DNA from: a virus
Virus record (IMG/VR): IMGVR_UViG_3300027708_000033
Location: 63,238 to 127,237 of that record
Length of the DNA: 64,000 nucleotides
Direction: 5' to 3' (one strand)
Shown here: positions 1-64,000 of the stretch, piece by piece
Position numbering within the stretch: position 1 is the stretch's first letter
Layout: the number at the start of each line of letters is the position of its first letter
Translations under genes and position numbers: made by a program
The notes under the pieces: generated by a model
Told to the model about the DNA's origin: nothing
The model's database searches: none
What the model saw: the letters and a program-made list of their open reading frames with translations, nothing else

Positions 1-3000
1 TACCCTTTGAGTCACGCGGCTGAGTCTCGAAGGTGTACTTAGTACGACCTTCATCTACTGGCTCAGCCGCGAATGCTTTTCCCAGGCTCTCCTGGGCAGC
101 TGCAACTCGTGCCTTTAGGTCACTAGCGCTTGCACGCAATGAATCCTTTGCAGTTGGGCTCTTCCAGTTGTCTGGAATAAGTTCTGGCTTTTTGAGTTCG
201 TTAGCTCGCTTGATGATTAGGTCCTTTACAGCCTTTTCCTTTCCAACTGGTGCACGACCGTACGCATGAATTGCGTTCTTTAGGTCTGCCACGTTGCGGA
301 TTGGATAAGAGCCGTCTGGCATTGCGTGACCTTTATCAGCAAGCTTCATACGAGTCTCGTGGTTGATTACTTCAAAGTACGCCTGGCTGTTCACACGGGT
401 AGCCAATTCTGCTGCTTTTGCAGCTAAATCTGCTTTGCCACCAAACTGCTCTAGAGTCTTGATTCTGGCAGCCAATTCTGCGATTGGGTCTGACTTCATC
501 TTGGCAAGTGTAGCTGCGCCTGCAGCAACTAGAGCCATAACTTGACCAGATGCGACACGAGCACGAGCAATCGGGAAGCCTGGCACGTTGACCTGGCAGA
601 CTGCAACTAACTCTAGTGAACCGCGGATTGGACGCCAGTCACCTGACGGTGCTGATGCACGAATTGCACGAATCTGCTCTGGTGTAGTGCCTGGACGTAG
701 TGCTCCAGATACCCAGATTCCGTGAGCATCTTCGCCTGCAGAAACATCAGCAAACGATGACGCTGTGTCATCATAGTGCTTTACTGCCTCGGCTGCGCTA
801 GCTTCGATTGAAGCGTGTCCGCCTGACAAGGTAAGCTGACCGACAGGAACATCGACACCTTCCTCGGTGCGGCATACGCCGGTGTGGAAATAAGCGTAGT
901 TACTTTTGCTACGCGGTGGACGAGTGCCGAAGGCCATACCGATGTGGTCCACGTGCCAAGCTGCAATGTGGCCATAGACACGGCCGTCATCGTCAACGGT
1001 AAGAGGAGTAGGCTTGTTCAGCTTTGGATTCTCAAACCAGCTTTTTGGTGGGTTCATCGGAATAGCGCTAGCCGTGTATCCACAAGCCACAAGAGCTTCT
1101 GCATCCAAGGCATCGACGTCGTCAACATAGATTCCGTCTGGAATCATGCTGTCCTCCTGATTGTTGTTTTGTTCTTCGTCATCGGCGATGACAATCTTGC
1201 ATTCCTGGAATGCAGGCTTAGGTACAATCGTCACGCCCATGATTCTGGCTTTACTGACAACTATAGGATTTGCTACTATTTGTTCGTCTCTAGGCTCTTC
1301 AGAGCTTTCTTCAAGAGACTTAGACTTCTTTTCAGTTGCTTCAAACATGTCCATATCTGCTGAAACTCCACGAAGGAACCCGTTACGTACTAAACGTTCA
1401 GCTTCACGACCGTAAGCTCCACTGTCGAAGACACCATAAGCGTTTCCAATTCCCTGCTCAGTTCTTTCCATGTGGTCAATGCGACCAACTACTACTGAGC
1501 CTTGGTGGCCGTCAGCTGTTTTGATTTGCCACATTAGTGGAAGTGGGAGTTCACGAGTTGTGATGGAATCTTTTGTAAAGCTGCGACCATCGCCAGACTC
1601 CACGCCCTCTGGAATCACAAGTGGGATGCTGAACTTAGAACCGTTCATTCCAGCAGACGCAATCATGCCTAAGCGTTCCATACTTCGGTGAGCTTGAGCG
1701 TTCAACTGAGAAATCTCCATGACTTCATCAAAGCTTCTGACAGATGCTTCCATCCTGTGGTGCTGCTGTGACCCTGTCCACATGCCTGTCATCTCATGAT
1801 GACGAAGTGCGCAGTAGCCCTTGGCACGAGTTCCAAGGTACTTAGATAGATGTCTAACACAGCGAGTCCAGTCACCTGGAGTGTTCCAGCGGATTTTAGC
1901 CCCGCCCTTACCAACTGTCCAATAACGGCGAAGGTCTTCTGCGCGACCACGGTTGCGGTCCGCACCGCCTGCTGCAGTCATAGCACTCTTGCAACCTTCA
2001 TCCTGAAGAAGCTCTTCGATTTCAGGTTCTGGAGTCCAGGCATGGTCGTATGCTTTATCTGTTTCAGCATGAATGTCATCGATAGTCATGAGCATGTCTT
2101 TGTCAGTGACCACTGTAGGAGTGCCGTAGTTCTTAGTTAGAACTTCTTCCATGATGAACTCTGTCACCTGGTTGTGCTTTCCACGGACAAGTTTAGCGTG
2201 AGTTGATGTGTACATGCCAGTTGCTTCCTTGTGGCGAAGCTGACAGTAACCCTTTGCGCGTACGCCTAGGTACTTTGATAAATACCGAACGCAGCGCTTC
2301 CAGTCTCCACCCTGACCCCAGCGAATCTTTGCGGCACCCTTACCGCGAACCCAGTATCTACGTAGTTTTTCAGCATTGCCTCTATTTTTATCAATGTTGT
2401 GAGCACTAGGTGGACGAGCACCTGCGTACAGTGCATCTAATTCATCTTCACTGCGTGCAGCGGCAGCAAGAATAGCAGAAGGGTTAGGGCCAAATAGAAC
2501 CATGAGAACCAAGTCAGGTGTGTATGCCGATGCAGTTACGCTGTCAGTTTGCTGTAGTACTGAAACTAGTGATTCATTGTCAAGCGGCACAACCGGTGGA
2601 GGAGTTGCTGAACGAAGGTCGTCCATGATTTTAGGATTACGGACCCACTTCTTGTCTTCGCGGGTGAACGTCATCGGCTCTGGATTTTTGGTGCTGACAG
2701 GTACAACAGCGACAACATCCATAACTGCTCGTGGGTCGTCAGGTGATACACAAGCCAAGAACAGTGGCGGAACGTCACTTGTTTCTGGAGTGATTAGTAC
2801 GTTTGCATCTTTTGTGACTGCAGTAGGTTCGCCTGCGCCGGTAACTGGCTGGTACCAAAGAGCATTAGGACTTGTAGTTTTTCCGCCTTGTGTCACAGTC
2901 TTGTTTAGCCACTTTGTCAGCATTGGATGCTTGTAAGCGTCTAGGACTAGCTTGCTACCAGTAAGATTTTGAAGTTTCTTTGCGAATGGAGAGTTTTCCA

Positions 3001-4600
3001 TCGGAGTGACATCTAGTGTGTTACCAGGTGTCTTGGCATTAGGAGTTATACTCTTTAGAGGAGCAATCTCACCTTTCTGCGGTGAGTTAGATTCTGGATA
3101 CGGTGCAACTGAGCCCTGGCGCTGTTCACTGACCCATGAAGGCCAGTCAGCGATGATTCCTGAGATGTCTTTAGGTGTAAGAGCAGGAAGTGTTCCAGGT
3201 ATAGTTGCTTCACCCTTGTTGCTAGGAGTCCTAGGCTGGCCTAAAATACCAGTGGTGTCTAGCGGTTGCTGTTGCTGTTGCTGAGGGGTAGCCTGGTCTG
3301 TGGTTCCAGTAACATCTGCACGCTTAGTTGTGTTGATTGGCACTATCGAGCTTGTGCCATCTGCATGCTTTACTGTCGCCATGCCATTTGCTTTATCAAG
3401 TGATGTGATTACACCAGGCTTACCGCCCTTGATGGTTACACTAGAACCGGCTGCAGCAAACTTTCCACCAGCGTCACGCTGTTGCTTTGATGCATTCTGT
3501 CCACGTTCTTCAGTGGTGTACTTTCCATCACCAGCAGTCTGACCTGCAGGCGCTACAGTCACAGCGGCAACCATTGTGTAGTCTACCATTGCTAGGTCAA
3601 TTTCACCTGCAGCATTCTCAGCTAGAGCAGCTTCATGAGCATCTAGGTCATGTACTGAAACACACTTGTGAGGGTTCTGCTGTAGCATTGCTGAAATAAT
3701 GACTGCCGAACCTGGGTCAATTGTGAAGTAATCCTTATCGACCAAATCGTAAGGGTCATCAAGTGCTTTATCATAGGTGTAAATGTCGCCGCTCAGGTGG
3801 CCTAGGTCGTCCCAGGTTCCATCGTCCCAGATGTAAACTTGCCCGTCTGTATCTACTTTGTAGAGACGGTCCATACCTGAACCGTCCATGCGAACACGAA
3901 CTAGGAACTCAGGAGCGTCTACATCGTTGTAGCCGTTTTCAGCATCTATAGCCAGCTTGAAGTCGTCTATTTCAGCGTCATAGAGTTCTTCTGTTTCATA
4001 CATTCTAGGTTGCGCATAGTAGTCATTTAGTGCATAGCCGTCGGCAGTTAGCGCCTTCTTGTTCTCACGCTCAACGATACTCTTAGACCAGCGCCAGCCG
4101 GCGTCTCCGCCCCATAGAGCCCATGCGATACGTCCGTTAGAAGGAAAGTTAGGTTCTCCAGGCTGGTAGCCTTTACCCTTTTTATCTACTTCATGACGAG
4201 GAAAGTACTTTGCAATGTGGCGAATCTTTTCAATACCAATTTGCCCACCTTTAGCGAGGGTGCGAGCTGTGCTCAAACCAACAGGCGTGCCTCCACGGTG
4301 GTGCTCCTTGTGCCACTCTAAAGACTTCTTTGCCTCATCTTGGACAGATGAAGGAATCGTATAGAGCCTGCCAGATGCAGTGATTACCTTTATGTTCAGT
4401 GTTGATAATGCTCCATTAGCCAGTTCTATAACGGCTTCACTGACTGTGCAAGTTTTCTTGTCGCTCCACTTGCGTTTCTTTTTCATAGCAGTAGTTAGCC
4501 CGCTGTCTACGATTACGTTTAGGTCGGTGTCTACAATGACAGAGTTCTCACCGTGTTGAATCAGAGTGAGAGCGCCATCGTAACCGATGATTTCTGGCAT
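1..4600 (-). CDS. Capsid maturation protease/scaffold multidomain fusion, >1533 aa, runs off window start
   Basis: ATG at 4600; same frame at every spot checked down to base 2; absent from ORF track, consistent with no in-window stop. Manual translation gives GRIAWALWGGDAG, two LRRYW..G.G.AKIRW...GDW.RCVR.LSKYLG.RAKGYC.LRH units, PEGVESGDGRSF...RELPLPLMWQ...GHQGS, TIVPKPAFQE and SGDWRPIRGSLELVAVCQVNVPGFP, typical of actinophage prohead proteases. Confidence 0.75.
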   Translation of the reverse strand, partial: MPEIIGYDGALTLIQHGENSVIVDTDLNVIVDSGLTTAMKKKRKWSDKKTCTVSEAVIELANGALSTLNIKVITASGRLYTIPSSVQDEAKKSLEWHKEHHRGGTPVGLSTARTLAKGGQIGIEKIRHIAKYFPRHEVDKKGKGYQPGEPNFPSNGRIAWALWGGDAGWRWSKSIVERENKKALTADGYALNDYYAQPRMYETEELYDAEIDDFKLAIDAENGYNDVDAPEFLVRVRMDGSGMDRLYKVDTDGQVYIWDDGTWDDLGHLSGDIYTYDKALDDPYDLVDKDYFTIDPGSAVIISAMLQQNPHKCVSVHDLDAHEAALAENAAGEIDLAMVDYTMVAAVTVAPAGQTAGDGKYTTEERGQNASKQQRDAGGKFAAAGSSVTIKGGKPGVITSLDKANGMATVKHADGTSSIVPINTTKRADVTGTTDQATPQQQQQQPLDTTGILGQPRTPSNKGEATIPGTLPALTPKDISGIIADWPSWVSEQRQGSVAPYPESNSPQKGEIAPLKSITPNAKTPGNTLDVTPMENSPFAKKLQNLTGSKLVLDAYKHPMLTKWLNKTVTQGGKTTSPNALWYQPVTGAGEPTAVTKDANVLITPETSDVPPLFLACVSPDDPRAVMDVVAVVPVSTKNPEPMTFTREDKKWVRNPKIMDDLRSATPPPVVPLDNESLVSVLQQTDSVTASAYTPDLVLMVLFGPNPSAILAAAARSEDELDALYAGARPPSAHNIDKNRGNAEKLRRYWVRGKGAAKIRWGQGGDWKRCVRYLSKYLGVRAKGYCQLRHKEATGMYTSTHAKLVRGKHNQVTEFIMEEVLTKNYGTPTVVTDKDMLMTIDDIHAETDKAYDHAWTPEPEIEELLQDEGCKSAMTAAGGADRNRGRAEDLRRYWTVGKGGAKIRWNTPGDWTRCVRHLSKYLGTRAKGYCALRHHEMTGMWTGSQQHHRMEASVRSFDEVMEISQLNAQAHRSMERLGMIASAGMNGSKFSIPLVIPEGVESGDGRSFTKDSITTRELPLPLMWQIKTADGHQGSVVVGRIDHMERTEQGIGNAYGVFDSGAYGREAERLVRNGFLRGVSADMDMFEATEKKSKSLEESSEEPRDEQIVANPIVVSKARIMGVTIVPKPAFQECKIVIADDEEQNNNQEDSMIPDGIYVDDVDALDAEALVACGYTASAIPMNPPKSWFENPKLNKPTPLTVDDDGRVYGHIAAWHVDHIGMAFGTRPPRSKSNYAYFHTGVCRTEEGVDVPVGQLTLSGGHASIEASAAEAVKHYDDTASSFADVSAGEDAHGIWVSGALRPGTTPEQIRAIRASAPSGDWRPIRGSLELVAVCQVNVPGFPIARARVASGQVMALVAAGAATLAKMKSDPIAELAARIKTLEQFGGKADLAAKAAELATRVNSQAYFEVINHETRMKLADKGHAMPDGSYPIRNVADLKNAIHAYGRAPVGKEKAVKDLIIKRANELKKPELIPDNWKSPTAKDSLRASASDLKARVAAAQESLGKAFAAEPVDEGRTKYTFETQPRDSKG

Positions 4601-4601
4601 G

Positions 4602-5321
4602 CTAGTCCTTTTTGTTGATGACACGGGCATACTTAAAGCCTGTGGCAGCGGATGCGGTAGTAGCAACTGGCTCATCTGCTTCATAGTTAGCCAAGTCGTC
4701 TGCTGTTAGTCCTTTGCTTTCTTTCTTATCAAAGAAGTCAACAAACTCTGGAGATACATACTCAATGTACATGTCGTCTAGCACGTCGCCGTTAGGGTCA
4801 TCTAGAACTATCCATTTTCCATCCTTACGGATGTAAGTGACATCGGCTCCAGAATACACTAGATAGGTGACTTTGCCGTCGTTGTCATACAAAGCGTACA
4901 GCTCTTCCGGGCCGTAATCTTTAGCTGATTCAGGAGCTACATCAGCAGTAATTTCATTCATAAAAATCTCCTCTAGCGCTTCAGCCGGCACGGCGGTACC
5001 AGTCATCGAAGCCCAAACTCCGTCTGAATCTTGGAACTTGCGTATTGTATAAATTGTACCTTGAGACTTAAATGTTATCTTTGAAGCAGATGCGTTTACC
5101 TTGAAGTCTTTAGCAGATTTTAGCGAGTATTCATTAGCACCTTCTACTCCACCAAGTCTAACACTGACTTCGTCTGGTGATTCATAAAGGACCACTGCGT
5201 AGAGTGAGTGGTGGCCAAGTTCACCCTCACTATCTTTACCTTCTAGAACTAACGGGCCGTAAGCGTACTGTGTTTCAGTATCACTTAACTTCTTTTCAGT
5301 CATGTCCACTATTTGTGCCAT
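4602..5321 (-). CDS. Hypothetical protein of head cluster
   Basis: 239-aa ORF, SD AGAAAAGGA, abuts neighbours. Confidence 0.7.
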   Translation of the reverse strand: MAQIVDMTEKKLSDTETQYAYGPLVLEGKDSEGELGHHSLYAVVLYESPDEVSVRLGGVEGANEYSLKSAKDFKVNASASKITFKSQGTIYTIRKFQDSDGVWASMTGTAVPAEALEEIFMNEITADVAPESAKDYGPEELYALYDNDGKVTYLVYSGADVTYIRKDGKWIVLDDPNGDVLDDMYIEYVSPEFVDFFDKKESKGLTADDLANYEADEPVATTASAATGFKYARVINKKD

Positions 5322-5335
5322 CTCAGTTCCTTTTC

Positions 5336-8300
5336 TTACTTCGTTGTGTTCTTAGCAGCTTTGTAGTCAGGGCCTGTCATAACTACTGCTTCTAGAGGAC
5401 GACCACCAAGCTGGGTAATTCCCTTTTGGCGCAACTTTGTGATTACACGTGTACGCATGTCCTCGTCTTTAACCATTAGCACTGCAGCGTCATCGAAGCT
5501 TAGACGTCCTTTGAACATCACCTCGTAGCCGCCTGGGACAGCTTGGTCAATCGGGCTCTTACCTACACGCTTTCCAAACTGGTCTCCCTTGTTGGCCCAG
5601 AAGTCTAGTCGCTGGAAGGTTCGCTCTGCATCAAACCAGAGTCCAGGTAGGAGACTACTGTTCTCAGAGTCTGTGTTAGACTTTGGAGTAGTGAAGACGT
5701 AGTCAGCGCCGCCAGTTTCAATGTCTCGACTGCTAGACTGCCCAGACGTTGGGATACCTTCACTCCAACGTACCGTGGTAGAAAGCAATCCACCTTGAGG
5801 AGTAGACACACGGTTAACGAAGTATTGCGCAACGCGGTCGCGTGCCTCTTCATCGGTTTCTCCTTGCTTAGCAGCTTGCATAGAGTAGCTGCTTCTTAAG
5901 GTGTGACGCAAAACTTTAATACCTGTCTTATTAGCAATCTTTTTTGCACTCTCTGGGTCAAGACGCATCTCAATACGGCCACCTGCACCAGTAGTAATAG
6001 TTACGTTTTCAGGAGTAATTCCCCATGCGTCCTTGATTCTCTGAAGGCTTGCTGCGCGCTCAGAACCAGATGGGTTACTCTTCGGGTCAACCTTTTCATC
6101 TAGAATACTCATTAGGCGGTTTTCAATCAGAATCTTGGCGTCTTCCTTAGTGCTTGGACGCACATCCTGAACACCTCCTGTATTTAGCGCTAGTGCTAGA
6201 CTTTCTGGAGTCGAGTCTTTCTTAGGCGCAATAATCATTACCTTGTTGTGGTAAGCTCTAGGACCGTTTGAGCTGATTTTTGCTGAACCAGATGTGTGCT
6301 TAGTAGGAACGTCTGCACGAAGGAAGTGAATCTTAGTCCCGTCATCTAGAGTGATGATAAACGTTTGTCCATAGCCACTCTTGTATTTAGCACTACTTCC
6401 ATTAAGAGACGGGACAAACGAGACTTTATCCCCGTCGACTAGGTTCTCAGGAACACTTAAGCCTGTAGTAGCTGAAACTCTAGGGTCGTTGTTCTGTATC
6501 ATTTCTAGTAGTTTGTTTGCGAGCTCGTCGCCTGCCCAGCTAGTCAGCTTGTACTTCATAAGATAGGCATCTTTACCGTCTGTGCCTGTAGCCGCCATGA
6601 TTCGAAGGTCCAAGTCTTCAACAGCATCAGCGTCTAGAGCAATAGAACCTCCAGCAAGACCAGAACCAGGTGTAGATACCTTAGTCAGCAACTCTTGTAG
6701 AGAAGGTGCACCTTCAAAGCCTGACTTGTCCCAACCTAGCTGGTCAATTTGCTGTGGCTTTGCACCGGCTCCGTTTTTTGGAACCGATAACTTACCAGAT
6801 GGGGCCTTATTAGAGGTACCAGACTTAGTCGTGGCTCCAAAAGTAGGAAGGTTGTACTTGTCTGCATCAAGGTTCTTGAAGTATTTCTGTGCTACTTGGA
6901 TGTTGTATATGTTCTTTTTATACTTAGTGTCCAACGCTGTTAGAGTGTTGGCTTTACGCTTCTTCATGCCGTCTGGATACGCAACTTTGATGTAGCCATC
7001 ACTGCTATAGTTTTCTACGACAACACCAACATCGCCATTCTTGTCGACTACAAGATTCCTGAACCCAATCTTCTTGCCATTCTTGTCTTCTAGTGCAGGA
7101 CCTGTCACTGGAAGCATCGGCTCTGAGTTCTTCTCAAAGTCTAGGTCTGCGACACCAGCGTAGGCGGCAGCGATTCCAGGAGTGAGATACTTTCCAGTTG
7201 CTGTTACTGTGTCAGGTGCAACTGAATCTTGTGAACCATCTTCCCAAATCATACGCATCTTGTTCGGGTCGCCGTATCCAGGATTGCGGTAGACACCGAC
7301 TCTGCCGTTCTCGTCCTTGACAATGGCGCCAGGCTTGATTAGAGTTCCCGCTGAGTCGGTCTTGATAGAGTCTTTGTCCGGGTTAGTTGGGTCAGTGATA
7401 GGCTGAATTTCAGGTGCATCTGTGACATCTGGCAGAGTCATGAAATCAAAGGTAAACTTCTTAGGACCTGACGGTTTAGCAGGCTCAGCTTTTACCTCAG
7501 GAGTACTTGGCTCAAAGTTGTTTGTTTCTAGTGCAGTTAGAGCCTCACTCTCTGCTTCATCACGGTCCTCTATGTCCATGTGTATCTGACTGAAGTCTGG
7601 ACCGTTGAGGTCATAGACTACGTCCCATGTACCATTATTGTTTTTGACAACAATAACTTTTGATAGACTTCCGTCAGACTTACTGAACATAGTCATGTTT
7701 TCAGATTTCTGCGGAATGAAAGTCTCTGCACTAGGAGCGTTAGGAGCGTTAGGAGCAGGAGTAGGTGACACAGGTTCTCCGCCAGAGCCGTTAGACTTAA
7801 TCTGGTTGATAGACATAATCTTGATGACTCCACCGCTGTCAGGCTTAACCTTGACGTAGTTCGGGTCTTTCTGGAACCCAACTATTGTTCCAGTAATACC
7901 GTTCTTGCTGTGGACAACTTTGCTGCCCATCTTTCCAGCTGTGCCGTCAGACAACTGAACTGCCTGGCCACCTTCATTTACAATTTTTGTGGCACTAACA
8001 AGTTTTGTCATAGCATCGTTTAGGTCTGAAGTACTTTCAATTTTCCAGCCTGCCTTGAAGTTTTGGACTTGGTACTCTTTACCGTCATCACTCACAGTCA
8101 TCATAGCGACTGTTTCATCTTGCTCGTTCTTGACCATGATGAATCCAGTGTTACCAGCACCCTTTTCAGGTGAAGCCGTATAGCCGTCTGGTAGCTGTGA
8201 CTGGATAGACTGAGCCGTATCAGTTCTAACTTTCTCATCAGCTAGGTTTAGAAGCGTAGATTCTGGTGCAGCGACTGGAGTAGTTGGAGTTTCAACTTTA

Positions 8301-11300
8301 GCGGTTGTGCCTCCCTTAGGGCTAATTGAGTCTGCTTGGCTCTCAAGCTCCTTGGCTCCTTCAATGAGGTCTTGTATAGAGGAATCCTTTGTGCTCCACT
8401 CGGCTCCGTCTTCTCCTTCTGTTGAAGTTACTGCATCAACAAGTTCGTTGTACATTGCAGCAAGCTGGCGCAACTTCTTTGCACTCTCGTTAGTGTCTAA
8501 GTCTTTGCCTGACTTAATGTCATCTGCTATTTCACCTAGGTGAGACATAATCGACTCGCCAATTCCCTTTGAGTCCCAGCTGTGTTGAGCTACTCCAGGG
8601 TCGTATTTTTCGTACGCGTTGTCAACTATTTTCTTGAGTGCGTCTCCTGTTATTGTGCTACTCGCTGACCCCTCCGAAGGCGCCTCTTCAGGCACATCGA
8701 CTTCAGACGGCTTAAAGTTCTGGAGGGTGTAGTTCTTGCTAACTCCGTCTTCTTCACCAGTAAGGTTGATGTTGCCATTCTTAGGGTTAGTCCATACATA
8801 AGTAGGCGCGACAACACGCTCTTTGTCGTTGTACTTGAATGAAACTAGGTCACCGTTTTTGGCTGCATCTTCTAGCTGTGTCTTTAGACTATCGTTGTCG
8901 CCATTTACATCTAGCTTCTTAGTCTTGCCAGATGAACCGGCTTCAGGGTTCTTTTTCTTAGCCGGCTTGTCGCTTAGACCGAACTTGTCAAGGATGTACT
9001 GACGACGTGCTTTTAGCTTAGTCTTGAGTTCTTCCTGTTTAGCTGGGTCAGTGATAATTGAGTCTACTAGTTCATCTATCTGAGAAGTCGACAGGTTCTG
9101 AAGAACCTTTGCGCTTTCTAACTTCTGTTCATCACTCATCTGGCTGAAGACTTTTGCAGATGGACGTGTGCTAGTCTTGTCTGTAAACGCATCTAGCTCT
9201 GGTACTTCTTCACCAAACGCGCCACCCTTTGGAGAACCTTGAGCACGGAACAAAAGCGCGCCACCTGGGTCTACACGGACAGGTTCACCATTCTTATCTG
9301 TTACTACGTTGTCGTAGTCTAGACCAATTACATCCCAGTTAGCAAGCAATGCGTCAATTGCAAAGCCTTGCTGTAAACGAGCCATGTACTCTTTGTTATT
9401 GAGGTTCTTCTTTAGGTCTTGCTTTGCGCCATCAATCATCGGCGAGTAGGTCACATCTATGCCGTCGGCATCCTTGCCAGCTAACACCTTTGCAGATGAG
9501 ATTCCAGCTGCGTCATAAATCGCTGAGGCTAAACGTTCGTTTTCACCGTGAAGCTGCGACTTAGGAGCCTTGACGTAAACCTGTTCACCTGTTGCTGGAT
9601 TCTCAAAGGTTCCGCCTGGGTTTGAACCTTTTTGACCGCCGACCTTTTTCCATTTAGACAGGTCTAGGCTGCCAGCTTGCTCTTCCTTGATTGTGTCAAC
9701 GGTAACAACGTTGTTCTTGTTTCCACCTTCTGCTGGAGTAAAACTATCTACAGAATCAGCAAGTTTCTTAATGTATTCGGTAAGAGCAACTGGTGCGCCT
9801 TCTTTGTAAAGTGCGTCGTGCAGTGAGTACAAATCTCCTGCAACAGCAATGCTGTTTGCACCATCTGATTCATCTAGGCTATCTAGAAGATTCTGGATTA
9901 CATTCTCGTTGCCGCTAACACCCTTTAGCATTGGCTCGTAGCCAATGTCTTGCTTGTCAAGAATCATTGCAATACTCATGTCGGCACCAGTTACTAATGA
10001 ACGACTACCTCCGGTTTCTGCTAGCAATTTATCACTGTTATCACTGCTGAATGGGTTCTTTACCGTGTCTGTTGCTTGCTCAACTGGAGCTGGCTCTACA
10101 GGTGCGATTTCAGGTACTACCGACTTCTCATCAGCAATAACCTCGGCTTCTGTTTCAGGAGTAACATCTTTCTGATTCCTGTTGAAAATTACTGTCTCAC
10201 CATTAGGGAAACTAACTGCACTATATTTTCCAGACTGCGCTGCCCACTGTGCGATTAGGTGCTCAACAGGCTCAGCCATGCTGTTGCCGCTTGCCTTTTC
10301 TTCTTCACGCTTTTTCTGGATGTAGTCAAACGCACCGCTAGCCCTTGTAGCAGCTAGACCAGCCTTAGTTTCAAGTTCTTTCTTATCGTTCTTGTAGACG
10401 ATGTTGAGCTGCCTTGAATACTCGAAAGCAGGAATCTCAACTTTTAGTTTTGCAATTTCCTTTGCGTCAGGGTGTGTTGCCCAATACTCGCTAGCCATGT
10501 ACTCGCTCATGCCGTAGCCGTACTCAGCTACAAACATTGCACCTGGAATTCCCCACTGGCTGCCGCCTAGTGTGTCCTTACCTTCTGGGTTGAATCCATT
10601 TTCGATAATAGATTTTGCGTTTTCTGGAGTTGTCCAGTGGACTAGTTCTCCTGACTTGATGTCAGACCCATCCGTGATGATAGCAGCATAGTTCTTGTCA
10701 GGAGTTCCTGGCTTTCTAGCCTTCATGTCTGCTAGTAACTGTTCAGCTGCAGCCTTACCGTCACTGATTTTATGGCCCTCGCCAAAGAACTTTTGTGCAA
10801 TTACTTTGCCATTCTCATCTAGTAGCCTGGCAATTACTTCGTCTACCTTACCACCAACACCTCCGTTGTTTGAGCCTTGCTTATGGTGCCAAGTCTTAAG
10901 AGTGTAACCAGTTTCTGGGTCAGTAGCAATGACATCACCGTACCCGTCTATTTTCCAATCTGCAGCTGGAGCAGCTGGAGCCTCAGCAGGAACAACAATG
11001 TTAGCAGGTTCTGCCATCGTGTTCTCAAGCTCAGGATGATTCTCATAGAACTTTTTAATGAGTGCATCTTGAACTCTTTGAAGCTGCGCATTGCGCTGAG
11101 GCTTTACAGCTTTAGAAGTACGAGTTGCTGAGATTTCATCTATTACACGCTGAAGGTCTTCCTCATTACTAATCTTGCTAATGAGCTCACTTAGTGTGTC
11201 TCCATTGAATGCTTTTCCAAGCTCTTCATCGATTGCAGCAATAGTGCCATCAGGTAGTCTTTCACTTACAGCAGAAAGGAACTCAATGTCAGGCTGTGCT

Positions 11301-14300
11301 TCAGTTGAAGCCTCGTTCTTGTCGAGTGCAGCGATACTACTCTTTAGCTCGCCGAATTTCTTCCATCGTGCCTTATCCAGTGCTGTTGGGAAGTCGACTG
11401 CCCAGCTGGTGTTGTACTCACCTTCACGGCTGTTCCAGTGTCCAGGTGATTTAGTGCGAAGCCAATCAAAAATCTCTTTTGACGGTGCGCCGGAGTTGAT
11501 GAGCTTTGACAGGTCACCGTTCTCATTGTCGTATCCCTTTAGCGCATTTGTTACGAACTGAGGCTCGAAACCTTCAGGTGCAGCCGGAAGCCCGTACGCT
11601 GCATTAATAATCGCCCATTCTTCTGGTCTTTGCGATTCATCTGCTGAAATGTACTTATAGCCAGTCGCAAACCCTGTAGGCGACATCGTCTTGTACTCAT
11701 TCTTGATTTGCTGCTTGTTTAACGCAGCAATGATGTCATCACCGTTGCGTAGAGTTCCATCTAGGATTCCGCTACGTACCGTGTTTTCAGGGTCATTGCT
11801 GTCTGAGATTAGTGAAACAAGATTGTCTAGTGCAGACTGGTGCTCTTCTTTTGAAAGTGGAGTTATGCTTGCTTGACCTTGCTTTAGAGCGTCTAGCTTA
11901 TCACTCAGTGCTTTTGCTGTTTCTTCGCTCTTAGCTTTAGCATCTGCAGAAGACTGAGCCTCGCCCTCTGTTTTGTGGGCGTTTAGAGCTGAATTAAGAG
12001 ATGTGCCTTCTTGACTGTAATCAGAGTACGATGAAGACGTGCCTTCCCAGTTTTTATTACCTTTGAGTAGGTCACGGATTTCCTGACTAGTAATCTCTCC
12101 ACCATTTGCAGTCTTCTCGTCAATGCTACGACGAATAGAACCATCTAAGTCAAACGGTGCAAGTTTCTCCTTGATTTTTGCTAGCTCAGGGTTAGTGTGC
12201 TGGTTTAGTGGGTCGCTACCGTCGGTTAGAGCAACTTTGGCCTTTGGCAAAACTTTTAGTTCATTGAACAAAGTATTGACACCGAACTTGTCAATTGAAG
12301 CAAGACGGTCCATGTAGCCTTGACGCTCTTCGCTAGTCATGACACGCTCACGTAGCATAGAGCGAATCATTTCTGTTTGCTTTTTGCTAGGTCTGTTTAT
12401 AGGGGCTACAGTCGACTTTGTCGCAGGCAGCGGCTGTGAACCATTTGCCTTTCCTTCACCGAACTTCTCAGCTGCGTCTAAGATATCTTTTTTAAGCTGG
12501 CTAGACTGCTCAGGGTTTAGGTAACTAAGCATCTTACCGATGTTGCTCTTTAGTTCACCTTCGCTGCTAAACAGGTCAAGAACATCTTGCTTAGTAGCTC
12601 CTCCAAAATCTATAGCGTCTCTTAGCTGGAACTCTAGGTCGTACGGAGCGACCAGCATCTTAACTCTCTCTAGGAACGGGTCGCTATTTTTATTTAGCGG
12701 GTCTGTGCCTGGAGTAATTTGACTGCCCTTGCGAAATGGAAGCTTATACAACATGTTAATGATGTTGCTAGCCTCGCCAACAGTAGTACCGTTGTCTAGA
12801 CTGCGAAGAATCTCTTCTCTCTGTTCCGGAGGTAGGTCTTTTTTGTCGACCGTGGTTCTAATCGTGTGTAACTGTAGTTTTGATGCTCGCTCGCGGTTTA
12901 TACCTGTCCATTTAGTAACACGGAGCGGGTCTTCATTAGGGTCACTGTAGGTCTTGCCGGTCACTTCTTTGCCGACTATAAACTGGATTTTAGCTAGCGC
13001 AGAAGAGTTCTTCTCAGCGTTAAGCTGCTGGTCTTCTCCAGGTTTAGTGTATTTCCCTAGAGCTTCTATACCGGCATCGATGTCATCCATGGTAATCTCA
13101 CCGACAATACCGTTAGCACTGTGTAGTTCTTCTTCTCTCCAAAATGGAAATGCTCTTGAGGCTCTTGCTAGTTCATTCTGCACGTCAGGATTACTCTGGT
13201 CCATGCTCTTTAGTTGTGTAATTCTCTGCTGCAGAGCTTCTCTAACTCTGGTTATTGCTTTGCTAGGAGCGTTCTGTAGCGGACCTGTTGACAACAACTC
13301 GTCGGTGCCGGTCTCTTTTTTGCTGGCTACAAACTTCTTTTCCTTAGGATTCCAGAATGTTCTCTTTTCTAGATTTCTTTGGGTAGGCCATCTAAACGGT
13401 TCAGCCGCTGCAGGTTTCGCAGTCTCAGATGCTGCAGCGTTAGAAGTAGAAACAACTTTTAGAGTGTTAGGCTCGTCTAGCACAGTTGTTTTTTTATCTT
13501 CAAACGTGATTCGGTCACCGGTGTCCATTGAAAACTTTTTAGCGACAGTACGACGTGAACCATCTGGGAAGACAACGACATCGCCAACCTTGATTTCAGG
13601 GCCAGTCTTGTCAACAAGAGTCTCTTCTTGTGGAGTTGCCTTAGAGTCGGCTGCGTGAAGCTGCTGTAGAACACCAGCGGCTTCACCACGAGTCTTAGCG
13701 GAGGCTAAAGCATCCTTGGCTTTTGCAGCAATCTCAGGATTAGCAGAGTTAGAGAACTCTTCTAGAGCCTTTTTCTGGTTGTCTGTAGTCGGGTTATTAG
13801 GCGAGACAACATTCTTGAACTCAGCCATGCGTTCTTCATAACGCTTTTTCATTGCAGGGAAGTCTAGAAGACTGAGGTCTTTATTGTCTTCTTTTGCAGC
13901 GCGGTCAATGATTCTAGAAACCAAGTTGTAAGCATCTTCTGCATCACCGTCAGCTGAGTGCCAGTTAGCCGGTTCAAAGCCAAGGAAGTTAGCAACAGGA
14001 CCTAGGCTAGTCGTGGCTTTGATTTCACCAGTCTTACGGTCAGGTGCCTTAGGACCGTCGGTTCCTGTTTCTGGGTCGTACTTAGGTAGAAGTGAAGCAA
14101 GGTCTTTAGAGTCGATGGTTCCAGCAATGTCCAGCTTTACGCCGGCATCGTCAGCCATACGCTTTAGAATCTCAACGTCGAAAGGAACGTTCTGACCGCC
14201 GAGAAGTGCGTTAGGGCCAATGAACGCCATAAACTCTTTAATAGCGTCGTCTTTACTCTTCTGCTGAGCTAGCCACTCTGGAGTTACTAGTGTGGTCTTT

Positions 14301-16135
14301 GGCTTTCCGTTTTCGTCTAGAACTCTGTTGCCGTTCTCGTCTAGAATGTCGCGACCTAGATTTTTTGCTGACCAGTCAGAGAGCTTACTCTCAGGGTTCG
14401 TGTAGACGTTGAAACGTCCAATAATCTTGCCGTCTTTTACCTTGACAGCACCAAGTTGGACAGAGTCGTTGGTAATGTCCTGACCATCGTAGTCAGCGAT
14501 ACCAGTGGTCTCAAAGTCAAAGTAAGTAACAGTCTGGCCTTGTAGACGGTCTTGAACATCTTTCCAGCTCTGAGCACCTTGCATAATGTTCTGGAATTCA
14601 CCAGTGAAAGCACCAGGAGTCGGAAGACGAGTTCCGCTTGCATCCATAGTCGCAGACTGGAAGTCGATACCCAGGTTGTCTAGTGAGCCTGGAACGCTTG
14701 GTGCAGTAGAAGTTGATTCTGCTGCCGGCTTTACTTCTGCCTTTGGAAGTTGCTTCTGACGGACGTCGTAGATTCTTGCAGTCTTGTTGACCTCAAAGTA
14801 TCTTTCCTTGCCAGTCTTTAGATTGCGAATCTTGATTCCGTACTTACCTGGGGCTTTGCCCTTGTAGATACCTAGAATCTCTTCTGTCGGAGGAAGTTCG
14901 TAACTAGGGTCTGCTTGGCGCTTCTTCAGCATGTTCTCCTCGGCGCCCTTAATCGGGTAGTAGTCTGGGAGCAAGTCGCCTGTGTAGAGCTGGTCTACTC
15001 TAAGGTCCTTCTTTAGATAAGTTGCTGCTTCAGCCTCTGCTGGCTGCTCAGTTCCACTGCCGAACTCGTCGTCAGCTACCTTCTTGATGTGGGCCTGGAT
15101 TGCTGGCCACTCAGCTGCATCTAGACCTTCAACTACATTACCGTTTTGGTCTTTTAGCTCGTACTTCAAGTCTCCTTTAGGAGTGGCGATAAAGCCATCT
15201 TCAGTTGCAAAGTCACCATTTGGAAGTTTCTTCCAGTCGCTTGGAGCTTCTAGCTTATTTGCTAGAAGGTCTTTGATGTCCTGTGCACGCTTGACTGTGC
15301 TGGCCTTACCAGCTGGAAGTTCGATTCCAGCTTTTTTCAGCTGGTCAGTTGTAAGAACTACACCTAGAGACTCAAAGTTGTCTAGGTTTACAGGAAGAAT
15401 GTCTCCCTTCTTTAGACCTAGCGATGCGTCGTCTTCGGTGATGTAAAGTTCACCGGTGTTTGTGGTCGACGACCCGCCTACTAGAACACCTAGCTGGCTC
15501 TTTACCTTACTTCCGAAGCGAACTAAGAATGAACCCATGTGGCCTTCAAAGGCGAAGCGCTTTAGACGGTCACGAAGCTGGCGCTTTGCACGAGCACTAC
15601 GTGCAGCTGAAGAGTTTCCATCTGCGATAAGTGCAACAAGGTCAAGCGGAATGTCTCTGCCTGCAGCTTCTAGACGCGCTAGAGCATGCATACGCTCGAG
15701 TGAACCGAACTCCATTGTCTGTATTGACGCGACTAACGGGCGAAGCTCTTCGGCAATCCTTGGGTCAGCAGACAGCCATTCGGCACGAGCTTCTGCAATA
15801 GCAGATGCAGTTAGTCCTGAGCGCGCTGCTGAAAGCGGGTGCGAGATTGGAAGCAGGTCAAAGTGTTCTGCTTTTTCATTAGTACGAAGACCTAGAGTTG
15901 CTAGTGTGATAAAACGGTCAACTGCACGCTCGACTGCGAAAGCACGAGCGCTAGCATCGGTGTGAGGTGTGCGAGCAAGAACTCTGTCCGCTACAGTCAA
16001 CGCTGCAGTAAGTGGAACACGGCGAGCAGGAAGCACACGCGCATTAGCAATAAGCACAAGCTCTGCTATGTGAACTCTAATGCTAGGAGTGTCATCAATC
16101 TCTGGCACGTTTGGGTTTTCGTATTCGCTACTCAC
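5336..16135 (-). CDS. Giant polyvalent, probably virion-associated protein (DEDDh exonuclease, two ADP-ribosyltransferase-like domains, PI3K/HipA-like kinase, WYL-like, SH3/KOW repeats)
   Basis: 3599-aa ORF; YFDFETTG/GQNVPFD/HSADGDA; LVHWTTPENAKSIIENGF; GSNPGG..YVK..E.LAS..DALLANWD..DN..RVDPGGALLFRAQG; VSFKYNDKERVVAP; RHTL..GGLLS..DYVF..EVMFK. Confidence 0.85.
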   Translation of the reverse strand: MSSEYENPNVPEIDDTPSIRVHIAELVLIANARVLPARRVPLTAALTVADRVLARTPHTDASARAFAVERAVDRFITLATLGLRTNEKAEHFDLLPISHPLSAARSGLTASAIAEARAEWLSADPRIAEELRPLVASIQTMEFGSLERMHALARLEAAGRDIPLDLVALIADGNSSAARSARAKRQLRDRLKRFAFEGHMGSFLVRFGSKVKSQLGVLVGGSSTTNTGELYITEDDASLGLKKGDILPVNLDNFESLGVVLTTDQLKKAGIELPAGKASTVKRAQDIKDLLANKLEAPSDWKKLPNGDFATEDGFIATPKGDLKYELKDQNGNVVEGLDAAEWPAIQAHIKKVADDEFGSGTEQPAEAEAATYLKKDLRVDQLYTGDLLPDYYPIKGAEENMLKKRQADPSYELPPTEEILGIYKGKAPGKYGIKIRNLKTGKERYFEVNKTARIYDVRQKQLPKAEVKPAAESTSTAPSVPGSLDNLGIDFQSATMDASGTRLPTPGAFTGEFQNIMQGAQSWKDVQDRLQGQTVTYFDFETTGIADYDGQDITNDSVQLGAVKVKDGKIIGRFNVYTNPESKLSDWSAKNLGRDILDENGNRVLDENGKPKTTLVTPEWLAQQKSKDDAIKEFMAFIGPNALLGGQNVPFDVEILKRMADDAGVKLDIAGTIDSKDLASLLPKYDPETGTDGPKAPDRKTGEIKATTSLGPVANFLGFEPANWHSADGDAEDAYNLVSRIIDRAAKEDNKDLSLLDFPAMKKRYEERMAEFKNVVSPNNPTTDNQKKALEEFSNSANPEIAAKAKDALASAKTRGEAAGVLQQLHAADSKATPQEETLVDKTGPEIKVGDVVVFPDGSRRTVAKKFSMDTGDRITFEDKKTTVLDEPNTLKVVSTSNAAASETAKPAAAEPFRWPTQRNLEKRTFWNPKEKKFVASKKETGTDELLSTGPLQNAPSKAITRVREALQQRITQLKSMDQSNPDVQNELARASRAFPFWREEELHSANGIVGEITMDDIDAGIEALGKYTKPGEDQQLNAEKNSSALAKIQFIVGKEVTGKTYSDPNEDPLRVTKWTGINRERASKLQLHTIRTTVDKKDLPPEQREEILRSLDNGTTVGEASNIINMLYKLPFRKGSQITPGTDPLNKNSDPFLERVKMLVAPYDLEFQLRDAIDFGGATKQDVLDLFSSEGELKSNIGKMLSYLNPEQSSQLKKDILDAAEKFGEGKANGSQPLPATKSTVAPINRPSKKQTEMIRSMLRERVMTSEERQGYMDRLASIDKFGVNTLFNELKVLPKAKVALTDGSDPLNQHTNPELAKIKEKLAPFDLDGSIRRSIDEKTANGGEITSQEIRDLLKGNKNWEGTSSSYSDYSQEGTSLNSALNAHKTEGEAQSSADAKAKSEETAKALSDKLDALKQGQASITPLSKEEHQSALDNLVSLISDSNDPENTVRSGILDGTLRNGDDIIAALNKQQIKNEYKTMSPTGFATGYKYISADESQRPEEWAIINAAYGLPAAPEGFEPQFVTNALKGYDNENGDLSKLINSGAPSKEIFDWLRTKSPGHWNSREGEYNTSWAVDFPTALDKARWKKFGELKSSIAALDKNEASTEAQPDIEFLSAVSERLPDGTIAAIDEELGKAFNGDTLSELISKISNEEDLQRVIDEISATRTSKAVKPQRNAQLQRVQDALIKKFYENHPELENTMAEPANIVVPAEAPAAPAADWKIDGYGDVIATDPETGYTLKTWHHKQGSNNGGVGGKVDEVIARLLDENGKVIAQKFFGEGHKISDGKAAAEQLLADMKARKPGTPDKNYAAIITDGSDIKSGELVHWTTPENAKSIIENGFNPEGKDTLGGSQWGIPGAMFVAEYGYGMSEYMASEYWATHPDAKEIAKLKVEIPAFEYSRQLNIVYKNDKKELETKAGLAATRASGAFDYIQKKREEEKASGNSMAEPVEHLIAQWAAQSGKYSAVSFPNGETVIFNRNQKDVTPETEAEVIADEKSVVPEIAPVEPAPVEQATDTVKNPFSSDNSDKLLAETGGSRSLVTGADMSIAMILDKQDIGYEPMLKGVSGNENVIQNLLDSLDESDGANSIAVAGDLYSLHDALYKEGAPVALTEYIKKLADSVDSFTPAEGGNKNNVVTVDTIKEEQAGSLDLSKWKKVGGQKGSNPGGTFENPATGEQVYVKAPKSQLHGENERLASAIYDAAGISSAKVLAGKDADGIDVTYSPMIDGAKQDLKKNLNNKEYMARLQQGFAIDALLANWDVIGLDYDNVVTDKNGEPVRVDPGGALLFRAQGSPKGGAFGEEVPELDAFTDKTSTRPSAKVFSQMSDEQKLESAKVLQNLSTSQIDELVDSIITDPAKQEELKTKLKARRQYILDKFGLSDKPAKKKNPEAGSSGKTKKLDVNGDNDSLKTQLEDAAKNGDLVSFKYNDKERVVAPTYVWTNPKNGNINLTGEEDGVSKNYTLQNFKPSEVDVPEEAPSEGSASSTITGDALKKIVDNAYEKYDPGVAQHSWDSKGIGESIMSHLGEIADDIKSGKDLDTNESAKKLRQLAAMYNELVDAVTSTEGEDGAEWSTKDSSIQDLIEGAKELESQADSISPKGGTTAKVETPTTPVAAPESTLLNLADEKVRTDTAQSIQSQLPDGYTASPEKGAGNTGFIMVKNEQDETVAMMTVSDDGKEYQVQNFKAGWKIESTSDLNDAMTKLVSATKIVNEGGQAVQLSDGTAGKMGSKVVHSKNGITGTIVGFQKDPNYVKVKPDSGGVIKIMSINQIKSNGSGGEPVSPTPAPNAPNAPSAETFIPQKSENMTMFSKSDGSLSKVIVVKNNNGTWDVVYDLNGPDFSQIHMDIEDRDEAESEALTALETNNFEPSTPEVKAEPAKPSGPKKFTFDFMTLPDVTDAPEIQPITDPTNPDKDSIKTDSAGTLIKPGAIVKDENGRVGVYRNPGYGDPNKMRMIWEDGSQDSVAPDTVTATGKYLTPGIAAAYAGVADLDFEKNSEPMLPVTGPALEDKNGKKIGFRNLVVDKNGDVGVVVENYSSDGYIKVAYPDGMKKRKANTLTALDTKYKKNIYNIQVAQKYFKNLDADKYNLPTFGATTKSGTSNKAPSGKLSVPKNGAGAKPQQIDQLGWDKSGFEGAPSLQELLTKVSTPGSGLAGGSIALDADAVEDLDLRIMAATGTDGKDAYLMKYKLTSWAGDELANKLLEMIQNNDPRVSATTGLSVPENLVDGDKVSFVPSLNGSSAKYKSGYGQTFIITLDDGTKIHFLRADVPTKHTSGSAKISSNGPRAYHNKVMIIAPKKDSTPESLALALNTGGVQDVRPSTKEDAKILIENRLMSILDEKVDPKSNPSGSERAASLQRIKDAWGITPENVTITTGAGGRIEMRLDPESAKKIANKTGIKVLRHTLRSSYSMQAAKQGETDEEARDRVAQYFVNRVSTPQGGLLSTTVRWSEGIPTSGQSSSRDIETGGADYVFTTPKSNTDSENSSLLPGLWFDAERTFQRLDFWANKGDQFGKRVGKSPIDQAVPGGYEVMFKGRLSFDDAAVLMVKDEDMRTRVITKLRQKGITQLGGRPLEAVVMTGPDYKAAKNTTK

Positions 16136-17553
16136 TAGCTAGCCCTTCCTCTGCGCGGCAGCAAATCTGCATCGCGACTTTCATAGAGATTTGTAGCAAG
16201 GTCCACAACTCGCTCAAACGGTGATTCATCATCTTGTGTAGCACGAAGCCATGTTGCTCGTAAAGCTGGAATGAGCTCGTAGCCTAAGCCTGAAATCTCA
16301 GCGCATGCAAGTAGCACGTGCTCTGGATTATCGTACTCATGTTCCTCACGGAGCTCGATAGTTAATTCAAGATAATCGTCTTCGACGTACGCACCTGCAG
16401 TCTTGCCCTTAGTCGAGCGAGGATGACCTGCTGGAAGAATGTCGTTGTCCTGCACGTAGTTAGCATTTGCAGGTTTACCTGTCTTCAACAAGTGCAGGTA
16501 AGCGTTTACACGTGCAAGTGCCCATTGGTCTCTGGTAATGCCAGTTCGATGTGAAGATGAATAAGCTCCAGCTCCACGACGGTAGACACGACGCAACTGG
16601 TTTAGAGTTACGTGATGTCCTTTCTTAGCACCTTGGTTATGTGATGCAACCTTGTTTCGTAGCACGGCTTCGGTTTGAGCAGAGAAACGTACAGGTAACT
16701 TAGAACTGCCAGATGCAGAACCAGGTTTGTTTACCTTTGAGCCATGAATTCGGTCTTTTTTAGGTGCACGCTTAGACGGATTGGCAGCAGCCGTTACTGT
16801 CTCTTGCTTAGGTGAGTCTTCTGTAATCGGCCCGCCGACAACCCAGGCCGAACAAGTTCTTGAGGCAGCACACTTGAAATCAAAAGCTTCACAGTAACCA
16901 AGCTCGGCGGTGTCGATAGCGTCCCAAGCGTTTTGTGCACCAGAGTCTCCAGCAGCAAGACCACCTTCAATACAGTCTAGCATCTTAGGTGTGCGAATAA
17001 ACATGACACAAGTACCACAACGGCTCTTCTTAGCCTCAGTAACGGTCACAGACCAGCGGTTAGCCTTCTCAGCCCAGAACTCTTCGTTAGGTTCCTCAGG
17101 ATTTAGAGGTCCATACTTTGCAACTTCAATTGCTTTCTCACGATTAGCAAGGTTTATAGCAATGTCTTGAGTCGCAGGTGGGCAGACGCTTTCTTCCTCG
17201 GCTGCAGCAACTACAGGTGCAAGGTTCTGCTTCTTGAACGGCTCGACTTCGACAGGCGCCTTGCTCGGGTCGACAACACCATCTGGTATTACTGCAAAGC
17301 GGCAATAACCTTCTGGGTCAACATCAAAAGCAACGACGGCACATCCTTGGCCTCCACGATACAAGACACAGTTGCTGCATTTGACACCCATCTCAGCGTA
17401 TGGATTATCTGCAGGTTCATGGTAGTCGGCCCAGATTCCGGTCTGGTCCTCGTTGAACTTACCGTACTTGTCCGCAATTTGGATAAGTGCGCGGGCAAGG
17501 TCCTGTTCCTCAGGAACTAGATTTCCGTCGGCCTGTATTGGACTGTCTGACAT
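16135..17553 (-). CDS. Cys-rich head-cluster protein with C-terminal DUF5824-like domain
   Basis: CSNC..C..GYC and CGTC..GYC..C..C clusters; LRRVYRRGAGAYSSSHR..QWALARVNAYL. Confidence 0.65.
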   Translation of the reverse strand: MSDSPIQADGNLVPEEQDLARALIQIADKYGKFNEDQTGIWADYHEPADNPYAEMGVKCSNCVLYRGGQGCAVVAFDVDPEGYCRFAVIPDGVVDPSKAPVEVEPFKKQNLAPVVAAAEEESVCPPATQDIAINLANREKAIEVAKYGPLNPEEPNEEFWAEKANRWSVTVTEAKKSRCGTCVMFIRTPKMLDCIEGGLAAGDSGAQNAWDAIDTAELGYCEAFDFKCAASRTCSAWVVGGPITEDSPKQETVTAAANPSKRAPKKDRIHGSKVNKPGSASGSSKLPVRFSAQTEAVLRNKVASHNQGAKKGHHVTLNQLRRVYRRGAGAYSSSHRTGITRDQWALARVNAYLHLLKTGKPANANYVQDNDILPAGHPRSTKGKTAGAYVEDDYLELTIELREEHEYDNPEHVLLACAEISGLGYELIPALRATWLRATQDDESPFERVVDLATNLYESRDADLLPRRGRAS

Positions 17554-17575
17554 GGTGAACCTCTTGAGATAGGGC

Positions 17576-18133
17576 TTAGTTTAGGTACTGCTCGTCTTCT
17601 GCTACCATCATGTCTTCTACTGGAGGCGTCATGCCTTCCATGTCATTGTCTGCTGCAATAGGCTGCTTGTTCTGGTTTAGAGTAGCGCGAAGCTTCCAAC
17701 CAAGTTTGCCATGGTCACCTTGCAAGTCAGCCATGATGTTTGCAATTCCCTGCTCACGGCAGTCTGTTGCAATGTCAAAGATGCTCTTGACGTGTTCGAT
17801 GTACATGTTGTTTACTTCTAGAAGAGCTTCACACATGCTAATTGGGTCGTCACCTGCGTTGACGCTTGTGATACCACTCAGCGAAGCAAAGTCGCTAAGC
17901 AAGAAAGGTGCATCGTAGTCTAGCTGACGAATAAGCTCAGCAATGGTGTCAATATTCTCCTCGGCTTCTTCATAGATGTCACCAAAGAAGCTGTGAAACT
18001 CGGTGAAGTCGTGACCCTTGACATTCCAGTGGAAGCCGTGAGCTAGAAACTTGAATGCGACTGTTTCGCCTAGAAGACCAGTTAGCTCGCTAGCGAGTAG
18101 TTCTTTATGGTCAATGCCATCGTTTTCATACAT
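17576..18133 (-). CDS. dps: Dps / ferritin-like DNA protection protein
   Basis: AHGFHWNVKG..F..FH..F..IYEE....D.IAE.IR signature; GWKLRA end. Confidence 0.9.
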   Translation of the reverse strand: MYENDGIDHKELLASELTGLLGETVAFKFLAHGFHWNVKGHDFTEFHSFFGDIYEEAEENIDTIAELIRQLDYDAPFLLSDFASLSGITSVNAGDDPISMCEALLEVNNMYIEHVKSIFDIATDCREQGIANIMADLQGDHGKLGWKLRATLNQNKQPIAADNDMEGMTPPVEDMMVAEDEQYLN

Positions 18134-18145
18134 GTTGTTTTTTCC

Positions 18146-19834
18146 TTATTCCTGGGTAGGGGTTTCTGAAGTTGGTGCTGGTGTTTCTGGTGCTGGTGCT
18201 TCTGCAGCAACAGGTTGCCCAGCTAGAACATCTGCCACACTCTGTGGCATCGGTGCTGGATTAGCGGCCTGACTTGCAGCGCGAGCTGCGTTCATAACTT
18301 CTGGAGCCAACGCGGCAAGCATTGACTCTGTCAGGTCAGGTGAGATAGCTGCCTTCTCAAAGAGAAGACGGAGTGCAATTTCCTTGGCGTCTGGTGCATC
18401 TGCATCTGCGAAGCCGTGAGCACGGCGCCAAGTTTCAAAGCTGATTGCCATCTTGTCAAAGCCTGAGTCGGCGTCAGCTGCACGGTCGTTGCGAGTTGCA
18501 ACCTGTGATGGGTCAAACCAAACAACAATACGGTCGACAGCTGCCTCGTCGAAGCCGTTAGCCTTTAGATACGGACGCAAGTATACAACTGTGATAGCGT
18601 CTGCAACAAGTAGCATTAGAGGTTCGATGTGTGCCTTGTAAAGTGCCTCATCGATTTGCAAAGCGTTTGAGTACTTGACGTTTGCAAGACCGGTGACGAC
18701 ATCCTTTGGAACGTCTAGACCCTGCAAGATTCTCTCTAGCACACGGTCTGCACGCTGAACAAGCGCGCCATCGAAACTACGCTCAAACTTGAACTGCTTG
18801 ATTTTGTCACCAAGGTCAGCAGGTCCACGAATAATAAGTGGAACGACAGCGCTAGCTGATTCCTCATCACGAATAGGTGTGGTCATTGCGTCAACGAGCT
18901 GGTCTTCAAACTCGTCTTGCATTTCCTCTGGAGTCGGCTCAGTGTATTCACCATCGACATCATACGGGAATGCCGGGTCAGGACCTGCAGCAACCGAGAG
19001 ACCGTCTGGCAAGTATAGAGCGCCAGCGTTTAGACGTGAACGTGCAGTTGCACGGAACGTACGGTTTAGAAGTAGAAGTTCAGCACAAAGGTCTAGAAGA
19101 CCACGTAGACTTGAATCGGCTTCTTCAGAGTAGCGAGGGTGAGCACGCCAGATGCGACCAACAAAAGAACCGTTTGGAAGCAAGATGTTACCTGATTTAG
19201 TAGATGGCTGTGAGCCTCCAGCCATGCCGGTTTGGTCACGTCTAGGCTGGATGAAGTAGTTTCCTTTTTGGTCAATCAAAAGCTCGTCAACCGAGCGAAT
19301 GTCCCAGCTCTCAGGAATCTGGTGACCGATACGTGGAGGAATCTGAACCAGGTAGCATTCACCTGTCACAGAAAGGTTTAGTGCAGCGTCACGTAGAAGA
19401 CCGGCTTGGCCTCCGTAAGCTGAATCAAGACGAGTTAGCGCACGTTCAGCAGCAGCGCTCAGTCTAGGGTCCACAGATGGAACGTCACGAATCGGTGACG
19501 GTGCTTGAGCAGGATTATCAACGACTGCAGCATAGAGACGGATTCTAGAGACAACGTTTGAAACAAGGTTGAAAGCGTACTTGATTTCGCCGATAGCGTC
19601 GTAGTACTCCCAGGCTTCTGACTGCCAGCCGTTTATACCTGCAGTACGACGCATTCTGAAGCGCTCGGCTTCACCTTTGTCGGCAACATTTAGTTGGACA
19701 GCCGCAGCTGTGATACCGCGAGGTGTGTTGAAAGGAGCAACTGGAACTGAAGAGTAACTGCTTGATAAGCTGCCAACGATAGGGCGCTGAGGTTGAGACT
19801 GAGGCTGATTATCATCGCGCCTAAATACAGCCAT
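18146..19834 (-). CDS. Portal protein (actinophage type)
   Basis: RGITAAA..WQSEAWEYYDAIGEIKY..SRIRLYAA; ARSRLNAGALYLP; PIRDEESASAVVP; position upstream of head genes. Confidence 0.85.
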   Translation of the reverse strand: MAVFRRDDNQPQSQPQRPIVGSLSSSYSSVPVAPFNTPRGITAAAVQLNVADKGEAERFRMRRTAGINGWQSEAWEYYDAIGEIKYAFNLVSNVVSRIRLYAAVVDNPAQAPSPIRDVPSVDPRLSAAAERALTRLDSAYGGQAGLLRDAALNLSVTGECYLVQIPPRIGHQIPESWDIRSVDELLIDQKGNYFIQPRRDQTGMAGGSQPSTKSGNILLPNGSFVGRIWRAHPRYSEEADSSLRGLLDLCAELLLLNRTFRATARSRLNAGALYLPDGLSVAAGPDPAFPYDVDGEYTEPTPEEMQDEFEDQLVDAMTTPIRDEESASAVVPLIIRGPADLGDKIKQFKFERSFDGALVQRADRVLERILQGLDVPKDVVTGLANVKYSNALQIDEALYKAHIEPLMLLVADAITVVYLRPYLKANGFDEAAVDRIVVWFDPSQVATRNDRAADADSGFDKMAISFETWRRAHGFADADAPDAKEIALRLLFEKAAISPDLTESMLAALAPEVMNAARAASQAANPAPMPQSVADVLAGQPVAAEAPAPETPAPTSETPTQE

Positions 19835-19884
19835 GTGGGTTGACTCCTCGTCCTCTGCTAACGGAACAACAGGTGCTAGTGTTA

Positions 19885-20211
19885 CTAAGCATCAAGTCGT
19901 GCGGCTATTATTGCAGCAACAGCGCTCAAGGCTGGGATAAGCAAGAGCGCGACAGTTGCCGTTGGAATTATTGTATACGGAATAACAATAAGTGATGCGA
20001 CCCAAATTGACATGCACCAGTTACATGTAAACAGGTAACCGAACCATGAGCGGTCAGGTGGGAACTTGTCAAAAAGTTTATTGCGTGGAACGTCAAAGAT
20101 GTAGTCGGTCGTAATCAAGCGTGTGATGCGAAACACTGCTAACGCTAAAATTACGAGGGCTACAGGATTTAGTAGGTCGAAGTTTTCTGAAATGGTAAAT
20201 GGAAGTGTCAT
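19885..20211 (-). CDS. DUF1360-like membrane protein
   Basis: LALAVFRITRLITTD.IF...R; LFTCNWCMSIW; two hydrophobic segments. Confidence 0.7.
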   Translation of the reverse strand: MTLPFTISENFDLLNPVALVILALAVFRITRLITTDYIFDVPRNKLFDKFPPDRSWFGYLFTCNWCMSIWVASLIVIPYTIIPTATVALLLIPALSAVAAIIAARLDA

Positions 20212-20223
20212 TGCTACCTGTCC

Positions 20224-20616
20224 TTAGTTTCTGTTTGATGTAACTGAATCGATACGACCGAATGGACGCCAACCTCGCAGGCGTGAACCACATGAGCAGT
20301 CTTCGCTTTTTCGGTATGCAACGTAAATCGGGCTAGATGAATCTCCAGGAATCGTCGTTAGTGTCGAGTCTGTAGAAACGTTTTTTGATAGCTGCGCAGT
20401 GGCTTGGTCATAAAGCTGGTTGAACACAACCAAAGGTCCTTCAGGCGAGTCAGTGGCAACGATAATACGTTCAGCAGTGACAATGACCCTTGACCTGTCA
20501 AGGCGGCGTGCATTTAGCACTGTCGCCGGGTTAGATGCTGTCAACTGGGACTCTTGAGTAGGTGCGACACTGGTCATTGAAACAACCGCTGGAAAGATGT
20601 CATGGATTATGTTCAC
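20224..20616 (-). CDS. Hypothetical protein
   Basis: 130-aa ORF coupled to neighbours; C-terminal CSCGSRLRGW. Confidence 0.6.
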   Translation of the reverse strand: MNIIHDIFPAVVSMTSVAPTQESQLTASNPATVLNARRLDRSRVIVTAERIIVATDSPEGPLVVFNQLYDQATAQLSKNVSTDSTLTTIPGDSSSPIYVAYRKSEDCSCGSRLRGWRPFGRIDSVTSNRN

Positions 20617-21161
20617 GGTCGAGTAGGACTCTTTCTCTTTGGCTGTGCAGATGGACGGCCAAGGCGACGTGCCATGGCGCGGTACGTGACACCGGCAGCG
20701 TTTGCCAGTTCGCGGATGGTTACTCCTGATGAGTACAGAGTCTTGCAGATGTGTGACATCTCACCATTCGCTAAAGCCGGCGAGGACATCGGTGCAACTC
20801 TAGCGCGATACCTTCTGGCGACAGGAGCCAACTCGGCGAGACGTTTACGGGCATCTTCAGGGATACCTGGAGAAACTCGCTTTGGTCTAGGAGCTTTCTG
20901 GTTTGCCCGTTCCTGGTAAGTTGGCGCCGTGACTGGAGAACTACTGTCAACGGTTGGCAACTGTGCCAAAACCCAGACGTGGACTGTGGACCGAGGCCTA
21001 GGCGGAGTCAATGACTCGCCGATGGTTTGAAGTGTCCAACCTTGCTGGTAAAGAACTGCGCATCGTTGGTGCAGCGTCTTGCCGGTAAGGGTGCGCAACA
21101 ACGCGACCTCATGCCCTGGAAGACTTTGCCCTCTCGCCGGGCGACGCTCTACGTTTGCCAT
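20613..21161 (-). CDS. Helix-turn-helix DNA-binding protein, probably leaderless start at 21161
   Basis: GWTLQTIGESL and GVTIRELANAAGVTYRAMARRL; TACAAT 6 nt before ATG. Confidence 0.65.
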   Translation of the reverse strand: MANVERRPARGQSLPGHEVALLRTLTGKTLHQRCAVLYQQGWTLQTIGESLTPPRPRSTVHVWVLAQLPTVDSSSPVTAPTYQERANQKAPRPKRVSPGIPEDARKRLAELAPVARRYRARVAPMSSPALANGEMSHICKTLYSSGVTIRELANAAGVTYRAMARRLGRPSAQPKRKSPTRP

Positions 21162-21167
21162 GACTTC

Positions 21168-21173
21168 ATTGTA
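21168..21173 (-). promoter_or_regulatory. -10 box TACAAT of leaderless promoter heading the head operon
   Basis: TACAAT-gaagtc-ATG, the actinobacterial leaderless geometry. Confidence 0.55.
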
Positions 21174-21446
21174 CACCTCGATTGGGAAGTGTACACGAGG
21201 CCGGAAGAAACTTGTACAGAAGGAAAAGATGATACCTTAGGGTCCACTGCTCTTGGAGTCCAGGAAGGAAGTGGGTGTATTGGGACCGCGACGGAAACGT
21301 TTCGGGAGAAAAAAGGACTAAAGAGATTTTTTTGTGCGAATTTCCGGAAAACATGATTTCTAGTTACGAGATGCGAAACGAAAACTAAGAGCGCGAGACA
21401 TCGCGAAGAAAAAGTTTGATGGAATTCTGACAGAGAAAAAAGTCTC

Positions 21447-21469
21447 GTCTAGTCTAGTCTAGTCTAGTC
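21447..21469. repeat. (GTCTA)n microsatellite in the divergent intergenic region
   Basis: gtctagtctagtctagtctagtc. Confidence 0.8.
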
Positions 21470-21589
21470 ATAGTCTCTTCTATGAAGTCTCGTTTTTGTC
21501 GCGTCCATGAAAGGTCATGAAACTATGAAAAGTGTTGACTAAAGATTTGTCAAAGAATCTGAGACTAAAAGACTCGAAAAAAAAGAATT

Positions 21590-21697
21590 ATAACGAATTG
21601 GTAACATTGAGCGAAATTGTACATTTTGCTTCAGTTTTGTGATAGAGTCATTACATCAAGAAAACTTGATAAAACGACGAAATGAAAAGAGAAAAAA
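21590..21697 (+). promoter_or_regulatory. Early promoter/leader cassette
   Basis: ATAACGAATTGGTAACA box, TGTACA, TTTGCTTCA, TAGAGT, ATCAAG-aaaa-CTTGAT hairpin, AAACGACGAA, SD. Confidence 0.7.
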
Positions 21698-21985
21698 ATG
21701 AACACAAGCGAAAACATCAAAGACAACGTCTTTTACAACTCAAACCCTAACTTGAACTCACGCGCAGTTGCATTGTGGTCAATGGGAAACGTCGACATCA
21801 ACGACATCGTCTGGTTGCATGGAATGAAGTATCGTGTTGTTGAAACTGAAGTCAGAATCCGTCGATTTGGAAAACTCTTCAAAAAGGGAATCAGAGTTGA
21901 ATGTGTCAAAACTGGTCTTGGTTTCGGTGACATTCTTACCAACGCAAACGAGAGTTCAGACTTCAACGCAATTTGGGTTAGTTAG
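21698..21985 (+). CDS. Small early hypothetical protein
   Basis: 95 aa between own promoter cassette and terminator. Confidence 0.7.
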   Translation: MNTSENIKDNVFYNSNPNLNSRAVALWSMGNVDINDIVWLHGMKYRVVETEVRIRRFGKLFKKGIRVECVKTGLGFGDILTNANESSDFNAIWVS

Positions 21986-22000
21986 TAACCGCAAAAGATT

Positions 22001-22033
22001 TTGCTCACTCGAAAGAGTGGGCAATTTCTTTTT
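22001..22033 (+). terminator. Intrinsic terminator
   Basis: TTGCTCACTC-GAAA-GAGTGGGCAA followed by T tract. Confidence 0.8.
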
Positions 22034-22127
22034 GTCCGCAAACTCGAAGAATTTTTTTGTCCGCAAACGTAAAGAATTTTTTTAGTCCGCAAACTTGACG
22101 AAGCCTCTCGAGCTCGTGTCCGCAAGA
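22034..22127. repeat. Tandem GTCCGCAAA repeats separated by A/T tracts
   Basis: GTCCGCAAAC at 22034, 22059, 22085; GTCCGCAAG at 22118. Confidence 0.75.
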
Positions 22128-22294
22128 AGAAGAAAAAAGATCGGTTCGCGTCTCGAAGAAAAAAAGTTAATCGAAGAATTCATCGAACTCATCGAACTCA
22201 TCTACCGCACCGAATCGACCTCTCGAACGAGACCGCGTTGACTCGACTTGAGTCCGCAATCAAAAAGCCGCAAAAAGACTAGAAAAAATTCTTT

Positions 22295-22402
22295 ATAACA
22301 AAATGGTAACATTGCGCGAAATTGGCAAAAACGCTTCAGTTTCGTGATAGAGTCATTACATCAAGCAAATGCTTGAAAACGACGAAACGAAAAGAGACAA
22401 TT
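22295..22402 (+). promoter_or_regulatory. Early promoter/leader cassette
   Basis: ATAACAAAATGGTAACA, CGCTTCA, TAGAGT, TCAAGC..GCTTGA hairpin, AAACGACGAA. Confidence 0.7.
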
Positions 22403-22648
22403 ATGAATACACAAAAATGGGCACTTCTAAAAGAATCAGACGGCAACCGCGGAGCAAACGGTAAGAAGAAGGTTTACGAAATTCTTGTTGAAGGTAACAA
22501 GGTTACTTTCAGTTGGGGAATGGCAGAAAAGACTTCACGTCAGAGTTCAGTAATCATCGCCGCAAACGAGAACGCAGCAATTTGGACCGCGAAGCAGAAA
22601 ATGTGGGACAAGGTTTCAACTGGTTACGTGGTTGCTTACGCGGTGTAA
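22403..22648 (+). CDS. WGR-domain-like protein (paralog 1)
   Basis: KKKVYEILVEGNKVTFSWGM..Q...A...K...GY pattern. Confidence 0.65.
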   Translation: MNTQKWALLKESDGNRGANGKKKVYEILVEGNKVTFSWGMAEKTSRQSSVIIAANENAAIWTAKQKMWDKVSTGYVVAYAV

Positions 22649-22660
22649 GTAATCTCACGA

Positions 22661-22694
22661 AAGTCGCTCACGGAAACGTGGGCGATTTTCTTTT
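22661..22694 (+). terminator. Intrinsic terminator
   Basis: TCGCTCACG-GAAA-CGTGGGCGA plus T tract. Confidence 0.8.
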
Positions 22695-22855
22695 GTCCGA
22701 ATGGATGCAAACTTTCGCTTCAATCTTCGCCGCGTCTACGCGCCTTCAGACGGCGAGATGATGCGCGATGGAGATTCGAGTCCGCAAGCAAAAACTCGTG
22801 AACTTCACCGCGAAAAAAGATTCAAAAAGATTTTGAAAAAGATTTGCGAATGTAG

Positions 22856-22927
22856 TGTACTTTGCTTCAATTACCCGCTATAATCGAATTATCAAGCACG
22901 CGCTTGAAAACGACGAAGGAGATTACG
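22856..22927 (+). promoter_or_regulatory. Early promoter/leader cassette
   Basis: TGTACT-17-TATAAT, TCAAGC..GCTTGA hairpin, AAACGACGAAGGAG. Confidence 0.75.
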
Positions 22928-23221
22928 ATGACTGAAAACGAAATTAAATGCCACGGTTTTGGTGCGCACAATCAGTACGAAATGAACATGAAAAGAAACT
23001 ACAAAAACAACTTTGAAACTTGGTGCGAACATTGCGCGAAGGCGATGGACGAGACCGCAGGTTGGTTAGTTCGCTGGAATTGGAAAACTGATTCTCTAGT
23101 TCCATTCGAAAACGAGCAAGCAGACACCCAAATAAAAAGACTCGGAAACGAATGTGTAAAGAGGTTTCTAAGTTCGAAGGAAGAATACGAGTTCTTCGCG
23201 AAGCGAGCCGGCGAAGTTTAA
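22928..23221 (+). CDS. Small early protein with CxxC motif
   Basis: Start after SD GGAG; WCEHC..LGNEC. Confidence 0.7.
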   Translation: MTENEIKCHGFGAHNQYEMNMKRNYKNNFETWCEHCAKAMDETAGWLVRWNWKTDSLVPFENEQADTQIKRLGNECVKRFLSSKEEYEFFAKRAGEV

Positions 23222-23240
23222 AGTCGACCGCAAAAGGATT

Positions 23241-23269
23241 TCGCCTGCGAAAGCGGGCGATTTCTTTTT
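23241..23269 (+). terminator. Intrinsic terminator
   Basis: TCGCCTGC-GAAA-GCGGGCGA plus T tract. Confidence 0.8.
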
Positions 23270-23288
23270 ATCCGGAAAGAGATTTTTC

Positions 23289-23397
23289 GGTAACAGAACC
23301 GTTATAAATAATTTTAGCGAAATGGTGTATTTGCTTCAGTTTTTGCTGTATAATTGAACTATCAAGAAAACTTGATAAAACGACGAAGGAGATTCAC
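23289..23397 (+). promoter_or_regulatory. Early promoter/leader cassette
   Basis: GGTAAC..GTTATA variant box, TGTATT-17-TATAAT, ATCAAG-aaaa-CTTGAT, AAACGACGAAGGAG. Confidence 0.75.
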
Positions 23398-23658
23398 ATG
23401 GACGTAAACGTAAAAGCAAACTCAAAAGCCGTAGCAGTAATCCGCGAGCTATCTGGACAGGACGCTTGTCACCGCGTAGGTTGCAGCGACTTGCAGAAGG
23501 CAAGAAAATTCAGCGATGTCTACTATGAAGAAACTGACTTAGCAACCGCAGAAGCAAACTTCAACGAAGACCTAGGTGAAGATGCTGGTTACGACGACCC
23601 TTGGATTTGGTCAAGAGACGTGAAAGTTTATCCTTGCACTCTTGAAGTAAACAAGTAG
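23398..23658 (+). CDS. Small early hypothetical protein
   Basis: 86 aa, HRVGCSD..YPC pattern. Confidence 0.7.
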   Translation: MDVNVKANSKAVAVIRELSGQDACHRVGCSDLQKARKFSDVYYEETDLATAEANFNEDLGEDAGYDDPWIWSRDVKVYPCTLEVNK

Positions 23659-23665
23659 TCACCGC

Positions 23666-23702
23666 AAAGAAAGCCTCCTCGAAAGGGGAGGTTTTCTTTT
23701 TT
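23666..23702. terminator. Bidirectional terminator between the + island and terL
   Basis: AAAGAAAGCCTCCTC-GAAA-GGGGAGGTTTTCTTTT. Confidence 0.8.
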
Positions 23703-25116
23703 AACGGGTTCGGAAGATTCCTCCACCACCGTTTTTATTTCCGCCTCCTCGACCTAAGTCGACTCGACGATGACTAGGAGATTTTGCCGTAATTTTTCCT
23801 CCAGAGAATCCCGCAGGAGGTTTGATGAGAAGCGCGGTCAATGCGTGAACGAGAGCATCGATTCGGTCAGGAGATTTTCCTTCGCCTGGAATCCAAGAAT
23901 ACATTTGCGATTCTAAGTTCACGTGATAGCCGATGTGATGTACGCGACCTTGCTGATACGCGAGCGTAATTGGTTCTGCGCGTAACGCTTTTCCGTACTT
24001 CGAATGAACTTCGAGGACCGTAACAGAAGGGTCGATTTGGTGAATTGCATTCTTCACCAACGCGCCTCCCTGATTTACTTCGGCGACAACCGGACATCCC
24101 CATTTCCTTGCCATGTCCACAACCTTTTGCGCCCAAACAGTCGGAGACCCGTGTATGGATGCATCTTCTAAGACCCATGCTTGACGCTTGTACAAGTCGC
24201 CTTCGGCCGTGGAAGAAACTACAACGATTCCGCACTCGTCTTTTGGATTTTCAGCAACCGAGGGGTCGACACCGATTAGGCGCAAAGGTGTGTGCGGGGG
24301 ATACGCCATTTGCCTAGATGCCTCAATAATTTCTTCGGTCCACATTGCGCCGTCAACGTCGCTCAACATTTCACCGTAAAGTTCTTGTCTAGCTAAAACT
24401 GTTCCATCATAGATTCCTAGCATAGTATCCAAGTAAGCGCTAGAAAGATTTCCAGAGTTGTCGAGCGTCGAGCCGCGAGTAACTTTTACAATGTCGCCTT
24501 TTTCAGATTCTTTGAGAAGAGAATACAGAATTGGCACGCGCTTAGGCGTTGTAGTTACCAATAGTTTTGGATGAGAGCCGAGACGAGTACCTACTCGCAA
24601 GTTGTCCCAAGCTGTCATTCCCGCAGCATCAGGAGTTTGTCTCCAAGCCGCAATCTCATCTCCCCAAGCGTGAGTGAATTGTGGACCACGTAGAGAGTCT
24701 GGTTCATCGGCGGTGAATAGTGTTGCAGTATTTCCATTTGGCCATGTCAAACGCCGCTTAGACGGTTCGTAATGAGGTCTTTCGGACGGCGGAGTAACGT
24801 TCAAGATTCCTGATTCACCCTCGACGATAACGTCACGAACGTCGGCCGCGGTACGAGCGACCAACGCAAAACGCCTTTGACCGGTGGTTGTGTACTTTGC
24901 TTCCTCTCGAACCCATTCAGATGCGAGCCTGGTTTTTCCAAACCCACGGCCTGCGAGTACTAGCCAAACGTTCCAGTCACCGAGAGGTGCTTGCTGCTCT
25001 GGACGGCCCCAGACAGACCAATCCCAAAGCAGAGATTCCGGGTCCATTCCAGAAAGAAGAATGTTTCTCTCTTCTTCAGGTAAAAGGGCTAATTGCTCCA
25101 TTATGCTTTTAGCCAT
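23701..25116 (-). CDS. terL: Terminase large subunit
   Basis: AGRGFGKT Walker A, WGDEIAAW Walker B, VTTTP, GVDP and SPDRIDA nuclease motifs. Confidence 0.93.
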   Translation of the reverse strand: MAKSIMEQLALLPEEERNILLSGMDPESLLWDWSVWGRPEQQAPLGDWNVWLVLAGRGFGKTRLASEWVREEAKYTTTGQRRFALVARTAADVRDVIVEGESGILNVTPPSERPHYEPSKRRLTWPNGNTATLFTADEPDSLRGPQFTHAWGDEIAAWRQTPDAAGMTAWDNLRVGTRLGSHPKLLVTTTPKRVPILYSLLKESEKGDIVKVTRGSTLDNSGNLSSAYLDTMLGIYDGTVLARQELYGEMLSDVDGAMWTEEIIEASRQMAYPPHTPLRLIGVDPSVAENPKDECGIVVVSSTAEGDLYKRQAWVLEDASIHGSPTVWAQKVVDMARKWGCPVVAEVNQGGALVKNAIHQIDPSVTVLEVHSKYGKALRAEPITLAYQQGRVHHIGYHVNLESQMYSWIPGEGKSPDRIDALVHALTALLIKPPAGFSGGKITAKSPSHRRVDLGRGGGNKNGGGGIFRTR

Positions 25117-25220
25117 CTGAACTCCTGTTTCTATTTCGTCTCATTGTCATCCTACACTAGGCCGCGTATCAGGGAAAAGATAAACGCCCGCAATCCTGCA
25201 GGCGCTTTCTTTTTGTTAGA

Positions 25221-25733
25221 CTAAACGATTGCTCTTACGTTGATGTCTCCGGTGAAGAGAAGCGTAAAGGTTTCTGCGTCTACCGTTCCATCACCATTTA
25301 GATTGTTCTCGGCTTGGAACTTTGCAACAGCTGATTTGGTCATGTCGCCGTAGTATCCATCTTTATCGGCGGCCGCTTCCACGTAACCTAGTTCTGCTAG
25401 GCGTCGTTGCATGTGATGAACGCTTAGGCTCTTACGAGCGTAAAGGTTTTTGTAAACGATTTTGTCTAGGTAGACTTCGTCAACAAGTCCGTAACCTACA
25501 ACCGCGGGACCCGCAGGAGTTGGTGCCAGTTCTTCAATGTCCGCAGTCGTTACTGAGACGGGGGTTGCGTATTTCTGTTCCTGCTTCACAAGGGCTGGTT
25601 TTGCAGGCGCCGGTTTTGGAGGTTCAGGAGGTTCGATTGGTTCTTGAACTTCTTTGACTTCTTCGACTTCTTTGACTTCTTCGATTACGGGTTCCGCAAC
25701 GATTTTTTCTGGTTCTAGGTTTTCTTCACTCAT
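25221..25733 (-). CDS. Peptidoglycan-binding domain protein
   Basis: VHHMQRRLAELGY..DGYYGDMTKSAVAKFQAENNLNGDGTVD..T. Confidence 0.8.
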   Translation of the reverse strand: MSEENLEPEKIVAEPVIEEVKEVEEVKEVQEPIEPPEPPKPAPAKPALVKQEQKYATPVSVTTADIEELAPTPAGPAVVGYGLVDEVYLDKIVYKNLYARKSLSVHHMQRRLAELGYVEAAADKDGYYGDMTKSAVAKFQAENNLNGDGTVDAETFTLLFTGDINVRAIV

Positions 25734-25738
25734 GGTGA

Positions 25739-26386
25739 TTATCTTACTTTCTGCTTTGGTTGGTGAGTTACGATTCCAGGGTAATTGTACGATGACCGCT
25801 TATAGGGATTCACGGTCCAAGCGGACCAGTTGGTTCCCTTCCTGGACATCATAAAGGCAATCTTGCTGTTTGTTACAGGGTTAAACAAGTCTCTTACTGA
25901 TTTTAGTTTGTATTTCTTCAACCTATCGGATTTCATTTCTCCGGACATGTTGATTTGGAAGAGGCCGTAACAACCTGAACTATTTAAGGACTTCGGTCTT
26001 CCAGTTGATTCACCTTTTGCAACTATCCAAGCGAGGCGGTGTTCTTTTCCTCTGAACCCAACTTCATACAGCAAATACGATAGCTCACGGTCCGTTAGCA
26101 TCTTTTTGCTCGTGTACCATTTCATCGGTGTAGGTTTTATCAACGATGTAAGAGTCTTTACTGATTTTGGCTTTGCAACCTTCAACGGGCCTGGAGCTTG
26201 AACTACTCGCATAGGTTTTGCAATAAGTTCAGGCTTCAGGTTTTCCGTCGGCAAAGGCGGTGGATTTAGCAGGCAAATACCAATAAAGAACGCTAGTATT
26301 CGCCTAATGCTTCGGTTCGTACTCATCCGCAAGCTCTTCGAGGAAACTTTCTCTAGCCCAACGTTTTTTCGCTGCCTCGTCTTCAA
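25739..26386 (-). CDS. Lytic transglycosylase (SLT/lysozyme-like) with N-terminal anchor; true start probably near 26326
   Basis: AKGES..GCYGLFQIN..LFNPVTN..IA..NWSAW. Confidence 0.75.
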   Translation of the reverse strand: MKTRQRKNVGLEKVSSKSLRMSTNRSIRRILAFFIGICLLNPPPLPTENLKPELIAKPMRVVQAPGPLKVAKPKSVKTLTSLIKPTPMKWYTSKKMLTDRELSYLLYEVGFRGKEHRLAWIVAKGESTGRPKSLNSSGCYGLFQINMSGEMKSDRLKKYKLKSVRDLFNPVTNSKIAFMMSRKGTNWSAWTVNPYKRSSYNYPGIVTHQPKQKVR

Positions 26387-26696
26387 CCATGTGCATGATT
26401 TCCCAGACCTGATGAAGTGCGTCTACGAATCTACGACCTCTGGTTTTTGTGACTCTGTTTTTGAAGTTGTCGTAATCCGCAACGGAGATTGCGTTCTCCA
26501 TGAATCCGTAAAGGTCTTGCTTGTGAACTACTGTTCTCCAAGAGTAGTCAGCATTTGGTGAGTACTCGATTTCGGTTTGAGACATGAGCGCTAACTCTTC
26601 TAGAGATTGCTTGTCTCGCGCTCGAACCATCATGAATCTTTGGTCTTCGCGATGTGCAACCGCGCTAATGAATCCTGTTTCAGTGAATATCCACAT
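26304..26696 (-). CDS. Phage hypothetical protein
   Basis: MWIFTETGFISAV..VRAR..DYSWR..DYDNFK; SD AAGGAG. Confidence 0.7.
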   Translation of the reverse strand: MWIFTETGFISAVAHREDQRFMMVRARDKQSLEELALMSQTEIEYSPNADYSWRTVVHKQDLYGFMENAISVADYDNFKNRVTKTRGRRFVDALHQVWEIMHMVEDEAAKKRWARESFLEELADEYEPKH

Positions 26697-26790
26697 AAGG
26701 CATCACTCCTTTTCTATTTTTGTCATTTGTCATTTGTGAAACTGGAAAGCGGAGGAGATTTTCCCCCGCCTTCCGAAGTTGCTTTCACAA

Positions 26791-27396
26791 CTACATTTTG
26801 AATCCAAACTCTTTGCGGCATCTTGGACCGAGCTTTAGGTCTCGGCTGATTTGGTCAGTCAACTCCGCACCGCACTTGCCACAGCATTTGTGAACTTCAC
26901 CAAAAAGCTGAGTGTACTTTAGAGGGTCTTTCTTCACCAAGTTGATTACCAATTCGGTGTCCTTGAAGCTAAGCTTCGAGCGGTTGAAGTTTCCAGGAGC
27001 TCCGTGTAGTCGACGCATGTAAAGAACGTTCATGTATTCACGAACTTCGATAAACAAGATGTCTCCGTTTACCTTCTCGTCGATTGCTAGGTCGATTTCG
27101 TCCATCGGAACCGCGTACTTAGCTTTTGGAACTTCAGCTAGAAGGATTTGCATCTTGCCAACTGGAGATGGAGTTGCAGTTGAAGTTACTGAAGTTACTA
27201 GTGGCTTTGCAACGATAAGTTCGTCGATAAGCTTAGAAGCTTCCTTCTTGTCAAGCTGCTTGTCCGCAATCTTTGCTAGAACGGTTTTTGCGTTTGCCGT
27301 CTCGGTAAGGTTCTTCTTCTCGATTAGGTCTTGGATAAATTGAATCTGTTTTGGTGAAGCTTCAAAGAAAGTTGTAATCGTCATTTTTGCCTTCAT
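26791..27396 (-). CDS. DUF6011-like zinc-ribbon protein
   Basis: CCGKCGAELTD.ISR..LGPRC; N-terminal ASPKQ..I..L..EASKLIDEL. Confidence 0.7.
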   Translation of the reverse strand: MKAKMTITTFFEASPKQIQFIQDLIEKKNLTETANAKTVLAKIADKQLDKKEASKLIDELIVAKPLVTSVTSTATPSPVGKMQILLAEVPKAKYAVPMDEIDLAIDEKVNGDILFIEVREYMNVLYMRRLHGAPGNFNRSKLSFKDTELVINLVKKDPLKYTQLFGEVHKCCGKCGAELTDQISRDLKLGPRCRKEFGFKM

Positions 27397-27663
27397 TCTT
27401 GAGGGTTTTCGTTTACCTCATGTATCTATTATACAGTGTTTTCTGCAGAATGTACACTTCATTTGCACATTTTTTATAACTTTTTTGGATTTCTTTTTAC
27501 GCGCGGTTTGCTAGCAAAGCCATAGTCACGGCCGCTAAGCCAAAAGAGACGGCGGCAGAAATAGCGTTAGGCAGGAAGATTCCAACCAAGATAGAAGCCA
27601 CGGCGAAGACCGCAGCTAGGACCGCAGGCCAAATTAGTTCGCGTAGACGGGCAAGTAGTAATC

Positions 27664-27867
27664 TCATTTTTTCTCCTTAGGGTGGACGACGCCCAGTAAT
27701 GGACGGACGTGGTGTTCTTCATCAAAGTAAGGTTCAGTATCATCATAGTACTCAAGTTCATTGAAGTTACTAAAAGCGGCCTCTAAAAGAGTAACTACTA
27801 TAAATGCCGCAATTACGACGGCAATCAGAACTACTAATCCTAAAACTATTATAAATACTGGTTCCAT
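27664..27867 (-). CDS. Small membrane protein
   Basis: N-terminal hydrophobic helix, acidic tail. Confidence 0.55.
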   Translation of the reverse strand: MEPVFIIVLGLVVLIAVVIAAFIVVTLLEAAFSNFNELEYYDDTEPYFDEEHHVRPLLGVVHPKEKK

Positions 27868-27869
27868 TT

Positions 27870-28142
27870 TTACTCTCCCTCTTCGCCTTGCCAAAGTTCA
27901 GGTCGAAGTTCATCGTCGAATCTGTCACCGCGATAGGAGTTTGAGCCGAAAGCAATGTCTTCATTCTGTATCAACTTATCAAGAGAAAGAACGGCTGTGT
28001 GGTAACGTTCCTCAAACATGATGACGAGTTTAACATCGCCATCGTTCGGGTCGTCGACTAGCGCAACTTTGAACGGCGCGCCTCCAACTCCGTTTCGGTG
28101 AAAGTCTGCGTTTAGGATTTGTAAGTTCTTTAGGTCACTCAT
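27870..28142 (-). CDS. Hypothetical protein
   Basis: HRNGVGGAPF..NSYRGD; coupled ORF. Confidence 0.65.
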   Translation of the reverse strand: MSDLKNLQILNADFHRNGVGGAPFKVALVDDPNDGDVKLVIMFEERYHTAVLSLDKLIQNEDIAFGSNSYRGDRFDDELRPELWQGEEGE

Positions 28143-28393
28143 TAGTCATCATACCGATCGTCGTCTCGGTCCGCTTCGTAATCGTCTCGGTCGTCTGATA
28201 GAGAACTCTCTCGGTAAGTCGAACCGCAGAACTCGCACTCGATTGCGTAGTTTCCCCAGTCATCGGTCGCTGTTTCTCCTGCTGGATTTGTCTTGCCGCA
28301 TTCTTCGTTCTCGCACTCGAACTCATCGTAACCTACTTCCTGTGAGTAGATTCCTGAACCTCGCATCGAGCCTTCTGGATAGTTATCAGACAT
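28142..28393 (-). CDS. Acidic zinc-ribbon protein
   Basis: CENEEC..CEFC; coupled ORF. Confidence 0.6.
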   Translation of the reverse strand: MSDNYPEGSMRGSGIYSQEVGYDEFECENEECGKTNPAGETATDDWGNYAIECEFCGSTYRESSLSDDRDDYEADRDDDRYDD

Positions 28394-28581
28394 TAGCCAC
28401 CACACTTAGGTAGGTGTTGCTCGATGATTGCTTCGTCTCTAACACGACCGCACTTTGGACAGGCGATTTCTTTTCCTGTCAGAGTGATTTCCTTTACCGC
28501 AGGTCTGTCGTATCCTCCGAGTCCTTTGGACTCCCAGAAGATTTCTTTGACGTATTCTTTTTCGTCTTCGTAATCGTACAT
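28393..28581 (-). CDS. Small zinc-finger protein
   Basis: CPKC..H..C; SD GGAG. Confidence 0.6.
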   Translation of the reverse strand: MYDYEDEKEYVKEIFWESKGLGGYDRPAVKEITLTGKEIACPKCGRVRDEAIIEQHLPKCGG

Positions 28582-28589
28582 AGTTTCTC

Positions 28590-28781
28590 CTATTCCCAGC
28601 TATAACCGTTGTTGATGTACATTCTCGCGTACTTTATTGCCTCGCGGAAGTCTTTGTTGGTTCCGTTCGACCAACTAGAAACTAGCGCCTCTTTGTCAAT
28701 TACTTCGAGAATGATTTTTGCCTCAGCCTCGTCGCACTTTCCAAGCTTTGTAATTGTTTCGATGAAGAATTTTCCTGCCAT
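28590..28781 (-). CDS. Hypothetical protein
   Basis: Follows promoter cassette. Confidence 0.65.
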   Translation of the reverse strand: MAGKFFIETITKLGKCDEAEAKIILEVIDKEALVSSWSNGTNKDFREAIKYARMYINNGYSWE

Positions 28782-28888
28782 CGTGTGTCCTTTCGTCGTT
28801 TGTGGTTTTTACCACATAATTATTATACAGTGTAATGAAGCAAATGTACACTATTTGTGGAAGATTTTTATAAGATTTCGGTAACATT

Positions 28889-29107
28889 CTAAGTATTCTG
28901 AAGTTCACCGCGAATCAGTAATTCTCCCATTACTCGTATCCGTATCTTGTTCAGTTCTTTAGAGCCGCGTCCAAAGTCCGCCAGTTCAATCGCATCATAG
29001 AGTTCTTTGAGCTGAAGAGTCGTGAATCCTCTGATGTTCCAACCTTGAGAGTTTTCTACATTGAGAACGGTCAACACGAGTTCTCGCGCCTTTAGCTTCG
29101 GTGTCAT
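28889..29107 (-). CDS. Hypothetical protein
   Basis: SD GGAGG. Confidence 0.55.
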   Translation of the reverse strand: MTPKLKARELVLTVLNVENSQGWNIRGFTTLQLKELYDAIELADFGRGSKELNKIRIRVMGELLIRGELQNT

Positions 29108-29169
29108 TGCATTTCCTCCAGAGGTTTGATAGAAAAATACTATCTCGCCTCTGGAGGTTTTGTATGCAA

Positions 29170-29430
29170 CTAGATTAGAGCTGGAACTTTTACCCCAATG
29201 AACTCGCTAGCTAGAAGGTAAGACTTTGTTCCACCTTCTGCTTTCCAGTCGTAGCCGAAGCCTTCTACCTTTGTAATCCAGTCTGGACGGGCGTTTTCCT
29301 GGTGCCAAGTTACGAACCCTTGGAACCTTTCGTAGCCGTAAGCTTCGTAAACTGGTTTTACTTCCGCACCGGTGTGAATGTTTGTGCTGGTAACTACTAC
29401 TGTTGCAATGTCTTTTACTGTTAGGTTCAT
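29170..29430 (-). CDS. Hypothetical protein
   Basis: Start after AAACGACAAAAGGAG. Confidence 0.65.
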   Translation of the reverse strand: MNLTVKDIATVVVTSTNIHTGAEVKPVYEAYGYERFQGFVTWHQENARPDWITKVEGFGYDWKAEGGTKSYLLASEFIGVKVPALI

Positions 29431-29591
29431 GTGAACTCCTTTTGTCGTTTGCCAGATTTTCCTGGTAATACTATTATAGCACATTGCTGAAGCAAAAGTA
29501 CACATTTCCAAAAGATTTATGAAAAAGTTTCTGCGCCGCGTAAAGAAGAATGCCGCCAACTACTTTCGCAGCTGACGGCACTCGACTTTGT

Positions 29592-30248
29592 CTACGGAAG
29601 TGACGGGTCCTGGTCGATAATCCGGTTGTATGTAACCGTGGCATTTCCGTTTTCCTGGGAAACATCCGCAACAGATTGAATGACGGTCAACATACCTTTT
29701 CTGTATGAATGAATCATCATCCCGTTGCCTAAATAGATTCCACTGTGGAACGAGTAATAACTCTTTCGGTAGTGAAACGCTACGATGTCTCCGGGTTCTG
29801 GATTTGCGGTTCGTGTTCCTGTGTGCGATTGCACCGTAGCTGAATGTTTCAGCGTGATACCTAATTGCTGATACGTCCAGTACACAAGCCCAGAACAATC
29901 CCAACCCTGAGGACTAACACCGCTGTAAACATACCAAGTATGATTTGCAGTTTTCCTAAGGGTTTTGATTGTCTTCCGCATGTCCAATGTGTTTTGCACT
30001 CGTTTAGCCTGCGCAACCGCAAGTCTCTCCAGAAGCGTTTGCTTCCTGTGAGCTTCAGCTTCTAAGAAAGTCATCGGCTGGAAAGTTTTTCCCAGTTTGA
30101 TTCCTTCGAAGTGCATTGGCTTTTCGATTGTAGTTGCAACTACCTTAACATTTTTAGGTGTTACGGTATCCGCTCCTGCTGGCGTCTCTGGATAGTTTCC
30201 TCCAAAAACAACTACCGATACGAGCGCTGTTGTTATTAACCATTTCAT
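29592..30248 (-). CDS. Secreted NlpC/P60 peptidoglycan endopeptidase
   Basis: Signal peptide; GWDCSGLV, PGDIV, HSGIYLGNGMMIHS. Confidence 0.9.
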   Translation of the reverse strand: MKWLITTALVSVVVFGGNYPETPAGADTVTPKNVKVVATTIEKPMHFEGIKLGKTFQPMTFLEAEAHRKQTLLERLAVAQAKRVQNTLDMRKTIKTLRKTANHTWYVYSGVSPQGWDCSGLVYWTYQQLGITLKHSATVQSHTGTRTANPEPGDIVAFHYRKSYYSFHSGIYLGNGMMIHSYRKGMLTVIQSVADVSQENGNATVTYNRIIDQDPSLP

Positions 30249-30343
30249 TTAGCAGCCTACCTTTCCTTGCGTTAGTACTTAGCTGTTTATTGTCCGGTCT
30301 CCCTAATCCTGATTATCGACCTCAGGATTAGACTACTTTATCA

Positions 30344-30643
30344 CTAAGCCGCGGTAGAAAGGCTCTTTAGGCCCTTTGCGATTGCTGCCATTAGGTCCGA
30401 AGCCTCTCGCGTGTTGCGAACCGAAACGAACTCACCGGTCTTGATGCTGAAGACTAAATAGTCTTTTGTTTCAGTTGTTCGAAGGACCAATAGGCCGTGA
30501 CGCTTGCGGTAGTACGCTGGAACATAGCCCGCAGGAATTTCGATTCCTGGCGCTAGGCGTGGAACTGTTTCAACTCTGGTGCGATTTTTTACTGGAACCT
30601 TTTTGATTTTAGCCGCAGGTTCAGTGGTTTTGATTTCAGTCAT
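30344..30643 (-). CDS. Hypothetical protein
   Basis: 99 aa, coupled. Confidence 0.6.
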   Translation of the reverse strand: MTEIKTTEPAAKIKKVPVKNRTRVETVPRLAPGIEIPAGYVPAYYRKRHGLLVLRTTETKDYLVFSIKTGEFVSVRNTREASDLMAAIAKGLKSLSTAA

Positions 30644-30866
30644 TTTGACTCCTTGTTGTTTGTTCTTCTTGTTTGATTAATTTGCCGCCCAGTGTGAGCA
30701 GCCAGATGGTGCAGATGATTACGAGCATCACTGCCCAAATCGTTAGGTAAGCTGCCCTACCAATAAAGCCAAGAAAGCCTTCGCGATTTGCTAGTTCGGT
30801 CGCTGCGAACATTCCTTCCTTGGCTTTACGGTAGCCGCGTTCAAAAAGCGACTTGCGCTTAGTCAC
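30636..30866 (-). CDS. Small membrane protein
   Basis: Hydrophobic C-terminal helix; GTG overlap start. Confidence 0.5.
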   Translation of the reverse strand: MTKRKSLFERGYRKAKEGMFAATELANREGFLGFIGRAAYLTIWAVMLVIICTIWLLTLGGKLIKQEEQTTRSQND

Positions 30867-31086
30867 GCTTAGCACTGCGGCGTTCGATATAGCGTTCAAT
30901 GTCTGGACCAAAAGTCCAGCCTAGAACCCATACCGTGCCGATGGTTGGAAGATTTTGTAGAAAGTCTACGAATCGTCCTTCTGCACCGAACGCAATCAGG
31001 ATTATCCAGATAAACAGATAGCCTGCGTAAGAGAGCGGTACAGTGATGATGCTTACAAAGAATCGTCTCAAAGTGTACTTGTCCAT
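30859..31086 (-). CDS. Small membrane protein
   Basis: Two hydrophobic segments; follows promoter cassette. Confidence 0.65.
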   Translation of the reverse strand: MDKYTLRRFFVSIITVPLSYAGYLFIWIILIAFGAEGRFVDFLQNLPTIGTVWVLGWTFGPDIERYIERRSAKRD

Positions 31087-31181
31087 ATTTCCTCTTTTCG
31101 TCGTTACTAGGTTTTCCTAGTAATTCAATTATACTTCATTCTGCTTCAGAAGTACATCGTTTTTTGAAACTTTTTGTAAGT

Positions 31182-31412
31182 TTAGTCGTTCTCGACTTCA
31201 ATTACTTTTCCTGCCGCATCCTCGAGAACGTAGTATTCGGTGTCGATACCGCTGTTCTTCTCGAAGTACTCAGGGAGGTCTTCACCGTTGATGTCGCCTT
31301 CGGTGAGTTCCTTGAAGAGCCGCATGGCTTCTTCATCGGATGAGGCTTCGAATGAAGCCTTCCACGATTCGACCACGTCGAACCTGAAGTTGTAGATTTT
31401 CTTTTCACTCAT
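31182..31412 (-). CDS. Acidic hypothetical protein
   Basis: 76 aa; SD GAGGAG. Confidence 0.65.
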   Translation of the reverse strand: MSEKKIYNFRFDVVESWKASFEASSDEEAMRLFKELTEGDINGEDLPEYFEKNSGIDTEYYVLEDAAGKVIEVEND

Positions 31413-31414
31413 GT

Positions 31415-31723
31415 CTACTCCTCGTCTTCTTCGTAGTCTTCGTTCTCGACTTCTTCGGTGGTTTCAGTGAATACACAAGAAGAGTACTTCTTGTTCAATC
31501 GCTGAACTTCTTCCCACATGTACTCTTCAAGTTCTTCCTGGTCGCTGAAGTAGTGACGCTCTTTCCAGTCGCTGCTTGAGATGACTCCCTTGAAGTTCAT
31601 CGTGAAGTACCAATCGTAGAACTCGTCGATTTGACCTGATGCTTCCAGCTTCCAGTCGCCGAAGTCGATTGTCGCCGTGGTGATTGTGATGTTCTTCATC
31701 TTGTTGTTTTCTTTATCAGTCAT
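31415..31723 (-). CDS. Acidic hypothetical protein
   Basis: Follows promoter cassette. Confidence 0.65.
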   Translation of the reverse strand: MTDKENNKMKNITITTATIDFGDWKLEASGQIDEFYDWYFTMNFKGVISSSDWKERHYFSDQEELEEYMWEEVQRLNKKYSSCVFTETTEEVENEDYEEDEE

Positions 31724-31823
31724 ACTGACTCCTTCATTTTGTCGTTTCTGGATTTCTCCATGGTTCTATTATACAGCGTACTGAAGCAAATGTACACTCA
31801 TTTTGATAACTTTTTGGAAAGAT

Positions 31824-32168
31824 TTAATTTATTTTTGACATTTCCGCATAAGTCTTTAACTGTTGAATCTGCACTTCACTGATTCCCCGCGTGTCTCCAC
31901 TGGAGTCGATGCCTCCCGTAAATACAACTGGACCAACGATGAAGTCTGTACCTCCGCAATACTTCACGAAGATAGATGTTGCAGCCTGATTGAATGGAAG
32001 TTTGGTCATCTTGCCATCTTCATTCGTCCACATGATGAGGTCTGGTGCTAGTCTGATTGGTTCAATGTAACCTCCAACCGCAGTCTGCATGGTTTTTAGT
32101 TGGTTGTCAACGAAAGGTATTACTTGTACCGCACCTTCAGGTGACATGATTGCCGCGAACTGTGACAT
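31824..32168 (-). CDS. DUF3846-like protein
   Basis: LKTMQTAVGGYIE..NEDGK..LPFN..AT..DFIVGPVVFTG. Confidence 0.75.
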   Translation of the reverse strand: MSQFAAIMSPEGAVQVIPFVDNQLKTMQTAVGGYIEPIRLAPDLIMWTNEDGKMTKLPFNQAATSIFVKYCGGTDFIVGPVVFTGGIDSSGDTRGISEVQIQQLKTYAEMSKIN

Positions 32169-32178
32169 GGTTCTCTCC

Positions 32179-32529
32179 TTATTTCTTTTTCTTGTATTTG
32201 TTGCTGATGATTTCAGCAGCTTTTGGACGGTTCTCGTCTGAAGTTTCTTCTATCTCTACCCAGTCGCTGTCGTTCCAGCTAGAGGTTTCGATGATAACTA
32301 ACCCATCTGCCATGCCGTAGTTTCCATCATCAGAGAAGTAATGGACGATTGGTTGTGTGAACACGCGAGCTTCTTCAGTGTGCTCATCGATGGTGATTAG
32401 TTCCGCACCTTCTTCAGGTTCTACGAAGCCAGTTGCGATGAAGATTTCATCGGCACCGTTTTCTGCATCGCTAATGAAAGCCTCTGGACAGATTTCCTGG
32501 ATTTTTGCTAGTAGTTCTTCTTTAGTCAT
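32179..32529 (-). CDS. Acidic hypothetical protein
   Basis: Coupled ORF, SD GAGG. Confidence 0.6.
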   Translation of the reverse strand: MTKEELLAKIQEICPEAFISDAENGADEIFIATGFVEPEEGAELITIDEHTEEARVFTQPIVHYFSDDGNYGMADGLVIIETSSWNDSDWVEIEETSDENRPKAAEIISNKYKKKK

Positions 32530-32755
32530 TTGATACTTCCTCTGCTGTATACTCGCCAATAAACTTGACGACGTCTGTTGACGATAGGTTTTCTGGATAG
32601 TTGGTGAACTTAGACAGGGCGATGCTCCAATCGCCTGCTATGATGCCGCACGCGTGCTCAGCAGTTTCTGCTGACACCTGGTAGCGGTAGGTGATTTTTA
32701 TCGGTGGATTTCCGTTCACCGAGATTTGCCGTGAGACCGCAAACTTTTTGCTCAC
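32522..32755 (-). CDS. Hypothetical protein
   Basis: Coupled ORF. Confidence 0.55.
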   Translation of the reverse strand: MSKKFAVSRQISVNGNPPIKITYRYQVSAETAEHACGIIAGDWSIALSKFTNYPENLSSTDVVKFIGEYTAEEVSND

Positions 32756-33117
32756 TAGTCCCAGCCTTTACAGCCGCAATAAGCGATGTCGAAAGCTCGG
32801 TGAGGTAGAGTTTGTGGGAAGGCCGGGTCTCCGCTTAGTTCCTTGTCGCAAGTTGAGCAAAGGCGCTTGCGCTCAGTTTCTGTTGTGACGCTTAGGTCGA
32901 TGCTAGCCGCAAGCTCGTTGAACCTTTTGAGAGCCTCGTCATACTTTACGTAGGTCATCACACAGATGTCGTTGTACTTGTAGTTTGGAGATTCTGACTG
33001 GATTCTCCATGCTGGTTGACCTTCGCGGATTTCGACTGAGCGAAGCGCTAGCGTCCATGGACCGTAAGGTGCGTTTGCATATGCTGGTGCAGTTAGTTCT
33101 ATTTGTTCTAGACTCAT
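32755..33117 (-). CDS. Hypothetical protein with C-terminal Cys motifs
   Basis: CSTC..YCGCKGWD; follows cassette. Confidence 0.65.
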   Translation of the reverse strand: MSLEQIELTAPAYANAPYGPWTLALRSVEIREGQPAWRIQSESPNYKYNDICVMTYVKYDEALKRFNELAASIDLSVTTETERKRLCSTCDKELSGDPAFPQTLPHRAFDIAYCGCKGWD

Positions 33118-33206
33118 TTGGTCTCCTAGTTGTCGTTTTGTCGTTTACTTCTTGGTTTTATTATACAGCATAATGAAGCAAATGTACACTTCATTTGAAA
33201 CTTTAT

Positions 33207-33392
33207 TTATTTATTTTTTGGAGTGATGCGTTTGATTACCAGCTTGTGCTTTGCTGGATGGACTTCGATGTCGATAACGTAGTCTGTAGCCTGGTTGTCG
33301 ACTGTGAAGCTAGGTTGTGATTTCCGTCCAGCAATAAAGCCTAGCACTAAAGTGGCAATGCCTACCACGAGTATGATTTCTTGATTAGTCAT
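33207..33392 (-). CDS. Small membrane protein
   Basis: N-terminal TM helix. Confidence 0.55.
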   Translation of the reverse strand: MTNQEIILVVGIATLVLGFIAGRKSQPSFTVDNQATDYVIDIEVHPAKHKLVIKRITPKNK

Positions 33393-33790
33393 TATGAAGT
33401 CGCTCTCGCCTTCTCACGGATGAAGTCTGCTATCCTTGCCGCGGTGTCTGCCTGAACTACCAAAGTAGGTCTAGACATTGCTTCGGCGCAAGACTCGTTT
33501 TCACCCTTGCACTTGCATAGGAACGCAAATGGCGTGAACTGCGCAACGATTTCATCGGCTAACTTAGATAGAGGACTTTCCTCTTCTTCGGCCTGCTCGT
33601 CTAGGTCCATGCAGCAAATAAGGCAGAGACCGTGCTCAAGCTCTTCCTCGCTGCAGTCTGTAGTGCCGCACCTTCTGCAAACACCTTCACAGTCGTTACA
33701 CCAAGCGATTTCGCCTGGTTCGTTTTTGCTGAACTCAGCAGCTAGTTTTGTTTCTTCGCATCGCGAACATTGAATCTTGTTTTCGTCCAT
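33392..33790 (-). CDS. Cys-rich zinc-finger protein
   Basis: CSRC..WCNDC..CRRC..CLIC. Confidence 0.6.
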   Translation of the reverse strand: MDENKIQCSRCEETKLAAEFSKNEPGEIAWCNDCEGVCRRCGTTDCSEEELEHGLCLICCMDLDEQAEEEESPLSKLADEIVAQFTPFAFLCKCKGENESCAEAMSRPTLVVQADTAARIADFIREKARATS

Positions 33791-33896
33791 TGCGGTTCCT
33801 TTCGTCATTTAGATTTTCCATCTGTAATCATTATACCACAGATGTGTGATGCTTGCTTCATTTTTTGATAACTTTATGGAAAGATTTCCAGCGAGT

Positions 33897-35666
33897 TTAG
33901 CGGCGGGAAGCCGAGGCCTTTGATAGCACCTTGACTGCCGCCATTCCAATCTTCTGAGCCGCGTCAACCGTGTCCTTGCCAACATGCACAACTTCACCAT
34001 TGCCGTTTACCCAACGGTTTGCTTGCACGACGTCATCGTACGTCAGCCAAAGAACTCCCACGCCGGCTTTGTAGCAACGCTCGACCCACTTGGTGGCGGC
34101 TTGAGTTTCCTCGTGAGTGTAGTGTCCATCGCTTACGACGACAAGCATGCGAGCGCCGTCACCGTGCAAGAAGTTCATCGCACCGTCTAGTGCCTTGAAC
34201 GCCTTGTCGAACTTCTCAGTTCCATCAGGAGCCGTGTAAACCTGAACCTCAGGAAGACTTTGACCTGGCTTCAAAGTCGGGAAGACATCGTTGCCATAGT
34301 AGACCATTGCCGCACGTCCTTGGACGCGCTTGGTGGCCTCAGAGAGAACCCACGCAGTCACAGCCATTGGTTCCATCGCATCGCCCATTGAACCTGAGAT
34401 GTCAACCATTACGCCGACTTTGAGCTGCGGGTTGTCGGTGTGCTTGCGCTGCGTACGACGCCATGGCTCAGTCTGAGTCAGCAAGCCTTTAGACTTGAGT
34501 GCCGCACCTTGAACAAGCGCGCGAGTGCGTAGACGTCCTGGAGGAGTTATCGACTGAATCTCTGTCTGCGAACGCTCGCGGTACTTAGCCTTGTCGAATA
34601 GTTGACCTAGCTTCACGGCTGCCGCACGCTCTTGAGAAGTCGGCTGACGTCTAGACGCTAGTGTCGACTTAGTCTTGCTACCTGCTTCAGCTTCAGCATT
34701 CTCGGTGAAGATTTTCTCCGCGATACCTTTGTGAGCGTGTTCCTCACCTGAATCTGCGCTGCGGCCTTTTGCAATCTTGACCCACTGCTCACTGATTTGC
34801 TGTTCAGCAAGTTCTCCAGCTGCAGCAATCTCTGTGATGCCTGCCGCATCAGCTAGAGCCTCAAGGATTTCCTGAATCTGCTGCTCGATGCTTTCTTGAG
34901 TCTCTTCGCCCTTTTCAGTTTGCGCAGTACGAATGGCTTCAACCCAACGGCGCGCAACGTCATACATCGGAGTGATGTTGTCGTGGTCGTCGTGCATCTG
35001 CATTTCGTTCCATAGACCGCGTAGAGTCTTTAGCAAGTCTGCACCTAGTAGAGTCTCAAGAAGCTGAGGCACGTCACCTAGGTCGCTCTCTTCGAGAACA
35101 CCAGCATCAACACGAGCTAGCGTTAGTCCAGCGAGTCGTGCGCCAGCGTGAATCGTTGAGATTTTGCTTAGTCCTTCTTCGCTTAGGTCGCCAAGCACAA
35201 TTTCAAGTGCACAAGAACGGAGGAACTCACGGTTGTTAGGAGTCGACTGCACACCGAATCCTTCGATGCGTGATTCTTCTAGAAGCTGAAGAGCCTCAAA
35301 CTCTGAACTGCTTAGTGAGCCGTGCGCTGCTTCCATCGACCAGCGAGAGTAGCGTGCGTGGCAAGCTTCGTGGAAGATGGCGCCAGATGCACGAGGCCAT
35401 TCGAATTGAGTGTCGCGTTCGCGAAGGTCGCCAACTACTTCAGCCTCAACGCCTTTTCCGAACGCAGCCTCAGTATTGACTTCGATTTCGCTTAGCGCAG
35501 GGTTGTAAGCTGCAGGTGCTGGTCCACCAGCTCCTGGACCAAGGTATACAACTAGGTCGCCTCGGTATGCCCACTGATTTACAAGCTCGCCAATCTGTGC
35601 GCCTGTCTTCAACCATGCTGGCTGAGTCATCTCTGCTCGTGTGCCATTTGTTTTGAAATGTCCCAT
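33897..35666 (-). CDS. vWA-domain protein with N-terminal HEXXH metallopeptidase-like domain (CobT-like partner)
   Basis: FHEACH..LEESRIE; MIDAS DISGSM..GTE..VVSDG. Confidence 0.85.
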   Translation of the reverse strand: MGHFKTNGTRAEMTQPAWLKTGAQIGELVNQWAYRGDLVVYLGPGAGGPAPAAYNPALSEIEVNTEAAFGKGVEAEVVGDLRERDTQFEWPRASGAIFHEACHARYSRWSMEAAHGSLSSSEFEALQLLEESRIEGFGVQSTPNNREFLRSCALEIVLGDLSEEGLSKISTIHAGARLAGLTLARVDAGVLEESDLGDVPQLLETLLGADLLKTLRGLWNEMQMHDDHDNITPMYDVARRWVEAIRTAQTEKGEETQESIEQQIQEILEALADAAGITEIAAAGELAEQQISEQWVKIAKGRSADSGEEHAHKGIAEKIFTENAEAEAGSKTKSTLASRRQPTSQERAAAVKLGQLFDKAKYRERSQTEIQSITPPGRLRTRALVQGAALKSKGLLTQTEPWRRTQRKHTDNPQLKVGVMVDISGSMGDAMEPMAVTAWVLSEATKRVQGRAAMVYYGNDVFPTLKPGQSLPEVQVYTAPDGTEKFDKAFKALDGAMNFLHGDGARMLVVVSDGHYTHEETQAATKWVERCYKAGVGVLWLTYDDVVQANRWVNGNGEVVHVGKDTVDAAQKIGMAAVKVLSKASASRR

Positions 35667-35756
35667 GTGAATCTCCTTTTTGTCGTTTGTCTCTAATTCC
35701 ATTATACACAGTTTTGAAGTAAAGTACACTTCATTTGTAAAAAACTTTTAAGTTGT

Positions 35757-35862
35757 GAGAGGGAGACCGGAGTGGTCTCAACAGTCTCCCTCTCGTGCAG
35801 GATGCAAACGACGAAGAAAGCATCCTGCCACCGAGACGGAAACGACGAAGAAAGCGTCTCGG
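35757..35862 (-). ncRNA. Candidate 3'UTR-derived sRNA: three hairpins, two with identical anti-leader loops
   Basis: CCGAGACG/CGTCTCGG and GCAGGATGC/GCATCCTGC stems each enclosing TTTCTTCGTCGTTT (minus strand); third 11-bp stem. Confidence 0.6.
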
Positions 35863-35870
35863 AGTTTCTA

Positions 35871-36854
35871 TTAGATTTTAGCTGGACGAATCTCTTCACC
35901 GTAGACTCGAGTGAACGTATCGGCAACAACCGGACGGTCCATCTCTGGAGCCTGAGCTAGAAGGTTCTGAACTGCCCACTTAGTTCCAAAAGTTGTCGCC
36001 AACTCCTTGAACGCAAGCAGCTCACGCATTTGCGGAGCCCATGAGACTTCACCAGTCTGCTGCTTCTTCGCAAGGTTCTGTGCCGCACCAACCATGTTGG
36101 TAGGTACACCAAGTTTCCTAGCTAGGTTCCAGTCAGTGGTCATCTCACTGTGAATCTTGAATCGAGACAACAACGCCTCACTCAAGTTGACTCCTGGAGC
36201 ATTCGGGTTAGTCGCTGCGACCACGAAGAATCCATCCTTCGCCTTGACTGTGCCACGCTCTGGATTTGCAGTTACCGCAAGTTCACGGCGACCATCCATT
36301 AGACCGTACACAACTGTCAAGACCTTCGGGTCGATGATACCAATCTCGTCGATGAGTAGCGGCTTGCCTTCTTCCGCAGCTCTGATGAGAGGTCCATCAA
36401 CCCAGCTGAATCCACCGTCAGTGTTTTGTACGTAGCCACCAACGAAGTCAGAAACTTCAGTGTCGCCTGTACCTAGCACTGTGTAGAGGTCGTTGCCGAA
36501 CGCTGCCTCGAAGACCGCAGTCTTACCAGTTCCTGGAGCTCCGTACAGAAGTACAAACTGTCCTGCGACATGAGCCTTGCGAACAACTTCAACATCGTTG
36601 TGCTCTCCCCACTTTCGTGCAAAGTACATGTCGCCGTTAGGACGAGTGTACTTCGAGAGTCCTTCGAGTGTCTCTGCTTCAACCACAGTTACGAATGCCT
36701 TCTTGCTAGCTGACTTTTTGGTTAGCATGCCAGTCATCGACATGTAAGCCTCTATCGCTTTCGCTGAGTCTTCGTGTTGTGTCTGTACAACTGTCGCGTA
36801 GATGGCTTCGCTTAGACCATCGTACAACTTGTTTAGATTTTCTACTGATTCCAT
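35871..36854 (-). CDS. MoxR/CbbQ/CobS-like AAA+ ATPase
   Basis: GAPGTGKT, WVDGPL, LLIDE, ATNP, LSEALLSRF. Confidence 0.9.
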   Translation of the reverse strand: MESVENLNKLYDGLSEAIYATVVQTQHEDSAKAIEAYMSMTGMLTKKSASKKAFVTVVEAETLEGLSKYTRPNGDMYFARKWGEHNDVEVVRKAHVAGQFVLLYGAPGTGKTAVFEAAFGNDLYTVLGTGDTEVSDFVGGYVQNTDGGFSWVDGPLIRAAEEGKPLLIDEIGIIDPKVLTVVYGLMDGRRELAVTANPERGTVKAKDGFFVVAATNPNAPGVNLSEALLSRFKIHSEMTTDWNLARKLGVPTNMVGAAQNLAKKQQTGEVSWAPQMRELLAFKELATTFGTKWAVQNLLAQAPEMDRPVVADTFTRVYGEEIRPAKI

Positions 36855-36878
36855 AATGTCCTCGTTTCGTCGTTATTC

Positions 36879-37346
36879 TTAGATTAGTGCGTCGGCGAAG
36901 CCGAGCACCTTTCGGGTTCTGGTGACTCGTGCAAGAATCTTGTACGGAGTCTTGTGTGCGCAGATGTCATCCAAGTCATCGACACCAATCTCTACTACGA
37001 TTGGCGCCTTGCGAAGCTTGTAGCCGTGGTCGATTATCTGAGTGAACAGCTTCTCGCCAAAGACTAGTCGCTCTTTTGCCAACTTGATGGCATCTGATTT
37101 GTAGTTGATGATTTCAAAGTTGCCATCAACATCGAGCTTTGGCTTGTCGTACGTTGAGTACGCATTCCAAGTTGCTCGTGGCTTCGATGGAGTCAGTCTG
37201 CGTCTGTACAGTGTCAATGCCACATGTGAACCGCTAGGTGACTTCATGTCTGGTGTTAGTAGCAGCTGCAACACGCTTGCATTGCCTGGCTGCTCAAGCT
37301 CTAAGTAAAGAGCCTTTCCGTAAACCTTGGTCGTCGTATCTTCCAT
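36879..37346 (-). CDS. Hypothetical protein
   Basis: 155 aa; follows cassette. Confidence 0.7.
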   Translation of the reverse strand: MEDTTTKVYGKALYLELEQPGNASVLQLLLTPDMKSPSGSHVALTLYRRRLTPSKPRATWNAYSTYDKPKLDVDGNFEIINYKSDAIKLAKERLVFGEKLFTQIIDHGYKLRKAPIVVEIGVDDLDDICAHKTPYKILARVTRTRKVLGFADALI

Positions 37347-37450
37347 GGTATTTCCCTTCGTCGTTTTGTCTGAGGCTTTTGCCTCATGTAACCATTATAC
37401 CTTGTAACTTTTCAAAAGTACAATTCATTTTGAAACTTTTTGGTGGTGTC

Positions 37451-37492
37451 CTAGACACCTGACTGAGGATTGGAACTCAGTCAGGCGCCTAG
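37451..37492 (-). terminator. Long hairpin after gene 37507-37848
   Basis: 17-bp stem with G:U pairs on the minus strand, loop TTCCAATC. Confidence 0.55.
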
Positions 37493-37506
37493 AAGCTGGA
37501 AGTCCT

Positions 37507-37848
37507 CTAGCCGAGGACCTTGAACCAGTGAGTCGCCTTTTCCCAATAAGACTTCTCGAAGATTTCCATCGAGAGAGACTTTAGGATGTCGCGGTCGATG
37601 CCGGTAGACTTTCCGTTCATGCGCTGGAAAACCTTCTTGCCGTCGACGATGCCGAACTTGGCTTCGCCCATCAGAGCCTCGGCTTCAGCTTTCGCTTCTG
37701 CTTCCATCTCGTCTGCAAGCTTCTTCAGCTCACGAGCGTCTGCCAACTTCTTTGCAACTTCCAAAGCGTTGGTGTTAGTGAGGTCTACAACTTCACTGGT
37801 GGTGGTAATCTCTGTTACCTTGGTTTCTGTCTTGATGATAGTTGCCAT
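37507..37848 (-). CDS. Hypothetical coiled-coil protein
   Basis: Follows cassette. Confidence 0.7.
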   Translation of the reverse strand: MATIIKTETKVTEITTTSEVVDLTNTNALEVAKKLADARELKKLADEMEAEAKAEAEALMGEAKFGIVDGKKVFQRMNGKSTGIDRDILKSLSMEIFEKSYWEKATHWFKVLG

Positions 37849-37998
37849 ACGCAACCACCGTCCTTTCATCTTTTGAAACTTTCGTTTCGTCGTTTATCAA
37901 ACGTTTGCTTGATAGTTCTATTATACCATGTTTTTGGAGCATTTGTTGCATTTTCGCAAACTTTTTTGAAAAAGTTTATAACGAATTGGTAACGACAT

Positions 37999-38241
37999 TT
38001 ATGCCGCGTGTTTGCCCTTTTGCATCATCTTCACTGCTAGCAAGATGAACAAACCGCTCACTAGCATGATGGCACCAATTAGCGCGTAGCCATTTGCTAT
38101 GAATCGAGTCTGGTCCATGTCGTCAGCCATGTAGATTCGTTCGTTGTAAATACCGTTCATGCGCCAGCAAGCTGCCGCAAGAAAGATGTGAGCTGTTGCT
38201 AGGTAGTTCAGCGCGTAGCGCGCGTATCGTTTTGTGCTCAT
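37999..38241 (-). CDS. Small membrane protein
   Basis: Two hydrophobic segments. Confidence 0.55.
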   Translation of the reverse strand: MSTKRYARYALNYLATAHIFLAAACWRMNGIYNERIYMADDMDQTRFIANGYALIGAIMLVSGLFILLAVKMMQKGKHAA

Positions 38242-38555
38242 TAGTTGGTCTCCTCTCGAGACTTCGATATTGGTTTTGTTACTGTTGTGTCAAAGAAAGT
38301 GTTCGCGACTTTCGTGAACTCTTCCGGTGAAGCTTGGAAGAAACCCTCCCAATTTGTTTCGCCGCACTTCACGAGCGCTGCGGCTCGTAGCATCGCGGTC
38401 GAAAGATTTTCGTATGTCTCGGTCCAAACATTAATGATGTAGTCTGTCCAAGTCAAGTCGAACTTGCCGTCTTCTCGCTTGAGTATCGCGAACTCGACTT
38501 CTTGCTTGAAGTCGATTCGCAATACTACATGCTTTTCGTCTATGCGCTCTAACAT
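38241..38555 (-). CDS. Hypothetical protein
   Basis: Coupled ORF; LTWTDYI.N.W.E. Confidence 0.6.
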   Translation of the reverse strand: MLERIDEKHVVLRIDFKQEVEFAILKREDGKFDLTWTDYIINVWTETYENLSTAMLRAAALVKCGETNWEGFFQASPEEFTKVANTFFDTTVTKPISKSREETN

Positions 38556-38558
38556 GGT

Positions 38559-38786
38559 CTATTCGTCTCCTGCGACGATAGCGCCAGAGTCATCGTAGAC
38601 TTTTGCAAGTTCGATGGCATTGTAATCGCATGCTTCATGCGCATACTCACGCAACTTTTCAATCATCACTTCAACGGTGATTTCGTCGAGCGGGATTCCA
38701 ATGTACTCGTTTAGTTCTTCGAGTGTGAGTGTGTACTCTAGTTTTAGAGTTACTGATTCTGGTAACTTGTTTGTGTTATCTGCCAT
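38559..38786 (-). CDS. Acidic hypothetical protein
   Basis: Follows cassette. Confidence 0.6.
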   Translation of the reverse strand: MADNTNKLPESVTLKLEYTLTLEELNEYIGIPLDEITVEVMIEKLREYAHEACDYNAIELAKVYDDSGAIVAGDE

Positions 38787-38910
38787 AAGCAATCACGTCC
38801 TTCATTTCGTCGTTTACAACTTTTGTTGTATTTCCATTATACCTTGTTTTTGGAGCATTTGATACAGTTTCTAGCAAATTCTTTATAACGAATCTATAAC
38901 GACATTTCTG

Positions 38911-39159
38911 CTAATCTAGCTGAGTTGTCGATAGCTCGAGAGCAAACTTTTTGAACTCGTCGCCTTCAAGCGGATTCGCTGCCAAGATGGTGAGTGTGTA
39001 AAGTGTCGCCGCAAGCTCTTTTGGACTTGACTCTTTGATGATGTCTCGCATCAATGCAGAAAGCTGCTGCGCATTTACCAACTCGTCTTCTGTGGAGTTG
39101 GAACGAACTGAGGTGACTAACGCCACTGCAGCTCGTGCTCCTTTACTGAACTTATGCAC
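38911..39159 (-). CDS. Hypothetical protein
   Basis: GTG overlapping upstream stop. Confidence 0.5.
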   Translation of the reverse strand: MHKFSKGARAAVALVTSVRSNSTEDELVNAQQLSALMRDIIKESSPKELAATLYTLTILAANPLEGDEFKKFALELSTTQLD

Positions 39160-39475
39160 AATCGACCTGAATCGCTGTGTGATACAAGAAGCAAGTCGAG
39201 CAAGCAACTCCGTAATCGTTCGGCTTCTTGGTGTTGTTGCGTCGGTTACCGAACATCACTGAGACGTCACCATCTAGTCCTACGAGACTTAGCTTCGTGC
39301 AGATTGAGTAGTAGCTGCGACCAAGCAACTGAGCAATCTCAAGGTTCGAGACGTTCGACTTCTTCAAGTCGCGCATGTCATTGATGTCGTTTACTGACCA
39401 GTATTCTCCTGCTGCGATTGCTGTTAGCAATGTGATGGTCTGGTACTTTTCGTTGTATTCTTGGTTAGTCTTCAT
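39152..39475 (-). CDS. HTH-like protein with C-terminal CxxC
   Basis: WS..D..SNLEIAQLLGRSYYSI; CSTCFLYH. Confidence 0.65.
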   Translation of the reverse strand: MKTNQEYNEKYQTITLLTAIAAGEYWSVNDINDMRDLKKSNVSNLEIAQLLGRSYYSICTKLSLVGLDGDVSVMFGNRRNNTKKPNDYGVACSTCFLYHTAIQVDCA

Positions 39476-39592
39476 AGTGAAGTCCTTTCGTCGTTTTCGC
39501 AACTTGTTGTTTGCTGCTTGATTCCATTATACCTTGTTTTTGAAGCGTTTGTCGCCAATTCGCGAAATTATTTATAACGAATTGGTAACAGC

Positions 39593-39826
39593 TTATTCGT
39601 CTAGAATCTTGGTGATTTTGAATCCAACTTCTTCGAGCGACTCGACTCGCGCTCTGTCGAACTGAGCTTGGTCGTCAAAGTAAAAGTAGACTCGAGCATC
39701 GAAGTCAAAGTCGTCATCGAACTTTGTCTTGCCGTCGCCAATCGCGACAGTGACTTCGTCCACGTTGTCTTTGTAGTTGTAGATGGACACGATGCTGACA
39801 TCGACGTACTTTAGGTTGTCACTCAT
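39593..39826 (-). CDS. Acidic hypothetical protein
   Basis: Coupled ORF. Confidence 0.6.
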   Translation of the reverse strand: MSDNLKYVDVSIVSIYNYKDNVDEVTVAIGDGKTKFDDDFDFDARVYFYFDDQAQFDRARVESLEEVGFKITKILDE

Positions 39827-40073
39827 GTGTTGCTCCTAAAGTTTTCAAGCTAAAGTTTTCAAGCGCCGCGTCAATCTTCGCAATGTCTTCCAGCATCTGC
39901 GCGCGCTGCGCTTCGATGATTGGTAGTAGAGCTTCGCGAGTTCCGCAAGCCGAACAGATTTCAGTCTTGTTGTCCTTGCGTGAGATAGCGCCCATGTACG
40001 CGCCTGGAGTTTCGTTGTTCGGTATGAATCCATCGCATGATGGACAAATTGGTGCTGGTTTGTTTTCACTCAT
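39819..40073 (-). CDS. Small zinc-finger protein
   Basis: CPSC..AISRKDNKTEICSACG.REA. Confidence 0.7.
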   Translation of the reverse strand: MSENKPAPICPSCDGFIPNNETPGAYMGAISRKDNKTEICSACGTREALLPIIEAQRAQMLEDIAKIDAALENFSLKTLGATHE

Positions 40074-40255
40074 TTGCTAGCCTCCTTCAAAGCCTTTGAA
40101 ACTGTGTTGTACATTTCGCCGAACATTTGGTCAACGAACTTTTCGTCGCCTTCCCAATTGTCGGAATCCATCGCTTCGTAAATTGCATCTTGCAAAAGTG
40201 AAAGTTGCTTTTCACTAAGCTCTAGCGTGATTTTGATTTTTGGTTTGTCGCTCAT
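40070..40255 (-). CDS. Hypothetical protein
   Basis: SD GAAGGAG. Confidence 0.55.
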   Translation of the reverse strand: MSDKPKIKITLELSEKQLSLLQDAIYEAMDSDNWEGDEKFVDQMFGEMYNTVSKALKEASK

Positions 40256-40289
40256 GATTTCTCCTTCTCGAGAGTGGGTTGCACTTCGC

Positions 40290-40664
40290 TTACGCGAAGG
40301 CAACCAACTCAGCCTCAAGATTTACGGTTTCGATTTTTGCCCAATAGTCGATTCCAATATCGCCGTTGACGATAACGAATCCACCTGAACATGGACACAT
40401 TGAACATCCTGCATAGCGGTTCCAGCTTATCTTCTCGAACTTGATTCCCTGCTCGATAAGTTTCGCCGCGATGAGTGGTCGCAATGTGTTGTAGTCGCGT
40501 GAGCGACGGTTCGCTAAGTGAGTCCAGACGTCTTCACCGAAGTCAACGAAGACTCGTGATGGCGCGTATGGAGAATCGCTTGCTTGTTGCTTGTATTCGT
40601 ACTTGCGTGGGTACTTGCTTGCTTCTAGTTTTGCAACTACCATTTTTGTGATTGTAGTTTCCAT
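40290..40664 (-). CDS. Hypothetical protein
   Basis: WNRYAGCSMCPCSGGF; follows cassette. Confidence 0.7.
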   Translation of the reverse strand: METTITKMVVAKLEASKYPRKYEYKQQASDSPYAPSRVFVDFGEDVWTHLANRRSRDYNTLRPLIAAKLIEQGIKFEKISWNRYAGCSMCPCSGGFVIVNGDIGIDYWAKIETVNLEAELVAFA

Positions 40665-40831
40665 AAGGAACCTTCTTTCATTTCGTCGTTTGCAGCTTTT
40701 TGCTGTAATTCCATTATACCATGTATTGAAGCAAAATGTAACCATTTTGCAAAATTATTTATAACGAATTGGTAAGAGATTTTTTTGTTTTTGGTGGGCA
40801 TTTTTACGAGTGCCCAGCTCGGTGCTCATCG

Positions 40832-41074
40832 TTAGACGACGAACGCTAGTTTGTAACCCTTGTCGAGCTTTGAGTGAATCTTGTCGAGTGCTTCTGCGAC
40901 TGCCGCGTTCTCGCTTGCGAAGAATTTCGTGCTAGATGCTCGAACTGACTTCTCTGCCATTCCCCATGAGGTGAACAACATGTTGTCCTTTACGACAACT
41001 TCGTAGACCTTCTTCTTGCCAGCATCGCCGCGTGCGCCGTCTGACTCTTTTAGTAAACACCATTTCTTTTCCAT
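40832..41074 (-). CDS. WGR-domain-like protein (paralog 2)
   Basis: W.LLKESDG.RG..GKKKVYE..SWGMAEK..K..KGY; closely similar to 22403-22648. Confidence 0.7.
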   Translation of the reverse strand: MEKKWCLLKESDGARGDAGKKKVYEVVVKDNMLFTSWGMAEKSVRASSTKFFASENAAVAEALDKIHSKLDKGYKLAFVV

Positions 41075-41175
41075 AGCATCCCTGCTTTCGTTTCGTCGTT
41101 TGTATTTATTGTTTGTTGCTAATTCCATTATACCATGTTTTGAAGCAAAAGTGCGCATTTGCGCAAACTTTTTTA

Positions 41176-41478
41176 TTACATTTTGGTAACGAGATTTTGA
41201 CGCTTCCAACCGATGTTCTCGCATCGATACACGCGACCATCGATTTCGATTTCGTCACCAACGCTTAGTGCGGTGTGAGTGCGAAGCGGTGAGAGCTTCG
41301 GCTCGATGATGTTCCACATGAATCCTTCGTAGACGTTAGTGTCACGGAAGATGATGTCTAGAATCACTAGGTCCATGATTCCATTTGGATTTTTGATTTC
41401 GTACGAGAATGAAACGCTTGTGTGTTGGCGTTCACCACGTGGCTCGAAAGCCTTCCAACTGATTTTGATTTCTGACAT
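41176..41478 (-). CDS. Hypothetical protein
   Basis: RTHTALSVGD..CENIGW; follows cassette. Confidence 0.7.
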   Translation of the reverse strand: MSEIKISWKAFEPRGERQHTSVSFSYEIKNPNGIMDLVILDIIFRDTNVYEGFMWNIIEPKLSPLRTHTALSVGDEIEIDGRVYRCENIGWKRQNLVTKM

Positions 41479-41564
41479 ATGATGTCCCTTCGTCGTTTAT
41501 TGTTTGTTGCTAATTCCATTATACACTGCGCCAGTGACATTTGCTGCCATTTGGCGCAAATTCT

Positions 41565-41891
41565 TTATAACGGAATGGTAACAGTATATGCATCTATCCA
41601 CGCAGTAGAAACGTTTTCCCAAGCGCGGTGGTCACGTCCACCAATGTGCCACGCGTAAAGCTCGTCGTCCTTTGGAGCTCCATGCGTGTATCGCTTGTAG
41701 TCGTAGATAGTCGCAACGGTTTTATCTGCAAACTCGATAATCCATCGAGTCGTGATTTTGCCGTCGATGCAATCGGTTGGATGTGGTTCTCCAAATAGCT
41801 CGACTAGCTGCTCGCGTGTCGACTCGAGATATCCTCTGAGCCCAGTGTCATCTGCTTTGCCTGATTCTTGTTTGAGTAATTTAAATTTCAT
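41565..41891 (-). CDS. Phage hypothetical protein
   Basis: LVELFGEP..DGK...W..F..ATIYDYK..WHIGG. Confidence 0.7.
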   Translation of the reverse strand: MKFKLLKQESGKADDTGLRGYLESTREQLVELFGEPHPTDCIDGKITTRWIIEFADKTVATIYDYKRYTHGAPKDDELYAWHIGGRDHRAWENVSTAWIDAYTVTIPL

Positions 41892-41966
41892 GTCGTTCTC
41901 CTTGTTCGTCGTTTTTAATTTTTGTTGCTGATTCCATTATACCATGTGCTTGTGACATTCGTCGCA

Positions 41967-42251
41967 TTATTTAAGAATCCAATGCGGAAGACTTTTGTCG
42001 AAAATTCTGCCAAGCGTTTTCATCGTGAATATGTTCACCATACCGATGACACGATAAGTTCCCAAGCGACCGTGCTTCTCGCTTCCAATTTCAACTAGTT
42101 TGCCAAACGCAAAAGTCGAACTTGGAGTTTGCGTCGTCGTGATAACGCGATAACCTTTTTGGCGCGTGTTATCGACGTAACGCTCGACGATGATGCATGT
42201 GTGCATGTCTCGCGTCCACGATTTAGCGTGAGCCGGAGCACCGGGGTTCAT
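41967..42251 (-). CDS. Hypothetical protein (start uncertain)
   Basis: Fills gap between cassettes. Confidence 0.45.
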   Translation of the reverse strand: MNPGAPAHAKSWTRDMHTCIIVERYVDNTRQKGYRVITTTQTPSSTFAFGKLVEIGSEKHGRLGTYRVIGMVNIFTMKTLGRIFDKSLPHWILK

Positions 42252-42303
42252 GCGAACCCCAGTCTCCTCAATTAGCTCGTAGTCGAAGATGCTCGCGTTC
42301 AAA

Positions 42304-42684
42304 TTAGTCAACCCAACTGTGAACGTAAGCTTTGATGCCAAGTGACTCCAAGTGGTCGACCATCGCTTTTGCAATCGCCTCGTTGTACGCAAGGCTCTGT
42401 CCTCCACTTGCAAAGCCCATGAAACTGTAAGTTCTCAATGAGAGTCCTGGCTTACCATACCAAGGTTCAGCAAGTCCAAGCTTCTTGAAGTCTTGCGCGA
42501 CTTTGGTTCGTGCACTACTGAGCATGACGACAGCATTTCCGCAAATGCCGCCAGACATACTCCATGTTTGAATTCCATCAGTTACTGATACTGGAGTTGG
42601 AGCCTCAGCTTCCATACGTCCTTTGAATGACGCTAGCTTTAGCTCTTCGTAGATTTTTGCTGCTGAGAGAGTTGTAGTTGTCAT
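42304..42684 (-). CDS. Hypothetical protein
   Basis: GGICGNA..QSLAYNEA.A.A..L...GI; follows cassette. Confidence 0.7.
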   Translation of the reverse strand: MTTTTLSAAKIYEELKLASFKGRMEAEAPTPVSVTDGIQTWSMSGGICGNAVVMLSSARTKVAQDFKKLGLAEPWYGKPGLSLRTYSFMGFASGGQSLAYNEAIAKAMVDHLESLGIKAYVHSWVD

Positions 42685-42807
42685 AATGACTCCTTTTCAT
42701 TTCGTCGTTTGCAAGCATTTGTGCTTACAGTTCTATTATACCATCTAGATGTGACATTTATTCTAGTATTGGTAAAAATAGTTATAACGAATTGGTAACG
42801 AGTTTCC

Positions 42808-43083
42808 CTAGTTCGAAACTAGTTCCAAAAACGTGTCAGCACTTATGTGGCCGTTTTCAAAAGCGAGCTTGTATCCTGCCGCGATGACGAGTTCATGAAC
42901 TGGAACTCCAAGACCGTACGCGATGCAGTTGAGAATTTCAGACGAGGCTTCTTTTTGTCCACGCTCGACTTCGCTCAAGTATCCAAGGGCGATGACGCCG
43001 CGTTGCGAAACGTAGCGTAGTGTCTTGTTCTTTTCAAGTCGAGTCTCGCGAATCACGTCGCCTAGTGCTTGTCTATACTGCAT
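42808..43083 (-). CDS. ClgR-like XRE transcriptional regulator
   Basis: ALGDVIR..R....TLR.VS....ALGYLSEVERGQKEASSEIL..I..LGVP, close to actinobacterial ClgR. Confidence 0.85.
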   Translation of the reverse strand: MQYRQALGDVIRETRLEKNKTLRYVSQRGVIALGYLSEVERGQKEASSEILNCIAYGLGVPVHELVIAAGYKLAFENGHISADTFLELVSN

Positions 43084-43120
43084 GTTCTAATCCTATCGCT
43101 TTGTCGTTTGAAAATTGTTA

Positions 43121-43345
43121 TTAGGCTTCTGGGTCTGTAACGGGCATCGCGCACGCTTCACACGTGAACCAAAAGTCGTCGTTCTCGTCAGAGACGATTA
43201 CGTAGTCGAACAGTTCTCCAGAGATTAGGCCAACAGGCTCGTCACACGAAGTACAGGTGTCTTCGTACTGAGCTGCAAGACCTTCGGCCTCTGCGTCTGA
43301 GTGGTCTTCAATGGAACGGACTTGGAAAAGTTCGAAACGATGCAT
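43121..43345 (-). CDS. Acidic zinc-ribbon protein
   Basis: CTSC..CEAC. Confidence 0.55.
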   Translation of the reverse strand: MHRFELFQVRSIEDHSDAEAEGLAAQYEDTCTSCDEPVGLISGELFDYVIVSDENDDFWFTCEACAMPVTDPEA

Positions 43346-43391
43346 GGTAATCTCCTATGGAAACTACCATACATCGCTTCGATTTCCGTGA

Positions 43392-44012
43392 CTAGCTTCT
43401 GAGAAGGTCCTTCAGAGTTGCTAGCTTCGCGTTCGCTTCGTCCAACTGAGTTTGGATTTCGCGAGTGCGCTCTTTGACAAGCTGCTCGATGAGCGACTCG
43501 ACAGTTAGAGAGGGAGAGGTGTCAGCAGATTTCACTGGCGCCGGAATTGTTGGGCGGTTCTTCGAACCTAGCGGACGTCCACGCTTCTTTACTTTTGCGC
43601 GACGACCAAACGTCGAGCGAAGTTCTGAGCCTGGAACCACAATTGCCACTGTGCGAGCTGGAGGAGTGTGAACTCCTGCAACTGCAGAGAAGTAAATTGC
43701 TGATGGAGTACCTGGAACTGAACGGCCTTCGGAACGAAGAGTTCTCTCGGCCAGAGTTTCGATACGGGTAACAGCGCGACGCTCGAGGACGAGCTCGTTC
43801 ACGATTAGGCGAATGGTCGACTTGTCGTAATTGCGCTTGAGTTCACGGTTGACGAAAATTGTAAGTTCGGCAACTGTGAGAGGCTGAGTCTGGTCTTCGA
43901 GAGCTAGAGCCACAAAGTCCTTCAGCTGAATGTGATTTTGAGCACGAGCTTCAATTAGGTTTTTGAAGTTCTGACTCATTTGGTGCTGGGTTTGATTAGT
44001 GATGGGTATCAT
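43392..44012 (-). CDS. Winged-helix-like protein with AT-hook and coiled-coil tail
   Basis: PLTVAEL..YDKSTIR..NELV; KKRGRPLGSKN. Confidence 0.6.
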   Translation of the reverse strand: MIPITNQTQHQMSQNFKNLIEARAQNHIQLKDFVALALEDQTQPLTVAELTIFVNRELKRNYDKSTIRLIVNELVLERRAVTRIETLAERTLRSEGRSVPGTPSAIYFSAVAGVHTPPARTVAIVVPGSELRSTFGRRAKVKKRGRPLGSKNRPTIPAPVKSADTSPSLTVESLIEQLVKERTREIQTQLDEANAKLATLKDLLRS

Positions 44013-44197
44013 CCTTCGTCATTGTCGAGATAGTCACGGAATTGACTATGAAACCATTATACCCCCTAAAGGTGACAAAAGTCTGGCATTTGCGCGAAAT
44101 TGGTTATACTAAATTGAAGCGTTTCCTCTAGCCTAGGGTTTCCCTAGCTTTCAGGCCTTCAGGCCTCTAAAACTGGTCCGGCCTAGTTTCCTGGTTC

Positions 44198-44477
44198 CCT
44201 ATAGCAGGTTGCACTGTTTTTCAGTCCGGCATGCATTTGCAAGGCCCCTATAGGCAGGTTGCGCATATTTTGGTCCGGCAAAACCTCTAGGCCCCTATAG
44301 GCAGGTTGCATAGTTCTGAAAAGCAGTCCGGCCTAGTTCCGGAGGCCCCTATAGGCAGGTTGCGCGGTTTTCTGCCCGACGCGACCTCTAGGCCTATAGG
44401 GCAGGTTGCGCGGTTTTTTCGGTCCGATGCGCGTCCGGCCTAGGGTATAGGCAGGTTGCGCGCTTTTTAAGGTCCGA
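44198..44477. repeat. Six ~50-bp degenerate tandem units with core TATAGGCAGGTTGC
   Basis: Cores at 44200, 44249, 44296, 44350, 44395, 44446. Confidence 0.85.
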
Positions 44478-44481
44478 GTTG

Positions 44482-45294
44482 CTACCCGACTACAAACAGT
44501 CCGGTGTCTCTAGCCAGACATGCAAGGGTGTTCGAGTCCAGGTTGCCCGATGCATCCGGCCCGACCCGGCCTATGGCACGTTGATAGCGGGCCAAAGCGG
44601 TCCGAGTTGCATTGTCAAAGGTGCCCGAGGTATGTCCGGCAAGTTGCACCCGACTGGATAGGGCAAGTTGCAGTGTTGCTGTCGCCCGATTAGGCCGCCC
44701 GGTCGTGAGATGCGCCACCGTTAGCTTCGGTAAGGAGTCCGATGCGGAAACCTTCAGCTTGTTGTTGAAGCTTATGGTTTTCTTCAGCTTGAAGTCCGGC
44801 CTACCGAACCCGATTACCTCTTGGCCCGAGCGCACCCGAAGGTAAACGCCCGTCGGGTCCTGATTTCCTCTAGGCAGTCCGGTGCTGGTTTGCGCCTCTA
44901 GCACCTGGAAGAACCCGGTTGAAGTGAACCGAGAGGTATCCGTCACGATTCCGACGTGGGGCATGTCAAACATGGTGCGTGCACCTTCACCTGGGAAGGC
45001 GAAGAAGGCAATGTCGCCTCGTTGTGGCTTCTGGTATAGGGTGTTTCGCTTCACAAACTCAGCAAGTGCCGCCGGGGTGTACACCGTAGCAGGCACGTTG
45101 CGCACCGTCAGACCGGCCTCTCGCGCCACGACGTCGATGAAAGACCCGGACCAGGGATTTGAGCCGTACCCGACCTTCTCACCGAAGCCGGAGGCCATGC
45201 CGGCCTGCGCCCGATGGCCCTGGTAGGCTAGAGCTTTAGAAACGAAGAGTTCAATCAGGTCTTTAGAAGATGGTGACTTCGGTGTTGCTGTCAT
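44482..45294 (-). CDS. CHAP-like domain plus peptidoglycan-binding domain protein
   Basis: NPWSGSFI..PQRGDIAFF..PHVGIV..EAQT; LQLAL..GTFDNATRTALARYQ. Confidence 0.7.
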   Translation of the reverse strand: MTATPKSPSSKDLIELFVSKALAYQGHRAQAGMASGFGEKVGYGSNPWSGSFIDVVAREAGLTVRNVPATVYTPAALAEFVKRNTLYQKPQRGDIAFFAFPGEGARTMFDMPHVGIVTDTSRFTSTGFFQVLEAQTSTGLPRGNQDPTGVYLRVRSGQEVIGFGRPDFKLKKTISFNNKLKVSASDSLPKLTVAHLTTGRPNRATATLQLALSSRVQLAGHTSGTFDNATRTALARYQRAIGRVGPDASGNLDSNTLACLARDTGLFVVG

Positions 45295-45460
45295 TTGAAT
45301 CGTCTCTCTCGGTTTCCTTCAGTGCAATGAGTAGGATTTGTGCAGCGTTTGCCCGGGAAGACACCCGGACATGTTCCATTCTAGTCGCGGCAAGGGCAAC
45401 GTCCGCGTGAAGGTCGTTAGCCAGTGCTTCCGCTAATTCAATTATAGCATCTTTATTCAT
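45263..45460 (-). CDS. Hypothetical protein
   Basis: Coupled ORF. Confidence 0.5.
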   Translation of the reverse strand: MNKDAIIELAEALANDLHADVALAATRMEHVRVSSRANAAQILLIALKETERDDSNDSNTEVTIF

Positions 45461-46424
45461 CTTTGTACACTCCATCGGTGATTTCTTTTTGATTTTCTTC
45501 GTCGGTGACGATTTCTGCGTCTTCGATCCTCGGGTCCTCATCGGCTGGGACTATGATACCGGCTTGAGCCAGCTTGGCTGCCGCCTCTGTTGCACCTACA
45601 GCGAGGCGCTGTAACCTCTCGGCAATCACCATTGCAGCAGGCCTGACGTCCAGGTTCACTGAGGTATCCACCTCTATGCCGCCACGAACGCCGGCACGGT
45701 CAAGGATTTCGGTGGCTGCCTTGAGTTTCACTGGCTCAGACTCGGCGGTCTCCATAAGTTCCTCAAGCAGGTTCACGGCGAACGGTGCTGCTTGCTGCAG
45801 CTTCTGTCTGGCACGCTCAATGTCGTCGCCAGGCTTCCTGCTCTCGGAGCGAAGGTGGACACGGCACATGCCGTCGTCTGCCGGCCGCCCTGAGGACCAC
45901 AGCATACAGCGGATGCCGTCGTCCTTGACGGTTCGACAGCGGTGAGGCTTGGCGCTTGGCTTTCGCTTCGGATTCGGGTGAGGTGTTTCCTGTTCCTTCA
46001 TCCACAGGCGTGTCGCCCCGAGGACCCAAGGTGGAACCAAGTGGTCGGCTGCCGACTCGATAATCAGGTCTAAGCCGGTCAGGTAGTCAGAGTTACGGTC
46101 AGCAGGGTCCGAGAGGATCGGCTTCTTCTCAGCGAGGGAGAGGATACGGCGCTGAGTGGCCATGTTTTCGGAGCGGGCTTGAATCATGCCGGTCGGGACA
46201 CCATTCGAAGCGTATACCGTGTCCCAGCCCATCTTCGCACGGCGGAGGATTGCACGGTTCTCGAAGGTATCCTCACAGACACCTCTCTCAACCTCGTCAA
46301 TGCCAATCTCCGAGAGGTCAGGGCGAATGTTTACAGGAGTGTCGAGTTCAATAATCGGCTTGTCAGCAACCTCGGCCCCAAAAGGGACGAGAGGTTTTTC
46401 TTCATCATCGTGTACAGAAGTCAT
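45453..46424 (-). CDS. Terminase small subunit-like protein, leaderless start at 46424
   Basis: C..C..CRVH knuckle then A..L..A..AV..L..VKLKAATEILDRAG; TATAGT 6 nt before ATG. Confidence 0.55.
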   Translation of the reverse strand: MTSVHDDEEKPLVPFGAEVADKPIIELDTPVNIRPDLSEIGIDEVERGVCEDTFENRAILRRAKMGWDTVYASNGVPTGMIQARSENMATQRRILSLAEKKPILSDPADRNSDYLTGLDLIIESAADHLVPPWVLGATRLWMKEQETPHPNPKRKPSAKPHRCRTVKDDGIRCMLWSSGRPADDGMCRVHLRSESRKPGDDIERARQKLQQAAPFAVNLLEELMETAESEPVKLKAATEILDRAGVRGGIEVDTSVNLDVRPAAMVIAERLQRLAVGATEAAAKLAQAGIIVPADEDPRIEDAEIVTDEENQKEITDGVYKDE

Positions 46425-46439
46425 GTTTGCACTATAAGA

Positions 46440-46556
46440 CAAGACGGGTGCCGCTAACCGGGGAGAGACTCGTAGCAGCACCCGCCTTGATGCGACCTGC
46501 GTGCTGCGAGGGACCGGAAACCACTAACGGTAAAGGTCGTTTACAGTCGCGAGGTC
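46440..46556 (-). ncRNA. Candidate stand-alone small RNA
   Basis: TACAGT -10 upstream; 17-bp stem with two G:U pairs and loop CGAGTCTCTCCCCGGT; second stem-loop 5' of it. Confidence 0.45.
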
Positions 46557-46676
46557 AGTTACACTGTATACGGTTCCTAAAGTTTTCTTTCGAGTGTGTA
46601 GCGCGCCGGACACAGTTTTCGCTGTTCAGAAACAACGCGCCGTAAACGATAGGTTATTTTTGAAACTGCTTGTGCT

Positions 46677-47027
46677 TTACGCCTCGTCCGATGCCAAGTA
46701 CTTTACTAGCTCTGGATTGTCCTGCAACACCATTAGCAGACCGACTTCGTACATGGAAATGAAGTGGTGCTCCCAATCAGAGAACTCGGCAGACTTTCCT
46801 GGCTTACTAGCTGAACCCATTGTGTTATGTATCGCGTGAAGTATCTCGTGTACAAGTACTTGCTTCTTGTTAGACTCGTCTAAGTCAAGAGATAAGACTA
46901 TTAGGTTTCGCTCTGCCAACGTGTAAGCGTGGCTAGCATCTGACAGCATGCCATCATCGCCTGTTCTTCTCTGCTCGACTCGGTACCATTGCGGTCCGAC
47001 TTTTAGTCTTCTCGGAGCTTCAGTCAT
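46677..47027 (-). CDS. HEXXH metallopeptidase-like protein
   Basis: VLVHEILHAI..EH. Confidence 0.7.
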   Translation of the reverse strand: MTEAPRRLKVGPQWYRVEQRRTGDDGMLSDASHAYTLAERNLIVLSLDLDESNKKQVLVHEILHAIHNTMGSASKPGKSAEFSDWEHHFISMYEVGLLMVLQDNPELVKYLASDEA

Positions 47028-47563
47028 CAGACGTTTTCACGGCACTTACGGCACAACAAGGCATCGAACCCGGTAGCTGCCTGAACAACGACACCTCGCT
47101 GAGTCACAGCTACTGGACTTACCTGAGCTTCAGCCAAGCAACGGTCACACTTAGCCTCAACTAGCCACTCAACAGACTTGCCTGCGTCTTGCGCTGCTCT
47201 CAATCCTCGACCTAGTGCATGAAGAGCGCCTGACCCTTCGGTCTTCCTCAAGAAGTTTCGAGTGTCCTCGGCTCTTAGCACAGCACGCAAGTTCTTGCAT
47301 GGACATTCCATTCTCGTTGGCTTACAAATCGTTAGCCCCTGAATCTGAGTGTGCCTTCCTGCAGGATGCCCGCAAACACAGATGTTTCTGTTTCCATTGC
47401 GCCTACGCCCAGAAGCAACTAGCTCCGCTTCACTTGACACAACATCGTCGTATTCAAAATCGACAATCGCAAATCCTTGTCCGGTTACTTTTTCCTGCCC
47501 GACTTCAACGAACTCGTCTTCTAAAATCTCGTCTTCCATTTTTCCTTTTTTCTTTCCGCCCAT
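47027..47563 (-). CDS. Cys-rich hypothetical protein
   Basis: CVCGH..H..C..CPC; CDRC..CRKC. Confidence 0.65.
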   Translation of the reverse strand: MGGKKKGKMEDEILEDEFVEVGQEKVTGQGFAIVDFEYDDVVSSEAELVASGRRRNGNRNICVCGHPAGRHTQIQGLTICKPTRMECPCKNLRAVLRAEDTRNFLRKTEGSGALHALGRGLRAAQDAGKSVEWLVEAKCDRCLAEAQVSPVAVTQRGVVVQAATGFDALLCRKCRENV

Positions 47564-48000
47564 GTCAACTCATGGATTCATGGAATCATAGTATCATAAA
47601 AAGTCCTCCATGTATCCATGTAAGTACTATGAAACTACTTTGATTAGGTTGTAACCATTGAACCTGATTATTCTTTTAAAGGGGCCCCCAGTTAACTCTT
47701 AACGTGTATAGAAATAATAATCAGTAATCACCATTACAGTCAATACATGGTTTTATGGAAGCCGCGATACTAGAGAAAAACGTACGAGCCTTGCGCGAAT
47801 TTTCTTCTAGTATCTGAGATTTTAGTTTTTCATTACTGTATCGCGCTTGTCGTCGCTTATGTACAGAAAAGCGGCTCCCTAGCGACCCCCGCAGACTTTC
47901 ATAAGTTTCATGGAATCATCGACATTTCATAAACAGAGACGCGCTCAAGCGGTCCAGTTCGCGCGCTCCGATACCGCTACTTAGAGTCAAGGACATGTAA

Positions 48001-48034
48001 AAAATCCCCTGCCAATAGCGACAGGGGACTTTTT
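48001..48034 (-). terminator. Intrinsic terminator
   Basis: TCCCCTG..CAGGGGA flanked by A/T tracts. Confidence 0.7.
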
Positions 48035-48049
48035 AGAGGCGCGCCGGAG

Positions 48050-48955
48050 CTAGCGAACCTCACCCCATTCACGAGCCGAATCAACATCTTCGTGCTTCAT
48101 GAAAGACGGTTTTATGTCGCCTGCGACGTTCCAGAAGAGCGTCTCAGGGTTCATCGGAACACCGAGCTTACCGCGAATCAAATACTCGATGCCCTTCATG
48201 TCGTAGTTCGGAGCCGAGCTGATTCCAGTTTCTTCGATAATCTTCTGAGCTTCATCTGCGTCCTGCAAGAACGGACGGTGATAGGAAATAACGTTTGCCC
48301 GACCAATTTCACCGGCCTTCAAGTTTCTGGCAACGGCAACTCCGTGGAACTCAGCGTTCGGGAAGGCTATCTGCAAAGTGCGACACAAGACTCCAGTCGA
48401 GACGACCGAGACAATGTGCTTCGGCTCAGGGCGGTCTCCCCACTGCTGTAACGTCGAGGCCACGCCAGCAGCGACAACAAGTTCGTGGTCTAGACCGAAC
48501 GGAACGAAGAATCCGCCGACCTCGTCAGCATAGTCCTTCGCATACTTATTTAGTACAGGCATCGCAGCGATTCGTCTGAACTTTGTCTTTGCTCCACGCT
48601 CAACACAGATTAGCTGATGGTCGCTTATCTTCTTCGACGCAGGCATAAACAATGTCAAGTTCTTGTCGTACTTATCTACTAGAGCCGACAGCGACATGCC
48701 TGCCCATCCGACTCGAGGCTGGACGTATACGACTTCTTTTTGCTCGACCTTGCTAATAAGCAAGTCTCCCCAGCGTCCTTTAGTTCCTAGCCCGGTTACA
48801 GAGTCGTCCCAGACAGTGGCACCATTCAAATCGACAATCGCCGGTTTCGGTGCCGTGTCTACCCAACCAGAAGCCAACTCTAAATAATAGTCTCTAGTTT
48901 TTTCCTTCAGGTACTTGTTACTTGTATCTGAGGTAATCTCAAATTCAAATGCCAT
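48050..48955 (-). CDS. PLP-dependent (fold II) enzyme of DNA base hypermodification
   Basis: DD..GTKGR..VYVQPR.G.AG.SL..LFMP..VSTGVL.R.LQIA..NYD.K..LFWNVA. Confidence 0.75.
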   Translation of the reverse strand: MAFEFEITSDTSNKYLKEKTRDYYLELASGWVDTAPKPAIVDLNGATVWDDSVTGLGTKGRWGDLLISKVEQKEVVYVQPRVGWAGMSLSALVDKYDKNLTLFMPASKKISDHQLICVERGAKTKFRRIAAMPVLNKYAKDYADEVGGFFVPFGLDHELVVAAGVASTLQQWGDRPEPKHIVSVVSTGVLCRTLQIAFPNAEFHGVAVARNLKAGEIGRANVISYHRPFLQDADEAQKIIEETGISSAPNYDMKGIEYLIRGKLGVPMNPETLFWNVAGDIKPSFMKHEDVDSAREWGEVR

Positions 48956-50033
48956 CTGCTGCTTCTTCTTTCTTCTTGAGTTCTGCGTGCTTCTCCCAAG
49001 TCCAATGCTTAGGGTACTTGATTCCGGTTACCGGATTATGCGTCACTCGCCATAGTTCTAAGTGCTCGTAACCTTTCGGAACGTAAGAGCCAACATAGCG
49101 AATGTAGTCACAAGCCACGTCCTCAAGGCACATCGCTTTGCCCATGCCCTTTTCCATGTCGCTGGTCCCGTAAGGCGACCGAAACTCTTCAACGATTCTG
49201 TCCATTGCAGCGTCAAGAAACTCGTCCTTGCTCTTGAAGCCTTCACCTTTGAAGATGATAGATAAAGCCTCAACAGCGTTCTTGCCGTAGTTTACCTGTG
49301 AATACGGGTCAATGTATTCAGGGAAGTACTCTGCAATGTCCATCACGAACGCCGTCATCTGGAAGTGGAAACACTTCAGACCGTTAGCCTTGTGCCAAGT
49401 GTTTATCAAATCCACACCTTCACGAATTGACAACTCGAGCGGGTGCTCCCTGACGTATCGAGCAACGTCTCTGACTAGCGGGTTCATGAAGTGCCCGATG
49501 TAGTAAGCGCTTGCCTTCTCGTACGGTGCAACTGGCTTAGGGAACATCGGAATCGTGTTACCGATACTTGTAAAGATAGGCTTACCAGTCGCCATGATTC
49601 TAAGAGCGTGGTCTCGCATCTCGTCAATGGTTTTGTTCTCTAGTGCAATCTCAAGTAGCACCGAGTTTCTAAAGCCATGGTCATGACTGAACGATGCACC
49701 TGAGCCGGTTAGTCTGTGGAACAAGAATAGCCAAAGCCACTCCTCGAGTCCTAAGCTCTCATGCAACCCATCACATCTCTTATCGACTTGCCACTGCTTA
49801 GGGTTATCAGACCCATACCAAACTTGCTGGATAGCATTAGCAAATCCGGCAAAGCAACGATCGACGGTATCGTAGATAGTGATGTGATGCTGCAACGGGT
49901 CGTTTACGTGCAACGGCTCAGACGTGTCTCGGCCTAAAGGTGCTGCAATGTTTATCTCTTGAAGCGCTGCAGCTTTCTTATAGTACTCTTTAAACTCTTC
50001 CCAGTGCTCTGTGTAAATCAACTTACCCGGCAT
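48945..50033 (-). CDS. Amino acid:DNA transferase (aGPT-Pplase-like) for thymidine hypermodification
   Basis: IYD.V.R..AGF..HRLTGSG..FTS.G..P.FPK..G.NA..EDVACDYIRY; adjacent to PLP enzyme. Confidence 0.65.
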   Translation of the reverse strand: MPGKLIYTEHWEEFKEYYKKAAALQEINIAAPLGRDTSEPLHVNDPLQHHITIYDTVDRCFAGFANAIQQVWYGSDNPKQWQVDKRCDGLHESLGLEEWLWLFLFHRLTGSGASFSHDHGFRNSVLLEIALENKTIDEMRDHALRIMATGKPIFTSIGNTIPMFPKPVAPYEKASAYYIGHFMNPLVRDVARYVREHPLELSIREGVDLINTWHKANGLKCFHFQMTAFVMDIAEYFPEYIDPYSQVNYGKNAVEALSIIFKGEGFKSKDEFLDAAMDRIVEEFRSPYGTSDMEKGMGKAMCLEDVACDYIRYVGSYVPKGYEHLELWRVTHNPVTGIKYPKHWTWEKHAELKKKEEAADGI

Positions 50034-50210
50034 TTACTTCTTTCCTTTGACAAGCTCTAGTGCCGTCTCAAGACCGTCTAGGTACTCACGGTCGACTAGC
50101 ATTGGATTGCTGACTCGGCTAATTTCGTCTTCTATCTTTTTTGCAATACGCTGCTGCTCTTCTGCGGCACCGTCTTCTTTACCTAGGTCATAGGCTTCAA
50201 TTCCACTCAC
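50034..50210 (-). CDS. Small hypothetical protein
   Basis: Coupled ORF. Confidence 0.45.
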   Translation of the reverse strand: MSGIEAYDLGKEDGAAEEQQRIAKKIEDEISRVSNPMLVDREYLDGLETALELVKGKK

Positions 50211-50410
50211 TTGTTTTCTCCTTTGATTATTTCGATTGCCTCGCAAAAACAAAAGCCTTTTGTGTCGTGTCCGCCGTCAAGTCGGCACTTGCTCTTATCT
50301 CTTAGTAGTTCAACAACTTGCTTCTCAGCGTCTTCCCAACCCCAGCCATAACATTGACGTTCAAAGTCGCTCATTGTGTTTCTAGCTGCACTGTTCTTTG
50401 GCTTGCTCAT
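50207..50410 (-). CDS. Small hypothetical protein
   Basis: Coupled ORF. Confidence 0.45.
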   Translation of the reverse strand: MSKPKNSAARNTMSDFERQCYGWGWEDAEKQVVELLRDKSKCRLDGGHDTKGFCFCEAIEIIKGENK

Positions 50411-50543
50411 TTAGTTCTCTCCTCAATAAAAGCAACAACGGTCCAGTACCAACGCTTTACGCCGTAGCGATTCCACCATTTATGCAGAGGACTTGTTTTG
50501 TGTGGTCGGCATCTGCCTTTGCGGCAATCGAAGCACCCAGGCT

Positions 50544-51563
50544 TCATTTGCTTTCTTCTCTAGCACAGTTGTTTTCTAGGTCCCACTCGTAGTGTCCTGG
50601 TGACAAGTGGACTGAACGAGGCTTTTCCATGTACGTCTCTGCGTAGACTTGCGGGTCTAGCTCGAACCATTCTGCAGGCCACTGCTTCACACGCTCAGCA
50701 CCGAATCGACTTACAAGTCCGTCAGTTATGTATTTCCTCAGAGCTTCACGTTCTTCACGAGACCCGATAAACGGAGTGCCTTTGTACCAACCAGTCTTTG
50801 GAAGCTTTCGCTCCTCATACTCGATAGGGTACGGTGCTGTAATCTCCACGTCCTCAGCTATTGAACCGGTAATCACACCACGCAACTGCACTCGCAACTC
50901 GTCTAGCATTGTGTCGATAGCAGCAAACGGTTCAGGCTGGCGCATTAGGTGATGGCGAATGTCAATGTTAGTACCAACGATGACCAGCTTCTTAGTCTTC
51001 TCGATTCCAGCTTCTTTGAGCATCTCAACAATGCCACGCTTCAATAGTCCATGCATTGTCAGGCCATCGTTACGTAGAAGTCTAGTCCTGCTTTGGTATC
51101 GAGCAACCGAGTGCGAGTCTCCAAGAACTACTCGCTCAGCGTTAGGAACCAGCATCTCGGCACTCATCCATGGACAGTTGTCCACAATGTGCTGCAACGC
51201 TGCCCACTCTTCGTCTGTCAAGTTGCAGTCGCTCTTGTCTCCACGAGGTTTTAGAATTCCAACTAGGTCAGGCATCGGTCTCTCAAGAGAAACCACCCGC
51301 TCGGCACCCTTGCGAATCATCAAGCGTAGACGCTCGGCATGCTCAGGCTGCCAACCAGCGTTTAGGTTATAGGTGTCTTTGAACTCCATGCCGTGCGAGA
51401 CAGCCCAAAAGTCTGCTTGCTCGATGATGTTATTGTCACCAAATGCTAAGACAACGTCTTTGCCTAAGTCCTGTAACTGGCACTTCTGTGTTCTAGGCCA
51501 TGATGAACGATGCGAGTAGATTCTTGATGTGAACGGTGTGACGATGTCGTCTATTGCTATCAT
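50544..51563 (-). CDS. SGNH-like (GDSH) protein heading the modification cluster
   Basis: VLGDSH..G.TM.G..NIDIRHH..PKTG.YKGTPF.GS..MEKP.SVHLSP. Confidence 0.6.
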   Translation of the reverse strand: MIAIDDIVTPFTSRIYSHRSSWPRTQKCQLQDLGKDVVLAFGDNNIIEQADFWAVSHGMEFKDTYNLNAGWQPEHAERLRLMIRKGAERVVSLERPMPDLVGILKPRGDKSDCNLTDEEWAALQHIVDNCPWMSAEMLVPNAERVVLGDSHSVARYQSRTRLLRNDGLTMHGLLKRGIVEMLKEAGIEKTKKLVIVGTNIDIRHHLMRQPEPFAAIDTMLDELRVQLRGVITGSIAEDVEITAPYPIEYEERKLPKTGWYKGTPFIGSREEREALRKYITDGLVSRFGAERVKQWPAEWFELDPQVYAETYMEKPRSVHLSPGHYEWDLENNCAREESK

Positions 51564-51593
51564 GTTTATCCTGTCTCTTGCGTCTTTAGATTA

Positions 51594-52016
51594 TTATACC
51601 GTGTCTTCGGTATGCACGACCACTTCTTGTTCAGGCTCGTCAAAGTTTTCTGAAGCGTCTTCAGCTTCTGTTTCAGCTTTAGCTTTTGCTGCAGCAACAG
51701 CTGCCGCGGCTTCTTCTTTGGCCTTCTTCTTTACCATGCTCTGTGTCATGTACTCAGCGACAACTAGATTCTCAGGCACCGCTCCGATAGTTCCGTCCTT
51801 CTCAACGACAACGGCTACAGGCTTCCAGTCGGCATTACACTCACAACTACAAATCGTCAGCTTGTCAAACCAAGCAATTTCATGGATGCACTCATGTGGT
51901 TTTTCATTTTCTAACGTTGCTTGGCTTGGATAAGAGCAGTACCCACACGCTGCCGTGTAACTTACAGTTCTCGTTCCGTACCAACTTGACGGATTATCTC
52001 CGGTTATTCTTGCCAT
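51594..52016 (-). CDS. Cys-rich hypothetical protein
   Basis: CGYC..HEC..CSCEC. Confidence 0.55.
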   Translation of the reverse strand: MARITGDNPSSWYGTRTVSYTAACGYCSYPSQATLENEKPHECIHEIAWFDKLTICSCECNADWKPVAVVVEKDGTIGAVPENLVVAEYMTQSMVKKKAKEEAAAAVAAAKAKAETEAEDASENFDEPEQEVVVHTEDTV

Positions 52017-52347
52017 TGCGTTCCTCTCCAAGTCCTATGTCCATTGTTTCTGTCCAGTCTCTGATGACTCCACCAAGTGATTCTAGTTTTGCTGGTAGCA
52101 GATACTTTTCCCAGTCAGCAGGGTCTAACAGCGAGTCTTTCAAAAGATTCATCAAAAGACTAAGTTGTGTCATAGCGTCTTGCTCTGACATTATTGGCAG
52201 TATTCTCATTATCGGCATTTGAGACATGTGCATTGCCCTTATCGGATGACCGTCAACCATCAAGACAATAACCTTGAGCTCTTCGCCAAACTCGTCACCT
52301 AACTGAGACTGGTCATCAAACTTGCCGTTACGTTTTCTAAACCACAT
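51994..52347 (-). CDS. Hypothetical protein
   Basis: Coupled ORF. Confidence 0.55.
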   Translation of the reverse strand: MWFRKRNGKFDDQSQLGDEFGEELKVIVLMVDGHPIRAMHMSQMPIMRILPIMSEQDAMTQLSLLMNLLKDSLLDPADWEKYLLPAKLESLGGVIRDWTETMDIGLGEERNGKNNRR

Positions 52348-52687
52348 TAGACGACTCTTCTTTCTTTATCCAGCGACTTCCGTTTTCAGTTCTTGGAATC
52401 AAAGCCCAGTTCTTGTTGTAAAGCGTGTGCTTTCGGTCGTAGCCAAGTTCAGGCTGCCGTTCAACTTCAAACAGGTCGACCTCGTAGTTGTAAGAGTTTC
52501 CAAACACGTAATACTTTGTGAGGTAGCCTCGGCTAGCCCAATAGATTACCATTTCTCTAGAGACACCTACTTCGTATGCTGCTTGCTTACAACTCATTAG
52601 CACGGCGCCTTTAGCTCCGGCTTCTTCTCGAGTCGTCACTACTTCAATAGGAACAGCTACACTGCGTTTGCTTTTTCCTTTTGCCAT
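52337..52687 (-). CDS. MerR/excisionase-like HTH protein
   Basis: LMSCKQAAYEVGVSREMVIYWASRGYL; TGTACT-17-TATAAT promoter at 52723-52751. Confidence 0.65.
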   Translation of the reverse strand: MAKGKSKRSVAVPIEVVTTREEAGAKGAVLMSCKQAAYEVGVSREMVIYWASRGYLTKYYVFGNSYNYEVDLFEVERQPELGYDRKHTLYNKNWALIPRTENGSRWIKKEESSNVV

Positions 52688-52791
52688 GTCGCTCCTCAAA
52701 CTTTCATACGTAACTCTATTCAATTATACCTGATTCTAGTCTGCAAGTACACTATCAAGTCAGCGTTTCTAAAATGCTTTACAATATAAGA

Positions 52792-53034
52792 GTGGATACA
52801 GATGACTACTATGATGGAAAAGTTCGAGCGCAGCTAAGGCAAGTCCGCCTCTGCTCGCTAGTACTTGAAGGCATCAACAACAATCTCACTGAGCCAGTAA
52901 CTGCAGACTCAAAAGCTGATTTAGTTATTGTCTCAGAGAACTTGCTAGTCGAAGTAATGAAGCTCGTCGAGCATGCAAGGTCCATCGCTTGGAACGAAGA
53001 GCCGACTAACATACCGCCAAACACAATAATCTAG
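52792..53034 (+). CDS. Hypothetical protein, probably leaderless
   Basis: TACAAT 6 nt before GTG. Confidence 0.5.
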   Translation: MDTDDYYDGKVRAQLRQVRLCSLVLEGINNNLTEPVTADSKADLVIVSENLLVEVMKLVEHARSIAWNEEPTNIPPNTII

Positions 53035-53064
53035 TACCTAGATGTAGGTGCAAGAAAGAATGAG

Positions 53065-56000
53065 ATGCTACGTCCTGAAAAGGGCGAGGGAGAGCGTCCA
53101 GCTAAGTCTTACAATTCAATAAAAAAAGCACCGCTGATTTTCACAACGGCGCTTCTTGTAGGTTATCCACTTTGCCTTGGTCAGGCAGCACTAGCCTCTA
53201 CTTCTTCCTTCGGACTACACTCACAACAAGACCAATCACGAACAGCGCTACATACGCGCTCACAAAGCCTACCCAAAAACTATCTAGGTTTACGGTTACA
53301 CTCACTGTCGACACTTCCTTCCGATAATCAGATTTCTAATCTTGAGTCTATCTTATCTGATTACAAGTCAAAACTTACAACTATTCGCAACCAAGCCGCT
53401 GACCGTCCAGACTTAGACCTATCCGCTTCAATCAGCGCAATCCAGTCTGACATCAACACACTGACCGAACGAATTGCAGTTCTCAACTCAACGCTAACTC
53501 TTTACTCTAAGCACAAGGCTACACTTGCTCAAGCAACCCAAGCCTACAACTCAGCTCTCACAAAACAGACAGACCTTTCGACCGAGCTTCAACAGGCAAC
53601 AGCTAACCGTGACTCACTAGCAACTCAAAGTGCAAGTGCTGCCCAAACTCTTGCAGCTGCAAATCAAGATGTGACTAATGCTACTCAAGCTCTTGCAGAC
53701 GCAAACGCTGCAGTGCTAGCCGCTACAGACAAGAACGCAAAAGCAGCTACCGCGCTTCAGCTTGCCAATCAAAACAAGAACGCATCTGACCGAGCAGTCA
53801 CCTCAGCAGAGCTAGCACTCGCTAAAACTACAGACACACTTACTCAGGTTCAACAAGACCTTGTAGCTGCGCGGACTCTTCTTGCAGAGACTACTGCAAA
53901 TCGTGACGCAGCGTCTACTTTGTTCTGGCAGCTACAAGCAGAGCTCGGTCCTGTTTATGACAAGATAGGCGCTGCGCAGACTAAACTAGACTTAGCAACT
54001 AGCAACTACCAGCACGCTAACACTGTGACAGGTCGCACCGGTGCAGCACTTACATCGGCTAACTCTGCACTAGACACAACAACAGCTAAACTGCAACAGG
54101 CTAACCAGGACTTGGCAGCAAAGACGGCGACACTGCAGCAGTCGTACGTATCTCTTCAGGCTGCACAAGACAGCTATGCACAGTACCTAGCTGCAAACGA
54201 CTCAAGCGCTCAACAACTTGCTCAGGCTAATCAGTCACTAACTAATGCTCAATCAGACTACTACGCTAAATACCAGAGCTATCAAGACATGCTAGCCAAC
54301 TATCAACAGGCTCAAGTTGACCAGGATTCAGCCTATGCTACGTATCAACAGGCGCAGTCTACACTTGACTTAGCAACTTCATCACTTGCTCAAGCACAGT
54401 CGAACTACGACACTAAACTAATAGTAGACCCGACATCTAACTTGCCAGCTGCAACTCCTGGAATCAAGGTCGACATCTACAATCAGCTAACCTCATCTAA
54501 TCCAAGACGCGACCCGAATGCCTATCATTTCTGCAAGACAGAAACACTAGCGCTAATCAACTACAACTGGGGTGGCGGCAACGTTGAAGGCTGCGGCAAT
54601 GATTATGTCATGCTTCACTATACCGGCTACTTTACGCCGGACCAGAACATTACTTATTTACAGAACAACGCCGATGACGGCTTCTACATGGAACTCGATG
54701 GAGTCACCGTCATCAATGACTGGCGACTAAAAGGCTGTGGCGGAAGCTGGTATCCAGTTTCTCTAAATAAGGGTCAAACTTATCGACTAGATGCCTGGTT
54801 CTATGAATGGGGCGGCGGCGCTTGCTCTAGTCTTTTCTACCAATCAAACAGTAGCTGGGGAAATGTTCCAGCAGCGTGGTACACGCAAAGCCAGCCAGCT
54901 CCAATGATTAAAGACCCAGCGCTTCTAGCGATTCTCAACACTAAGCGTGATGAGTATAACGCAGCACTAGCTGCTCTAGACACTTCGTACAGCAACTATC
55001 AAGTTAGTGTCGCGCACCGTGAAGACTTAGGCTCTCACTACAACGACTATGTTGACGCGGTAAATAAAGCCGGTTGGAATTGGCAAGCCGTTGCAGTTAC
55101 TCAGTCCGATGCAGCACAGGCTTACTCAAACGCAAGTCAAGACCTAGCACAGGCTCAGCAACTTTTGGACCAGGCGCAAGCAACTTACGACCTAAACGGT
55201 GTTGCACTTCAAGCTGCAAGTGATACACTTGCCCAGGCACAGCAAGACTACGACCAGGCAGTTGCAAACATCTCGGCTCTCTCTGCAGCTCTAGACCAAG
55301 CTAGACTTGACGAGGCTGCAGCTCTTCAAGCAGTGAACGATGCCACCACTCTTCCAGGTCAAGCCCAAGCTGATTACGACCAGTTGCTTGACAGACGTAA
55401 CTCAGCATGGGAAGATTACGGCGTCTATAACAACAAAGCGTCTTCACTTACTGCTAGCATTGCAGACTACGAGTCAAAGCTCTCTAGCGCGTCATCAGCC
55501 AAGATTGTAAATGAACAAGACCTGGCAGATGCCATAACCGTAGCTGCAGCATCAAAGACTAATCTTACAAATGCTCAAGCGGTTCTAGGCAGCACGATTA
55601 CAAGTCTAGACCTTGCAACACAAGCCTTGTCGAATGCGACCACTGTAAAAGACACGGCAGCTACTAATCTAGTAACAGCCACTACAAAGGCTCAAGCAAC
55701 ACAGACCGACTTAGCGCAAGCAGAGACAGTCGTAGTGCAAGCAACAGATAACGTAACCTCTGCTACTAATGAGGTCGAGTCGCTAAAGACCGAAGTTGCA
55801 ACAGCTGAAGACACTGTCTCAGCTACCGAGTTGACTATCGTGTCGAACTATCAAGTAGCACAAGCTGTGTCGCCAGACTTTAATGCAGTTGAAACTAAAC
55901 TTGCAACTCCTAAGCCAGACCCTGTACCAGAGGAAGGAAGCAAGGAGATTCCAGTAGACTTGTCCGCCGATAATCTTATGAGCGTCGACTTGACAGCGGT

Positions 56001-56382
56001 CGACCCAACCGAACTTACTCCAGAACAAGCAGACCAACTTGTTGCAGCAGCTCTTGAGACTTTCCAGACAGCAGAACCTGGCTCAGCACAGTATGAGCAA
56101 GCTCTCGATGCCTTGTTTGTTGCTGCTCAGCAAGACGACATTGAACTCTCGCCAGAACTTGCTGCTATACCAGGACTTGCTGCTGCAACAGAACTTATCA
56201 ACTTTATTGGCAACGTAGGTGCCGACATGTCTCCAAAGGTTCGTGCAGAGTCAAAGAAAATCATTGTTACAGCAGTAGTCGCAGCAGGTGTTGCAGTTCA
56301 AGCAGCAGCAGGAGCAGCGGCAAGCGCAGCAGCATCTTCCAGTTCCTCATCTGGTTCTGGTTCATCTAGAAGAAAGCAGTAA
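53065..56382 (+). CDS. Large coiled-coil membrane-anchored protein with central PA14 domain
   Basis: N-terminal hydrophobic segment; A/Q/T heptads; INYNWGGG..YTGY..ADDGF..WFYEWGGG; C-terminal TM. Confidence 0.8.
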   Translation: MLRPEKGEGERPAKSYNSIKKAPLIFTTALLVGYPLCLGQAALASTSSFGLHSQQDQSRTALHTRSQSLPKNYLGLRLHSLSTLPSDNQISNLESILSDYKSKLTTIRNQAADRPDLDLSASISAIQSDINTLTERIAVLNSTLTLYSKHKATLAQATQAYNSALTKQTDLSTELQQATANRDSLATQSASAAQTLAAANQDVTNATQALADANAAVLAATDKNAKAATALQLANQNKNASDRAVTSAELALAKTTDTLTQVQQDLVAARTLLAETTANRDAASTLFWQLQAELGPVYDKIGAAQTKLDLATSNYQHANTVTGRTGAALTSANSALDTTTAKLQQANQDLAAKTATLQQSYVSLQAAQDSYAQYLAANDSSAQQLAQANQSLTNAQSDYYAKYQSYQDMLANYQQAQVDQDSAYATYQQAQSTLDLATSSLAQAQSNYDTKLIVDPTSNLPAATPGIKVDIYNQLTSSNPRRDPNAYHFCKTETLALINYNWGGGNVEGCGNDYVMLHYTGYFTPDQNITYLQNNADDGFYMELDGVTVINDWRLKGCGGSWYPVSLNKGQTYRLDAWFYEWGGGACSSLFYQSNSSWGNVPAAWYTQSQPAPMIKDPALLAILNTKRDEYNAALAALDTSYSNYQVSVAHREDLGSHYNDYVDAVNKAGWNWQAVAVTQSDAAQAYSNASQDLAQAQQLLDQAQATYDLNGVALQAASDTLAQAQQDYDQAVANISALSAALDQARLDEAAALQAVNDATTLPGQAQADYDQLLDRRNSAWEDYGVYNNKASSLTASIADYESKLSSASSAKIVNEQDLADAITVAAASKTNLTNAQAVLGSTITSLDLATQALSNATTVKDTAATNLVTATTKAQATQTDLAQAETVVVQATDNVTSATNEVESLKTEVATAEDTVSATELTIVSNYQVAQAVSPDFNAVETKLATPKPDPVPEEGSKEIPVDLSADNLMSVDLTAVDPTELTPEQADQLVAAALETFQTAEPGSAQYEQALDALFVAAQQDDIELSPELAAIPGLAAATELINFIGNVGADMSPKVRAESKKIIVTAVVAAGVAVQAAAGAAASAAASSSSSSGSGSSRRKQ

Positions 56383-56384
56383 AA

Positions 56385-56639
56385 ATGAAAGACTTTTTAA
56401 AAGGTCTACTAAAAGACATCATTGACCAAGCATGGACTCTACTAGGTATGGCAGTTGCATGGCTAGTTCTTGAGGGTTCAGCCAAGGCGCTGACTGGTAA
56501 TCTAATCATGATTACGCTTGGCATCTGGGTGCTGACCTTCCCTCTACGCTATGAAAAGCCTGAGAAAGAAGAGAAGAAGCCTGTTGCTAAGAAGCCTGTA
56601 GCTCGCAAGAAGCCAGCTGCAAAGAAGACGGAGAAGTGA
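56385..56639 (+). CDS. Two-TM membrane protein (holin-like)
   Basis: Two TM helices, basic tail, upstream of endolysin. Confidence 0.55.
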   Translation: MKDFLKGLLKDIIDQAWTLLGMAVAWLVLEGSAKALTGNLIMITLGIWVLTFPLRYEKPEKEEKKPVAKKPVARKKPAAKKTEK

Positions 56640-56839
56640 TGAGCCTGTTGTCTTATCTAAAGTATTACTACCAGCCAAAGCACAAAGACGTTTGTCTCCT
56701 AGCCCTAGAGTCTTGGCGAGAGTACATCAAAGGCAAACCACGTATCTACGACATGGATGTGTGCCGAGCATACCAACGAGGCTACATCTCTGCCTGGCGC
56801 CACTCGTACGCTAAGTCAATGCTCGAATCAGCCAAGTAA
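56636..56839 (+). CDS. Small hypothetical protein
   Basis: GTGA overlap. Confidence 0.45.
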   Translation: MMSLLSYLKYYYQPKHKDVCLLALESWREYIKGKPRIYDMDVCRAYQRGYISAWRHSYAKSMLESAK

Positions 56840-56879
56840 CCAAGCTGTAAAATAGAACATACCTAGCAAAAGGATAATA

Positions 56880-58004
56880 ATGGCAAAAACACAATACCCA
56901 ATTGACGGCGTCGTTGGTAAAGAATACAAAGTAACTAGTCCATTCGGCTGGCGTCAGCACCCGACTGACCCTGGTCGTCGTAGTCACCACAACGGAACAG
57001 ACTTATGGGGAGCAGCTAACGTCATTTACATTGAAGCATTCTATGACGGCAAGGTAGTCTACGCAGGTCCAAGTAAGTCTAAGAAGGCTGACGGGTCGCT
57101 AGGCGGCTTTGGATACTACGTTCAGATTCTTCACACAATCAATGGAAAGCCTTACGTTTCGCTTTACGCTCACATGGTCAAGGACTCACTACAAGTCAAG
57201 GTTGGTCAGAAGGTTACCGCTGGAACAGTTCTAGGTAAGATGGGTGCAACTGGTGATGTCACTGGTAAGCACCTACACTTTGAAATCTGTGCTGGCAAGG
57301 TTTACACATGGTCTGCAGACGGAAAAGGATTTGTTGACCCGCTACCTTTCATCAAGGCAATTATTGCTGCTGAGAAAGTTGCAAGTTCTGCTCATGAGGC
57401 AACACCTGCAGACGCTCCAACTGCACCAGCTCCAGTTCATGCAGCGCCAGTTGCAAAAGCAGCAGTAGCACCAGTTCCAAATAAAGTAGTGGCAGCTGCC
57501 GTACCTGCACCGACTGCAGCAGTACCAGTGAAGAACATCTACAAAGAACCGTTTAGTGCAAAACTTCGCAACGACGAGTTTGGCAACATGGCTCCTTATC
57601 GCTCGCACCCGCATCGTGGTCAAGACTGGTCACCAAAAGACCGTAGTCCAATCCCTGCCGTTTGCGCTGGTAAAGTTAGCAACGTTTTCTGGACCGACGT
57701 TCTTGGTTGGGTTGTTGAAATCTACAACCCTCTAGACAAGGTGTTCACTCAGTACTGCCACATTGCGCCAGTCGATAACAAGAACCCTAAGAAGGCAAGC
57801 ACAGCTACCGTCAAGAAGGGCGACTTAGTTGCAATCGGTCAGATTATCGGTAAGGTCGGTGGTTCTAAGACTACTAGCCCAAGTGGTTCTGCAAGCACCG
57901 GTGCTCATCTTCACATGGGAATGAGCAAGAAGCAGAATGGTCACCTAGCTGCGTACAACCAGCTAATCGACCCGTTGAAGTGGATTCTAGCGCACCTCAA
58001 ATAG
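56880..58004 (+). CDS. Endolysin with two M23 peptidase domains
   Basis: HNGTD..YAH..HLHFE and HRGQD..YCH..HLH separated by a Pro/Ala linker. Confidence 0.88.
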   Translation: MAKTQYPIDGVVGKEYKVTSPFGWRQHPTDPGRRSHHNGTDLWGAANVIYIEAFYDGKVVYAGPSKSKKADGSLGGFGYYVQILHTINGKPYVSLYAHMVKDSLQVKVGQKVTAGTVLGKMGATGDVTGKHLHFEICAGKVYTWSADGKGFVDPLPFIKAIIAAEKVASSAHEATPADAPTAPAPVHAAPVAKAAVAPVPNKVVAAAVPAPTAAVPVKNIYKEPFSAKLRNDEFGNMAPYRSHPHRGQDWSPKDRSPIPAVCAGKVSNVFWTDVLGWVVEIYNPLDKVFTQYCHIAPVDNKNPKKASTATVKKGDLVAIGQIIGKVGGSKTTSPSGSASTGAHLHMGMSKKQNGHLAAYNQLIDPLKWILAHLK

Positions 58005-58027
58005 TAAAAGGTTTCCGACAAGGAATA

Positions 58028-58068
58028 AAGAAAGCCCCCTGCTTAGAAAACAGGGGGTTTTTCTTTTT
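58028..58068. terminator. Bidirectional terminator
   Basis: AAGAAAGCCCCCTG..CAGGGGGTTTTCTTTTT. Confidence 0.8.
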
Positions 58069-58073
58069 ACGTA

Positions 58074-58283
58074 CTAGTACCGTACAACAAGTTCTAAAAC
58101 GTTCCAGAGGACAGTCATAGTCACAGTTAAGGCCACAATATACAGAGCTCTCTTAGGCCAACTCTTGTAGTGAGAAAACGACATGGCTACACCGACAATG
58201 TAAGTCAGAATTATCGTTGCCATTCCAGGCCAGTATCCAATGTACTCACCAAACCTAACAAACCAAGTATCTTCAATCCACAT
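58074..58283 (-). CDS. Small membrane protein
   Basis: Two TM segments. Confidence 0.5.
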   Translation of the reverse strand: MWIEDTWFVRFGEYIGYWPGMATIILTYIVGVAMSFSHYKSWPKRALYIVALTVTMTVLWNVLELVVRY

Positions 58284-58284
58284 A

Positions 58285-58566
58285 CTATTTCCCTTCGTAT
58301 TGCCACATGACTGCATTGCAGTACGCGTGCACTGCACCTTCAGTCATTTTACTATCATGGTTGTGTTGCAAGTGTATCGGGTGTTTTAGAAAGAATGGTG
58401 GAAACAAAGTCCAGTCAATACTCAAACTCGTGATACGCTCTGGAGGGTTGGCATCTAAAGACTCTTTGCAGTAGTAGCAATTACCCTTTTGCTGCTTGAC
58501 ATATTCTTCACGGACGGCACGACGTTTGGCAGTGCTAAGCGAATCATAGTTAACAGGAAGGTCCAC
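58285..58566 (-). CDS. HNH/endonuclease VII-like protein
   Basis: Q.G.CYYC..IHLQHNH..GAVHAYCN. Confidence 0.65.
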   Translation of the reverse strand: MDLPVNYDSLSTAKRRAVREEYVKQQKGNCYYCKESLDANPPERITSLSIDWTLFPPFFLKHPIHLQHNHDSKMTEGAVHAYCNAVMWQYEGK

Positions 58567-58904
58567 TATTTAGCGGCCTTTGGTGATGTAGGCTTTGACC
58601 CAGCTCTTGGCGATTTTGGTTTTGCGCCTGAGCTCTGGCTTCTTGAACGCGTACCACTGGTTTTTGACGTACCGCCAGTGCCAGCGCCAGTTGATTGGTT
58701 CTCGCTTTGCGGCGTGTTTTCCCATGTCTTTATCCCTTCAATTCCTGCTATTAGTTTCTCTACGTCCATTGTTTTGTTTATTCTGCCAGCTTTTAGTTCA
58801 GCCTCGACCCATTTTAGGATGTCGTACTTTAGTTTAAAAGCTCCGCTCCGCTGTGCCATCTTTTGCATTTCGCTAAGCTGGTCATAGATTGGTGTGTCAC
58901 TCAT
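58566..58904 (-). CDS. Hypothetical protein with basic low-complexity tail
   Basis: Coupled ORF. Confidence 0.5.
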   Translation of the reverse strand: MSDTPIYDQLSEMQKMAQRSGAFKLKYDILKWVEAELKAGRINKTMDVEKLIAGIEGIKTWENTPQSENQSTGAGTGGTSKTSGTRSRSQSSGAKPKSPRAGSKPTSPKAAK

Positions 58905-59073
58905 TCGGTTCTCCTTTGATAATTGCAATTGCCCATGGAGAGCAAGCAGAGTCTGCTTCCTCAAACTTCTTGATAAGACGCTCGTGTTCTTCTTTTACGA
59001 TAACTTCGACTTGTTTTTGTTTACAGCAAACACATTCTGGTCCTGTGTAGTAAGGTTCCTTGAAGTCTCTCAT
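58897..59073 (-). CDS. Small hypothetical protein
   Basis: Coupled ORF. Confidence 0.4.
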   Translation of the reverse strand: MRDFKEPYYTGPECVCCKQKQVEVIVKEEHERLIKKFEEADSACSPWAIAIIKGEPNE

Positions 59074-59208
59074 TCGTGGACCTCGCAAGCCATAATTGCT
59101 GCACTTTCTGTAGTGTAGTTACTCCAACAGTCGCCAGTCGAATTTGATATTATGGCAAGCACTATACCAACCATTATTAGAAACAACGCCATAGCAGCGC
59201 ATGCAAAT

Positions 59209-59457
59209 CTAGTTCTTCCAGTCACGGTTTAGTCCGTCCTTTACTCCGATAGGCCGACCACGGCCGTCCCACATCACGTGCTTTTTTACGAACAACCAAA
59301 AATCGTCGTAGTCTATCGGATGATTTTTTAGTCTAACTCCACCTCGATTAGGTGTAGTTCCTTTTTCTTGGTGGTAGTGCTTATAGCACGGACCACTTTT
59401 TCTATGAGATACTTTTTCACAATCATCGTGACTGCAGGTGCCACGTACTTCGCTCAC
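59209..59457 (-). CDS. Small zinc-knuckle protein
   Basis: CSHDDC..CYKHY. Confidence 0.55.
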   Translation of the reverse strand: MSEVRGTCSHDDCEKVSHRKSGPCYKHYHQEKGTTPNRGGVRLKNHPIDYDDFWLFVKKHVMWDGRGRPIGVKDGLNRDWKN

Positions 59458-59780
59458 TACTTAACCAACCTGTCTTGTGTTCGCATTCCAGTGCAAAGAT
59501 GAATCGCAAAATCGTGTCCTCGTTGTGCGTCTTCTAAACTGGTGTACTGCTTCATATAACCTGTTTCTGGACCGCCAAAAATCATTGTCTCAAACACAGG
59601 CTTTCCTTCTGGCGCTGACCTAGAACCTGGAAGCCATACCGTTGAAACTTCAATGCGCTCCTCGCCTTCTATGTGGGCGACTTGTGTTTTCTTTATTCGG
59701 CAGTAACTTTGGTCAATAGAGAGTTCAATCATCTCTTCGTGAGTTATTTTCTTGCCGTACTTGTCTACGTATTCTGTCAT
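59457..59780 (-). CDS. Phage hypothetical protein
   Basis: VSTVWL..FETMIFGG..Y...A..GH; preceded by TATAAT and ATGACGAAAGGA. Confidence 0.7.
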   Translation of the reverse strand: MTEYVDKYGKKITHEEMIELSIDQSYCRIKKTQVAHIEGEERIEVSTVWLPGSRSAPEGKPVFETMIFGGPETGYMKQYTSLEDAQRGHDFAIHLCTGMRTQDRLVK

Positions 59781-59827
59781 GCGTGTCCTTTCGTCATTAC
59801 TATTATACCTCTAAACCAGCTAAAACA

Positions 59828-60022
59828 TCACTTTTCATCACGGTATTTAGAAGCAAACATCATACCCACAATCATGGCAGACGCCAGAACAAGTCCGACT
59901 TGAGCAACGGCCCAGAACAATCTTCCACTGTCGCCAAACATAAATGACAGTCCAGTGACAACTATCTCACCAGACATAAAGACGATGACCATTGCAGTTA
60001 AGACGTCGCGCAACCTACTCAT
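59828..60022 (-). CDS. Small membrane protein
   Basis: Two TM segments; SD GGAAAGG. Confidence 0.5.
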   Translation of the reverse strand: MSRLRDVLTAMVIVFMSGEIVVTGLSFMFGDSGRLFWAVAQVGLVLASAMIVGMMFASKYRDEK

Positions 60023-60074
60023 GGTGCTACCTTTCCATTCTGAGCGAAATTGAATTTTCATAAGGTTAACTCTA

Positions 60075-61235
60075 TTACAGAGACTTCTCAGCGGACACAA
60101 TTCGCCCGACAATTATAGGTAAGTACTCATCAGTCATTTCAATTCCAATGAACTTACAGTTCTCAAGAATTGCAGCTTTGCCAGTTGAACCTGAACCTGT
60201 AAACGGGTCTAGAACTATCCCGCCAACTGGAGTCACCAGTTTGACTAACTGACGCATTAGTGAAGTTGGCTTGACTGTCGGGTGCTCGTTCTTGAAGTCT
60301 AGTCCTTCACTTCTATCTTTAGCGTTAGCCTTAGCAACGTAGAAGAACCTAGACGCGCCGCCTTCATCGGCAGGTCCTGGCACCGATTTGTACTCTGCGC
60401 CGACGGCATCTCCCCAAGGCTTTGCGCCACCAACAAAGCGATTTATCTTGCCGCCTGATTTCGTGAATCCACTTTGGTCATCTACTAGCGGTGCAGTAAA
60501 CTCATCTAGCACTACGTTAGCTGGCCAGCGCCCGAGACTTTTTAGTTTCTCTAAGGCTTCTTGTTGCTCAGGCGATTCACTAACACGTGCGCGCCATTCT
60601 TCTTCAGACTCACCATTGCGCCTAGTCGACAACTTAGTGATTGGAATCCCTTTGACGTTGTCGAAGTTCTCACCTTCTCTTGCTGGTACCCTGGTACCGT
60701 CAATGTTTAGCCCACCGACTCCCCACTTAGACACATTTGCAATAACAGTTCCGTCTAAAGGCTTTCGTGCCAAGACAATTGGTTCCACACATGGTTTTAG
60801 TGCAGTTCCCCAACCTTCCCAATCTTTAGAGTCGCCTTCTCCTTTAGCCATTGCTTTTGCAATGTTGTGAGACTTTGGAAAAGCCTTGCCGTAAATCCAC
60901 ATGATGTTGTCACGAATTTCAAACCCTGCGTCTTCAATAGCAACAGCCATTCTATGCCAAGTCCTTGTGCCACCAAACGATAGTAAATGGCCCCCGGGTT
61001 TTAGCACTCTAAGGCATTCTTGCCATAGTTCAGGGTTGAACGCAATGCCAGTGGCGTCCCAAGTGTTTCCCATGAACCCGCCTTTAGAACCTTTGCCACT
61101 AGTCAAGTCGTACGGAGGGTCGGTGACTATAGAGTCTACAGAGTTATCAGCAAGTCTCTTGAGAACGTCTAAGCAGTTGCCGCTATAGACTACTGCACTG
61201 TCGCTAGCATAATGTGGTTCGTATGTATCCGTCAT
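60075..61235 (-). CDS. DNA N6-adenine/N4-cytosine methyltransferase (beta class)
   Basis: DSIVTDPPY; HPTVKP; VLDPFTGSGSTG. Confidence 0.92.
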   Translation of the reverse strand: MTDTYEPHYASDSAVVYSGNCLDVLKRLADNSVDSIVTDPPYDLTSGKGSKGGFMGNTWDATGIAFNPELWQECLRVLKPGGHLLSFGGTRTWHRMAVAIEDAGFEIRDNIMWIYGKAFPKSHNIAKAMAKGEGDSKDWEGWGTALKPCVEPIVLARKPLDGTVIANVSKWGVGGLNIDGTRVPAREGENFDNVKGIPITKLSTRRNGESEEEWRARVSESPEQQEALEKLKSLGRWPANVVLDEFTAPLVDDQSGFTKSGGKINRFVGGAKPWGDAVGAEYKSVPGPADEGGASRFFYVAKANAKDRSEGLDFKNEHPTVKPTSLMRQLVKLVTPVGGIVLDPFTGSGSTGKAAILENCKFIGIEMTDEYLPIIVGRIVSAEKSL

Positions 61236-61259
61236 GGTCTAATCATATACAATAGGTAC

Positions 61260-61949
61260 ATGATTGCTAAAGATGAAACGATTCACATTGTATGGCCTCA
61301 CCACGGAGAAATTGACAACGGCTTTGCTATTAGTCTTTTAGACCTTGTGACCAAAAGTGGACGAAAACTTACATACAACTCAATGCTAGGTCTAGGCCTG
61401 CTTGCTAAGACTAGAAACATGCTAGTAAAGTCATTTCTAGATGACACTACAGCCGACTGGCTGTTCATGGTCGATGGTGACGAATTTGCAAGTCTAGACG
61501 CTTTTGATAAACTTGCTCGCGCCGCAGACGCTAAAAAGGTGCCAATTATCTCAGGTCTATGCTTTGGCAACAAAAGCCCTGTTGATTTAGAACCGTCTCC
61601 GTGCATCTTTATCTTCAACGAGGCCAAGAACTTTGTGCCATACTACGAGTACCCTGAAGATAAGGTCGTGCCTATTGCAGCAGCCGGAGCTGGTTGTCTA
61701 CTCATCCATCGCTCTGTGCTAGAGGCAGTACGCAAGCAGGAAGAAGAGATGTCTGGCAAAGACTGGGCTTGGTTCCAAGATGGACCAGCTGGTAACAACA
61801 CCTGGCTAAGTGAGGATTTGATGTTCTCGCTACGAGTAGTTGCTGCTGGTTACCAGATGCATGCACACACTGGCGCAGTCTTCCCACATCACAAGAACTT
61901 GTGGCTAACTGATAAGCACTACAAACAGTTTACTACTAATCCTAATTAG
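61260..61949 (+). CDS. GT-A fold glycosyltransferase, leaderless
   Basis: RN.LV..FL..WLFMVDGDE; AGAGCLLIHR; SEDLMF. Confidence 0.8.
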   Translation: MIAKDETIHIVWPHHGEIDNGFAISLLDLVTKSGRKLTYNSMLGLGLLAKTRNMLVKSFLDDTTADWLFMVDGDEFASLDAFDKLARAADAKKVPIISGLCFGNKSPVDLEPSPCIFIFNEAKNFVPYYEYPEDKVVPIAAAGAGCLLIHRSVLEAVRKQEEEMSGKDWAWFQDGPAGNNTWLSEDLMFSLRVVAAGYQMHAHTGAVFPHHKNLWLTDKHYKQFTTNPN

Positions 61950-62164
61950 TCGTTAAGTATTCTTAGGACTGCGATAGAAGTCCACGGAACAAACACTGTC
62001 TGAGTAGGCTCAGTAGTATCAACAAAGATACCCTTGTCATTCTCAAAAGAAACAAATCCTGTCACTTCGTCAATTGACCCGCCAATGTTGTCAATCTGAA
62101 CTATCTTTCCAGTGAGTCGGTACTTTGCCATTTTTTCCATGTGGCCTAGTAAAGTGCTGTTCAT
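61946..62164 (-). CDS. Small hypothetical protein
   Basis: TVFVPWTSI; SD GGAG. Confidence 0.5.
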   Translation of the reverse strand: MNSTLLGHMEKMAKYRLTGKIVQIDNIGGSIDEVTGFVSFENDKGIFVDTTEPTQTVFVPWTSIAVLRILND

Positions 62165-62192
62165 AATTTATCTCCTGTCTAAACGTATTTCG

Positions 62193-62265
62193 AGCCTCGA
62201 GCAGGACTTGAACCCGCCACCTACGCATTACAAGTGCGTTGCTCTACCAGATGAGCTATCGAGGC
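62193..62265 (-). tRNA. tRNA-Thr(UGU)
   Basis: GCCTCGA/TCGAGGC acceptor, AGCTCA..GGTAGAGC D arm, ACGCA-CTTGTAA-TGCGT anticodon arm, GGTTCAAGTCC T arm; no encoded CCA. Confidence 0.93.
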
Positions 62266-62368
62266 AATACTTCTATTTTACTGCTTTTTGCGTAATTCCT
62301 TGTAGCACTCAGGGCAAACGCTACCGCTAAACCAAATCCTATGCTTTCTGCATGGATAGTATCCACGT

Positions 62369-63115
62369 CTACTCTTTGCCATCGATGTCTCTCCATGGTA
62401 GTTGGTTGTCACCATACATCGCTCGAACCTGCGCGTTTCCTTGTTCAAACATCTCAATCTTTACAGAACCTTCGTTGCCACCAAGTCTGTAGTACAACGT
62501 GCTTAACCCGCTGCAAGCAAAGTTCTCGTGCCCTAATGATTGAGTCACTAGTTCTAGAAAGCGACGGTCTCCACCCCAACCCCAGTTCCAGAAGTGTCCT
62601 GTAGACCGAGCAAACTTATTCGTGAAGAAATAGGCACTCGTATCGATAAGGTGTCCAAGCTTCTCATTGCCACCTATTGGCCACCAGCCTAGTGACTCAC
62701 AATCGTCTTCGCAAAGGAACTTGCCTTCCTTAGAGAAAATCTTCCTTAGCGAGTACGCCCAATCGTAGCCACCGGTTTCAATGACTCGGACTAGAGAGCT
62801 CACGTGGTTAGGTGCAATCATGTTGTCTTGGTCTAAGAACATCACATAGTCTTGATTGACTACATAACTAGCTGCCGCCATGACTCGCCCACCGTACCAC
62901 TTGTCTTGCCCAGTGTTCCAAGGCAGAACTAGAACTGTAACAGGTGAGTCGACGTCAAGACGCCACAGCAAATCTCTGACAGCTTTTTCATGCTCAGCAC
63001 CATCGACAACTATAAGATGCTCAACGTTTGGATAGTCTTGCTGCATCACTGAACGGACACAGCTCTCAAGTTCGTTTGCCCCTGTTGTTGGAGTTATCAC
63101 TACGACTGACTTCAT
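62369..63115 (-). CDS. Family 2 glycosyltransferase
   Basis: VITPTTG..SV..Q.Y..VVDG; FLDQDN; IDTS; GGDR. Confidence 0.85.
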   Translation of the reverse strand: MKSVVVITPTTGANELESCVRSVMQQDYPNVEHLIVVDGAEHEKAVRDLLWRLDVDSPVTVLVLPWNTGQDKWYGGRVMAAASYVVNQDYVMFLDQDNMIAPNHVSSLVRVIETGGYDWAYSLRKIFSKEGKFLCEDDCESLGWWPIGGNEKLGHLIDTSAYFFTNKFARSTGHFWNWGWGGDRRFLELVTQSLGHENFACSGLSTLYYRLGGNEGSVKIEMFEQGNAQVRAMYGDNQLPWRDIDGKE

Positions 63116-63119
63116 TGTT

Positions 63120-63812
63120 TTACTCTAGCATCTCAAGCAAGTTTTTCACAGTTGTTGGATACCATTTTCCACCATTCTGTCCCTTTACCTCATCACGGTT
63201 CAAGCCCTCGGCAATTTTGTTGTAACTAAAACCTAACACTCTTTCACGTTTCACGCGCTCGCGAATCTCTTCAGGTGTCTTATTCTTTGGTCCCATGTCA
63301 ACACCCCAGACAACACCTCTCTTACGACGGTCATCGTGTATGTCTCGTTGACGCGCAGCAATGATGTTTCGTTCCATCTCAGCCAAGGCTGACATAATCG
63401 TCACAACAAACCTGCCTTGGTAAGTCGAGGTGTCTAAGTTTAGGTCTAGCAGCACAAGTCGCCAGCTGTTCTTATTGGCACGGTCTACAATGTCTAGGAA
63501 GTCTGTCGTTGAACGGGCAAGTCTGTCAATGCGAGTAACGAACAGTGCTTGCGCGTCTCCGGTCTCTAGCCTTTTCAACGCCGCTGTCAAAGCAGGCCTG
63601 CCTGAGATACTTTTACCTGAGCGACCTTCTTCACGGATTAGTTCATGTCTAGTAAAGCCTGCAAACTCTGCAGCTTGAATCAGCGAGCGTTCTTGAACGT
63701 CGAGAGACATACCGTCATTGACCTGCATCTGCGTTGAGACACGTGCGTAGAGTAAGGCAAGTCCTAGGTCCTTAGTCAATAGCCTTTTCTCCGCCAATAA
63801 GGTATATGGCAT
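63120..63812 (-). CDS. Serine recombinase (resolvase catalytic domain plus short recombinase domain)
   Basis: YARVST..Q..SGKS..RP..RIDRLARS..AEMER; IAEGLN..GGKWYPTTV. Confidence 0.9.
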   Translation of the reverse strand: MPYTLLAEKRLLTKDLGLALLYARVSTQMQVNDGMSLDVQERSLIQAAEFAGFTRHELIREEGRSGKSISGRPALTAALKRLETGDAQALFVTRIDRLARSTTDFLDIVDRANKNSWRLVLLDLNLDTSTYQGRFVVTIMSALAEMERNIIAARQRDIHDDRRKRGVVWGVDMGPKNKTPEEIRERVKRERVLGFSYNKIAEGLNRDEVKGQNGGKWYPTTVKNLLEMLE

Positions 63813-63972
63813 GCTCTAGTCCCTGAATGTACTCAGGTCTGCCGGTCCAAAGTTCTAGTAGAGTTTCACGCTCTTTTAGTAGCATCTTTAGGATTTGTTC
63901 CTGACGCTTTTTCTCGCCACTCTCTTGTATTTCAAAGACACGTCTTTGGAAGTCGTCTAGTCCTGTGGTCAT
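63772..63972 (-). CDS. Small hypothetical protein
   Basis: 66-aa ORF with SD. Confidence 0.45.
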   Translation of the reverse strand: MTTGLDDFQRRVFEIQESGEKKRQEQILKMLLKERETLLELWTGRPEYIQGLEHAIYLIGGEKAID

Positions 63973-64000
63973 TTGTTTTCTTCCTGCAATTCGTCCAGTC

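Follow-up and report, generated by a model that had tools for sequence, protein, structure and literature searches.

What does a phage do with a single protein that takes up about 8% of its 127-kb genome? The question is raised by a gene in the head module of an IMG/VR virus, analyzed here within a window of 64,000 nucleotides (positions 63,238 to 127,237 of record IMGVR_UViG_3300027708_000033). Effectors packaged in the head give a phage its opening move against host defence, and few of them have been studied (T4 Alt, P1 Dar, N4 vRNAP). The explanation we favor, to which we give a probability of roughly 0.6, is that the product of this gene is a polyvalent protein with several enzyme domains, carried as cargo in the virion of a freshwater actinobacterial phage; taken as a whole, the same explanation would make the source an uncultured freshwater actinobacterial siphophage.

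The giant gene and its setting

The gene and the landmarks of its neighborhood are as follows (window coordinates).

23701-25116, same strand as the giant gene: TerL gene (context)
18146..19834, minus strand: portal gene (context), matching PHROG 776 (E 9.5e-105) and annotated as portal in relatives
5336..16135, minus strand: giant gene for the polyvalent protein, one open frame of 3599 aa with a GTG start
2..4684, minus strand: prohead protease fusion gene, downstream, matching PHROGs 859 and 18402

The giant open reading frame is real. The first base of its GTG start is shared with the stop of the upstream 472-aa open reading frame, and both the start and this 1-base overlap are found again in a relative that is 76% identical (L003). 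Residue n of the protein corresponds to window position 16135-3(n-1). The head module is arranged on a single strand, in the order TerL, portal, Dps-like gene, 472-aa gene, giant gene, 239-aa gene and protease fusion. The last of these runs past the start of the window; it is 1716 aa when complete, with the full open reading frame present in locus L052. Two small genes intervene between the portal gene and the giant gene, which is portal-adjacent and belongs to the head module, flanked by packaging and virion genes (TerL, portal, protease, capsid). Actinomycetia phage DSL-LC01 and Microbacterium phage Pumpernickel also have a giant gene in this portal-side slot. Near the window's giant gene there is a Dps/ferritin-like DNA-binding gene. 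BLASTP comparison of the giant protein with nine head-module proteins of its own phage returned nothing below E 0.1. The window DNA was found in sequencing runs labelled freshwater metagenome, three of which may be where it came from, and two further runs carry 0.24-0.41 of the sampled words; no RNA run is among the sequencing runs listed for this DNA.

Domains of the giant protein

A preliminary description of the locus, made from the letters of the DNA, had cast the product as a polyvalent protein of the head module, lying between portal and protease. This description holds: the chain carries several effector-type domains (exonuclease, kinase, WYL, ADP-ribosyltransferase (ART) fold and a possible second ART), with cargo that is swapped among relatives, and the domain coordinates proposed earlier agree with those located here. 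From the N terminus to the C terminus, all on the minus strand, the features are as follows.

15116..16135, minus strand: N-terminal family-specific domain, aa 1-340 (about 320 aa), in 42/51 giant relatives, with its own alignment
13811..14533, minus strand: DEDDh 3'-5' exonuclease, aa 535-775 (Pfam RNase_T, PHROG 192, NCBIfam)
13481..13633, minus strand: KOW/SH3-like small barrel, the weakest copy, aa 835-885 (family-barrel HMM i-E 3e-3)
10166..10708, minus strand: rare H1833 ... F1864 ... E1980 domain, aa about 1810-1990, candidate ART-PolyVal-like ADP-ribosyltransferase, variable cargo
8984..9706, minus strand: atypical protein-kinase-like domain, aa 2144-2384, the family's constant core
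8714..8926, minus strand: WYL-type small barrel with preceding helix, aa 2404-2474, identified through homologues (model pLDDT 71-84)
7793..7951, minus strand: KOW/SH3-like barrel, aa 2729-2781 (family-barrel HMM i-E 3.5e-4)
7187..7477, minus strand: KOW/SH3-like barrel, aa 2887-2983 (family-barrel HMM i-E 4e-7)
6917..7135, minus strand: KOW/SH3-like barrel, aa 3001-3073, opening the conserved C-terminal module
6179..6700, minus strand: alpha/beta middle domain, aa about 3146-3319, confident model, in 51/51 relatives
5351..5953, minus strand: C-terminal domain with DarT-like ADP-ribosyltransferase fold, aa 3395-3595, invariant H3411, TGGADY3479, R3509, D3511 and E3538

The exonuclease is the only domain recovered when Pfam, NCBIfam and PHROG were searched with the whole protein and with 23 overlapping 300-aa pieces. 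The whole protein matches Pfam RNase_T (PF00929) at 35.6 bits, for a cut-off of 24 (E 1.8e-8), and a 300-aa piece does so at 44.1 bits (E 4.1e-11); PHROG 192 is matched at E 1.6e-13, and the NCBIfam matches are to PolC/DnaQ exonuclease regions. A phmmer search of PDB sequences with the whole protein gave only a weak PolC exonuclease match, as it did for one relative (P0003). The sequence motifs are FDFETTG (D541, E543), VPFD (D653) and HSADGD (H726, D731), and we take three acidic Exo motifs with an H-x4-D to be the DEDDh exonuclease signature. With these motifs readable and the RNase_T score above the Pfam cut-off, the DEDDh exonuclease proposed in the preliminary description is confirmed.

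Evidence for the kinase came from its fold and its conservation. The domain has a bilobal kinase fold that matches solved members of the CtkA/PI3K-PI4K/HipA type over most of its length, the best match being CtkA, titled in its structure entry as a proinflammatory kinase of Helicobacter pylori. Eight positions are invariant in 52/52 sequences, among them K2189, E2200, D2268, N2276 and D2289; K2189 and E2200 may bind ATP, and the D and N residues may have catalytic or metal-binding roles. The matched fold and the invariant active-site-type residues bear out the earlier claim of a PI3K/HipA-like kinase. No Pfam kinase family (such as PI3_PI4_kinase or HipA) matches the giant protein at E<=1, and Pumpernickel gp82 is the only protein to give a PI3_PI4_kinase hit, which is sub-threshold. 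For the WYL-like module that follows the kinase, the earlier assignment is supported through homologues but not by the protein's own copy. Five of 10 homologous modules, 35-91% identical to that of the giant protein, match Pfam WYL (PF13280; best E 8.8e-7), whereas the copy in the giant protein has no Pfam WYL match, nor is there one in the whole virus record. A profile of the module gave weak WYL matches among PDB sequences (E about 2) that span the whole module.

The C-terminal module, about 600 aa in length, ends in a DarT-like ADP-ribosyltransferase fold. The modelled domain can be superposed on DarT structures, and H, Y and E are invariant in 35/35 family members, which supports the earlier reading of an H..GGLLS..DYVF..E pattern here as an ART. 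Searches by sequence gave a different picture: the record holds no candidate for DarT (PF14487), none of the 35 C-terminal members matches an ART family at E<=10, Pfam as a whole matches 0/35 members of the C-terminal alignment, and a profile of the ART domain has 0 matches among PDB sequences. An hhalign comparison aligned E3538 to the invariant Glu of DarT, at a probability of only 14% (E 0.002). Foldseek searches of PDB and BFVD with the C-terminal model returned nothing significant beyond small-barrel matches, and the middle alpha/beta domain has no clear structural match.

The residues from about 1810 to 1990 may form a second, putative ART, and the PARP-like ART claimed at this place should be regarded as no more than a lead. 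The H..[F/Y]..E pattern is kept in alignments of its few homologues, and protein-language-model features led to ART-PolyVal clusters in 9/30 Atlas hits, at 0.91. However, Pfam ART-PolyVal (PF18760) is silent, with nothing at E<=1 on the pieces of the giant protein and nothing at E<=10 in the whole record, and the N-terminal half of the domain (aa 1807-1901) was modelled with pLDDT <50. The domain has 9 matches in 1.84 billion representatives, of which 2 are only weak repetitive matches. P0055 is the only homologue outside the giant proteins to have a Pfam hit, to Phage_Mu_F, which precedes the homologous domain. Structure searches were run with long segments that included the internal ART-like and WYL regions, and the fold match lists were filled by the kinase.

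The N-terminal domain consists of a helical part with DLLPxGHP, W..ADPR and GNSSAARSxRAxxQxRDR motifs, followed by a small beta domain. It has no meaningful match in Pfam (0/16 alignment members) or, by profile search, among PDB sequences. A divergent MuF domain was considered as its identity and rejected (hhalign probability 0.2%). Between the recognizable domains, the several SH3/KOW-like repeats noted earlier were recovered as four KOW/SH3-like barrels with a family-barrel HMM. No enzymatic assignment could be given to roughly half of the chain (aa 340-520, 790-1725 and 2500-2990), which contains repeated KOW-like barrels and helical segments; these non-enzymatic stretches are the least conserved portions of the protein.

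A family with a constant frame and exchangeable cargo

The preliminary description knew of no characterization of this domain combination. The combination is not a one-off: the giant protein is one member of a family known only from metagenomes, with at least 51 giant relatives by sequence. Searches of viral contigs with single proteins returned one close relative or none, and an alignment-based search was required to reveal the family. After scoring of 2067 candidates, 52 proteins of 1979-6299 aa were found to match the C-terminal region, one being the window's own, which leaves 51 giant relatives. The kinase and the C-terminal module are present in all 51 and the N-terminal domain in 42, whereas 1 relative has the exonuclease and 3 have the internal ART-like domain. 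The constant frame consists of the N-terminal domain, the kinase (usually then the WYL barrel), KOW-like spacers and the C-terminal module. Exchangeable cargo cassettes sit between the N-terminal domain and the kinase, and are represented here by the DEDDh exonuclease and the H..F..E domain. While only one of the 51 relatives has an exonuclease at this position, the domain is also found in distant loci (L020-L027 and L030).

Other cargo in the relatives includes GNAT, VIP2/C3-type ART, NUDIX and ATLF-like domains. Nine of the 52 rows have precomputed Pfam domains, which were rechecked for six of the nine: RNase_T occurs in 2 rows, ADPrib_exo_Tox in 4 (one also with ART), and GNAT, ATLF and NUDIX in 1 each. 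In one relative, whose flanks are 91-96% identical, aa 921-1239 of the giant protein are absent and there is an insert of 199 aa with homology to the ADPrib_exo_Tox regions that other members carry. Since the kinase and the DarT-like ART are constant, and other enzymes are swapped even between near-identical phages, this is probably an arms-race locus, in very abundant phages of freshwater Actinobacteria. Among 50,697 GenBank phage records, one has the N- and C-terminal domains of the family, and it is metagenome-assembled (DSL-LC01). A search of genome contigs with a single peptide pattern found one locus, in a Myxococcota MAG; this is weak evidence that prophages may be without the family.

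The make-up of the chain could also suggest a mainly structural protein of the head interior or of ejection, acting as a core, in DNA spooling or pressure setting, or as an ejection conduit, with enzymes that are accessory or inactive. About half of the chain is non-enzymatic, with repeated KOW-like barrels and helical segments, the lengths of relatives range from 2026 to 4357 aa, and a Dps/ferritin-like DNA-binding gene lies alongside, all of which would suit such a role. We consider it quite unlikely, because what the family keeps constant is the kinase and the ART-fold module, and the non-enzymatic stretches are those conserved least. Moreover, the invariance of eight kinase positions in 52/52 sequences and of the ART H, Y and E in 35/35 argues for selection on catalysis.

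Evidence bearing on packaging and ejection

The preliminary description had cited MuF-linked proteins as a precedent. No link to MuF exists within the giant protein itself, since Phage_Mu_F (PF04233) matches neither the giant protein nor, at E<=10, anything in the 127-kb record. The link came instead from other phages. Among 15 shorter IMG/VR proteins with a homologous C-terminal module, 12 carry an N-terminal Pfam Phage_Mu_F domain, with scores of 44.9-60.9 bits for a cut-off of 29.6 bits. In both annotated loci (L043 and L034), the MuF-module gene begins at the portal stop, and protease-like and major head genes come after it. Two further loci, L032 and L048, encode an intermediate form, with MuF, kinase and C-terminal module in one protein.

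Additional evidence came from two phages in which a homologous kinase is associated with an ART. Gp129 of Yersinia phage fHe-Yen8-01 is 2146 aa long and combines an ADPrib_exo_Tox domain with a kinase homologous to that of the giant protein (35.7% identity, E 8e-25). Its depositors labelled it both "ADP-ribosyltransferase toxin" and "phage particle associated protein"; this is a distant phage that has the kinase alone in common with the giant protein, and the particle association is a depositor's note. Gordonia phage Forza encodes the kinase protein gp78 (31.5% identity in the kinase) after the portal gp77, and an ART, gp80, after gp78. Together, the fusion of the C-terminal module to MuF, the adjacency to the portal and the particle-associated kinase homologue make packaging in the capsid and ejection with the DNA likely, as far as sequence comparison can indicate. 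One consideration counts against ejection: leaving through the tail would require unfolding of a 390-kDa multidomain chain.

An alternative is that the giant protein works as a late cytoplasmic enzyme complex that is never packaged, acting during head assembly or DNA packaging, such that proximity to the portal reflects co-expression only. It might, for example, ADP-ribosylate phage DNA as an anti-restriction mark, or modify capsid proteins or host factors. The ATP and NAD+ that the domains need are present in the cytoplasm, solved DarT-like folds act on DNA according to their structure titles, and neither a MuF domain nor a known capsid-targeting signal is present in the giant protein. In addition, the available text of PMC9503650 suggests that ARTs near packaging genes might counter immunity directed at the packaging apparatus. 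Nevertheless, we regard this alternative, its examples included, as unlikely. The C-terminal module is joined in 12/15 shorter relatives to MuF, which the accessible part of PMC5512222 describes as a structural component of the head; the Yersinia phage protein that bears the kinase has a particle-associated annotation; and the rapid turnover of cassettes suits arms-race effectors better than a DNA-modification pathway.

Proposed mechanism

With the open reading frame, domain folds, conservation, gene context, cassette turnover and C-terminal module-MuF fusion in other phages shown, we infer packaging, ejection, all substrates and the activity of every domain as follows. For a virion cargo protein, the giant protein would be synthesized with the head proteins and would enter the procapsid from the slot usual for MuF/gp7 proteins. 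The N-terminal domain may be the part that drives incorporation into the head; since it matches nothing known, this role is pure conjecture. The protein would then be released into the host cell together with the DNA. There, the kinase may phosphorylate host targets, the ART domain or domains may ADP-ribosylate host targets, either protein or nucleic acid, and the exonuclease may remove a nucleic-acid substrate. Jointly, the domains would blunt host defence or seize the host early in infection.

The target cell assumed in this scheme is the bacterial host. A role as a toxin against eukaryotic grazers has a precedent: the available text of PMC6802176 proposes a "Trojan horse" function for 24 freshwater phages with VIP2-like ARTs, including some whose predicted hosts are Actinobacteria. 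The ART and kinase of the giant protein would then hit protists that eat infected bacteria, consistent with the ADPrib_exo_Tox domains of some relatives and with a best kinase match, CtkA, titled as proinflammatory. We consider this very improbable. The giant protein itself lacks ADPrib_exo_Tox, and no signal peptide or translocation component was seen in it; the position next to the portal, together with the MuF fusions, favors delivery to the bacterial host, and a DEDDh exonuclease and a WYL module suit prokaryotic nucleic-acid conflicts better.

A more specific and doubtful proposal, offered tentatively, is that the kinase-WYL-DarT-like ART block is an injected weapon or shield directed at nucleic acid, in which DarT chemistry is fused to head-incorporation domains (MuF, or the new N-terminal domain). 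It could halt replication through ADP-ribosylation of host DNA or RNA, or protect the incoming phage DNA from restriction by marking it, with the WYL module sensing a nucleic acid or signalling nucleotide and gating the kinase and ART. If true, freshwater actinophages would have a family-wide, virion-borne system for nucleic-acid ADP-ribosylation. For the virion cargo protein in general, the series from MuF-module through MuF-kinase-module to giant protein offers a testable route to the part that loads cargo into capsids, and it bears on the offensive use of a DarT-like enzyme by phages and on the role of an atypical CtkA-type kinase in bacteria.

Comparison with known systems

The strategy is a known one, on the polyvalent and MuF-effector theme, and the protein family is not previously described; a literature search found no paper describing it. 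Head-packaged ARTs, MuF-effector fusions and polyvalent proteins are described in the accessible parts of PMC5512222 and PMC9503650. According to the former (Iyer, Burroughs, Anand, de Souza and Aravind 2017), polyvalent proteins of phages and conjugative elements have 2-15 effector-type domains per polypeptide. There are parallels with the giant protein and its relatives: as far as the available text of PMC5512222 extends, both have many effector domains in one chain, virion or packaging genes as neighbors and variable architectures, both include ART, kinase, GNAT and NUDIX-type domains, and delivery with the DNA is predicted. One difference is that the kinase clade in the same available text belongs mainly to elements of Verrucomicrobia-Chlamydia and Bacteroidetes, whereas the giant family is from actinophages. 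That text contains neither "DarT" nor "CtkA", does not give WYL as a polyvalent part, and has "exonuclease" in the reference list only. Furthermore, no Pfam model matches the two parts by which the family is defined, its N-terminal domain and its C-terminal module.

The likeness to MuF/SPP1 gp7 proteins with C-terminal effectors lies in the slot after the portal and in the C-terminal module, whose homologue forms the C-terminal part of MuF-fused proteins (12/15 shorter relatives). From the DarT of DarTG (PDB 7omu, 7omv, 7omw, 7omy, 8baq and 7yk3; PF14487) the C-terminal domain differs in several respects. It does not belong to that family at the sequence level, its LLSTTxRW stretch and the signature TGGADY motif that comes after it are peculiar to the giant-protein family, and it is part of a giant protein, whereas DarT is a small toxin with an antitoxin partner. 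Similarly, identity to CtkA, CotH, PI4KIIalpha, MavQ, HipA, Fam20 and actin-fragmin kinase is only 12-17%, and the kinase of the giant protein, unlike CtkA-type atypical kinases, sits inside a giant phage chain.

The pairing of a kinase and an ART, whether within one chain or between neighboring genes, is shared with fHe-Yen8-01 gp129 and Forza gp78/gp80, but their ARTs are of the VIP2/C3 type (PF03496) and they are without the N- and C-terminal modules of the giant family. DSL-LC01 encodes a 3289-aa "hypothetical protein" (WJZ48510.1); in the available text of the paper on this phage (PMC10611076), "kinase" and "ribosyl" do not appear and "portal" appears once, in a general list of structural proteins. 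Of the GenBank phage records, DSL-LC01 alone combines the family's N-terminal domain and C-terminal module with the kinase and WYL modules, and WJZ48510.1 occupies the same slot after the portal; it is without the exonuclease and internal ART-like domain of the giant protein.

The giant gene and its neighborhood

The giant protein is encoded in the head module of a phage by one uninterrupted open frame, 3599 codons long, that begins with GTG. The window is the final 64 kb of a 127,237-bp IMG/VR virus record with an estimated completeness of 76%, and its DNA is present in sequencing runs labelled freshwater metagenome. Gene order in the head module, beginning with the large terminase, is as follows.

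Head module genes in the window
23701-25116, minus strand: large terminase
18146-19834, minus strand: portal (PHROG 776, E 9.5e-105)
17576-18133, minus strand: Dps/ferritin-like gene (Pfam Ferritin, E 9.8e-16; PHROG 3636 'DNA binding protein', E 6.9e-24)
16135-17553, minus strand: 472-aa gene (sole match DUF5824, E 8.3e-8, aa 306-365)
5336-16135, minus strand: giant gene
directly after the giant gene and ahead of the protease fusion gene, minus strand: 239-aa gene
2-4684, minus strand, running past the window's start and on to L052:7534-12684: protease-containing fusion gene, 1716 aa, assigned by PHROGs

The upstream 472-aa gene and the giant gene share one base, which ends the stop codon of the former and begins the GTG of the latter, and the same 1-base overlap, with the same N-terminal residues, is found in an IMG/VR contig carrying a 76%-identical relative (L003). 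This overlap couples translation of the giant gene to that of the 472-aa gene. In Actinomycetia phage DSL-LC01, a gene annotated 'cytoplasmic protein' takes its place after the portal. The product of the Dps/ferritin-like gene, which lies inside the head module between portal and giant gene, might be packaged, with a role in DNA binding or iron handling. The 1716-aa fusion matches head maturation protease and virion structural protein PHROGs at aa ~1020-1430, with long N- and C-terminal parts lacking assignment.

By portal sequence, the closest named counterparts belong to DSL-LC01 (75.5% identity), to large Microbacterium phages (60-64%) and to phages of Arthrobacter and Gordonia. A giant 'hypothetical protein' occupies the same slot in DSL-LC01 (3289 aa) and in Microbacterium phage Pumpernickel (2235 aa). 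Near the record's end are a serine recombinase/DNA invertase-type gene (63120-63812, minus strand; PHROG 125, E 1.3e-40; PHROG 95 'integrase', E 1.5e-39) and a DNA methyltransferase (60075-61235, minus strand; PHROG 67, E 1.8e-75). At E<=1e-5, no PHROG matched a 1105-aa ORF on the opposite strand (53065-56382, plus strand).

A family of giant proteins with exchangeable cassettes

In a search with the C-terminal 460 aa, restricted to proteins of 1979-6299 aa, 2067 candidates were scored and 52 proteins, the window's own included, matched at E<=0.001. All 52 are metagenome-derived, and none has a functional name save for one evidently automatic label. The 51 relatives were mapped onto the giant protein with BLAST, and a domain was counted as present at coverage of at least 0.6.

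Domains of the giant protein among the 51 relatives
Kinase region: 51/51
C-terminal middle domain: 51/51
C-terminal ART-like domain: 51/51
N-terminal domain: 42/51
KOW-like barrel, aa 3005-3070: 38/51
WYL module at the window protein's place: 20/51
Internal ART-like domain: 3/51
Exonuclease: 1/51

The window's family member is set apart by its DEDDh exonuclease cassette and a rare H..F..E domain. Precomputed Pfam domains, present for nine of the 52 proteins, comprise RNase_T (two), ADPrib_exo_Tox (four, one also with ART), GNAT, ATLF and NUDIX (one each); our own Pfam scan bore them out in six of the nine. Relatives further removed (L020-L027, L030) have the exonuclease too, elsewhere along the chain. 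Cassette turnover in the family is fast. One relative, P0003, has flanks 91-96% identical to the giant protein, lacks a counterpart of aa 921-1239, and carries a 199-aa insert (P0003 aa 485-683) directly before the exonuclease. The insert is homologous to ADPrib_exo_Tox regions of three other relatives, P0051, P0052 and P0050 (E 1e-10 to 2e-4), and this VIP2/C3-type ART-like insert looks as if near-identical phages had exchanged a cassette.

When IMG/VR was scanned with the alignment of the family, 46 of 373 pattern matches were confirmed as loci. Among 50,697 GenBank phage records, the family's N- and C-terminal domains were found only in DSL-LC01, which is metagenome-assembled. Among prokaryotes, a weak scan with a single peptide pattern, over one genome for each of 185,579 species, yielded a single locus, on a contig of a Myxococcota MAG. 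Its open frame (L053, 4700-10495) encodes 1931 aa, with an annexin repeat at the start (Pfam Annexin, E 6.9e-16) and the C-terminal module at the end; the contig may represent a prophage, or it may be viral and have entered the MAG through binning. The IMG/VR contig L030 has two kinase matches (1881-2555 and 14650-15366) and two C-terminal modules (9675-11030 and 16348-17571). The first pair lies within an open frame of >3900 aa, and the second, downstream, suggests another, shorter family member in tandem.

Exonuclease and N-terminal domain

Pfam, NCBIfam and PHROG scans of the whole giant protein and of 23 overlapping 300-aa pieces recognized only one domain, the DEDDh 3'-5' exonuclease at aa 535-775. 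Pfam RNase_T (35.6 bits; cut-off 24), PHROG 192 (E 1.6e-13), NCBIfam matches to PolC/DnaQ-type exonuclease regions, and the motifs FDFETTG, VPFD and HSADGD all bear out the exonuclease of the preliminary description, whose other calls required relatives and structure models to check.

The N-terminal domain is conserved, with motifs DLLPxGHP, W..ADPR and GNSSAARSxRAxxQxRDR, and matched no known family in a Pfam scan of members or a profile search of PDB sequences. A divergent MuF domain was ruled out (hhalign, 0.2%), and no MuF domain occurs in the giant protein or anywhere in the 127,237-bp record. An N-terminal 'tag' shared with the protease protein was not seen by BLAST. Pumpernickel gp82 (L002, 19957-26664) matches only aa 161-332 of the giant protein (E 1e-9), a region comprising the GNS..ARS.RA..Q.RDR motif and the small domain after it, and its C-terminus has a sub-threshold PI3_PI4_kinase match. 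This protein of a cultured phage, open to bench testing, may belong to a remoter branch of the theme.

Kinase and WYL module

An AlphaFold2 model of aa 1725-2500, from a 32-row alignment, had a mean pLDDT of 72.6, with the kinase (aa 2144-2384) at about 90-97. The top Foldseek match was Helicobacter pylori CtkA (E 1.3e-6, probability 1.0), among 142 matches at E<=1e-3. An independent structure aligner scored CotH 14.5, PI4KIIalpha 13.8, MavQ 12.4, HipA 11.8, Fam20 11.5 and actin-fragmin kinase 10.9. These matches show that, as far as the fold goes, the earlier assignment of a PI3K/HipA-like kinase is correct. The glycine-rich loop, K2189, E2200, D2261, N2266, D2268, D2275, N2276 and D2289 are invariant in 52/52 sequences, which argues for an active enzyme, with residue roles assigned by inference.

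After the kinase, aa 2404-2474 form a helix and then a small barrel (pLDDT 71-84). The window's own copy of this putative WYL-like module did not match Pfam WYL, whereas five of ten aligned homologous modules did (best E 8.8e-7), and a profile of the module matched, along its full length, two 'WYL domain-containing' proteins in the PDB (E about 2). On the strength of the homologues, the region is accepted as a WYL-type domain.

ART-like domains

The C-terminal module (aa 2990-3599), modelled from 28 of the 51 relatives (mean pLDDT 84.9, pTM 0.74), has three parts, the second an alpha/beta middle domain with no clear structural match. The last domain (aa 3395-3595) has structural matches to DarT proteins only, and DarT entries ranked 1, 2, 4 and 5 in a Foldseek-independent search of 48,161 chains. 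When 35 sequences, with identities as low as 25%, were aligned over this domain alone, H3411, R3509, D3511, E3538 and the stretch TGGADY3479 were invariant. DarT was represented by 19 sequences from 29 DarT-positive genomes among 401 searched, with one locus, from an unpublished genome, excluded. Profile-profile comparison placed E3538 on the invariant Glu of DarT, at a probability of only 14% (E 0.002, 69 columns), and the alignment extends beyond it through the next strand and helix. Sequence models linked the domain to no ART family. Its nearest named ESM-Atlas clusters are ART families (NarE, pertussis S1 and scabin-like), whose scores of 0.86-0.87 fall below the line of 0.9 and are therefore a lead. 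We estimate a chance of about three in four that the domain has an ART fold, and are far less sure of DarT-like chemistry on DNA.

A second, PARP-like ART had been proposed at aa about 1810-1990. An exhaustive phmmer search of 1.84 billion representatives found nine proteins at E<=0.001, two of them repetitive proteins aligned only in many weak pieces. Credible homologues retain LVH[WFY]T[TS]...I..GF...G.[FY]...SEYMAS...[AG]E.[IV]IF. ARTs of the H-Y-E type have the residue order H, aromatic, E, and this pattern shows it. In one homologue, P0055, the domain lies behind a Pfam Phage_Mu_F domain. By ESM-Atlas features, ART-PolyVal accounts for nine of the 30 nearest clusters (0.91). The Pfam ART-PolyVal model gave no match, aa 1807-1901 were modelled at pLDDT <50, and the structure match lists for aa 1725-2500 were filled by the kinase. 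This ART was not confirmed; the preliminary description otherwise largely held.

MuF-fused relatives and the case for packaging

The C-terminal module is not limited to giants. It also ends IMG/VR proteins that are about 760-785 aa or about 1500-1930 aa long, and 12 of 15 such shorter proteins start with Pfam Phage_Mu_F (44.9-60.9 bits; cut-off 29.6), the exceptions being those of L045, L049 and the Myxococcota protein with the annexin repeat. In two loci (L043, L034), the module gene begins at the stop of the portal gene (PHROG 113), the first ~290 aa of its product match 'head morphogenesis' and 'minor head protein' PHROGs, and protease-like and major head genes lie downstream. Two others (L032, L048) combine MuF, kinase and C-terminal module. 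With these shorter fusions and combinations, the family forms a series from MuF-module through MuF-kinase-module to giants, where another N-terminal domain stands in place of MuF and cargo cassettes are added. MuF is a structural head component often fused to effectors thought to be injected, as described in two papers (PMC5512222, PMC9503650).

A homologous kinase was found in 20 GenBank phage records. Yersinia phage fHe-Yen8-01 gp129 (2146 aa) has this kinase and an ADPrib_exo_Tox domain, and is marked 'phage particle associated protein' by its depositors, the basis being the record's note; a literature search found no paper on this phage. In Gordonia phage Forza, portal gp77 is followed by the kinase protein gp78 and then ART gp80.

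Packaging is the best reading of the giant protein, with the MuF-fused relatives as the decisive comparative result and the fHe-Yen8-01 and Forza proteins in agreement with it. The ejected arsenal proposed earlier is plausible and better supported by these relatives; we infer packaging and ejection, as well as every substrate and every activity of the giant protein.

Relation to known systems

No published description of the giant family was found in searches on polyvalent proteins and ARTs, DSL-LC01, freshwater actinophage ARTs, fHe-Yen8-01, CtkA with phage or virion, or DarT with phage-encoded ART, portal or kinase, the scope being main texts. Searched by term, the DSL-LC01 paper (PMC10611076) yielded neither 'kinase' nor 'ribosyl', and 'portal' once, in a general list of structural proteins. 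The 2017 polyvalent protein paper (PMC5512222), searched likewise, yielded neither 'DarT' nor 'CtkA', and 'exonuclease' in the reference list only. The underlying idea is an established one, as earlier work (PMC5512222, PMC9503650) describes both polyvalent proteins and fusions of MuF to effectors.

Follow-up and report, generated by a model that had tools for sequence, protein, structure and literature searches.

Twin hairpin loops in a phage operon tail are complementary to a leader motif shared by early genes

The tail of a two-gene operon in an uncultured phage carries two perfect hairpins with unrelated stems and the same loop core, and on the gene-sense minus strand both loops read as the reverse complement of AAACGACGAA(G), a motif that stands in the leaders of the phage's early genes. 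From this complementarity we propose, with moderate confidence, that the hairpins belong to an antisense RNA embedded in a 3' UTR that pairs with the shared leader of several early messages. In kind this would be antisense control through hairpin loops; particular to the present case would be the two identical loops, their placement in an operon tail, and their origin as an insertion specific to one clade. If the pairing is real, one short RNA would provide a handle on the translation of an entire group of early genes, and we found no such handle for lytic phages in the openly accessible literature that was searched.

The window analyzed here is a stretch of 64,000 nt that forms the right half of a 127-kb virus record in IMG/VR, for which completeness is estimated at 76%. 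A megablast search with positions 34500–37500 against phages gave no near match among those deposited. Matching sequences occur in 20 public runs, all of them metagenomes and mostly from freshwater, two of which are RNA libraries with small shares. The contigs from RNA libraries, which are assembled contigs rather than reads, cover coding parts only (e.g. 35497–35669 and 36576–36813), with none over 35742–35875, a pattern that bears on neither the absence nor the strand nor the level of a transcript.

Twin hairpins behind an AAA ATPase gene

The hairpins lie in the 3' UTR of a minus-strand gene at 35871–36854 that encodes a MoxR-like AAA ATPase (Pfam AAA_5, 73 bits; PHROG ATPase). This gene is preceded in its operon by a minus-strand gene of 155 codons with no family match (36879–37346), and the promoter of the operon (−10 box TATAAT), its 5' hairpin and its leader AAACGACGAAGGGA occupy 37347–37420 on the same strand. 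Downstream of the hairpins is a 589-aa vWA-like gene (33897–35666, minus strand) with its own promoter and leader at approximately 35667–35740; its product scores 21 bits against Pfam VWA_CoxE, which is under the cut-off, and is 57% identical to a homologue in the related locus L004, in which a DISGSM motif is present. Three hairpins therefore sit between the ATPase stop codon and the promoter of the vWA-like gene, and the group begins 9 nt past the stop codon. A short ORF of 75 aa with a TTG start (35702–35929) spans them; it begins within the ATPase gene in a different frame.

On the minus-strand RNA, hairpin 1 (35831–35862) consists of a perfect 8-bp stem and a 16-nt loop, CUUUCUUCGUCGUUUC, that is antisense to the leader motif, and hairpin 2 (35797–35828) of a perfect 9-bp stem and a 14-nt loop, UUUCUUCGUCGUUU. 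In plus-strand letters the two read CCGAGACG-GAAACGACGAAGAAAG-CGTCTCGG and GCAGGATGC-AAACGACGAAGAAA-GCATCCTGC, respectively. The stems have no sequence in common, and a loop core of 14 nt is identical (AAACGACGAAGAAA on the plus strand), just as the first-pass annotation of this DNA had described. Because the two hairpins differ wholly in stem and agree in loop, they point to selection on the displayed loop. Hairpin 3 (35757–35794, minus strand) is G+C-rich, has a 12-nt loop that includes ACUCC, and is either terminator-like or a processing hairpin at a conserved position. It had been noted as an 11-bp hairpin, and such a perfect stem is indeed present (35758–35768/35785–35795), extended on the minus-strand RNA to 13 bp by a U.G and one more pair. 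A search for terminator-like sites in 35300–36300 returned none, and there is no U tract directly 3' of hairpin 3. With the nearest T6 run 13 nt beyond hairpin 3 and loops of 12–16 nt, the hairpins do not have the form of intrinsic terminators. The order of elements on the coding strand, from stop codon to hairpins to terminal hairpin, is the location expected of a 3'UTR-derived small RNA. Folding of the 141-nt minus-strand RNA gave −58.1 kcal/mol, compared with −34.0 ± 3.3 kcal/mol for 200 shuffled sequences, none of which folded as well (z −7.4), and within this tail RNA the loops of hairpins 1 and 2 are predicted to be unpaired with probabilities of 0.90 and 0.93.

Every gene around the hairpins is on the minus strand, and 35300–36300 contains no promoter-like site on either strand and no plus-strand ORFs of note, so that a plus-strand reading needs an unseen promoter. 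In L029, a close relative of the window phage, two pairs, the closing one of hairpin 2 and a mid-stem one of hairpin 3, are wobbles in the sense RNA (U.G and G.U, respectively), whereas the plus strand would have an A.C mismatch at both. The stretch behind the ATPase gene was folded on both strands in 22 loci, and in 16 of them the sense RNA had the higher stability, a consistent, if weak, indication from modeling for the minus strand. Gene strands and the wobble pairs of L029 and of hairpin 3 thus uphold the initial assignment of transcription to the minus strand and, because the transcribed strand is the gene-sense one, the loops are antisense to the leaders. The same evidence bears on the alternative that had been offered with that assignment, a CsrB-like sponge in which a plus-strand RNA would present AAACGACGAA in its two loops and titrate a factor that binds the leader. 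The plus strand also folds well (−54.8 kcal/mol, z −5.6), but it lacks genes and promoter-like sites here, the L029 substitutions leave A.C or C.A mismatches on it where the minus strand has standard wobble pairs, and in a more distant relative, L025, the T run that follows the hairpins is on the gene-sense strand only. We regard the sponge as extremely improbable.

The shared early leader and its pairing with the loops

The early genes are arranged in cassettes of one build. Seventeen of them lie on the minus strand (28791–43109), with a −35-like TGTAC/TGCTTCA, TATAAT, a 5' hairpin, AAACGAC(G/A)AA, a Shine-Dalgarno (SD) sequence and ATG, and four divergent cassettes of the same build lie on the plus strand (21672–23388), two of which contain an exact 14-nt partner of the loops. 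The 5' hairpin starts ~7 bases past TATAAT and is short, with an A-rich loop and a stem that varies between cassettes. In a listing over the whole record, the core AACGAC(G/A)A stands ahead of start codons in 21 sense copies, at window positions 21673–43108, with four on the plus strand before plus-strand genes and 17 on the minus strand before minus-strand genes. When one mismatch is allowed, AAACGACGAAG occurs 17 times in the window, compared with 1.6 times in shuffled sequences (largest count 5; 0 of 100 reach 17); 15 of these copies lie in leaders in sense orientation, and the hairpin loops account for the remaining two. The observation that the loops are the sole early-region copies opposed to local transcription holds across the whole 127-kb record. 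One copy of the core, AACGACGA (36867–36874, minus strand), stands ahead of the ATPase start without a promoter, and because of this copy the motif can be said to track start sites rather than promoters. The motif lies 10–27 nt before the ATG, upstream of the SD, and in leader transcripts modeled with a start seven bases past the −10 box it is predicted to be unpaired in 20 of 20 cases, with a mean probability of 0.90.

Pairing over 14 bp, with G.U pairs included, is confined to four leaders, at −18.2 to −18.8 kcal/mol. They are those of the plus-strand genes starting at 22928 and 23398, of the operon that bears the hairpins (37346; 14 bp with the loops, −18.7 kcal/mol) and of the gene at 41478. 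The first-pass annotation had named the first two (leaders at 22908 and 23378), where its 14-nt, G:U-tolerant pairing is reproduced at −18.8 kcal/mol, and the leaders of 37346 and 41478 pair equally well. In these four messages the duplex covers the SD, and in the others it occupies the 10 nt that separate the 5' hairpin from the SD; the copy ahead of the ATPase start pairs over 9 nt (−13.8 kcal/mol). A threshold of −15 kcal/mol is reached by 12 of 170 predicted start regions, compared with an average of 5.2 for shuffled loops, 10 of 300 of which reach 12, and at −12 or −10 kcal/mol the real loop gives the same counts as shuffled loops. The energy count alone is weak evidence because any pyrimidine-rich loop finds purine-rich start regions, and therefore the exact-motif statistics carry the case. 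The proposed reach over more than 20 early mRNAs accordingly stands as far as the 21 sense copies of the core before start codons are concerned, and has to be cut back to four messages for pairing over 14 nt and to 12 of 170 start regions at −15 kcal/mol.

These features suggest a mechanism in which the bicistronic operon for the 155-aa protein and the MoxR-like ATPase is read from the promoter near 37400 through both genes into the tail, so that an RNA with the three hairpins would accumulate. Its stable stems would hold open two loops of 14–16 nt with the same sequence, which in the cell could pair with the unpaired leaders of about twenty early messages, including both start regions of their own operon. 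Pairing would cover or abut the ribosome-binding site and would therefore most likely lower translation. Occlusion of the ribosome is not assured, because in most leaders the motif ends 10–20 nt upstream of the SD; pairing that leaves the SD uncovered could instead mask a standby or enhancer site, or offer a double-strand RNase a duplex as substrate. The duplex with the leader may also trigger cleavage as early transcripts accumulate, and hairpin 3 would end, protect or stabilize the RNA. As the putative regulator is one of the early transcripts, the simplest logic is a brake that acts on early translation with a delay; activation or protection instead of repression is also conceivable.

Matching loops in relatives and in Cluster K mycobacteriophages

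A search of IMG/VR with the ATPase protein identified 31 loci, of which only L003 (99% protein identity) and L029 (94%) have the twin hairpins. Neither of them differs from the window in hairpin 1, and L029 has two changed bases in hairpin 2, one in the closing pair and one in the loop. In the other 29 loci (62–73% identity) this place is taken by one G+C-rich hairpin with the next promoter behind it, and a single dominant G+C-rich hairpin occupies the hairpin 3 position in 19 of 19 more distant non-redundant loci. Because these 29 loci have one hairpin where the window has three, the twin hairpins represent a clade-specific insertion before an older hairpin. Their presence in three genomes, against their absence here from the remaining loci that were compared, illustrates how a regulator of this type can come about. 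Within IMG/VR, two copies of the 11-mer lie close together in 21 stretches, and hairpins frame them only in the L003 and L029 contigs; a scan of viral contigs with a 15-mer gave 114 stretches with a single match each, of which only L069, the same contig as L029, is in the clade. A looser twin pattern applied to viral and metagenome contigs gave no new hairpin case among the matches listed. AAA ATPases with 79–92% identity exist in other assemblies, seen as proteins only in a protein search (P0001–P0009).

Loops and start regions were then compared in the record itself and the 19 non-redundant loci, using 665 perfect sense-strand hairpins with loops of 8–22 nt. A loop 9-mer whose reverse complement occurs in at least four start regions was found in four of these hairpins, namely the two from the window (11 start regions each), one from L004 (6) and one from L025 (5); none of the 665 reached this level in the reverse, complement or same-sense control. 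The start regions come from a crude predictor that combines an SD-like word with an ORF of 50 or 60 codons. This test replaced a non-discriminating count of loop 9-mers against all 9-mers of a locus (reverse complement 42, reverse 35, complement 25). With 8-mers the controls were also high, owing to low-complexity words, and a version based on RNAfold lost most of the known cases.

The loop sequences follow the leaders of their own lineage. TTCGTCGTT loops are found only in the three genomes with AACGACGA leaders, and the CCTTCCGTC loop, which is complementary to GACGGAAGG, only in L004, the genome with GACGGAAGG leaders. L004 has six cassettes with AACGACGGAAGGA and one hairpin 18 nt past the stop codon of its vWA-like gene, the loop of which, AACCUUCCGUCAG, matches the leader of that same gene over 10 nt and the other five leaders over 9 nt. 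In L025, start regions read AGAAAGGGG, and two adjacent hairpins behind a stop codon, with unrelated stems, both contain CCCCCCUUU in their loops; with its T run, the second has the canonical form of a terminator, and the best match of the loops is the start region of the next gene. Comparable C-rich loops, complementary to AAAGGGG, occur in ten loci of the L025 group, all ten of which have AAGGGG start regions (3–13 per locus). Among 11 loci of this group, sense-strand C5+TT sites fall in hairpin loops in 26 of 32 cases, compared with 1 of 17 on the other strand; control motifs fall partly in hairpins as well (12/22, 6/17 and 0/7), because other C-rich loops exist. At two syntenic places, of which one is just past the vWA-like gene, the C-rich loops often belong to a short hairpin combined with a terminator, and in the second hairpin of this post-vWA pair the loop is kept while 4 of 18 pairs change on both sides.

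The initial annotation had proposed covariation of loop and leader in related phages as a check. Between lineages, loop and start motif do change together, an association that covers few lineages and approximately three independent events, with counts inflated by relatedness. Two loci, L007 and L015, go against joint change, each having two C-rich hairpin loops and no AAGGGG start regions. Within the clade of the window there is no covariation, because it comprises only three genomes whose loops barely differ. The first screen also returned repeats in the L008 group (TTTTTCCATGC palindromes) and in L031; these occur in both orientations and are a different thing.

A related arrangement exists in Cluster K mycobacteriophages. 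Their start-associated sequence (SAS) is a 13-bp asymmetric repeat that lies in one orientation before 11–19 non-structural genes; its role was given as unknown and its binder was left open in 2011 as 'RNA or protein', and each K1 phage was reported to have a single copy in the opposite orientation, away from gene starts (PMC3203893). About half of the SAS copies are preceded by an inverted repeat, which a later paper interprets as a SigA-like promoter containing a dyad (PMC11373665). In the accessible parts of the 2024 Adephagia and 2025 Yasnaya_Polyana papers the role of SAS is still ill-defined, with no mention of an antisense RNA or a hairpin. The window resembles this system in having a private asymmetric motif before non-structural starts, in one orientation, with rare reverse copies elsewhere. 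The SAS consensus itself has no match in the window at up to two mismatches, and while SAS lies 3–7 nt before the ATG and contains the SD, the window motif lies 10–27 nt before the ATG and upstream of the SD. The two also differ in that the single reverse copy of Anaya, a Cluster K phage, sits in a non-coding gap, whereas the window carries a pair of antisense copies within a coding operon's tail.

In Anaya, we found 16 sense copies of SAS and one reverse copy. Read on the gene-sense strand, the reverse copy forms an apical loop of 10 nt, CCUCCUAUCC, in a hairpin that is itself enclosed by a longer stem. This structure occupies the non-coding gap separating gp96 from gp97, where a terminator-like hairpin precedes it, and 138 phage records show conservation of the stretch. 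An alignment of 11 phages shows compensatory changes in 8 of 36 predicted pairs, with several G.U pairs on the sense strand, and the Anaya-type loop is invariant in nine Anayavirus sequences. Strict covariation of loop and motif within Cluster K was considered and fails, as the loops of Amgine and Ekdilam have drifted, although both are still pyrimidine-rich, while Amgine keeps 14 consensus copies of SAS with which its loop pairs poorly.

We tentatively suggest that many tailed phages, above all those of Actinobacteria, place their early or accessory genes in a translational regulon of their own, formed by an SAS-type leader and mirror-image hairpin-loop RNAs. As parts of this suggestion, and no more firmly, the same principle would explain SAS in Cluster K, and the window may show such an RNA being born through a two-loop insertion. 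The idea provides a concrete, testable partner for SAS, which was reported in 2011. Because Cluster K is genetically tractable in Mycobacterium smegmatis, it can be tested there even though the phage of the window is uncultured.

Competing readings and known systems

Overall, it is likely that the loops serve pairing, either with several messages or with their own message only. In the narrower version, the loops would pair with just the two start regions of their own bicistronic message, as a contact between 5' and 3' UTRs that tunes translation or stability, with no role in a regulon. It gains from the fact that just one other minus-strand leader besides that of the operon contains the exact 11-mer and that the operon's leader ranks among the four best partners (−18.7 kcal/mol), from the match in number between two loops and two motif-bearing start regions in the operon, and from the L004 loop, which fits the leader of its own gene over 10 nt, compared with 9 nt for the remaining five. 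Yet the internal ATPase start region pairs over 9 nt only (−13.8 kcal/mol), two plus-strand leaders pair as well as that of the operon, the Anaya hairpin sits in a non-coding gap behind a terminator-like hairpin and not in the tail of a motif-bearing gene, and the best match in L025 is the start region of the next gene, all of which makes restriction to the operon's own message unlikely. It is similarly doubtful that the loops serve something other than pairing. They could belong to plain 3'-end hairpins, for termination, processing or blocking of exonucleases, with a loop that is the leftover of an inverted leader or a protein-binding site and a complementarity that goes unused. Such hairpins would be at home between a stop codon and the next promoter, the position of a terminator, where all relatives have a hairpin; many loops of the C-rich group belong to canonical terminators with a T run; and repeated cassettes could yield inverted copies by recombination, as is the case for promoter/stem-loop cassettes of T4 (PMC2839356). 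A leftover would not, however, gain new, perfect and unrelated inverted repeats twice, stay identical in two copies, or recur, matched to its lineage, in three lineages and Cluster K, and loops of 14–16 nt with no U tract are poor for termination. We consequently give this reading a low probability.

The motif could also act at the level of DNA, with AAACGACGAA as the asymmetric operator of a phage DNA-binding protein and the inverted copies as two more sites. Many asymmetric copies in one orientation relative to transcription are known from the stoperators of Cluster A mycobacteriophages (PMC9283540). An operator of this type would account neither for the perfect inverted repeat that frames each inverted copy nor for G.U pairs that work only in sense RNA, and the motif tracks start codons even where there is no promoter (36874) and sits in leader RNA that is transcribed and predicted to be unpaired. 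The operator is thus very unlikely, and even taken together with the plus-strand sponge it has little probability. The preferred reading remains an antisense RNA that would act on leaders of other messages besides its own.

Several known RNAs work in a similar manner, the nearest being c4, while in its target the element comes nearest to SAS. The c4 antisense RNA shares its transcription unit with its target. In phages P1 and P7, its loop sequences pair around the ribosome-binding site and block translation (PMC12197685, citing Citron and Schuster 1990). The loops in the window are likewise complementary to a ribosome-binding region on their own transcription unit, a likeness in working and not in membership, since cmscan found no match to the C4 family in 20000–45000 (E up to 1) or 35700–35900 (E up to 10). 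The two also differ in that c4 uses two different loops against one target (ant) in the immunity of temperate phages, whereas the window has two identical loops, approximately twenty candidate targets and an apparently lytic early region. No relevant Rfam match was found for the window hairpins or the C-rich pair of L025. A literature search of openly available main texts found no phage RNA complementary to a shared early leader or to SAS. The earlier statement that no phage system of this kind has been described is therefore softened rather than dropped, as c4 works similarly and the leader resembles SAS of Cluster K.

Parallels also exist in bacterial hosts. In the icaR mRNA of Staphylococcus aureus, the 3' UTR pairs with the message's own SD region (PMC3868564), and the window shares with it a pyrimidine-rich 3'UTR motif complementary to the start region of the same message; icaR, however, is a single host gene controlled only in cis through an anti-SD element, whereas the window motif lies mostly upstream of the SD and is common to many messages. 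Enterobacterial small RNAs derived from 3' UTRs, and regulation through terminator loops (MicL, preprint 10.1101/341578; PMC11979758), resemble the present case in that the regulator resides in the tail of a coding transcript and that terminator loops matter, but they are host RNAs that depend on Hfq and RNase E, and the loops of fepA likely act without base pairing (PMC11979758). The 6C small RNA of Actinobacteria and other small RNAs with C-rich loops use their loops as seeds for several messages without a chaperone (PMC6486639). The paired C-rich loops of L025, L033, L024 and L028 are 6C-like, whereas the window loops have 4–6 scattered C in place of the two loops of at least six C that define 6C, and do not belong to that class. 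The elements in the window and its relatives further differ from 6C in being encoded by phages and in lying in operon tails or terminators.

GcvB is a host small RNA that controls multiple targets through a shared C/A-rich enhancer upstream of the SD, using a linear G/U-rich seed. The window is like GcvB in combining one seed with a conserved leader element upstream of the SD that is common to many messages, and unlike it in presenting the seed in twin hairpin loops and in having an array of phage cassettes as its candidate targets.

Hairpin loops and start-site motifs in other phages

An RNA-like hairpin pair lies in the gap between gp96 and gp97 of the Cluster K Mycobacterium phage Anaya (JF704106), at 39800-39920 of the locus that we extracted, which corresponds to ~59.80-59.92 kb of the record. 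Its second hairpin displays, in the apical loop, the antisense of the Cluster K start-associated sequence, which precedes the starts of non-structural genes. The pair is kept in 138 phage records, where it is annotated either as nothing at all or as a hypothetical protein.

Among the IMG/VR relatives, locus L005 carries a terminator-like hairpin at ~13017-13056, with a 16-bp stem and an 8-nt loop that reads UCUGUCCC. This loop is antisense to GGGACAGA, a motif present in three predicted start regions of the same locus, and L005 is possibly a fourth lineage in which a hairpin loop mirrors the lineage's own start-site motif.

In relatives with C-rich hairpin loops and AAGGGG start regions, a conserved non-coding stretch of ~120 nt is found 3' of the vWA-like gene (12795-12915 in L025), with syntenic counterparts in L013, L018, L021, L024, L028, L032, and L033. 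Each consists of a short hairpin and a terminator, both with C-rich loops, flanked by the fixed words GGTTGAGCGAAAG and CTAGTTCCCAACGGA, and the stretch resembles a gene for a small RNA or the structured tail of an operon.

Repeats in the L008 group and L031

Repeats of TTTTTCCATGC / GCATGGAAAAA occur in ~11 copies per 21 kb in the relative L008 (for example at 9077-9118, 13600-13650, and 17100-17140) and are also present in L009-L012 and L022. They are laid out as inverted repeats in both orientations, with a spacer that holds a third half-site. The repeat is probably a protein-binding dyad, and it is unrelated to the twin hairpins of the window, whose loops are antisense to an early-gene leader. 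The 21-kb locus L031 has nine copies of a bipartite repeat, AAAAGGGGT followed by six bases and TTTTTCCAAGCG, spread over its two strands (including 6848, 7246, 13601, 18935, and 19122 on the plus strand and 5246, 8018, and 16901 on the minus strand), possibly a phage-polymerase promoter or a protein site.

Other features of the window

On the minus strand at 43332-43382, a hairpin with an 18-bp stem (including two G.U pairs) presents the SD within its 15-nt loop and buries in its 3' arm the start codon of the gene that begins at 43345, making it a candidate translational lock.

The early region also contains a MoxR-like ATPase and vWA-like gene pair (33897-36854, minus strand). This pair is very widespread among uncultured phages, with 2145 proteins matching in a protein search (E ≤1e-60), many of them named NorQ or MoxR in their source.

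An ORF of 3599 aa (5336-16135, minus strand) separates the portal gene (18146-19834) from other virion genes. It matches a single family, through residues 535-775, which correspond to a DEDD-type exonuclease (PHROG 192).
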